24,000 bases of DNA from Oleidesulfovibrio sp. (GTDB lineage Bacteria; Desulfobacterota; Desulfovibrionia; Desulfovibrionales; Desulfovibrionaceae). The notes beneath the pieces are model-generated. The model was given only the letters and a program-made list of their open reading frames with translations, was not told the DNA's origin and did no database searches. Positions 1 to 24,000 of this stretch are shown here, in pieces. Where the stretch lies: the NCBI RefSeq assembly GCF_047973035.1, contig NZ_JBKEBF010000041.1, forward strand, positions 1,407 to 25,406. Reading direction: 5' to 3'. The position numbers and the translations under genes were made by a program. Position 1 is the stretch's first letter. Each line of letters begins with the position of its first letter.

Positions 1-301
<301 letters not shown>

Positions 302-563
302 TTACGATACGCCTTTGCAGACAAAAGCGTTGTTAACCGAAGTCAGCAAGCGTATCTCACTGCTTCGTCAGTAAATATGAAAAAACGGCGAACGCTTTGT
401 CCGCCTGAATAATAGTACCAGCTTCGGGCTATCGCGCCCGCGCCTTTAAGTACGTGCTTACCAGTATCGTGTCAAACCACACCGGTAGCAACAGCGAAGG
501 CACAGATTTGCTGTGCCTCCGGATTATCCTCTCATAACAGGCCACTGCGGCAGCCGCAGAATA

Positions 564-1445
564 CTACAGCAGAGTGACAGTATTTTTGCGTTGCCAGTCC
601 ACCGGATGATACGTCAGCTTGGCCTTACGCAAACCTTCGTCACCCAGATCCTGCTCACGGTTGATATACGTAAAGCCCTGTCCTTCGCGCTCGACAAAAA
701 TCTGATTAATGGCCTGATACACGCCGCGGTATTCCGAACGGGCTTTTTCAAAATGTACAACCATGGTGTCGTCGGAGAGAGGCTCTCCCACAGTGTACGC
801 CACCATTAAGCCGTCCACGTACAGCGCACCGCCGATAAGGTCCGGGATGGTATCCCAGTATTCAAGAACGCGGATAACAGCTTCATTTTCTGCCAGCAGC
901 GACTCTGACTCTTCGCACTCGCGCGACAGGCACCACTCTTCCTGCAGTTGCAGAACGGCCTCTATGCAATCCGCAGTCATGGGGTGATACTGCCAGTCGT
1001 ACTTCTTTTTAAACTGATTTACGTGATTTTTCTTTTTATGAAACGTGTTCCCGGACAGTTTAGCCAGGTCTTCCGAAAGGTACAGATAATCCCACTGGTC
1101 GCGTGCTTCCTGCACCTCGATGCGGTCGCCCAGCGCCTGCTGCCACAGCTCTGAAAGCTGCTCCGGCACACGAATAAACTGCCTGCCAGATGTCATCATC
1201 GGGCACTTTGACCAGTCTGCCACAGCGCTCCAGTCTCCTACCGGCGCCCAATAGCGAACGTCCGGTCTGGTCTGCCGTATCCAGAATAGATTTGGCGTCC
1301 TGCCCAGTTCAATGCCGTATTCTTGCGCCCATCCCCACAGATTGGAAAAACTGTAATCAGAAGCTCTGGACGGTGTACGTGAAAAAAACTCAAGGTACTC
1401 CGCCATCACATCCATGCTGATGGGCTTAAATTCCACTGCGCACAT
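564..1445 (-). CDS. DUF2156 family protein (similar to the C-terminal domain of lysyl-phosphatidylglycerol synthase, acyltransferase-like fold)
   Basis: 293-aa ORF. The pattern ...SDYSFSNLWGWAQEY...WDYLYLSEDLAKLSGNTFHKKKNHVNQFKKKYDWQYHPM... matches what I recall for stand-alone DUF2156 proteins. A strong SD (GAGGGGG) lies about 9 nt upstream of ATG 1445. The ORF overlaps the 3' end of the MATE gene by 20 nt. Confidence 0.75.
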   Translation of the reverse strand: MCAVEFKPISMDVMAEYLEFFSRTPSRASDYSFSNLWGWAQEYGIELGRTPNLFWIRQTRPDVRYWAPVGDWSAVADWSKCPMMTSGRQFIRVPEQLSELWQQALGDRIEVQEARDQWDYLYLSEDLAKLSGNTFHKKKNHVNQFKKKYDWQYHPMTADCIEAVLQLQEEWCLSRECEESESLLAENEAVIRVLEYWDTIPDLIGGALYVDGLMVAYTVGEPLSDDTMVVHFEKARSEYRGVYQAINQIFVEREGQGFTYINREQDLGDEGLRKAKLTYHPVDWQRKNTVTLL

Positions 1446-2919
1446 TACTTTTTACCCCCTCAAGAGACGACCCTGCAGACGCTCCCGCTGGATTATTTCT
1501 GTTTCCGTTACGCTTGATCATACTGAACCGGCTCCAGTCGTGGTACATGAACAACCAGAACATGGTACCGGACTGGAACACCTGTGAAATCAGCATGGCA
1601 ATGAAAACGCCTTCCGAATCACCCCATACCTGATGCCCCATAACGTATGCCACGGGCAGACGCACCAGCCATGTAGCAGAGCTGTACACAATAAAGGTAT
1701 ACAGCGTTGCTCCGGCACCGGTCATAATACCGCCCAAAGTCATACTGGCAACAGTAAAGGGAATGGAAACAAGATTATACTTTAAATACACAGCCGCCTG
1801 CGCCTGCACAGCAGGAGCCGGCGACAGAACGGCACAAATTTCGGGCACAAAAGGCCACATGAACATGGCAACAACAGTAAGCGAGCCACAGGCCATCAGC
1901 AGAATACGCAGACCGACCCGCTTTGCCTCGGCCTTTTGTCCTGCCCCCAGAAAATGCCCCACAAGAATGCTGGCCGTCATGTTGAATGCAAACGCCGGTA
2001 AAAACAGCAACGACTCGATGCGCATCCCCGCAGTCATACCGGCCAGCGCGTCAATACTGCCAAAAGGCAGTGAGGCCGTAATGGCAAACAAGACCAGATA
2101 GCCAGCCTGCCACATCACCTGCATGCCCCCCGCAGGAAGCGCCACCTTTATAAGGTACGGAGCAGCACAACGTGCCCAGCGCCACGGCGCAAGCGAATCC
2201 CGCCGCAACAGCCCCTTACGCAGCAGCATGATAACGTTGAACAAGGCCCCTGCAGAAACCGAGAAAAATGTCGCCCACGCAACACCCGCGTAGCCCATTT
2301 CCGGAAAACCCCACCAGCCAAGACCAAGGCCGAAATCCGCCACGGTATTCACCAGACTGACCAACATCATACAGCCAAGCGGCACAAGCACCATTTTGCG
2401 CGCCCGAAACACCGCATTGGTAATATTAAGCATGTAGTACATGGGCAGCACATACAGGTACACGTCGAAAAAGTATGACGTAATCGGCCGTATACGCTCC
2501 GGCACCTGCAGCAGGTTCAGAAACGGCTCTTTAAACAAAAAGCCGCCAGCCAGCACGACCACGCCCATTACCATGCCAAGTGCCAGAACAAGCGCCACAT
2601 ACCGGCGCGCCCTTCTGTACAATCCGGCACCGGCCGACTGGCCAATAGCCGCCACCGAACCGTTGGCCACGGCTATGGCAACCACAAGCAGAAAAAACAG
2701 GCACTGTGTGATAATGCCCAGCGATGCCTGTACATCCTGATGAATTTTACCGGCAACCCATACGTCTACAAACCCGATGATGAAGTGAAAAAACATCATC
2801 ACCATCTGCGGCCACGCAAGGCTGAAAATAGCAGTATCTGAACCGGAATCCGCCTGCTTCAGTGAGGAATCACTTGCCTCAGCGGCGGTATTCGCGTTTT
2901 TAGAATCTTTTAACATCAT
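1426..2919 (-). CDS. MATE family multidrug/toxin efflux transporter
   Basis: Long polytopic membrane ORF with about 12 hydrophobic segments and MATE-like repeats (e.g. ...AIGQSAGAG...YRRARRY..., ...LGHFLGAGQKAEAKR...). The track ORF starts at 2976. I prefer the ATGATG start at 2917-2919 (MMLKDSK...), so the start is uncertain by 19 codons. Confidence 0.85.
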   Translation of the reverse strand: MMLKDSKNANTAAEASDSSLKQADSGSDTAIFSLAWPQMVMMFFHFIIGFVDVWVAGKIHQDVQASLGIITQCLFFLLVVAIAVANGSVAAIGQSAGAGLYRRARRYVALVLALGMVMGVVVLAGGFLFKEPFLNLLQVPERIRPITSYFFDVYLYVLPMYYMLNITNAVFRARKMVLVPLGCMMLVSLVNTVADFGLGLGWWGFPEMGYAGVAWATFFSVSAGALFNVIMLLRKGLLRRDSLAPWRWARCAAPYLIKVALPAGGMQVMWQAGYLVLFAITASLPFGSIDALAGMTAGMRIESLLFLPAFAFNMTASILVGHFLGAGQKAEAKRVGLRILLMACGSLTVVAMFMWPFVPEICAVLSPAPAVQAQAAVYLKYNLVSIPFTVASMTLGGIMTGAGATLYTFIVYSSATWLVRLPVAYVMGHQVWGDSEGVFIAMLISQVFQSGTMFWLFMYHDWSRFSMIKRNGNRNNPAGASAGSSLEGVKSNVRSGI

Positions 2920-3073
2920 CAAACCTGCCTTGCAGGGAAACGTGTGAACCTGCTGAAAATACGATATATATCGCATACAGGTTTCACTATGAACGGGGTA
3001 CTATGCATCACCTGTCAGGTCGGGTCAACGCACCTGCAGGTAACTACCGCTTGCATCACACAACTTGTCGTTA

Positions 3074-3093
3074 TACAGAATATGTACAGAATA
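3074..3093 (+). repeat. tandem direct repeat TACAGAATA-TG-TACAGAATA just upstream of the small RHH-like gene
   Basis: TACAGAATA occurs at 3074-3082 and again at 3085-3093 (11-nt period). The repeat ends 27 nt before ATG 3121. Possible operator or promoter element. Confidence 0.4.
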
Positions 3094-3120
3094 CGTTCAT
3101 TTTTATTTCAGGAGGCGCGT

Positions 3121-3453
3121 ATGCATATTTTTAAAGACGAAAAAGAAACCAAGCGCGTCATATTCAATATTGATGCGCGCATTGCCCTGCGGCTTGAGCG
3201 TGCAAAGCGAAAAGCGCGTAAGCATGCAAGAAAGTTGAACGTAGACGAAGCCGTTGACGCGGCTCTTGCTGCATTTCTGGCCGAAGCAGAACGCAGGCTG
3301 GACACGATGGATCAGGAGCACAAGAATAGCAATTCGGATTCCGGCCCCATTATTATGGGTCCCGCTGCCAGCGACGACACTGTAACAGGCGATACCTCGG
3401 CAGTAGCAGTGCGCCGCAGCATGGTTCCAGATCAGAAAAAAGTCGCACGCTGA
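3121..3453 (+). CDS. small hypothetical protein, possible ribbon-helix-helix DNA-binding fold with a disordered C-terminal tail
   Basis: ATG 3121 follows a canonical SD (AGGAGG, 5-nt spacer). The N-terminus KRVIFNIDARIALRLERAKRKA...NVDEAVDAALAAFLAEAERRL fits a strand-helix-helix pattern. The track ORF (2944..3453) extends upstream, but that extension has no SD. Confidence 0.5.
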   Translation: MHIFKDEKETKRVIFNIDARIALRLERAKRKARKHARKLNVDEAVDAALAAFLAEAERRLDTMDQEHKNSNSDSGPIIMGPAASDDTVTGDTSAVAVRRSMVPDQKKVAR

Positions 3454-3549
3454 AAGACAGCAGTATCCTTACAAAAAAACAAGAAGTCCCCCATTCTGCT
3501 TGACTAGCGAGAGTCAAAGCGATATTTCCAATATATTAACGCAGTTCTA

Positions 3550-3558
3550 TGATATAAT
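3550..3558 (+). promoter_or_regulatory. candidate extended -10 promoter element (TGaTATAAT)
   Basis: The sequence TG-a-TATAAT at 3550-3558 lies in the AT-rich spacer upstream of the glycosyltransferase gene. There is no good -35 hexamer. It would give a leader of about 215 nt. Confidence 0.3.
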
Positions 3559-3781
3559 ATTTAGTTTGTTGTTGGTATATAAAATTCGCGCTGCCCCAAA
3601 TATTGCACCTGACATTGCAACAATTTACTGTATTCCCTTTTTACTATTATATCGTTACCAAAATTCGTGTTTTTTTCTAAAAACGGCCTCACTATAACAC
3701 TGCACAGTCTATTTTTTGCATCAAGTGATAACAGTGGGGATTCTAATCTATTGCAGGGCCAGCCTGCCTCATTATCACACT

Positions 3782-5140
3782 ATGCAAAAAACACTCGCTA
3801 CAGTACATTTCCTGCCTCTGCCGTACAAACCGTTCATCACTGCCAGTGTAGTCATTGCTGCTTGCCTCCTCTATTTCATGCATGCTGGTGATGGTTCGCT
3901 CAAGGCATGGGATGAAGCATTGACGGCAATTCGGTCATACGAAATGGCCACAAATAACTTGTTCCCAACGACGACAATGCTCGGCCAGCCAGATTTCAAT
4001 AAGCCGCCTCTTTATTACCTTCTCACCTCATTTGTCATAGATGCCATTGGAATCAACAACCTTTCTGTCCGCCTTGTATCCATTGTCATGGCTATCCTGA
4101 CCCAAATATTCATCTTCAAGATTGTATGCAACCACACAAAATGCTATTCTTTACGGTTGTTTTCCGTAACTTTACTCTTGTTCAATGCACACTGGATGGA
4201 TCACGTACGAATGGGTCTTTTGGAATCTGGAGTAGCGATGAGCATGTTTTCCGCAATTTATGTTGCGGGCCACAATACGTTGAGAACAAAAATGAAACCC
4301 TTCTATATCGGGGTGTTGCTCGGCTTCGGCTGCCTTGTTAAGCAGCCGGGAGTATTGCTGGCGCTACTCCCCATTGCCTTGACCATGCGTGAACACAATA
4401 GGAATACATGGATTGCTTCTACTATACGTGCGGCAGCAATCGCACTCGCTATTTATTTTGCATGGCTGGGACATCAAATGTTGATGTGGGGCGACAAGTT
4501 CTTTGACTATTACATTGATTACAATGTTATTAAAAGGTTTGGCGAAGGAATAGAAGGCCATGCCACAAAAATATCATACTATGTAGATAGACTGTTCATG
4601 AAGGCCCCTGTTACAGGAGTACTCTTTTTTATAAGCCTTCCATGGTGCTTGAGGGATTTCCTAAAAAGCAAGCGGCTCAACACTCCTTGCATATTTCTCC
4701 TCACCTACACCATTGTATTTATCACACTGCATTTCCTTGCAAGCAAACGCGAACCATACCTTATTTCACTCTATCCATTCCTTGCGTTGGCTTTCCCCCT
4801 TAGTATTGCACGTTGTAACCTCTCGCCAAGGGTTATATCCTACATTGTCATTTTTCTTACCAGTGCCCAAATAGCCTTTTTCATCCCACGTTTTGACGTT
4901 GTCCCTGACTACTCTCGCAATGAAAAAGAAGCCTTTTCTGCTGCCAAACAGATTTCTCCTGATGTTATAGGGATAGAAGGGATGCAAGCACCTTTAGCAG
5001 CCTACTATGGCTTCACAATGCACACACGCATCACTTTAAAAAATGAATGCATCTCAAATAGCCGTAATTGCAATGCGATCATCTTTCCTAGCAAACAGCC
5101 GCAACCAGAGGGTTTTGAAAACGCATTCAATAATTCATAA
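3782..5140 (+). CDS. ArnT/PMT-family (GT-C fold) membrane glycosyltransferase that uses a polyprenyl-phosphate-sugar donor
   Basis: Polytopic membrane ORF. The first-loop signature WDEALTAIRSYEMATNNLFPTTTMLGQPDFNKPPLYYLL matches the DE...EM...KPPL.Y pattern of the ArnT/PMT_2 families. The start is uncertain: ATG 3782 is preferred, and the track gives TTG 3716. Neither has a clear SD. Confidence 0.7.
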   Translation: MQKTLATVHFLPLPYKPFITASVVIAACLLYFMHAGDGSLKAWDEALTAIRSYEMATNNLFPTTTMLGQPDFNKPPLYYLLTSFVIDAIGINNLSVRLVSIVMAILTQIFIFKIVCNHTKCYSLRLFSVTLLLFNAHWMDHVRMGLLESGVAMSMFSAIYVAGHNTLRTKMKPFYIGVLLGFGCLVKQPGVLLALLPIALTMREHNRNTWIASTIRAAAIALAIYFAWLGHQMLMWGDKFFDYYIDYNVIKRFGEGIEGHATKISYYVDRLFMKAPVTGVLFFISLPWCLRDFLKSKRLNTPCIFLLTYTIVFITLHFLASKREPYLISLYPFLALAFPLSIARCNLSPRVISYIVIFLTSAQIAFFIPRFDVVPDYSRNEKEAFSAAKQISPDVIGIEGMQAPLAAYYGFTMHTRITLKNECISNSRNCNAIIFPSKQPQPEGFENAFNNS

Positions 5141-5938
5141 TTTAATGTTGCCTCCCGTAAACAGTAACATCTGCTAAGTATTAACAGCTCACCACTGCTA
5201 ACGATATTGCATCTATGCATCTAAAAAAATGTCCCTCGACACATCCTGTGAAGGTTTAGGGCGTCCGCCAAACCAAATTTGCGCCCGCAGATTCCAACAC
5301 TGGTGCAAAGACAGGATAGCCCAAACGCATTCTGACTACCCTAGCCGCTGATCTGGCGAGAGGGTAGTTTTACCGACGCAGGCATTCACTGTTACAAAAA
5401 AAGAGTGGAGCAGTGGACAAAAGTAAGATTTGCAGCGACGAACACTCAGGCCTCCCGCCCATGCACATGACCAGCACTTCGCCGCATGAAAAGTTCCTGA
5501 TCGAATAAGCGCCCGACTCCAGATACACCAACTAGCCCCAAGCCGATTGTTGACAAAGCACACGGCAGCAATGGTTTTGATGGTCGTCTTCGTTAGGTCT
5601 GGAGAATCGAGAAAACCGTTCCACATTGTGCAAGGAGAAAACGGACAAAAATCAGGACGGGCGAAAAGAGTGGTGTAAGTTACATATCTTTTCAGGTGTT
5701 GTAGAATTGCAGCCGGTTGATGTTGCACTATGAGTATCATGATAAAAACTTCCTGCTTTCCTGCAACCTAGGTGTATTGACTTCCCGCATCAAGTTGTTA
5801 CCGTGCCGCCCATGTACTAGTTCCTCTTGCGCCGGCAGCACAAGAGCTGCCTCATGCGCCTCTTTTTTTCTGACTATATACCACGCGCTACCTTCGTAGT
5901 GTGGTCTTTTGTTTTGTAAAAAAGAACGAGGAGCAAAC

Positions 5939-6781
5939 ATGCACCTTTCTGAATTTCCCCTTATTTCTTCCGTACCCCCTGAAGCCTCTGAACTGTGGAA
6001 CGAAGGCTACAAAATTCCTTGGAACGATCCGGCCTTCAGCGAACGCATGCTGCAGGAGCACCTTTCTCAGGACCATGAACTTGCGTCACGCAGCATCGGT
6101 ACTATTCAAGGCCAGACAGACTGGCTTACGCAACATGGCGGCATTGGCGCAGAGTCATCCATTCTTGACCTCGGCTGCGGTCCCGGACTGTACGCAACGC
6201 CCCTTACCGCCAGCGGGGCATCCTATACCGGCATAGACTTCGGCCCTGCAACCATACGCTACGCGCAGGAACGGTTTGCAGTCGTCTCGAATGCCGAATT
6301 CAAGCTTGGCGACATTGTCCACACCGACTACGGCAATCACTATTCACACATTATTCAGCTGTATGGAGAGATTAATGTCTTTTCAGAAAATGAATGCCGG
6401 ACAATTTTTGCCAAGGCACACGAGGCCCTGCAATCCGGCGGGACATTCTATGTAGAGATTCAGACAGAAGAATCCGTCCGGGCTTCTGTCCCTGCATGCA
6501 GCTGGTACAGTGCAGAACAAGGACTTTTTATGCCCGCGCCCCACATCTGCTTATCACAGAGTTTCTGGTACGAAACAGAAATGACGGCGCTTCAGCTGTT
6601 TCACATCATTGATACAAATTCCGGTGAGGTGACTACATATAAAAGCACTACCCGCGCATGGCCGGAGGCAACGATCATCTCATTGCTGAAGAACGCTGGT
6701 TTTACTCAAATCACACTGCACCCGCATTGGCCCTCTGGCAATCCGGCACTTCAACTTTTTTCAGCCCGCCGTCCTGCCTAG
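5939..6781 (+). CDS. class I SAM-dependent methyltransferase
   Basis: Motif I ILDLGCGPGLYATPL followed by YTGIDFGP. ATG 5939 is preceded by a GAGGAG SD. The track start at 5909 lacks an SD. Confidence 0.85.
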   Translation: MHLSEFPLISSVPPEASELWNEGYKIPWNDPAFSERMLQEHLSQDHELASRSIGTIQGQTDWLTQHGGIGAESSILDLGCGPGLYATPLTASGASYTGIDFGPATIRYAQERFAVVSNAEFKLGDIVHTDYGNHYSHIIQLYGEINVFSENECRTIFAKAHEALQSGGTFYVEIQTEESVRASVPACSWYSAEQGLFMPAPHICLSQSFWYETEMTALQLFHIIDTNSGEVTTYKSTTRAWPEATIISLLKNAGFTQITLHPHWPSGNPALQLFSARRPA

Positions 6782-6812
6782 CACAATCCGCACCCTTACC
6801 AAACGAAAAAAC

Positions 6813-6839
6813 AAAGGCCCGATACACCCGGGCCTTTTT
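6813..6839. terminator. bidirectional rho-independent terminator between the convergent methyltransferase gene and SBP pseudogene
   Basis: AAAGGCCCG (6813-6821) pairs with CGGGCCTTT (6829-6837) around a 7-nt loop. A T-run follows on the + strand and an A-run precedes it, which gives a T-run on the - strand. Confidence 0.65.
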
Positions 6840-6951
6840 ACTTAGTAAATTAACGTAGCTAAAGTTTATGACAGCGCGCCTTGCCCCCTTGCCTCACAGG
6901 ATCGGACAATGCCCATTAGACTATATGCCGCACCCGCCTTTATCGTCTGAA

Positions 6952-7821
6952 TTAAGGTTCAGACGGAATCACATCTGTCCACGTCGCATATTCCGGCACT
7001 ATGAAGCCTGCATAAACAAAAGCCTGCCGGATTTGATCTACCGGTTTCTGGCGCATGTCGGTAATATATCCGTTCAGAACATCTACCAGCGATTTGTAAT
7101 GCGGGGAAACTGCAAACATTCTTTCTCCGACAAAGCTCGCCTTTACGCCAGGAATACGTATCAGCCTGCCACCGATTCTGGTCACCAGTTGCTCGCCCAG
7201 ATAGGAAAAAGTAAAATCTGCTCTCCCCTCTTCAATGACTTTTGCAATCAGGTCCCGCGTGGCTACCAGCATAATCTTTTTGGCCCAAGCGCTTCCATGG
7301 TGCGGATATCGCCAAGCCAGCTCTGCACCACGACACCTGCTAACTTTGTAAAGTCTGTTCTGCTGCATGACGTTAGGATGTCCGTACGATTTTCTGTTGT
7401 AAACAGGCCAACCTCAAACTCACCCTGCCGGATACAGGCACCGTCCGCAGCAGCTCAGGATTTTTATCCAATGCAATATCAACAAAAGAATTTCCCAAAA
7501 CAGCCACTTCGCCTTTACGAAGCATTTCCCGCCCGCGAACAGTATTCGGAAAAGGTACAAGGCGCAGGGAGTCTGCAGCTCCACTGGAGAATATCGCATT
7601 ACACAATACAACAAGATCCATGGATATCCTTTGGATTTTCTCCAGCTTGGGTGCATCAAGCTGCGGGCACAAATCCGCTGACAGAGTATCCGTCAGCCCT
7701 TCCTCAAATCCCAATCCAAGCCGCTATTTTTATTATTAAAATGTACCCCGACCGTAAGACTTCCGGCGTTGCTAAACGCTGGAAGCATAGTCACCAAAAG
7801 CAGTACAATAAAAATACGCAC
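6952..7821 (-). pseudogene. periplasmic solute-binding protein (family-3/SBP_bac_3-like) disrupted by two frameshifts
   Basis: Three consecutive minus-strand reading frames together span about 290 codons. (1) 7821 down to 7693 starts at GTG with a GGTGA SD and encodes a signal peptide, RIFIVLLLVTMLPAFSNA|GSLTVGV... (2) 7714-7373 encodes ...GEVAVLGNSFVDIALDKNPELL... (3) 7368-6952 encodes ...KIMLVATRDLIAKVIEEGRADFTFSYLGEQL... The frame changes lie near A-runs at about 7700-7715 and 7370-7385. The family assignment is by eye only. Confidence 0.5.
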
Positions 7822-8205
7822 ATATTCACCATCGCTTAGCCAACCAATAAGCAAGCATTTAATGATGTTACACGGCAATTTGGCAGAAGAGTATGATTAC
7901 TTTTTCAATCCAGTTCCGATAGAACTCTCTGAGCTGCCAACGTTGCGCTTAGCACTTTAAAAAAACTCAAACCTCAAATTCTTACAAAGGGATGGTAAAA
8001 AAATAAATTACGTGCATAAAAAAGAAGCATACACTCTCAAACAGGAGTCTTGCCACACAAGACAAAGCGAGTAAAAAGGAGTACCCACATTGCCAGACAC
8101 TTTTTTAATTATATATTCCATCCGCCTTACAACGACAGGCATCTTTAGCTAACAACTGAAAAACAAACTAACACCTGTAAAATGAAGCACTTGGGGTGGG
8201 GCAGC

Positions 8206-10653
8206 ATGAATTTTTTTAACAATCTGAAAGTCGGAATTAAAATAGGTCTCGGCTTTGGGTTAGTGCTTTTACTTATGGCCGTAATCAGCGGGATCGGAAT
8301 TTCATCATCATCCACCAGCGCAAAAGATGTATTAAATTACCGAGGACTAGCCATTCATTCCAATTTACTTGGCAGATTGCAGGCAAACTTTCTTATCGCC
8401 AACATCGGAGTCAGAACCTACATGGCTGACGGCTCTCAAGACTCGCTCACTATATACACCTCTCGTATTGATCAGGTTCAGCAATTCATTCATGAAACAG
8501 AAAAGGTATTAACCAAACCTGAACGGGCAAAGCTTGTGCAGGAGGCAGATACAAAGATCGATACATTTCAAAAACAGATGAAAGAGCTTGTGGAGCAAAA
8601 GCAGGCTCGTGCAAACGCAGTCGCTGAAATGGAGCAGGACTTTATCAGCCTCTCTGCTACCCTTGATAGCCTTGAAGCAACAGCCTTAAGCAGGCAGGAT
8701 TATGAAAGCGCCTACTCAATACAAACACTGCGAGAGCGGGTTCTGGAAATCAATCTCCTTAATAACATTCTGTTTTACAAATCTAACTCACAACAAGCTG
8801 CAGACAACGTAGTAGCAGCCCTTGATAAGTTAATCATATATCATACGGACATGGCTCTTTTCAGCTTTACTCCGCAAGAACGGGAAAAGCTGATGCAGCT
8901 TAAAAGCACCCTGACAGAGCTTAGAGGTGACAACGTCCGTATTGCCGCTATGTCGGTAAAAGAAAATGAACTTGCCTCTTCGTTAAAAATCCTTGGCAGA
9001 TCGATAGCTGATGATATCGAAACCTGTAAGTTGTCACTGATGTCCGATCAGGATGCCCTTGGCCCTCAGATTCAGGAACACCTGCTGAAAACAGAGCAAA
9101 CCATGATGACCAGCTCCGGCATCGTGCTTTTCCTCGGCTTTATTCTGGCATGGCTGATTGCCCGCACCATCACAGTGCCGCTTCGCAAGGCAAGTGCATA
9201 TACAGCCTTTGTTGCCCGTGGCGATCTGGAACAACAGCTTGATGTTAACCAGAAAGATGAAGTCGGACTTATCTGCTCCGGCATTGAACAGGTGGTTGAC
9301 GCCCTTAAAGCCATGAAAGGTGAATTCGACAGCGTTGTAAGCAGCATCGGAGAGGGTCATCTTACCCGCAGGGGCGACAGCAAGCGCTATGAAGGCAGCT
9401 TTGCCGATCTTATCAACGGAGTTAACCGCCTGTCCGACGTACTTACCGGTTTCATTGAAGCTGTACCTATGCCGGTGATGACTCTTGATAAAAGTATGAA
9501 CTTCCGCTTTGTAAACTCTGCCGGACGAGAATGGATAGGTTCTGAGCTTCCTGCAATTCAGGGCAAGGCGTTTGATGCATTGATGAAGCCCGAAACCGGA
9601 AAATCATCTGCCAGCTCATTTGCCAAAGCGATGGCACAAGATGCCACAGTACAAGATACAGATGTATTGCATGCGGGCGGCGGCACCTACCTTGTAGACA
9701 CCATAGGCGTGCCGGTAACCCGCGAAGGCCAGTGCGTAGGCGTACTTGGCGTCATAGTAGACCAGACATCAGCACGTATGGCGCAGCAGACAATGCTGCG
9801 GGTTGCCGAAGAGGCAGACTATCTTTCCGGCCAGTTGGCTTCCGCAGGAGAACAACTGGCAGCACAGGTGGAACAGGCCAGCCGCGGCGCTCAGGTGCAA
9901 AGCGAGCGCATTTCCACCACAGCGTCTGCAATGGAGCAGATGAACGCTTCTGTTATTGAAGTTGCCCAAAGCGCATCACACGCATCGAACAGCGCAGATG
10001 AAGCAAAGAAACAAGCAGAAGAAGGTGCCCAGATTGTATCCGGAACGGTAAAAGCCATTACGGAAGTGCACAGCCTTACCGACCAGCTCAAGTCCAACAT
10101 GGTCAACCTTGGTCAGCAGGCGGAATCCATCGGACAGGTTATGAATGTGATTTCAGACATTGCAGACCAGACCAACCTGCTGGCTCTTAACGCAGCCATC
10201 GAAGCCGCGAGGGCAGGCGATGCAGGCCGCGGCTTTGCAGTGGTAGCAGACGAAGTGCGTAAGCTCGCAGAAAAAACCATGTCTGCAACGCACGAAGTGG
10301 GCACCAACATCGGCGCTATTCAGGAAGCCGCAAAGTTAAATATAGAGAGCATGGAAAAAGCTTCGCAGGCCGTTCAGCACTCTACAGATCTGGCAGACAA
10401 GTCCGGCAAATCACTTAAAGGCATTGTCGAACTGGTGCAAAGCAGTGCTTCTCAGGTAGTCAGCATTGCTACCGCGGCAGAAGAACAGTCTGCAGCATCT
10501 GAAGAAATCAACCGTTCGATTGAAGAAGTGAACGTAAGCATTCAGGAAACAAGTCAAGGCGTGATCCAAGCTGCTCAGGCTGTGGAAGAGCTGGCTCTTA
10601 TGTCAAACAAGCTCAGCGAACTGATTGCAGGGTTACGTCGCGGCAACGACTAA
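8206..10653 (+). CDS. methyl-accepting chemotaxis protein (periplasmic helical sensor domain, HAMP, cytoplasmic PAS-like domain, MCP signalling domain)
   Basis: Hallmark MCP hairpin motif [35 protein letters not shown]. Two TM segments ([24 protein letters not shown] and [17 protein letters not shown]) flank a region of about 290 aa. A HAMP-like segment follows TM2, and then a PAS-like stretch ([30 protein letters not shown]...). ATG 8206 has a GGGGTGGGG SD. The track start 8182 has none. Confidence 0.9.
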
Positions 10654-10678
10654 TTCCCTGCTTACAGCACAACAATAC

Positions 10679-10710
10679 AGGCCGGAAGATGATTCCGGCC
10701 TTTTCTATTT
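10679..10710 (+). terminator. rho-independent terminator of the MCP gene
   Basis: AGGCCGGAA (10679-10687) pairs with TTCCGGCCT (10693-10701) around the loop GATGA, followed by TTTCTATTT. Confidence 0.75.
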
Positions 10711-10909
10711 CTGTTACATAGCCCGAAAGAGGAATGTTCTACCGAAAAAGCTGATAGCCTTCAGGCTGGTGAGGGACAGAACACAATCATTCGCTATGGC
10801 AAAAAAAGAGAGGTAATCGAGCCCCTCTAGCTGTAACCAGTCGCTACAGCACTTGAAAAGATGCCTGGAAAGACGTTTGGAAAGCCGACGTCGGCCAGAT
10901 AGGTCACAA

Positions 10910-12211
10910 TCAGCTATCCAGAATATCACCGGCAGGCAGCCGATGAACTGTTCCGGCCTCATCTTCCAGCAGCAGCCAGCCGTCATCATCCACGTCGACA
11001 ACACGACCGGATAACACAGCTTCGCCCCTGCCTAACCGAATATGCCTGCCCGTAATGCCGGAAAGTTCTTTCCAGCGGGCAACCACTGCCGGACCACCAC
11101 CGGAGCGGAACATTTCATACATAGCTTCCAGTTCTTCTAAAATGCAGCGGGCAACCTGCGCGCGAGGATATTTTCTGACAGGAGCTGCGAAGCTAAGGGG
11201 GACGTTTGATGTTGCCTGTGCAATACCATCGGTCGGGACAGCCTGTTTACGCGCCAGAACGTTGTCCTGCGCCAGCTGGCAACCGTTCTTGCCGCCAGAG
11301 TTTTTTACGCCGCCTGATTTAACCGATGAATCCGGCGTGTGCAAGGCCGACCGCTGACATGTGCCGCCCATGCAATCACTGCTACCCGAACAAGAGGTAC
11401 CGGAACTGTCCGCAGGCCCGACTGTTCCGGCCTCTGCCATCTGAGCAGCCTGATTCAAGGAAATTGCAATCCCGGAAATTTCCGGCGGCAAGATGGACGT
11501 ATCAGTGTTCACATTGATGCCTATGCCTGCAACGGCATAATCAAGCACATCCGCAACCAGTCCCGCTTCAATAAGCACACCGCTCATCTTGCATCCGTAG
11601 ACCAGTATATCATTGGGCCACTTGGCCACAGCCGGTACACCGGCAAGACGTCGTACGGCCTGAGTTACCGCTACGGCAGCCATCAGGGTAAGCACCGGTA
11701 CAGCCTGCGGGTCACACTTGGGACGCAACACCACGGACATATAAACACCGCCTCCGGCAGGCGAAAGCCACGGTCTGCCCTGTCTGCCGCGTCCTGCAGT
11801 CTGTTCGTCCGCAAGCACTACAGTCCCCTCCGGTGCGCCGCGCTCTGCAAGCACACGGGCTTCCATGTTGGTAGAAGGAGTGCTTTGCAGATGTACAATC
11901 TCCCCCTTACCCAGCAACACCGTTTCCAGCCCATGCGTTACAGCATCGGGCTGAAGGCTGTCGGCGTCACCGCTCAGCCGATAGCCGCGGCGCGTCATGG
12001 ACTCTACAGGATAGCCGGCCTCTCTGATAAAGCGCATGTGCTTGGAAACCGCAGCACGCGACATACCAAGCTTCCGGCTCAGTTCTTCTCCGGAAACCCA
12101 TTCACCGCCACTGTTTTGCAATGCTTCTAGTATGTTGGAGCGAACTGTTCCGCCCTGGCCATGTTCACCGGAAACCAATTGTAAACCTATATTCTTGATA
12201 AAAGTTGACAA
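10910..12211 (-). CDS. birA: bifunctional biotin-[acetyl-CoA-carboxylase] ligase / biotin operon repressor, with an internal low-complexity insertion of about 90 aa
   Basis: N-terminal winged HTH (ILEALQNSGGEWVSGEELSRKLGMSRAAVSKHMRFIREAGYPVESMTRRGYRL; compare E. coli ...GMSRAAINKH...). Ligase signature GRGRQGRPW, then KWPNDI. C-terminal SH3-like tail GRVVDVDDDGWLLLEDEAG. There is no in-frame ATG at the 5' end. Candidate starts are TTG 12211 and TTG 12178, and both lie at or within the operator. Confidence 0.9.
   Translation of the reverse strand: MSTFIKNIGLQLVSGEHGQGGTVRSNILEALQNSGGEWVSGEELSRKLGMSRAAVSKHMRFIREAGYPVESMTRRGYRLSGDADSLQPDAVTHGLETVLLGKGEIVHLQSTPSTNMEARVLAERGAPEGTVVLADEQTAGRGRQGRPWLSPAGGGVYMSVVLRPKCDPQAVPVLTLMAAVAVTQAVRRLAGVPAVAKWPNDILVYGCKMSGVLIEAGLVADVLDYAVAGIGINVNTDTSILPPEISGIAISLNQAAQMAEAGTVGPADSSGTSCSGSSDCMGGTCQRSALHTPDSSVKSGGVKNSGGKNGCQLAQDNVLARKQAVPTDGIAQATSNVPLSFAAPVRKYPRAQVARCILEELEAMYEMFRSGGGPAVVARWKELSGITGRHIRLGRGEAVLSGRVVDVDDDGWLLLEDEAGTVHRLPAGDILDS
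12179..12211. promoter_or_regulatory. candidate BirA operator (bioO-like imperfect palindrome) overlapping a TTGACA -35 box for bioB
   Basis: TTGTAAACC (12179-12187), a 15-nt spacer, then AGTTGACAA (12203-12211). The right half matches the reverse complement GGTTTACAA at 7 of 9 positions. The E. coli bioO half-sites are TTGTAAACC and GGTTTACAA. TTGACA (12205-12210), a 16-nt spacer and GATAGT (12227-12232) form a plausible sigma-70 promoter reading toward bioB. Confidence 0.6.
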
Positions 12212-12298
12212 TAGTCTGTTTGACGCGATAGTTGTCCTTTACCGAAGCGGCACCGCCGTCATCCGTTTACCGAGCTGCCACTCACTAAAGGATGTTGC

Positions 12299-13270
12299 AT
12301 GACTATTGATTATTTCGCTCTGTGCAACCGCATTGTAGCCGACGCTTCTGCCGCAGCCACTGCCGAAGAAGCAACGGCACTGCTCACTCTGCCTGCTGAC
12401 GATACGCTCTCATTGCTTTCCTGTGCTCAGCGCATACGCGCAGTGCATGGAAAACCGGCATTCACCTGCGGCATTGTCAACGCGCGTTCCGGTCGCTGTG
12501 CAGAAAACTGCGCCTTCTGCGCGCAGTCAGCACACCATCAGACAAACGCCCCTATACATGAGATGCTCAGCGTACCGCAGCTGATCGAACAGGCAAAACG
12601 CCTTGCCGATGCAGGTGCAGACCGCTTCGGCATTGTTACCAGCGGTACGCGCCTGAACAGCCACGACATAGACACAGTATGCGAAGCCGTAGCACGCATC
12701 CGTTCCGAAACCGGTCTTTCACCCTGTGCATCGCTGGGACTGCTGAACTACCAGACCGCAGTGACTCTGCAGCAGGCAGGGCTTGAGCGCTATCACCATA
12801 ATCTGGAAACCGCACGTAGTTTCTTTCATGCCGTCTGCACCACCCATGACTACGACGAAGACATACAAACCGTCAAACTGGCACGGCAGGCAGGCATTGC
12901 TGTGTGTTGCGGAGGTATTCTTGGACTTGGAGAATCGGCAGAGCAGCGCATCGAGCTATCTCAGAGCATTGCAGAAACCGGCGCGGACTCCATACCGCTT
13001 AACTTTCTTACCCCCATTGCCGGCACCCCGCTGGAGCACAAGCTTCCGCCAGCCCCCTTTGAAGCACTTCGCTGCATTGCCGTTTTCCGGTTCATGCACC
13101 CCTCGCTGGATATTCTGGTGGCCGGCGGGCGCGAATCCACCCTTGGCGACTACCGTTCATGGACATTCATGAGCGGAGCCAACGGCCTTATGGTGGGCAA
13201 TTATCTGACTACATCAGGCCGCAGCCTTGCCGACGATTACGCCATGCTGCGCGCCATGGGAGTAAAATAA
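12299..13270 (+). CDS. bioB: biotin synthase (radical SAM)
   Basis: Radical-SAM cluster motif CAENCAFC in ...NARSGRCAENCAFCAQS... The block YHHNLETARSFF resembles E. coli YNHNLDTS. SD AAGGA upstream of ATG 12299. 323 aa. Confidence 0.95.
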   Translation: MTIDYFALCNRIVADASAAATAEEATALLTLPADDTLSLLSCAQRIRAVHGKPAFTCGIVNARSGRCAENCAFCAQSAHHQTNAPIHEMLSVPQLIEQAKRLADAGADRFGIVTSGTRLNSHDIDTVCEAVARIRSETGLSPCASLGLLNYQTAVTLQQAGLERYHHNLETARSFFHAVCTTHDYDEDIQTVKLARQAGIAVCCGGILGLGESAEQRIELSQSIAETGADSIPLNFLTPIAGTPLEHKLPPAPFEALRCIAVFRFMHPSLDILVAGGRESTLGDYRSWTFMSGANGLMVGNYLTTSGRSLADDYAMLRAMGVK

Positions 13271-14637
13271 TGACCGTACGTTCTGCAGAAACTGTCCGTC
13301 TGCGTGCTCTTGACGCTACGCATGTCTGGCATCCGTTTACCCAGATGGCCACATGGCACGAAGACAACCCGCTCATCATCAGTGCAGCCGAAGGTAACTG
13401 GCTTATAGACTCCGACGGCAACAAATATCTGGACGGTGTATCCTCATTATGGACCAACGTGCACGGGCACAGACATCCGCATATTGATGCTGCCGTCAGA
13501 GCACAGCTGGACAAAGTCGCACACTCCACGATGCTCGGTTTATCCAACCAGCCTGCAGTGGAACTGGCAGCAATGCTGGCAGAAATAGCACCGGAAGGGC
13601 TTAACCGCGTATTCTACTCCGACAGCGGCTCAACAGCCGTGGAAGTAGCCCTTAAAATCGCCTACCAGTACCAGTGTCAACGAGGCCCAGCCGGTGACGG
13701 ACGCCGCAAATTCCTTTGCATCCGCGGAGCTTATCACGGCGACACCGTAGGGGCTGTCGCCTTGGGCGGTATTGATATTTTCCACGCAGTTTACGGCCCG
13801 CTGCTGTTTGAAACCATAAAGGCTGAAGCACCGCATTGCTACCGCTGCCCTTTCGGACAGGATTCAGCAACCTGCAAAAAAGAGTGTTTTACCCACCTTG
13901 AAGAAACCGCAGCACGTCACAGCCACGAGTTGGCTGCGCTGGTCATTGAGCCTCTGGTTCAGGGTGCCGCAGGTCAGATAACTCATCCTGAAGGGTATCT
14001 GAGCCATGCACGCAAGTTGTGTGACAAATACGGTATGTTGTTGATTGCCGATGAAGTAGCTGTGGGATTTGGCAAAACAGGTACCATGTTCGCCTGCGAG
14101 CAGGAAGCAGTACGCCCTGACCTGCTGTGTCTGGCAAAAGGAATTTCCGGCGGCTATCTGCCTCTTGCCGCAACTCTGGCAACTGACGAAGTGTACAGCG
14201 CATTTCTGGGTAGTCATGCAGAATGCCGCACGTTCTTCCACGGGCATACGTATACGGGCAATCCCCTTGCCTGTGCTGCAGGAATCGCCAGCCTTGAGCT
14301 GTTTAGAACAGAAAAAACTCTTGAACGGCTGCAGGATACTATCCGTCTTTATTCACAGTTGCTTGAACCGCTGGCCGCTCACCCGCACGTGGGGCAGATA
14401 CGCCGCCGCGGCATTATGACCGGCATCGAGCTGGTGGCAGATAAGGCCACAAAAACACCTTACCCGTTTGCGGAACGTACCAGCCACAAAGTGGTTATGG
14501 CAGCGCGCAGACGCGGAGTTATCGTGAGACCGCTGGGTGATGTGATGGTGCTTATGCCGCCTCTCAGCATCACGCCTGAGGAATGCCGGTTATTGGTTAG
14601 CGTTGTATCTGAAGCAATTGAAGAGGTGACGGGCTAG
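13270..14637 (+). CDS. bioA: adenosylmethionine-8-amino-7-oxononanoate aminotransferase
   Basis: Class-III aminotransferase motifs GAYHGDTVGA and LIADEVAVGFGKTGTMFACE, with the PLP-lysine context LCLAKGISGGYLPLAA. ATG 13270 shares one base with the bioB stop (TAATG) and has a GGGAG SD. The track ORF begins 37 codons upstream, inside bioB. Confidence 0.95.
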   Translation: MTVRSAETVRLRALDATHVWHPFTQMATWHEDNPLIISAAEGNWLIDSDGNKYLDGVSSLWTNVHGHRHPHIDAAVRAQLDKVAHSTMLGLSNQPAVELAAMLAEIAPEGLNRVFYSDSGSTAVEVALKIAYQYQCQRGPAGDGRRKFLCIRGAYHGDTVGAVALGGIDIFHAVYGPLLFETIKAEAPHCYRCPFGQDSATCKKECFTHLEETAARHSHELAALVIEPLVQGAAGQITHPEGYLSHARKLCDKYGMLLIADEVAVGFGKTGTMFACEQEAVRPDLLCLAKGISGGYLPLAATLATDEVYSAFLGSHAECRTFFHGHTYTGNPLACAAGIASLELFRTEKTLERLQDTIRLYSQLLEPLAAHPHVGQIRRRGIMTGIELVADKATKTPYPFAERTSHKVVMAARRRGVIVRPLGDVMVLMPPLSITPEECRLLVSVVSEAIEEVTG

Positions 14638-14846
14638 CAGTTAGGGCACGGCCCGAAAAAGCGTAGCATCAAGGTTGTTGCATGTTGCCAGGCTACACAC
14701 CGTGTCGAACAGTGATGTTGACAGCGAAAAAGCTTAACTAGCATGGAATCATCAGAAGTCATGTTTTCAAGCCCCCTCGCAATTACGGCCTGACATTACG
14801 TAATAAGCTCTGCCTCCCTTGCCGCCCGAAAAGTTACCGCTGGATT

Positions 14847-15212
14847 ATGAGTATGCATAGATCATCTGACGCCCCAGTAGACACGCAGCAGCCGCAGGCT
14901 GCCCCCCGTTTGCCAGAACTCATCGAAGGAACATTTTGTTTTCCGCACGATGATCCCGTGTATGCAGAGCACTTTCCCGGTTCGGCATGCGTACCCGGCT
15001 CCATGCTGATTCAAGCTTTCGTCATGGCGGCACGGCAGCACGGCATTACACAGAATCTGACGGCAAAGGGCTTCCGCTTTCGCCGTTTTGTTGCACCTGC
15101 GAACCATCGGTACGCCATGCAGCTGCGCAACGTATGCGGCAGTGCCAGCTACCAATGCATACTCACTGCCGACGGTACCCGCGCCGTTACAGGAACGCTC
15201 ATATGCAGCTAG
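14847..15212 (+). CDS. short FabZ-like hot-dog-fold (3R)-hydroxyacyl-ACP dehydratase homolog (His present, catalytic Glu replaced by Gln)
   Basis: ...FCFPHDDPVYAEHFPGSACVPGSMLIQAFVMAA... aligns by eye to the FabZ core [21 protein letters not shown]. His42 is the CAC codon at 14970-14972. The position equivalent to the FabZ Glu is Gln56 (CAA, 15012-15014). At 121 aa it is shorter than typical FabZ (about 150 aa). Confidence 0.6.
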   Translation: MSMHRSSDAPVDTQQPQAAPRLPELIEGTFCFPHDDPVYAEHFPGSACVPGSMLIQAFVMAARQHGITQNLTAKGFRFRRFVAPANHRYAMQLRNVCGSASYQCILTADGTRAVTGTLICS

Positions 15213-15991
15213 CTTTCAACAACGGAGCCGCACTCATACTGGGCGGCAGCAGCGACATAGGGCTGGCAACAGCCGGCATGCTTATCAAGAAAGGCGTGCC
15301 GGTATGCCTTACTGCCAGCAGTGAGCAAAGCATGTGCCGGATACGGCAGACGTTTGTAGTACAGGAACAAACTTGCCCGCCGGTCATCATCGCCGACTTA
15401 AAAAATGCAGACGCAGCCGACACCTTGCCGGAAGCAGCCACAGATGCTCTGGAAAAAGCGTACGGCTCTTCCCTGAGCCTCAGCTATCTGCTTGATCTTG
15501 CCCAGACAGACTATGAAACGCTTATCGCCGCAGCAGAGCCGGAGATGATCAGCAGTTATATAGCCGCCAACATTGCATGGCGGGGCAGGATGTTACGTGC
15601 AGCAAGCCGTGCCATGCTTCGCGCACGCTACGGACGCATGGTGTTTGTATCATCCACGGCAGCCGTACTGCCCAACGCAGGGCAAGGAATGTACAGCGCG
15701 GCAAAACAGGCAAGCGAAGCTCTGTACAGAAGCATCGGTGTAGAGCTGGCCCCCCGTGGGGTAACCACCTGCGCCCTCCGGCTCGGGTATGCAGATGCGG
15801 GGCGCGGGGCGGGCTACCTGCATAAAAACGACAACGGACGGCAAGAGCAAATCACGGCCCGAATCCCCCTAGGGCGCGCCGTGACCATTACTGAAGCGGT
15901 TTCCACACTGCTGTTTCTGCTTTCAGACAACGCCTGCGCCATAAACGCGACCACCATCACCATGGATGGCGGCCTGACCGCCTGCAAATAA
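15203..15991 (+). CDS. short-chain dehydrogenase/reductase, 3-oxoacyl-ACP reductase (FabG)-like
   Basis: Rossmann motif ALILGGSSDIGLA. Catalytic Ser...Tyr-x3-Lys in VFVSSTAAVLPNAGQGMYSAAKQA. ATG 15203 has an AGGAA SD and overlaps the upstream stop by 10 nt. The 5' part of the 334-aa track ORF is an out-of-frame read-through of the previous gene. Confidence 0.85.
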   Translation: MQLAFNNGAALILGGSSDIGLATAGMLIKKGVPVCLTASSEQSMCRIRQTFVVQEQTCPPVIIADLKNADAADTLPEAATDALEKAYGSSLSLSYLLDLAQTDYETLIAAAEPEMISSYIAANIAWRGRMLRAASRAMLRARYGRMVFVSSTAAVLPNAGQGMYSAAKQASEALYRSIGVELAPRGVTTCALRLGYADAGRGAGYLHKNDNGRQEQITARIPLGRAVTITEAVSTLLFLLSDNACAINATTITMDGGLTACK

Positions 15992-16073
15992 CACAGATAA
16001 TAAACTGAAGCGGCGGGCCAAAGGCCCATCCTTTGTAATTCAAATCCACCCCACTGATTAAGACGAGAGAACA

Positions 16074-16487
16074 ATGACACAGCCCCTGCCAGAAACCGCA
16101 ATCACTGAAACTGTCTGCCGTATCATCGCTGAAGTTCTGGACATTTCACCCGATGAAATTTTTTCCGATACGTACGTCATACGCGATCTGGAAACAGAAT
16201 CCATCGACCTGCTTGAATACGGCGTGGGACTGAACGCGGCATTCGGTATTCCTGTGCGGGACGAGACGGTTTTTCTAAAATCCCTGCGTGTACATATAGA
16301 AGAGGCAAAACAGCACAATGCCCCTGTTCAGGGCTACCTTGCTACCCGTTATCCGCACCTTGCTCCTGAACGCATTGACGAAATACTGCAAACCGTAACA
16401 GATGGTCCTGTGTTGCGGGTGCAGGACATTGTCGAGTACGTGCGGCATGCACAGAAATCAGCCGAAGCCGGATGCCATGACTGCTAA
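16074..16487 (+). CDS. acyl carrier protein-like, with a C-terminal extension of about 55 aa
   Basis: ACP helix II motif DLETESIDLLEYGVGL (compare the canonical DLGADSLDTVE; the Ser in ESID is the likely phosphopantetheine attachment site). 137 aa, versus about 78 aa for AcpP. The protein ends ...SAEAGCHDC. Confidence 0.8.
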   Translation: MTQPLPETAITETVCRIIAEVLDISPDEIFSDTYVIRDLETESIDLLEYGVGLNAAFGIPVRDETVFLKSLRVHIEEAKQHNAPVQGYLATRYPHLAPERIDEILQTVTDGPVLRVQDIVEYVRHAQKSAEAGCHDC

Positions 16488-17895
16488 GCTGCACCGCGTA
16501 GTCATAACGGGCTACGGGGCGATCACGCCATTGGGGAACACGCCGGATGCCATCTGCGATGCGCTGAAAAACGGGCAGACCGCCTTTGAATGTTCAGCGC
16601 ACCTTGCAGGTGTGGCTCAGTGCCCTGCAGATTTTTGCGCAGACACAGCCCTAAAGGGCTGGCGCCATCGCCGCTACCTGAATCGCGGAGCAGCAATGGC
16701 CGTTGCCGCGACAAAGCAGGCCGTCCGATCAGCCGGACTGCAAAACAGTATACCGTACAATTGCGGTGTGTTTGCAGGCAGCGGCCCTAATCTGGACATA
16801 GGCAGTGACTTTGCGGACATCCAAGGTGGAAACCTTGATCAGGCCGGATTATCCGCACTCTGGATGCTGCGGTATCTGCCCAACACTGCTGCGTCTGCCA
16901 TCAGTCAGATGCAGGGGGCTCACGGCGAAAACATGACCTTGGGCACAGCCTGTGCCGCTTCATTGCAAGCAATCGGCGAAGCATTCAGACGCATCCGGTA
17001 CGGAGTCATGCCTATGGCGCTGGCTGGCGGCGGCGATTCGCGCCTGTCACATGGCGGGCTGCTGGCATATGCCAAGGCCGGAGCTCTGGCTCCGTGCAGT
17101 AAAACGAAAAATGACGGTTCCCTGCCGCCCGACCAGGCCTGCCGCCCCTTTGATACTTCGCGACAAGGCTTTGTTGCCGGAGAAGGCGGAGCCATGTTCG
17201 TACTGGAGTCGTTGGAACATGCACTAGCCAGAGGAGTACGCCCGCTGGCAGAAGTTTGCGGGTATGGATGTTCCATGGACGGTCATGCCATGACCGCCCC
17301 ACACCCTGAGGGTGCATACGCCGAGTTGGCAGTTCGAAGCGCATTGAATGAAGCGGGGATAATGCCTCATGAGCTTGCCGCAGTATGCGCCCACGGCACC
17401 GGAACCCCCCGCAATGATGAAGCCGAAGCGGCCATGCTAGACCGGCTGTTTGCAGGCAACACCTCGTCGCCGATTCTGGCGCTGAAGTCATGGACAGGAC
17501 ATTGCGCTTCCGCCTGTGGTGCAGTGGAGCTGGCAGTGCTGCTTGCCTGTACAGGTCAGGGATTTTTGCCTGCCATCCGCAATCTGCGCCTACCGCTTAT
17601 AGATGAACTTAGCTTTCTGACCGGTCAGCAATCATTCAGTTGCGCACAATGGCCCCTCGACGCTTCCAAAAAACATGAGAGCGCAACCGAGCACAATCTC
17701 GGACTAAATGCTGTGGAATCACCTTCCTTCCTCTCTTGTTCCAGCGGTAATGGTCAGCATAACGCACATAACAGGGCGCAGGAAATAACTACCCAAGGCA
17801 CACGCAGCAACAGTCACGTATTGCTGGAGAGTTTTGGTTTCGGCGGTCAGAACGCGGCATTAGTTGTGCGACCATTTGCCGGAAGTAGCTCATGA
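16477..17895 (+). CDS. beta-ketoacyl-ACP synthase I/II-like (Cys-His-His triad) with a low-complexity insertion near the C-terminus
   Basis: Active-site Cys in MTLGTACAASLQAIGEA (TGT codon at 16951-16953). His motifs CAHGTGTPRNDEAE and LKSWTGHCASACG. C-terminal ESFGFGGQNAALVV. ATG 16477 overlaps the ACP stop by 11 nt. Confidence 0.9.
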   Translation: MTAKLHRVVITGYGAITPLGNTPDAICDALKNGQTAFECSAHLAGVAQCPADFCADTALKGWRHRRYLNRGAAMAVAATKQAVRSAGLQNSIPYNCGVFAGSGPNLDIGSDFADIQGGNLDQAGLSALWMLRYLPNTAASAISQMQGAHGENMTLGTACAASLQAIGEAFRRIRYGVMPMALAGGGDSRLSHGGLLAYAKAGALAPCSKTKNDGSLPPDQACRPFDTSRQGFVAGEGGAMFVLESLEHALARGVRPLAEVCGYGCSMDGHAMTAPHPEGAYAELAVRSALNEAGIMPHELAAVCAHGTGTPRNDEAEAAMLDRLFAGNTSSPILALKSWTGHCASACGAVELAVLLACTGQGFLPAIRNLRLPLIDELSFLTGQQSFSCAQWPLDASKKHESATEHNLGLNAVESPSFLSCSSGNGQHNAHNRAQEITTQGTRSNSHVLLESFGFGGQNAALVVRPFAGSSS

Positions 17896-18072
17896 GTAAG
17901 GCAAAGCATCTGGCACTGTTCCGGATGAAACGTATTGCGTGTTTCAACCGGCATACAAAACACTGTATCCCATAGAGTTCAAATATTTTTTTCGAACTAT
18001 GCAAATCTGCACAACGTCAATCAGCGCAAACCCGCATCAATAGTAAGCAACGCCCACCATCTGACTAACGCC

Positions 18073-18828
18073 ATGACAAGCCATACCATCACTATACATA
18101 GCGGCCTTACGCCAGACACAGTTACCGGACGCAGTAATATATTTGTGATACCGCACTCGCTGGAAAAAGTTCACCGCAACACCATATACGGCACACTTGC
18201 ACTGCCAGCAGAGGCTCCGGCATGCTGGTATGTAACGGAGGCCCTTGCCCAGCTTGCCGCCCTGCATACTCGCTGGCTTTGCAATTTCTCCTGTCATGCA
18301 TTTCTGCTTAGTGTACGTGAGCTTCCGTTATTTCCAACCCCAGTTCCGGACACCCGCAAGGCATATGCGCCTGAGCCTGAAACGGCGTTCCCGCTCCCGC
18401 AGCAGAAGGAGCCCACCATGCCTCTGCTGCTGCATGGACCAGCACACTTTTTTGAATCACAACCGGCAGCGCTGCCGGCCCTGACGGCGCACGACAAGCC
18501 CCTCGTCAATGTCAGCGGAGGTCATGTCAGCGGCCAGAGTCTTCAGCCGCACCAAACAGCCTCAGACACCAACGGACTATCCAACCCTGACGTAAAGAAA
18601 ACTCAATGTTGCACAAGTCCGCACTGCTACCCCATGCAGGCCAGCCTGACAGCACAGACCGGCACAGATGCAAACCGTGCGTTTGAGTACGCTGTACAGC
18701 TTAAGCTGCCGGATCAGACAGTTACCGGAACTTTACGCACAGGTACCACTCCGTATGATGCACGATTTTCTGCAGAAATTCTTTCCAGTCGCTACCGGAG
18801 GCTCTTTTCATGGTTGCAGCATCGCTAG
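18073..18828 (+). CDS. hypothetical protein, degenerate FabZ-like hot-dog fold split by a Pro/Gln/Ser-rich insertion (Glu present, His absent)
   Basis: N-terminus ...FVIPHSLEKVHRNTIYGTLALPAEAPACWYVTEALAQLAALH... resembles the FabZ LPHR...EAMAQ layout, but the HFPG block is missing. Glu56 is the GAG codon at 18238-18240. The C-terminus (...AFEYAVQLKLPDQTVTGTLRTGTTPYD) looks like beta strands. The start is uncertain: ATG 18073 has no SD, and the track gives TTG 17935. The 3' end overlaps bioF by 19 nt. Confidence 0.5.
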   Translation: MTSHTITIHSGLTPDTVTGRSNIFVIPHSLEKVHRNTIYGTLALPAEAPACWYVTEALAQLAALHTRWLCNFSCHAFLLSVRELPLFPTPVPDTRKAYAPEPETAFPLPQQKEPTMPLLLHGPAHFFESQPAALPALTAHDKPLVNVSGGHVSGQSLQPHQTASDTNGLSNPDVKKTQCCTSPHCYPMQASLTAQTGTDANRAFEYAVQLKLPDQTVTGTLRTGTTPYDARFSAEILSSRYRRLFSWLQHR

Positions 18829-19970
18829 ACGCACGCATCAAAGCAATACGCAATGCAGGGTTGTACCGTTCCAGACCCGTGCCGGAAAAACGCGACGGCA
18901 AGTGGATTGAACTGGACGGCATCCGCATGTTGAACCTTGCTTCCAACGATTATCTGGGACTAGCCACTGATGCAGAGTGGCAAAAAAAAGTAGCTGCCTG
19001 CTTTGCATTGCACCCGCCTTCTGCTTCGGCATCACCTTTAGCCGGTGGGCACTCCCGCGCCATTCAGCAGGCAGAAGAAGCGTTGGCAGAATATTTCGGC
19101 TATGCGGAGTGCCTGCTTCTGCCCAGTGGCTATCAGGCGAACCTTGCCGTCCTGTGGGGGCTGTCAACAGATCAGACTACCGTTTTCTACGACAAACGCA
19201 TTCATGCCAGCAGTGCTGCCGGGCTAAGGGGAACGCCCGCCTCCCCTTGCGGCTTCAATCACAACAACATTGCCCACCTGCGCCGCAGGCTGGATGCTAT
19301 GCCAGCGTCAGATTTGGCAGGCCGCGATGCACTGGTGCTGGTGGAATCTCTTTACAGCATGGACGGCGACAGCCCCGACTTTGCGGCATTATCCGCCCTG
19401 AAGGCAGAATACAACTTTACTCTTGCAGCAGATGAGGCTCATGCCTTCGGCGTGCTGGGCAAAGGCGGTCGCGGGCTTGCCGCAGGACATGCAGACGTTG
19501 CGGTAGGAACACTGGGCAAAGCTCTTGGATTGTTCGGGGCGTTCATTCTGCTGCCGAAGGGCTGGACAGAGTATCTGTGCAATTTGGCATCGCCGCTGAT
19601 TTACTCAACGGCGTTACCTGATGCGCACGCGGCCTGCGTTGCCATGTTGCCGGAACAGCTGGCGGCCATGGATGAACAGCGCGAGCGGGTTGCCGCCACC
19701 GGCAAGCTGATGCGTGAAGAACTGCGCCTGTACGGGCTGCCCGTACACGGCAGCGCGCATATTCTGGCTGTGGAAATAGGGGACGAAGAGAAAGCAACCG
19801 CCGCTGCTGCCGCCCTGAAAAACCGGGGCATTTTTGCATTGGCGGCCCGTCACCCCACTGTACCAAAACGAAGAGCCGTCATTCGCTTCGGAATAACGGC
19901 TCTGCATACGGCCCGCGACGCTGAGGTATGCGTGCGCGCCCTTACGACGATCCTGCGAGGTATGTCATGA
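18810..19970 (+). CDS. bioF: 8-amino-7-oxononanoate synthase
   Basis: N-terminus ...LNLASNDYLGL... Motifs SLYSMDGD and AADEAHAFGVLGKGGRG, with the PLP lysine in GTLGKALG. GGAGG SD before ATG 18810. Confidence 0.9.
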   Translation: MVAASLDARIKAIRNAGLYRSRPVPEKRDGKWIELDGIRMLNLASNDYLGLATDAEWQKKVAACFALHPPSASASPLAGGHSRAIQQAEEALAEYFGYAECLLLPSGYQANLAVLWGLSTDQTTVFYDKRIHASSAAGLRGTPASPCGFNHNNIAHLRRRLDAMPASDLAGRDALVLVESLYSMDGDSPDFAALSALKAEYNFTLAADEAHAFGVLGKGGRGLAAGHADVAVGTLGKALGLFGAFILLPKGWTEYLCNLASPLIYSTALPDAHAACVAMLPEQLAAMDEQRERVAATGKLMREELRLYGLPVHGSAHILAVEIGDEEKATAAAAALKNRGIFALAARHPTVPKRRAVIRFGITALHTARDAEVCVRALTTILRGMS

Positions 19971-20680
19971 ATCATCGTTCTCCGTTGCCATGCCACCTGT
20001 TTGTTACAGGCACCGACACCGGCGTGGGAAAAACTGTGGTCAGCCTGCTGCTGCTTAAAGCATTATACGGGCGCGGGCACATGGCCCGTTACTTTAAGCC
20101 GGTACAGACCGGTTGCAGTTCTCCCGATGATGCGGACAGCGATGCCCGCTTCATCCATAAATTTTATCCGCCTCTGCATGGTGTACCGGCGGCTCAGTCC
20201 ACCGGCCTGTGCTACAAGGCTCCCAAGGCCCCGCTCTATGCCGCGCGGGATGAAGGGCACGGCATAGAGACGGAAACCATCTTGCACAGACTGGCATATC
20301 TGTGCAGGGAAAAGGCGCCCCTCGTAGCGGAAGGTGCAGGTGGCCTGCTGGTACCCGTCAATACTCAGACGACCTTTCTCGATCTTATCGAAAAAGCTGG
20401 CATTCGTCCGGTGCTGGTTGCCCGTACGGGGCTTGGTACCATCAACCACACACTCCTCTCGCTCGAGGCGCTTCGGCTGCGGGACATGAAACCGGCAGGG
20501 ATCTTGTTTGTTGAAGCAAGGGATAAACCCACTCCCGCAGCCTTGGTTCAGGAAAACATGGACGCCGTGTCCACTTTTTCCGGAATATCTGTATGCGGTG
20601 TCATACCGCATATTTCTGATTTTAGTTCTCCGCCGCCTGAAGCCATGAAAGCTGTCGGGCGGCTGCTTGATTCGCTGTAG
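19967..20680 (+). CDS. bioD: dethiobiotin synthetase
   Basis: P-loop FVTGTDTGVGKTVVS and later EGAGGLLVP. ATG 19967 overlaps the bioF stop (ATGA) and has a GAGG SD. The track ORF starts 13 codons upstream, inside bioF. Confidence 0.9.
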   Translation: MNHRSPLPCHLFVTGTDTGVGKTVVSLLLLKALYGRGHMARYFKPVQTGCSSPDDADSDARFIHKFYPPLHGVPAAQSTGLCYKAPKAPLYAARDEGHGIETETILHRLAYLCREKAPLVAEGAGGLLVPVNTQTTFLDLIEKAGIRPVLVARTGLGTINHTLLSLEALRLRDMKPAGILFVEARDKPTPAALVQENMDAVSTFSGISVCGVIPHISDFSSPPPEAMKAVGRLLDSL

Positions 20681-20690
20681 CGTACTATTG

Positions 20691-20712
20691 CCGCCCGCAG
20701 GGGAACGGGCGG
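20691..20712. terminator. GC-rich hairpin between convergent bioD and lysA-like genes (possible bidirectional terminator, no T-tract)
   Basis: CCGCCCG (20691-20697) pairs with CGGGCGG (20706-20712) around an 8-nt loop. It sits in the 45-bp gap between two convergent stop codons. Confidence 0.35.
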
Positions 20713-20725
20713 GCCACAAGCGCTA

Positions 20726-22024
20726 TTACATATTTGCAGCTTTCTTGCTTTCTTCCGCCGTTGCGGCAAACTCCGGATAAAACGAAAGCAGGTCTTCAAT
20801 CGTTTCGCGGCGGCGGATCAGCTTGTCCTTTCCGTCGCTATCGATAAGCACCTCTGCGGGACGCTGGCGCTGGTTATAGCTGGAGCACATGGCAAAGCCG
20901 TATGCGCCCGAGTCAAGCATACCGACGATGTCACCTTCCTGAATCTCGGGCAGGTCGCGTTCTCTTGCCATGATGTCGCCGGATTCGCAGATATTGCCCA
21001 CCACAGTCTGAAGCATTGTTTCCGCAACCGGTGTGCCGTCTTCGCGGTAGATTTCCACATCATGGTGGGCATCATACATTACGGGACGTTGCAACACGTT
21101 AAAGCCAAGGTCTGTACCTGCAAAACGACGGGGGCCGTTATTCTTTACCGAATGCACGGTACCCAGCACTACGCCGCATTCCGCAACCACGTACCGGCCG
21201 GGTTCAATCATAAAACGCCCCTGATAGCCGGTACGTTCCGCCCATTCGCTAATGCAGGCATGAAGCTGTTCGCCCATGGCCTGCATATCCAGACGGGCCT
21301 GTCCTTCGTACTTTCTGTACGGAATGCCGAAGCCGCCGCCGAAGTCGATAACTTCGATATCATCCCACTGTTCTGCTTCACGCAGTAGGAACTTCATGGC
21401 TTCAATGTAGCTGTCAGGTTCCATAAACAGCGAGCCGATGTGCTGGTTCAGACCGGCAAGGGTAAGGTCGTAACGCGCAAGTATCTCGCGCACCTTGTCA
21501 CCATCATCGGGGCCGATTCCGAATTTGGTGTCCTTACCGCCGGTAACAACTTTTGCGTGGTGTCCGGCCCCTATACCGGGGTTGATGCGAATCATCACCT
21601 TGCCGCCGGGATTCACCTGTCCGAGCAGTTCCAGCTGGGCAAGAGAGTCCACGCTGACAAGCAGGCCGTGCTCTACAGCATTACGCAACTCTTCTGCTGA
21701 TACGTTGTTGCAGACATAGGTAATCTCGTCGGGAGTGAATCCCGCTGCAAGGTGCATGGCGATTTCGCCCGGGGACATGGCATCCACCACCAGACCTTCA
21801 GACCGGATGATACGCAGAAGCGACAGGTTGGCATTGGCCTTTGCTGAATAGTTCACGCGGAACCCGGGGTGTGAGGACAGCGCTTTCAGCTCGCGGCAAC
21901 GCTTGCGCAGTATGTTTTCGTTGTAGACATACAGCGGGCTGCCGTAGGTTTCGACCAGTTCCATAGGCGTGGAAAGCCCGTAAAATTCCTGCTCATCAGT
22001 CACAGCGGAACGAACGTTCGACAT
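20726..22024 (-). CDS. lysA: diaminopimelate decarboxylase-like PLP enzyme (Orn/DAP/Arg decarboxylase, alanine-racemase fold)
   Basis: PLP-Lys context NYSAKANANLSLLRII. Other motifs are HHAKVVTGGKDTKFGI and GNICESGDIMARERDLPEIQEGDIVGMLDSGAYGFAMCSSYNQRQRPAEVLI, which resembles the LysA C-terminal signature. Strong SD AAGGGAGA before ATG 22024. Substrate specificity is not provable from sequence alone. Confidence 0.8.
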   Translation of the reverse strand: MSNVRSAVTDEQEFYGLSTPMELVETYGSPLYVYNENILRKRCRELKALSSHPGFRVNYSAKANANLSLLRIIRSEGLVVDAMSPGEIAMHLAAGFTPDEITYVCNNVSAEELRNAVEHGLLVSVDSLAQLELLGQVNPGGKVMIRINPGIGAGHHAKVVTGGKDTKFGIGPDDGDKVREILARYDLTLAGLNQHIGSLFMEPDSYIEAMKFLLREAEQWDDIEVIDFGGGFGIPYRKYEGQARLDMQAMGEQLHACISEWAERTGYQGRFMIEPGRYVVAECGVVLGTVHSVKNNGPRRFAGTDLGFNVLQRPVMYDAHHDVEIYREDGTPVAETMLQTVVGNICESGDIMARERDLPEIQEGDIVGMLDSGAYGFAMCSSYNQRQRPAEVLIDSDGKDKLIRRRETIEDLLSFYPEFAATAEESKKAANM

Positions 22025-22045
22025 TGTTATCTCCCTTGGAGCGCG

Positions 22046-22783
22046 CTACTCGGCAACGCTTTCCATCGGCTCTGTGCCACCGACACCAGAGCGTATCTTG
22101 ATAAGTTCAATTTCATTAAGCAGCGCCTCGCGCATCAGATACACAAGGTGTTCATTGGCAGAGTAAAGACACTGGCCGGTACGTTTGGCCTGCTCCACTA
22201 TGCCGGTGATGACTTCGCGGGTGTCTGCAATAAGTTTGATATGACCCGACCCGGCGGAGTTCTGCATAAAAATGGCACCCGGAACGTCCGGATCAGTATT
22301 GGACAGGATAACCACCTTGAGCCCGCGCTGCACACAGTCAATCATATCCTGACGAAAGCTTGCGGCATTGTCCGCATGCATGGATATGTAGACTCGCAGT
22401 TGCGCCAATTGCAGCATGTTGCGGATTTTATCCATGGTGTTCTGGTAGCCGCTTACGGTCAGATAAGGCGTTTCTACCGGTTGTTCTTCCGGCAGGTGCT
22501 GGTCCAGATATTCAAGCGTTTCGTCACAGTGCCTGCGGATGGAAACAAGCAGTTCCTTGCGGGGCGTCGGCACGTATTTGCTGGTATCATCGCTGGATGC
22601 CACCGCACCGCCTTTTTCAACCAGACTCGAAAGCGCGGCGTATGCATTTGAACGGGAAATACCGGCAAGCTTTGCAGCCTCATACCCTGTAAGCGCTCCG
22701 TTACGGCACAACGTGACGTACATAATGGATTCCTGCTGGGTAAAACCGAACCGTTTCAATGCCTTGATGATATCGCTGTCCAT
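22046..22783 (-). CDS. TrmB-family transcriptional regulator
   Basis: N-terminal winged HTH IKALKRFGFTQQESIMYVTLCRNGALTGYEAAKLAGISRSNAYAALSSLVEKGGAV is typical of TrmB-type regulators. 245 aa. Its stop lies 21 nt upstream of the lysA-like start, so the two genes probably form an operon. Confidence 0.8.
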   Translation of the reverse strand: MDSDIIKALKRFGFTQQESIMYVTLCRNGALTGYEAAKLAGISRSNAYAALSSLVEKGGAVASSDDTSKYVPTPRKELLVSIRRHCDETLEYLDQHLPEEQPVETPYLTVSGYQNTMDKIRNMLQLAQLRVYISMHADNAASFRQDMIDCVQRGLKVVILSNTDPDVPGAIFMQNSAGSGHIKLIADTREVITGIVEQAKRTGQCLYSANEHLVYLMREALLNEIELIKIRSGVGGTEPMESVAE

Positions 22784-22809
22784 AAAATTTTTCCTGTCAC
22801 GCGCTAGCG

Positions 22810-22827
22810 TAGTACTAATTAGTACTA
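22810..22827. promoter_or_regulatory. 18-bp perfect palindrome TAGTACTAATTAGTACTA, candidate operator in the trmB promoter region
   Basis: TAGTACTAA|TTAGTACTA is a perfect inverted repeat ending 26 nt upstream of the trmB ATG (22783). On the minus strand, TTGACA (22853-22848), a 15-nt spacer and TATAGT (22832-22827) lie immediately upstream of and touching the palindrome. On the plus strand a perfect TATAAT lies at 22829-22834. Confidence 0.5.
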
Positions 22828-23115
22828 CTATAATTTATTTGCCCTGTTGTCAATACAATCAGTCACAAAAATGAAAACCATTTTCAACAAAAAACGCATT
22901 TATTCCATGTCCCCATACGGGACTGACCAGTCTACCCGTGCTTGCCGCGCCCGGCAACGGATACACTGATGGCGGATTGCGAGGGATGTTTACCTTGCTG
23001 CTATTTTTCTCTAACGTATCGACGCCATACTATAAAACGGCTTTGATCATCCTATGATATCAATATGCCTTAGTTCCTTTTTAATGAAACAAAACACCAT
23101 CGTACGGAAGCTACC

Positions 23116-24000
23116 ATGACATACACTTCAGCTGCAGAAACAATCAGCCAACTTGCAAAACAAGGTCACAACTCTGTTGTGGAATACCGTCACCACTTGC
23201 ATCGTTTTCCGGAAGTAAGCGAAGCAGAAGAACAGACTGCCGCGTATATTTCTTCACGGCTGGATGTACTTGGCATCGACCACACCTCAGGCATTGCCGG
23301 TCACGGCATCTGCGGCCTCATCGATACCGGCATCGAAGGTCCTACGGTTTTGCTGCGGGCGGATATGGACGCACTTCCCGTCACTGAGCAGGCAGACCTA
23401 CCCTACAAGTCACAGAATGATGGCGTCATGCATGCCTGCGGGCATGATTGCCACATGGCCATGCTGCTGGGCGTGGCAGACGTATTGAATACTATGGCGC
23501 AAGACGCTGCCGCATACGGCCTGCAGGGCAAGATCAAACTGGTTTTCCAGCCGGCGGAAGAATACCCCGGCGGTGCTAAACCGATGATTGATGCCGGAGT
23601 AATGGACAATCCGCATGTTGATTATTGCCTGGGCGCTCATGTCTGGCCTGAGCAGCCCGAAGGTAAAGTATCCGTAACCACAGGTCCCATGATGGCAGCT
23701 ATGGACCGCTTTGATATTACCATCAAAGGCAAAGGCGGCCATGCAGCAAAGCCGCATCATTGCGTGGATGCGCTGGAAATAGGTACGCAGGTAATAGCCG
23801 CCATGCAGCGTATCATCAGCCGCAAAGTTGACCCGCTGAAGCCGGCTCTGCTTACGGTGGGAGAATTCAAGGCAGGCAGCGCGTTCAACGTCATCCCGGG
23901 TGAAGCATACCTTTGCGGTACGCTGCGTACGTTTGATGCAGACATCCGCGCACAATGGCAGCCGCTTATCCGGCAGGTGGTGGAAGGTGTTTGCGCATCC
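23116..24000 (+). CDS. M20D-family amidohydrolase (N-acyl-amino-acid amidohydrolase / hippuricase-like), first 295 codons; continues past the window end
   Basis: From ATG 23116 (GGAAG SD) the frame stays open to the window end: MTYTSAAETISQLAKQGHNSVVEYRHHLHRFPEVSEAEEQTAAYISSRL...LLRADMDALPV...GVMHACGHDCHMAMLLG...FQPAEE... These metal-binding motifs are typical of the M20D family. It is absent from the ORF track because it has no stop in the window. Confidence 0.9.
   Translation, partial: MTYTSAAETISQLAKQGHNSVVEYRHHLHRFPEVSEAEEQTAAYISSRLDVLGIDHTSGIAGHGICGLIDTGIEGPTVLLRADMDALPVTEQADLPYKSQNDGVMHACGHDCHMAMLLGVADVLNTMAQDAAAYGLQGKIKLVFQPAEEYPGGAKPMIDAGVMDNPHVDYCLGAHVWPEQPEGKVSVTTGPMMAAMDRFDITIKGKGGHAAKPHHCVDALEIGTQVIAAMQRIISRKVDPLKPALLTVGEFKAGSAFNVIPGEAYLCGTLRTFDADIRAQWQPLIRQVVEGVCAS

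Follow-up and report, generated by a model that had tools for sequence, protein, structure and literature searches.

A module in the biotin operon of an Oleidesulfovibrio sp. that is probably a dedicated mini fatty-acid synthase of the Desulfovibrio type

We analyzed a 24-kb stretch of DNA (the window) from an Oleidesulfovibrio sp., a sulfate reducer, and found that the genes at positions 14847-18828 probably represent, in this organism, the dedicated mini fatty-acid synthase of the Desulfovibrio type that serves biotin synthesis. The first-pass annotation had proposed that a dedicated acyl carrier protein (ACP), ketosynthase (KS), reductase (KR) and dehydratase make the pimeloyl thioester for BioF, and this is supported by two earlier studies and by synteny. 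Rodionov et al. 2004 (PMC545781) proposed the five-gene module as a novel, BirA-controlled pathway to pimeloyl-CoA; this is the kind of survey of fatty-acid-synthase-like genes in Desulfovibrio bio operons that the annotation had mentioned. Using RB-TnSeq, Trotter et al. 2023 (PMC10102598) showed that nine clustered genes of D. vulgaris are specifically required without biotin: DVU2558:DVU2565, among them the pair of FabZ-like genes and those for KR, ACP and KS. They also reported that D. vulgaris lacks bioC and bioH. The annotation called the route uncharacterised, which does not hold for its genetics, but we found no biochemical study of any member of the pathway. Several points are established, either here or in the literature: the gene content and its conserved order, the BirA site, the integrity of the catalytic residues and the need, shown by genetics, for the orthologues in D. 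vulgaris.

Five co-directional open reading frames, with the motifs that the annotation had listed, lie between bioA and bioF (Table 1): two hot-dog proteins (HD1 and HD2), KR, ACP and KS. The reported overlaps are also exact: 10 nt for HD1/KR, 11 nt for ACP/KS, 19 nt for HD2/bioF and 4 nt (ATGA) for bioF/bioD. The annotation had read these overlaps as translational coupling of the module. This stands for the four overlapping junctions, but coupling is only partial here because three junctions are gaps: bioA-HD1 (209 nt), KR-ACP (82 nt) and KS-HD2 (177 nt). In the operon of D. alaskensis, by contrast, the longest intergenic gap is at most 14 nt, and most junctions overlap. The ATG of bioA shares 1 nt with the stop codon of bioB. 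The start of birA is ambiguous (TTG at 12211, 12178 or 12121). BioF is divergent: it scores 287.1 bits against TIGR00858, which is below the equivalog cut-off of 426.45.

Table 1. Features of the biotin operon, in positions of the window
Feature	Coordinates	Strand	Length	Description and evidence
birA	10910..12178	-		bifunctional biotin ligase/repressor, divergent; Pfam HTH_11 + BPL_LplA_LipB + BPL_C; TIGR00121 170.6 bits (cut-off 83.1)
BirA operator	12179..12211	.		TTGTAAACC-N15-aGTTGACAA; between birA and bioB, upstream of bioB
promoter-like site	12205..12232	+		TTGACA-16-GATAGT; consensus match only
bioB	12299..13270	+		biotin synthase; TIGR00433 382.7 bits (cut-off 225)
bioA	13270..14637	+		TIGR00508 545.6 bits (cut-off 405)
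HD1	14847..15212	+	121 aa	short FabZ-like hot-dog subunit; Pfam FabA
KR	15203..15991	+	262 aa	FabG-like 3-oxoacyl-ACP reductase (SDR); adh_short_C2
ACP	16074..16487	+	137 aa	dedicated ACP; PP-binding
KS	16477..17895	+	472 aa	FabF-type elongating ketosynthase; ketoacyl-synt N + C domains
HD2	18073..18828	+	251 aa	divergent hot-dog subunit; structure model + Foldseek
bioF	18810..19970	+		8-amino-7-oxononanoate synthase; best match TIGR00858
bioD	19967..20680	+		dethiobiotin synthase; TIGR00347 132.6 bits (cut-off 83.3)

The BirA operator matches the pattern exactly and is the only such site in the 24 kb, with 0.06 expected by chance; its half-sites are those of the G20 site in Table 1 of PMC545781. 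The promoter-like site, whose -35 box shares bases with the right half of the operator, has 10 of 12 consensus matches and is the best within 12000-21000.

The locus matches that of D. alaskensis gene by gene, in a synteny that extends to the flanking MatE, lysA and TrmB genes; the window operon is the G20 operon in a congener. D. vulgaris Hildenborough has the same five gene types (DVU2560 and DORF42491, FabZ-like; DVU2561, KR; DVU2562, ACP; DVU2563, KS). In D. vulgaris and G20, as here, their order between bioA and bioF is the same, birA is divergent, the BirA operator has the same form, and lysA and a TrmB-type regulator lie downstream, where the likeness to D. vulgaris rests on comparison with the D. 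alaskensis sequence. The window copy differs from both by its three gaps and by lineage-specific insertions in KS, HD2 and BirA. BirA is 433 aa, compared with 343 aa in L081, with an insertion of ~90 aa relative to D. alaskensis. The window copy also has a lower-GC block of ~7.7 kb between MatE and birA. More broadly, the order HD1-KR-ACP-(nitroreductase)-KS-HD2-bioF-bioD occurs in 15 loci, from Desulfovibrionales, Syntrophobacteraceae, Desulfobacteraceae, Syntrophales and one Elusimicrobia MAG. Because the order recurs across several orders, the arrangement is not due to chance.

The ACP, KS, KR and dehydratase all score far under the cut-offs for their housekeeping equivalogs. KR (adh_short_C2, E=9.6e-26; motifs GGSSDIG and YSAAK) reaches 94.6 bits against TIGR01830 (cut-off 297.75), and its best matches in the PDB are FabG. 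The ACP scores 25.7 bits for PP-binding (cut-off 20.8) and 33.6 bits for TIGR00517 (cut-off 70.45). Ser43, in the ESIDLLE of its motif DLETESIDLLE, is the phosphopantetheine attachment site. The ACP family also has a conserved C-terminal extension of ~50 aa, in which L96, R100, D118 and Y122 are invariant (14-sequence alignment). KS is nearest to FabF, at 258.1 bits against TIGR03150 (cut-off 493.75), and is 60% identical to its D. alaskensis orthologue. All of the 15 orthologues compared share Cys159, His306, His342 and Lys337, and a lineage-specific insertion of ~55 aa precedes the C-terminal FGFGGQN. HD1 matches Pfam FabA (25.9 bits, cut-off 23), and a repeat Pfam scan again gave FabA rather than ApeI-like. 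It lacks the N-terminal ~45 residues of FabZ, as does its whole family. The family profile matches FabZ 4zw0 (E=3.6e-9), and the AF2 model (pLDDT 92.6) has only FabZ among its top 50 Foldseek matches. HD1 (motif HFPGSACVPG) keeps the catalytic His of FabZ, as His42, and has Gln56 at the position of the FabZ Glu. Across homologues, the HFPG..PG motif never varies at its His, Pro and Pro-Gly and hardly varies at its Phe and first Gly; at the Glu position, 111 representatives have H (32), Q (19), E (17), D (8), G (8) or other residues.

HD2 had no match in Pfam or NCBIfam searches. That it is a second, degenerate hot-dog protein, as the annotation had suggested, is supported by an AlphaFold model (55-sequence alignment) with a hot-dog core at pLDDT >90, for which all full-length Foldseek matches were hot-dog proteins. 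A start at TTG 17935 was rejected: the start at 18073 gives a 251-aa protein identical to NCBI protein P0001. The central helix carries Glu56, His65 and Arg67, and disorder is predicted for an insertion of ~85 aa (residues 95-183). Among 70 homologues, the Glu of ExxAQ is present in all 70, the His at +9 is invariant and the Arg at +11 is present in 65. The Glu is in register with that of FabZ (Pro-x5-Glu-Ala-x-Ala-Gln), where the central helix begins. HD2 lacks the His-Phe-Pro motif, and none of the 70 homologues has an upstream HxP.

In FabZ, the active-site His and Glu come from different subunits, as seen in the structures from P. aeruginosa and H. pylori. HD1 keeps the His without the Glu, and HD2 keeps the Glu without the His motif; therefore, we predict that HD1 and HD2 form an obligate dehydratase with one composite active site, by analogy with ApeI:ApeP. 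Those are likewise two unlike hot-dog proteins from one type II cluster (the aryl-polyene type II PKS, PDB 6QSR), and their heterodimer, with a single active site, stands in for homodimeric FabZ (PMC8041823). The HD1 profile matches 6qsr_A (E=8.6e-5), and the best solved match of the HD2 model is 6qsr_B, albeit weakly (E=4.6e-3). The analogy has limits: HD1 is nearer to FabZ than to ApeI, the proteins closest to KS and KR are FabF and FabG, not the Ape enzymes, the context here is biotin and not a pigment, and the HD1:HD2 complex is a prediction. Some HD1 homologues could act as homodimers, as ~15% of them keep the Glu.

We also considered whether HD2 might instead be a thioesterase with the hot-dog fold, gate the chain length or serve as a chaperone for the carrier protein, with an HD1 homodimer dehydrating by means of another acid/base. 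Chains of the Arthrobacter 4-hydroxybenzoyl-CoA thioesterase score just behind ApeP for HD2 (Foldseek E about 0.02), an acidic residue (Glu or Asp) occupies the FabZ Glu position in ~22% of HD1 homologues, and sequence comparison links HD2 significantly to neither FabZ nor HD1 (hhalign probability 0.2; PDB profile match to FabZ, E=0.35). However, conservation is complementary, with the invariant His only in HD1 and the invariant Glu only in HD2, in the FabZ register, and D. vulgaris requires each hot-dog gene individually. A thioesterase would release free pimelate, which would require a BioW-type ligase, and no cluster contains one. With ApeI/ApeP as a solved precedent for a heterodimeric, single-site dehydratase, we consider these other roles for HD2 unlikely.

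For the pathway as a whole, we infer which substrates are used, how many rounds take place, that a heterodimer forms and which enzyme serves as the enoyl reductase. A BirA-repressed promoter would drive one transcript covering the module together with bioBA and bioFD, and a housekeeping transacylase would malonylate the private ACP. The ketosynthase would condense a primer with a free omega-carboxylate (malonyl, later glutaryl) with malonyl-ACP. The 3-keto group would be reduced by KR, and the 3-hydroxy intermediate dehydrated by the putative heterodimer, using His42 of HD1 and Glu56 of HD2. An enoyl reductase encoded elsewhere would complete each round, with two candidates: the housekeeping enzyme or a nitroreductase-like flavoprotein such as that of D. 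vulgaris, where DVU1220 is also required without biotin (PMC10102598). Two rounds would give pimeloyl-ACP without a methyl-ester disguise, to be consumed by the divergent, translationally coupled BioF. As the annotation had noted, the window contains no enoyl reductase, malonyl transacylase or thioesterase. It also lacks the nitroreductase-like gene, the published candidate for the enoyl reductase, of which this lineage has no in-cluster copy. The absence of the two reductase types and the transacylase from the window counts against our main reading.

The window also contains no recognisable BioC, BioH, BioW, BioI or BioZ, in agreement with the annotation, nor BioE, which was missing from its list of known pimelate routes (PMC12704756). 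The single methyltransferase in the window (5909-6781) scores just 20.7 bits against a BioC cut-off of 184.95. In E. coli, BioC-BioH allow housekeeping FAS II to elongate a malonyl-ACP methyl ester; the route proposed here would likewise take a malonyl primer through two rounds to a C7 thioester for BioF, but it lacks the methyltransferase and esterase, and a private ACP, KS, KR and dehydratase replace AcpP, FabB/F, FabG and FabZ. BioI, BioE and BioW deliver the same pimeloyl thioester to BioF by cleaving long acyl chains with O2-dependent enzymes or by activating free pimelate. We found no P450, ferritin-like oxygenase or BioW in the window, and O2-dependent routes seem implausible because the hosts are strict anaerobes, a restriction that Trotter et al. 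remarked on (PMC10102598).

In alpha-proteobacteria, BioZ is a bio-operon ketosynthase that also supplies pimeloyl-ACP to BioF: this KAS III condenses glutaryl-CoA with malonyl-ACP, which shows such a route to be workable (PMC12704756). By analogy, the module might elongate a C5 dicarboxylate (glutaryl-CoA or -ACP, from lysine or aromatic catabolism) just once, leaving 3-ketopimeloyl-ACP to be reduced by KR, by HD1 with HD2 and by a borrowed enoyl reductase. This would sidestep the priming of a Cys-His-His ketosynthase with undecarboxylated malonyl, a difficulty that we count against our main reading. Also, lysA adjoins the operon, although it serves lysine synthesis and not catabolism. We nevertheless think a single round quite improbable: BioZ is FabH-like, works with a CoA primer and relies on borrowed FabG/Z/I and AcpP, whereas the KS here is a FabF-type Cys-His-His enzyme whose own ACP, KR and dehydratase exceed what BioZ organisms need, and none of the 15 clusters encodes a ligase or transferase to load glutarate onto the private ACP. 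Because of this type of KS and the lack of a ligase or acyltransferase in the cluster, an ACP-bound malonyl primer seems more plausible than a CoA primer. The opened junctions (82-209 nt, unlike D. alaskensis) and the insertions of 55-90 aa in KS, HD2 and BirA could signal relaxed constraint, so the module might be decaying or non-functional here; or, as the similarity of the hot-dog pair to aryl-polyene enzymes might suggest, it could make a lipid or polyketide with no link to biotin, its position being incidental. Yet all of the reading frames are intact and retain every family-invariant catalytic residue, the BirA operator is perfect, members of several orders share the insertion of the module between bioA and bioF, and the fitness phenotype in D. 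vulgaris is confined to biotin-free medium. Either scenario is very unlikely.

Besides the predicted heterodimer, our analysis adds the extension of the ACP and the absence of the nitroreductase-like gene to what was known. Overall, the module is a real, functional-looking and already described system, predicted in 2004 and then demonstrated by genetics in 2023.

Nine co-directional genes occupy positions 12299-20680 of the + strand, as read from the open reading frames (see the table). Five of them lie between bioA and bioF and encode, in order, a short FabZ-like hot-dog protein (HD1), a FabG-like reductase (KR), a private acyl carrier protein (ACP), a Cys-His-His ketosynthase (KS), and a second, divergent hot-dog protein (HD2). 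The motifs that the first-pass annotation quoted for this module are all present in the window's proteins, and the junction overlaps of 10, 11, 19, and 4 nt that it listed are exact by coordinates. A further overlap, of 1 nt, joins bioB to bioA. Gaps rather than overlaps separate bioA from HD1 (209 nt), KR from ACP (82 nt), and KS from HD2 (177 nt). We place the start of HD2 at 18073: the product is then identical to the NCBI protein, and its N terminus agrees with the orthologues. KS and HD2 are both 100% identical to NCBI proteins of Oleidesulfovibrio sp. All five inserted genes fall far below the equivalog cut-offs for the housekeeping enzymes, which marks them, by profile score, as paralogues of fatty acid synthesis (FAS) enzymes and not as the housekeeping copies.

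Features of the window and of the compared bio loci (coordinates are those of each sequence)
Sequence	Feature	Coordinates	Strand	Remark
Window	low-GC block	2944-10653		GC 0.42-0.46
Window	ORFs in low-GC block	2944-3453, 5336-5740(-), 6868-7839		no family match
Window	ArnT/PMT_2-like glycosyltransferase	3716-5140		in low-GC block
Window	SAM methyltransferase	5909-6781		in low-GC block; not BioC
Window	PAS/HAMP chemoreceptor	8182-10653		in low-GC block
Window	birA	10910-12178/12211	-	divergent from bioB; passes NCBIfam equivalog cut-off
Window	insertion in birA	11176-11446		lineage-specific, low complexity (55-90 aa range)
Window	BirA operator	12179-12211		between birA and bioB
Window	promoter-like site	12205-12232		TTGACA-16-GATAGT; consensus match only
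Window	bioB	12299-13270	+	passes NCBIfam equivalog cut-off
Window	bioA	13270-14637	+	passes NCBIfam equivalog cut-off
Window	HD1	14847-15212	+	FAS II-like, below FabZ cut-off
Window	KR	15203-15991	+	FAS II-like, below FabG cut-off
Window	ACP	16074-16487	+	FAS II-like, below AcpP cut-off
Window	KS	16477-17895	+	FAS II-like, below FabF cut-off
Window	insertion in KS	~17630-17800		lineage-specific, low complexity (55-90 aa range)
Window	HD2	18073-18828	+	no Pfam or NCBIfam match; hot-dog fold in model
Window	insertion in HD2	18355-18622		lineage-specific, low complexity (55-90 aa range)
Window	bioF	18810-19970	+	best match TIGR00858, below cut-off
Window	bioD	19967-20680	+	passes NCBIfam equivalog cut-off
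Window	lysA and TrmB-family regulator	20726-22783	-	3' of bioD
L001 (Syntrophobacteraceae)	nitroreductase-family gene (PF00881)	7849-8400		core gene order kept
L002 (JBQVLY010000058.1)	nitroreductase-family gene (PF00881)	7216-7875		binned 'Methanosarcinaceae archaeon'
L003 (Desulfobacteraceae)	nitroreductase-family gene (PF00881)	442-1119		core gene order kept
L004 (Syntrophales)	nitroreductase-family gene (PF00881)	327-989		core gene order kept
L005 (Desulfobacteraceae)				core gene order kept
L006, L007 (other Desulfovibrionaceae)				core gene order kept
L009 (JACQPH010000040.1; Elusimicrobia MAG)	nitroreductase-family gene (PF00881)	6150-6782		core gene order kept
L083 (Halodesulfovibrio)				core gene order kept
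L084 (Syntrophobacteraceae)	nitroreductase-family gene (PF00881)	6332-6976		core gene order kept
L085 (Desulfobacteraceae)	nitroreductase-family gene (PF00881)	6286-6921		core gene order kept
L086 (related MAG)				core gene order kept

The intergenic region between birA and bioB contains a BirA operator, TTGTAAACC-N15-aGTTGACAA. The match is exact and is the only one in the window, with 0.06 expected by chance. Its half-sites are identical to those of the BirA site of D. desulfuricans G20 (Rodionov et al. 2004, Table 1, PMC545781), and the best promoter-like site has its -35 box overlapping the right half of the operator. A search of the window against Rfam found no RNA family and no riboswitch, and within the operon the + strand shows no convincing terminator.

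An extended, BirA-regulated biotin operon was reported in both Desulfovibrio genomes by Rodionov et al. (2004, PMC545781), who noted five FAS-like genes in it, for ACP, 3-oxoacyl-ACP synthase, reductase, and dehydratase. The first experimental evidence for the module came from RB-TnSeq of D. vulgaris, in which a cluster of nine genes, DVU2558:DVU2565, proved specifically important for growth without biotin; both FabZ-like genes are among the nine (Trotter et al. 2023, PMC10102598). The need for these genes in biotin-free growth has been shown only for the D. vulgaris orthologues. Trotter et al. also stated that biochemistry was still needed (PMC10102598), and our literature search, by locus tag and for more recent studies, turned up nothing beyond these two papers. 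The proposal of the first-pass annotation, that the module in the biotin operon is dedicated to building the pimeloyl thioester, is correct in its idea, but that idea was already in print (Rodionov 2004, Trotter 2023). The analysis confirms the observation and supports the interpretation, and the system has been described before, down to the same genus: O. alaskensis G20 also belongs to Oleidesulfovibrio.

The bio locus of D. alaskensis (L081) is syntenic with the window, gene for gene: LPG synthase, MatE, birA(-), bioB, bioA, HD1, KR, ACP, KS, HD2, bioF, bioD, lysA(-), TrmB(-). There, all intergenic gaps are 14 nt or less and most junctions overlap, and the KS is 60% identical to the window's. 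The core gene order is also found in at least 15 related loci. These were gathered in part by scanning contigs with the FabF motif [NS]FGFGGQN: L001-L010 proved to be orthologous, and L011-L080 were ordinary FabF loci and were left out. One of the orthologous clusters (L002) is on a contig binned as archaeal, which may reflect contamination of the bin or horizontal transfer; another is in a MAG of Elusimicrobia, a phylum not on the list of Trotter et al. (PMC10102598). Downstream of bioD, D. alaskensis and Halodesulfovibrio have the same pair of genes as the window, lysA (diaminopimelate decarboxylase) and a TrmB-family regulator, in the same place; it corresponds to what Rodionov et al. 2004 (PMC545781) described as the pair lysX-lysA.

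The window's copy has some peculiarities. Gaps have opened at three junctions relative to D. alaskensis, and BirA is longer (433 versus 343 amino acids); KS and HD2 exceed their orthologues by about 55 and 85 amino acids. The additional residues are low-complexity insertions that spare the conserved residues of BirA, KS, and HD2. They are not copies of one element, as a repeat search of 11000-19000 found only short chance matches. We regard the genes of this copy as probably functional and leave a little room for decay. Separately, MatE and birA are set apart by some 7.7 kb of lower GC content. The syntenic loci of D. alaskensis and the related MAG (L086) lack this block, which looks like an inserted island.

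In an alignment of orthologues, C159, H306, H342, and K337 of the KS are invariant, so the Cys-His-His-Lys active site is intact. The KS scores 258.1 bits against TIGR03150 (FabF), whose cut-off is 493.75; it is a FabF-like paralogue and not the housekeeping FabF. Two motifs, GxGPNxD and GGGDSR[LI]S, are invariant in the KS family, and the aligned positions of S. pneumoniae FabF read ASGIGGI and GGTEASIT. Loops at those positions of FabF contribute to the acyl pocket; that the polar replacements in the KS might touch an omega-carboxylate is speculation. The KR motifs GGSSDIG and YSAAK can be read directly, and the protein scores 94.6 bits against TIGR01830 (FabG; cut-off 297.75). Among solved structures, the nearest relatives of KS and KR are FabF and FabG and not the Ape enzymes, and the module cannot simply be equated with an aryl-polyene set.

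The ACP passes the Pfam PP-binding threshold (25.7 versus 20.8 bits) but not that of TIGR00517 (33.6 versus 70.45). It is also long: 137 amino acids, versus a domain of about 78 for the AcpP type. Across 14 aligned clusters, the bio-cluster ACPs have 114-140 amino acids, with an invariant Ser43 site, ESIDL(L)E. They also share a conserved extension of about 50 residues at the C terminus, where L96, R100, D118, and Y122 never vary. The extension follows the pattern FL..LR ... YPHL...R..EIL....GPVLKV.D...Y (window, L001-L010, L081, and L083-L086), and ordinary ACPs lack it. Neither Rodionov et al. 2004 (PMC545781) nor Trotter et al. 2023 (PMC10102598) mentions the extended ACP.

HD1 does not reach the equivalog level of FabZ (16.7 bits against TIGR01750, cut-off 155.15). 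Nevertheless, it aligns with E. coli FabZ across the catalytic motif (HD1 stretch DDPVYAEHFPGSACVPGSMLIQAF), its AF2 model has a pLDDT of 92.6, and its best 50 Foldseek matches are all FabZ. The family profile matches FabZ structures with E=3.6e-9, but only over FabZ residues ~49-145: the N-terminal ~45 residues of FabZ are missing throughout the family, in which proteins have a median of 104 amino acids. His42 is retained, and the position of the catalytic Glu of FabZ is Gln56. Among 111 representatives with HFPG..PG, the residue at the Glu position is H in 32, Q in 19, E in 17, D in 8, G in 8, A in 6, S in 6, N in 5, and others in the rest; judging from this alignment, the position is unconstrained. 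The match of the HD1 profile to the hot-dog protein 6qsr_A (E=8.6e-5) is weaker than that to FabZ. Precomputed Pfam tables label the HD1 orthologues of L081 and L083-L085 as ApeI-like (PF22818). A live Pfam scan disagrees (FabA in 13 of 13 orthologues, ApeI-like in one, with E=0.074), and we set the label aside. A 333-residue protein joins an HD1-like hot-dog domain to the C-terminal subdomain of an adenylating enzyme, which recalls the ApeH-ApeI fusion described for Acinetobacter and suggests that the short hot dog of HD1 type may be common to aryl-polyene-like systems too.

HD2 of the window matches no Pfam or NCBIfam family. Six of 55 homologues have weak FabA matches (best E=0.018), and a profile-profile comparison with HD1 (hhalign) detected no homology (probability 0.2). 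HD2 profiles gave only sub-threshold matches to FabZ in the PDB (E=0.35), along with a spurious match to myosin, so the hot-dog assignment rests on the AF2 model and Foldseek. In the model, strands, a long central helix (51-69), four further strands, and a C-terminal helix form a hot-dog core of high confidence, and residues 95-183, which make up the insertion of about 85 residues, are predicted as disordered. The best 50 Foldseek matches are mostly hot-dog proteins, and every full-length, high-probability match has that fold. The family conserves P-x5-E-[AS]-x-A-Q where the central helix begins, in the same register as FabZ, and in the sub-threshold alignment with FabZ 4i83, the Glu of HD2 falls on that of FabZ. 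This Glu (Glu56 in the window) is present in 70 of 70 homologues, with Arg at +11 in 65 of them and an invariant His at +9. None of the 70 has the upstream H-x-P motif.

HD1 thus keeps the His and HD2 keeps the Glu. The active site of FabZ consists of a His from one subunit and a Glu from the other, so an HD1:HD2 heterodimer would have exactly one complete site and one dead site. From this complementary conservation, HD1 and HD2 look like a single split enzyme with a composite site of HD1 His42 and HD2 Glu56. At the sequence level, the pair has what characterizes the ApeI:ApeP type, namely two unlike hot-dog subunits from one cluster with the catalytic residues split between them. In Foldseek, the HD2 model comes closest to chain B of 6QSR, the ApeI:P dehydratase heterocomplex (E=4.6e-3, probability 1.0), and ApeI:ApeP is a solved precedent for a heterodimeric, single-site dehydratase (PMC8041823). 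The individual requirement for both hot-dog genes in D. vulgaris (Trotter et al. 2023, PMC10102598) fits such a heterodimer. The next Foldseek matches of HD2 are 4-hydroxybenzoyl-CoA thioesterases and FabZ, and HD2 may instead have a thioesterase-like role.

Within the 24-kb window, we found no BioC/BioH, BioW, BioI, BioZ, or BioE. The sole methyltransferase, at 5909-6781, was considered as BioC and rejected: it scores 20.7 bits against TIGR02072 (cut-off 184.95), and only the SAM-binding region matches. Nor is the KS a BioZ, which would be of the FabH-like KAS III type, given its matches to the FabF/FabB family and its Cys-His-His residues. The main genetic gap in the window is the enoyl reductase. 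Trotter et al. suggested a nitroreductase-like protein or a housekeeping enzyme for this step, and the nitroreductase-like gene DVU1220 was also important without biotin in D. vulgaris (PMC10102598). In 7 of the 15 compared loci, a nitroreductase-family gene lies between the genes for ACP and KS; the hosts are Syntrophobacteraceae, Desulfobacteraceae, Syntrophales, and Elusimicrobia. Neither the window nor any Desulfovibrionales cluster among these loci contains such a gene.

The operon structure, the BirA site, the conservation across orders, the intact catalytic residues, and the genetic requirement in a relative are established. On the most likely reading, the pathway would run as follows. 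A housekeeping transacylase would malonylate the private ACP; the KS would be primed with a dicarboxyl unit and extend it with malonyl-ACP; and each of two rounds, from C3 to C5 to C7, would be finished by KR, HD1:HD2, and an enoyl reductase from outside the module. BioF, whose gene overlaps that of HD2, would then take the pimeloyl-ACP. The divergence of BioF (287 bits against a cut-off of 426) may be an adaptation to pimeloyl on a dedicated, extended ACP. The main chemical gap in this scheme is the use of malonyl as a primer, without decarboxylation, by a Cys-His-His ketosynthase. A single round that starts from glutaryl-CoA, as with BioZ, is possible and would require no such primer. However, the KS is of FabF type and none of the clusters compared contains a ligase or transferase, which favors the start from malonyl-ACP.

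On a bolder reading, the module would be a complete mini-FAS that is specific for omega-carboxy-acyl chains, with each part a new enzyme variant. The KS would prime with undecarboxylated malonyl, with the GxGPNxD and GGGDSR loops in place of the hydrophobic loops of FabF; HD1 and HD2 would act as dehydratase only as a heterodimer, with a single His/Glu site composed from both; His65 and Arg67 in the central helix of HD2 would bind the free omega-carboxylate; the ~50-residue extension of the ACP would serve for docking; and a flavoprotein with the nitroreductase fold, encoded outside the operon in Desulfovibrionales, would be a new class of enoyl-ACP reductase. We hold this reading tentatively, at somewhat less than an even chance.

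The making of the pimeloyl moiety is where bacterial biotin synthesis varies and is least settled. A paper on BioE from December 2025 lists only BioC-BioH, BioI-BioW, and BioZ as previously recognised routes, to which it adds BioE as a new one (PMC12704756), so the Desulfovibrio-type route has genetic proof while its enzymology is missing. The value of the window is confirmatory: it adds an orthologue of a route that poses a real biochemical problem, and it offers predictions, which are a split-site HD1:HD2 dehydratase, a His and an Arg of HD2 as candidate ligands of the carboxylate, and an extended ACP. E. coli evades the free omega-carboxylate by disguising it as a methyl ester. If the proposed chemistry is true, then FAS-type enzymes can handle the free omega-carboxylate, and a new type of enoyl-ACP reductase may emerge.

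Follow-up and report, generated by a model that had tools for sequence, protein, structure and literature searches.

The extended biotin operon in the window, that is, in the whole 24,000-nucleotide stretch of Oleidesulfovibrio sp. DNA that we analysed, encodes two hot-dog proteins, hd1 and hd2. Since each of them keeps one of the two FabZ catalytic residues, they most likely pair as a one-site enzyme, like ApeI:ApeP. We consider it probable that hd1 and hd2 each provide one subunit of an asymmetric 3-hydroxyacyl-ACP dehydratase of the FabZ type, which would serve the pimeloyl-ACP module (KAS, SDR and ACP) of this Desulfovibrio-type operon. The heterodimer reading is based on the residue pattern, the folds, family-wide conservation, gene linkage and the ApeI:ApeP precedent, from which we infer the formation of the dimer, the residues that meet in it, its substrates and the roles of its Arg and His residues. 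That the module contains two "FabZ-like" genes was noted before in Desulfovibrio vulgaris, in a paper that describes neither a split dyad nor a heterodimer (PMC10102598), and only the split-dyad reading is new here.

The operon, which occupies 12.3-20.7 kb of the window, reads bioB-bioA-hd1-SDR-ACP-KAS-hd2-bioF-bioD on the forward strand. It is preceded on the reverse strand by a divergent ORF (10910..12211) for birA, the biotin ligase/repressor, whose orthologues adjoin bioB in related loci. The bioB ORF (12299..13270) has BLAST orthologues in related loci, with Radical_SAM/BATS in the D. vulgaris locus, and bioA (13270..14637) is taken to start at an internal ATG overlapping the bioB stop, in an ORF that opens at 13159. 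After hd1 (14847..15212) come a 3-oxoacyl-ACP reductase-like SDR (15209..15991; Pfam adh_short_C2, E 9e-26; NCBIfam FabG-like, below cut-off), a dedicated 137-aa acyl carrier protein (16074..16487; PP-binding, E 1.4e-5) and a FabF-like ketosynthase, KAS (16480..17895; ketoacyl-synt N and C domains; fabF model E 1e-76, below cut-off), with its start inferred at MTAKL. KAS also carries a low-complexity insert near its C terminus. Then follow hd2 (18073..18828), bioF (18810..19970; Aminotran_1_2, E 1e-36), the first 19 nt of which, from the ATG on, overlap the end of hd2, and bioD (19928..20680; AAA_26, E 2e-44). This gene order is that of the D. vulgaris locus and of at least 30 other loci. It corresponds to the Desulfovibrio-type operon of the literature, in which bioB/bioA are followed by FabZ-like, FabG-like, ACP, FabF-like and second FabZ-like genes and then by bioF-bioD, with birA divergent and neither bioC nor bioH present in the cluster (Rodionov 2004, PMC545781; Trotter 2023, PMC10102598); the birA/operon architecture of the window is as in the former study (PMC545781). 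A scan for promoters and terminators returned sites no more numerous than shuffled controls would explain.

The 121-aa hd1 protein, the proposed His-donating subunit, is a short FabZ/ApeI-like hot-dog, an assignment that draws on Pfam FabA, on a family profile run against FabZ structures, on AF2 and Foldseek, and on conservation. Pfam FabA recognises it with 25.9 bits against a cut-off of 23 (E 8e-6) and matches all 18 of the hd1 relatives that were scanned. The hd1-family profile finds solved FabZ structures with a best E of 3.6e-9, and in Foldseek the AF2 model of hd1 matches FabZ with an E of 1.4e-5 and 6qsr_A with a TM of 0.64. hd1 contains EHFPGSACVPGSMLIQAFVMAA, in which the FabZ alignment (HFPG..PG..(I/L)E) places His42 (14970-14972) on the FabZ His and residue 56, a Gln (15012-15014), on the FabZ Glu position. 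hd1 thus has the fold and the HFPG His of the FabZ/FabA superfamily, but where its own central helix starts there is no Glu or Asp. An earlier note had proposed from a by-eye alignment that hd1 has the His and a Gln in place of the Glu, and the alignment of the hd1-family profile with FabZ structures agrees, in both coordinates and residues. The N-terminal LLVDR strand of FabZ is missing from hd1, and Cys104 (15156-15158) is invariant. Precomputed Pfam annotation tags hd1 orthologues as PF22818 ApeI-like; in our local Pfam scan ApeI-like appeared in two of 18 hd1 sequences only (E 0.025). In the NCBIfam scan neither hd1 nor hd2 reached the cut-offs of the FabZ models.

The 251-aa hd2 protein, the proposed Glu-donating and pocket-forming subunit, is a divergent hot-dog assigned from hhalign, AF2, Foldseek and conservation. 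Pfam and NCBIfam return no matches for the window protein, and FabA is touched by only three of 109 family members (best E 0.11). Direct family assignment, tried with Pfam, NCBIfam and PDB searches using hd2 alone or an eight-sequence profile, gave nothing or chance telomerase matches and was rejected. When the hd2-family profile is run against the PDB, FabZ enzymes are the only matches, weak ones (E 0.08-0.8) in which the Glu is aligned. By sequence, the likeness of hd2 to any dehydratase is indeed weak, with hhalign probabilities of 24-48% and PDB profile E values of at least 0.08. FabZ-like motifs can be read in it: a first strand, FVLLDRI, and P..G.EA.AQ, within which TEALAQLAALH holds Glu56 (18238-18240). 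This Glu is also aligned by hhalign to the Glu of E. coli FabZ and to that of ApeP.

The AF2 model of hd2 has a confident hot-dog core (pLDDT >90) with a beta-beta-long helix-four strands order, consisting of strands 29-33 and 37-44, helix 51-69, strands 74-82, 188-200, 203-211 and 216-227, and a helix at 234-250 (18772-18822). The E-A-x-A-Q Glu lies on the central helix. The top Foldseek matches of the model are FabZ 1u1z and ApeP 6qsr_B, with a probability of 1.00 and a target-normalised TM of 0.59-0.71. When the hd2-family and hd1-family profiles are aligned to each other (hhalign E 4e-4, probability 34%), the hd2 Glu falls on Gln56 of hd1, and a 14-residue gap in hd2 lies exactly opposite DDPVYAEHFPGSAC, the His loop of hd1; FabZ, too, has its ..HFPG.. 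at the site of this deletion. In the AF2 model the beta2-helix loop of hd2 is only six residues long, and it bears no catalytic His motif. Both lines bear out the earlier proposal that hd2 has the Glu and lacks the HFPG block with its His. Profile alignment and structure prediction, the check suggested for the complementary-halves idea, place the FabZ His in hd1 only and the FabZ Glu in hd2 only.

The same division is seen across the two families. His42 is invariant in 42 of 42 hd1 relatives, and the FabZ Glu position drifts among them (H14 E9 Q8 G5 D3 R2 N1); DVU2560, the hd1 orthologue of D. vulgaris, has the His and an Arg at that position. The hd2 family comprises at least 254 clusters, with a typical homologue length of 145-150 aa, and Glu56 is present in all of its 139 representatives as well as in all of 15 further metagenome copies. 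Among the 139, the Gln and the Arg are each conserved in 99%, His65 in 96% and His75 in 91%, with Gln instead of His75 in 7%. No hd2 protein examined has the His loop and none has lost the Glu, so that the complementary halves hold family-wide, and this conservation pattern is not due to chance. The suggestion that the heterodimer is obligate is too strong as a universal statement, since Glu or Asp is kept in 12 of the 42 hd1 relatives.

It is in the species of those 12 homologues, which retain an acid at position 56, that hd1 alone could be competent. They are one reason to consider that an hd1 homodimer is by itself the dehydratase, using His42 with another acid or a water network, and that hd2 is a hot-dog protein with another task, whether as a thioesterase, as a product gate or determinant of chain length, or in the handling of ACP. 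Dehydratase models recognise only hd1 of the two proteins, and hot-dog thioesterases (PA1618, Arthrobacter 4HBT) turn up among the Foldseek matches of hd2 with E-values similar to those of FabZ; both observations fit such an arrangement. We nevertheless judge it unlikely. The second position of hd1 is Gly, Arg, Gln or Asn in 16 of 42 relatives, unlike a catalytic residue, and in hd2 the P..G.EA.AQ motif, the FVLLDRI strand and PDB sequence matches that are all FabZ-like speak against a thioesterase, which moreover would destroy pimeloyl-ACP, the substrate of BioF. ApeI, the homologue of hd1, is reported to require ApeP (PMC8041823).

The residues that accompany Glu56 raise another reading, in which hd2 is a homodimer with a non-canonical site made of its own His65 or His75 together with Glu56, and hd1 and hd2 are independent dehydratases, for example one per elongation round. 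His65 (18265-18267) and His75 (18295-18297) are conserved residues of the chain that bears the invariant Glu, and three loci of the D. piger group (L016, L017 and L021) have hd2 without an adjacent hd1, which a permissive HMM search of these loci did not find either. But His65 lies nine residues further along the helix than Glu56, at a distance of about 13 Å and on the opposite face, Gln takes the place of His75 in 7% of the family, and hd1 would still be left without an acid in most species. To our knowledge, no hot-dog dehydratase has this geometry, and we regard the reading as quite unlikely.

Gene linkage points to hd1 as the partner of hd2. An upstream hd1 is found in 16 of the 19 hd2 loci, and a downstream hd2 in 15 of the 16 hd1 loci, that have enough sequence; the D. 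vulgaris locus and two others (L025 and L026) have a gene order identical to that of the window. The D. piger-group loci and the non-adjacency of the hd1 and hd2 genes could be taken to mean that the partner of hd2 is the housekeeping FabZ or some other hot-dog protein. This is very improbable in our view, since hd1 and hd2 occur almost universally together in one operon, hd1 is under just the relaxed constraint that pairing with a Glu donor would lead one to expect, and apeI and apeP are likewise non-adjacent. Natural hd1-hd2 fusions were sought among 157 family proteins and none was found, the long members being explained by loop inserts; a 2289-aa match of the family search (P0127) is an unrelated repeat protein and not such a fusion.

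The Desulfovibrio-type biotin cluster is needed genetically: in D. vulgaris, RB-TnSeq identified nine clustered genes, within DVU2558:DVU2565, that are needed without biotin (PMC10102598). DVU2560 and DORF42491 of Desulfovibrio (Nitratidesulfovibrio) vulgaris Hildenborough are the hd1 and hd2 orthologues, at the same operon position, and were reported there as FabZ-like domains. We infer that both are among the nine because that count is reached when the unnumbered ORF is added to the eight numbered genes; as TnSeq phenotypes in an operon can be polar on bioF/bioD, these genetics are no proof that both hd genes are needed.

The comparison with FabZ shows how the motifs are divided. FabZ, a homodimer within a hexamer, shares with the pair the hot-dog fold and HFPG..PG..E-A-x-A-Q, which in the operon is distributed between hd1 and hd2. 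Its active site spans the dimer interface, with the His from one chain and the Glu from the other (PMC5143422), and since every FabZ chain has both residues there are two sites per dimer, whereas the hd1 and hd2 chains have one residue each. Relative to FabZ, hd1 is without the N-terminal strand; in hd2 the His loop is missing, there is an additional helix at the C terminus, and polar residues stand in for the hydrophobic ones of the FabZ tunnel.

The closest likeness is to ApeI/ApeP of aryl-polyene synthesis, which have been crystallised (PDB 6QSR) and are described as "heterodimeric dehydratases with a single active site" (PMC8041823). Like hd1 and hd2, ApeI:ApeP (6QSR from X. doucetiae; c1196/c1188 in E. 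coli CFT073) are two separately encoded hot-dogs of one FAS-like cluster, non-adjacent within it, and in both the ape cluster and the biotin operon the gene of the larger subunit directly follows the ketosynthase gene. The small subunits, ApeI and hd1, are of about 117-121 aa and have the FabZ His without strand beta1. The larger ones, ApeP and hd2, have beta1 and a helix Glu in E-x-x-A-Q, with no HFP motif. In our sequence comparison of the E. coli and X. doucetiae proteins, ApeI retains GHF plus an Asp and is without beta1, and in ApeP both beta1 and E(L/M)MAQ are retained and the HFP motif is absent; E. coli ApeI also shares the Cys at hd1 position 104. The layout of a small His subunit without beta1 and a larger Glu subunit without the His motif, encoded in one cluster, is thus present in the window, and the hd1/hd2 split is, on these sequence features, the ApeI:ApeP division of labour.

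The two systems also differ. The second position is Asp in E. coli ApeI and variable in hd1, the beta2-helix loop is much shorter in hd2 than in ApeP, and the invariant His/Arg/His set is hd2's own. The context is a biotin operon and not an aryl-polyene cluster: the flanks are bioB, bioA, bioF and bioD, with no ApeH, ApeK, ApeC or transport genes. The presumed substrates are accordingly distinct, omega-carboxy C5 and C7 acyl-ACPs for hd1/hd2 and aryl-polyenoyl-ACPs for ApeI:ApeP. BLAST of the module proteins against the E. coli APE proteins gives hd1-ApeI and hd2-ApeP as best pairs, at E 0.2-0.5, and hhalign gives probabilities of 16% and 24-48%, respectively. As these BLAST pairings are not significant, we do not file hd1 and hd2 as members of the ApeI or ApeP families.

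Two other arrangements of hot-dog folds are instructive. The double hot-dog dehydratase domains of type I FAS/PKS have one site per pair of folds, to which the first fold brings the His and the second, on its central helix, the acid; 2cf2_C was among the matches of the hd1-family profile. They are single polypeptides with the Asp in DxxxQ/H, whereas hd1 and hd2 are encoded by two genes with three others in between. HadAB and HadBC of Mycobacterium tuberculosis are of the MaoC/hydratase-2 type, with Asp and His both in HadB and a non-catalytic HadA or HadC. The catalytic dyad is therefore whole within HadB, in contrast to its division between the hd1 and hd2 chains, although HadAB and HadBC too are reported to be two-hot-dog heterodimers with one active site (PMC4491049). 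Neither hd1 nor hd2 has MaoC or hydratase-2 matches, and their motifs are of the FabZ type rather than the HadAB type.

How the hd1:hd2 heterodimer would work can be sketched from FabZ. In the complex of HpFabZ with ACP, one monomer provides His58' and Arg110' and the other provides Glu72, the gate Tyr100 and the tunnel residues Gly78/Gly79/Phe83 (PMC5143422). By homology, each site of the dimer would take its His from one monomer and its Glu, gate and acyl tunnel from the partner. hd1 would give His42 and a basic FRFRRF strand-end that docks the ACP, and hd2 would give Glu56 and the main part of the substrate pocket. The second site, related to the first by symmetry, would be dead, as the His loop is absent from hd2 and Gln occupies the Glu position of hd1. 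Such a scheme predicts which point mutants kill activity. It would make hd1/hd2, as a His half and a Glu half, a testable step in the pimeloyl-ACP route of Desulfovibrio and related anaerobes, propose a function for a family of at least 254 sequence clusters covered by no Pfam or NCBIfam model, and carry the ApeI:ApeP principle, in which a dyad is spread over two genes and one site is live and the other dead, over from pigment formation to the synthesis of a cofactor.

In this heterodimer, Arg67 of hd2 (18271-18273), an invariant polar pocket residue, would take the place that the back-door Phe has in FabZ (Glu+11), close to His65 and His75. A pocket of this polarity would be well matched to 3-hydroxyglutaryl- and 3-hydroxypimeloyl-ACP, whose omega-carboxylate is free, and the conserved Arg/His set suggests a route by which a fatty-acid-type enzyme could take a charged substrate. 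In E. coli, the charged-substrate problem is solved by BioC/BioH via methylation. We offer as a tentative extension, on which we would not rely, that hd1:hd2 is a one-site dehydratase tailored to dicarboxylic acyl-ACPs, in which a short cationic hd2 pocket, with Arg67 replacing the back-door Phe and His65/His75 near the gate, grips the omega-carboxylate of these two substrates. If true, this would explain both how pimeloyl-ACP is made without the BioC/BioH methyl-ester disguise and why the unannotated hd2 family is found only beside biotin genes.

The window copy of hd2 is longer than its typical relatives owing to an insert of 105 residues (aa 83-187; 18319..18633, forward strand), which is absent from the typical homologues and from the 197-aa hd2 of D. 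vulgaris. Its pLDDT is mostly below 50 and it is composed of P 17%, L 10%, T 9%, A 9%, Q 7%, S 7% and H 6%; a search for tandem repeats in it found none. The earlier note had described an interruption of about 100 aa between the helix and the predicted C-terminal beta strands. The interruption is real, and its place is between strands beta3 and beta4, not directly after the helix. In the heterodimer it would lie in the hd2 loop facing the dead site, where it is probably tolerated. That the insertion of 315 nt has instead broken the gene, leaving an ORF at 18073-18828 that is decaying or untranslated in the source genome, is a reading to which we give hardly any weight. The homologues without the insert fit it, as do the 177-nt gap before the hd2 ATG and the lack of a clear Shine-Dalgarno there. 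However, the 105 extra codons are open, with no stops against two and four in the other two frames, every family-invariant hd2 residue is intact, the core is modelled with the high pLDDT given above, and the hd2 stop codon overlaps the bioF start. The insert is a lineage-specific, in-frame loop, disordered as judged from the model, and comparable loop inserts are present in many hd2 homologues of gut Desulfovibrionaceae.

Profile alignments and conservation confirm the earlier note's observation that the FabZ dyad is divided between two proteins of the hd1-SDR-ACP-KAS-hd2 module, with the His in hd1 and the Glu in hd2. The 121-aa hot-dog protein hd1 (14847-15212, + strand) scores above the Pfam FabA threshold, and a profile built from 18 of its relatives matches solved FabZ structures (best E 3.6e-9), placing His42 (14970-14972) on the FabZ His and residue 56, here Gln56 (15012-15014), on the FabZ Glu, just as had been read by eye. 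The hd1 model, obtained from a shallow alignment (pLDDT 76), matches FabZ at E 1.4e-5, and its target-normalised TM-score of 0.64 to ApeI (6qsr_A) is the highest among the matches listed. Precomputed Pfam annotation labels hd1 orthologues PF22818, "ApeI-like," while a local scan was weaker, assigning this label to 2/18 hd1 sequences at E 0.025.

Pfam and NCBIfam scans of the 251-aa hd2 (18073-18828, + strand) returned no match, and a database record identical to it is a hypothetical protein from Oleidesulfovibrio sp. An exhaustive profile search collected 254 cluster representatives (E <= 0.001), typically 145-150 aa long; the putative Glu subunit belongs to an unannotated family. When the hd2 and hd1 families were compared profile to profile (E 4e-4, probability 34%), the hd2 Glu fell on hd1 residue 56, and a 14-residue gap in hd2 lay opposite hd1 DDPVYAEHFPGSAC. 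The Glu, which is Glu56 (18238-18240) as originally placed, and the N-terminal FVLLD strand match in alignments to both E. coli FabZ (E 3.4e-4) and ApeP (E 1.8e-4), and in PDB sequence searches the hd2 profile matches FabZ enzymes only, each weakly (E 0.08-0.8). An AlphaFold2 model from 31 family sequences has a hot-dog core with pLDDT above 90, consisting of strands 29-33, 37-44, 74-82, 188-200, 203-211 and 216-227 and helix 51-69, with residues 234-250 forming an additional C-terminal helix. The top Foldseek match of this model is P. aeruginosa FabZ, and chain B of 6QSR, titled "The Dehydratase Heterocomplex ApeI:P," comes next. Ordinary FabZ-like ORFs in metagenome loci L060, L062, L071, L077 and L084 are weakly detected by the hd2-family HMM (E 1e-5 to 6e-4 in a small database of such loci), which independently supports hd2 being a remote homologue of FabZ. 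Both proteins are FabZ-like with hot-dog models by profile-HMM alignment and structure prediction, the comparisons with FabZ that the earlier note had suggested.

The division of residues was followed across 21 genome loci recovered by the hd2 profile, the D. vulgaris locus, two further contigs and 21 metagenome loci collected with the hd1 profile. The His is present in 42/42 hd1 sequences and the Glu in 139/139 hd2 representatives and 15/15 metagenome copies, and no hd2 member has the His loop. At the FabZ Glu position, hd1 has H (14), E (9), Q (8), G (5), D (3), R (2) or N (1), with Arg in the D. vulgaris orthologue DVU2560; drift to Gly, Arg and Asn is unlike a catalytic acid and is expected of a position facing a dead site. 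Since 12/42 species retain an acid there, hd1 could act alone in these, and hd2 could build a noncanonical site on its own His65 or His75 or be paired with FabZ, but each of these readings fits the conservation pattern worse than a split-site heterodimer does. Sequence, predicted fold and comparative genomics together support hd1:hd2 as such a heterodimeric dehydratase, which we regard as reasonably probable.

Aryl-polyene clusters have two dehydratase genes, encoding ApeI and ApeP, a pair described as heterodimeric with a single active site (PMC8041823). We compared them using the E. coli CFT073 cluster and the X. doucetiae chains. E. coli ApeI (117 aa) begins past the position of FabZ strand β1 and has GHF...PGVAQLD, that is, His and Asp, while ApeP (154 aa) has MLLLEDV as its first strand and LPGWFALELMAQ, which supplies the Glu, but lacks an HFP motif; the X. 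doucetiae chains display the same pattern. As in hd1/hd2, His and Glu are divided between subunits, the small subunit lacks the first strand, the large one has a C-terminal extension, and the large-subunit gene comes after the ketosynthase gene. In addition, E. coli ApeI shares the Cys at hd1 position 104. However, hd1-ApeI and hd2-ApeP similarity is too low for family membership, and the pair may therefore be said to work like ApeI:ApeP rather than to be a member of it. This analogy supports a putative split-dyad dehydratase of the ApeI:ApeP type that would act in cofactor synthesis, which is not categorically new but makes one step of an unsolved biotin pathway directly testable. Cys104 (15156-15158), on the fourth strand, is invariant in 21/21 hd1 relatives and has no counterpart in FabZ.

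Each tunnel in the structure of H. pylori FabZ bound to ACP is built from two chains, one contributing His58' and the ACP-docking Arg110', the other Glu72, the gate Tyr100 and tunnel residues Gly78/Gly79/Phe83 (PMC5143422). Mapped by alignment in an ungapped helix register rather than from coordinates, hd2 Glu56 corresponds to Glu72, Ala62/Ala63 to the Gly78/Gly79 fork and Arg67 to the back-door Phe at Glu+11, while His75 is one or two residues N-terminal to the gate position. His65, Arg67 and His75 (18265-18297; 96%, 99% and 91% conserved across the family) lie on or just past the central helix, where FabZ tunnel residues are hydrophobic. As hd1 keeps His42 and its basic FRFRRF strand-end aligns with the FabZ RFKR segment, the live site would combine the hd1 His with an hd2 Glu pocket predicted to be polar and cationic. 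Such a pocket would fit what Trotter et al. suggested, namely that intermediates with a free omega-carboxyl group are processed in this pathway without methyl esters (PMC10102598).

The module is part of an operon (~12.3-20.7 kb, + strand) with the order bioB, bioA, hd1, SDR, ACP, FabF-like KAS, hd2, bioF, bioD, preceded by divergent birA (10910-12211, - strand) and followed by PLP decarboxylase and TrmB regulator genes on the - strand. Rodionov et al. 2004 (PMC545781) were the first to report this extended biotin operon in Desulfovibrio, and RB-TnSeq in D. vulgaris Hildenborough found it necessary for growth without biotin (PMC10102598). Those phenotypes could be polar effects, a reading that again fits the conservation pattern worse than the split-site heterodimer. 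Gene order and downstream neighbors are identical in D. vulgaris and the window, so the presence of two hot-dog genes, which the earlier note sought to explain, is already published knowledge; the papers searched did not contain the complementary-dyad idea.

In 16/19 hd2 loci whose upstream sequence reaches far enough, hd1 lies ~3 kb upstream of hd2. The other three, all D. piger-group contigs, carry SDR-ACP-KAS-hd2 separately from the remaining bio genes (L016:3322-6411, L017:2171-5333, L021:1939-4951), with a small secreted protein in the place of hd1 and no bioF downstream. Conversely, hd2 follows hd1 in 15/16 hd1 loci with enough downstream sequence, the exception being metagenome contig L037 (5899-9262), where hd1-SDR precedes an unrelated minus-strand gene and ACP-KAS-hd2 is missing, which may reflect rearrangement or mis-assembly. 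In a divergent sub-lineage (L043, L044, L054, L055, L061), bioB is directly upstream, a Gly occupies the Glu position of hd1, and hd2 has Q or H variants of the HAFLL motif but retains its Glu. A nitroreductase-like gene, a candidate enoyl reductase according to Trotter et al. 2023 (PMC10102598), separates ACP from KAS in Desulfobacterales and Syntrophales loci (L001:4101-4793, L003:4057-4725, L004:4082-4798, L007:4035-4799, L025:4157-4804) and is absent from the window and D. vulgaris.

Within the operon, the bioA frame opens 111 nt inside bioB (13159-13270), its start likely being the ATG at 13270 that overlaps the bioB stop. SDR, KAS, bioF and bioD start codons each overlap the preceding gene, consistent with translational coupling. 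While KAS and hd2 abut or overlap in most other loci, in the window the KAS stop and the hd2 ATG are separated by 177 non-coding nt (17896-18072) that contain no evident Shine-Dalgarno. The hd2 stop-to-stop frame opens at TTG 17935, and homologues back ATG 18073 as the start.

The low-complexity stretch that the earlier note saw interrupting hd2 is indeed an insert, of 105 residues (83-187; nt 18319-18633), absent from ordinary family members and the closest relative, P0002. It falls in the β3-β4 loop, is disordered in the AlphaFold2 model, has no tandem repeat, and is free of in-frame stops, with 2 and 4 in the other frames; this loop would be part of the dead-site entrance. Similar inserts occur in the same or a later loop in many gut Desulfovibrionaceae and Bilophila hd2 homologues, and Ser/Gly/Gln/His-rich ones in BirA (433 aa versus ~330 in relatives) and KAS (16480-17895, + strand; 471 aa versus 400-436). 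The hd2 insert therefore seems to be a lineage habit, neither peculiar to hd2 nor a sign of decay.
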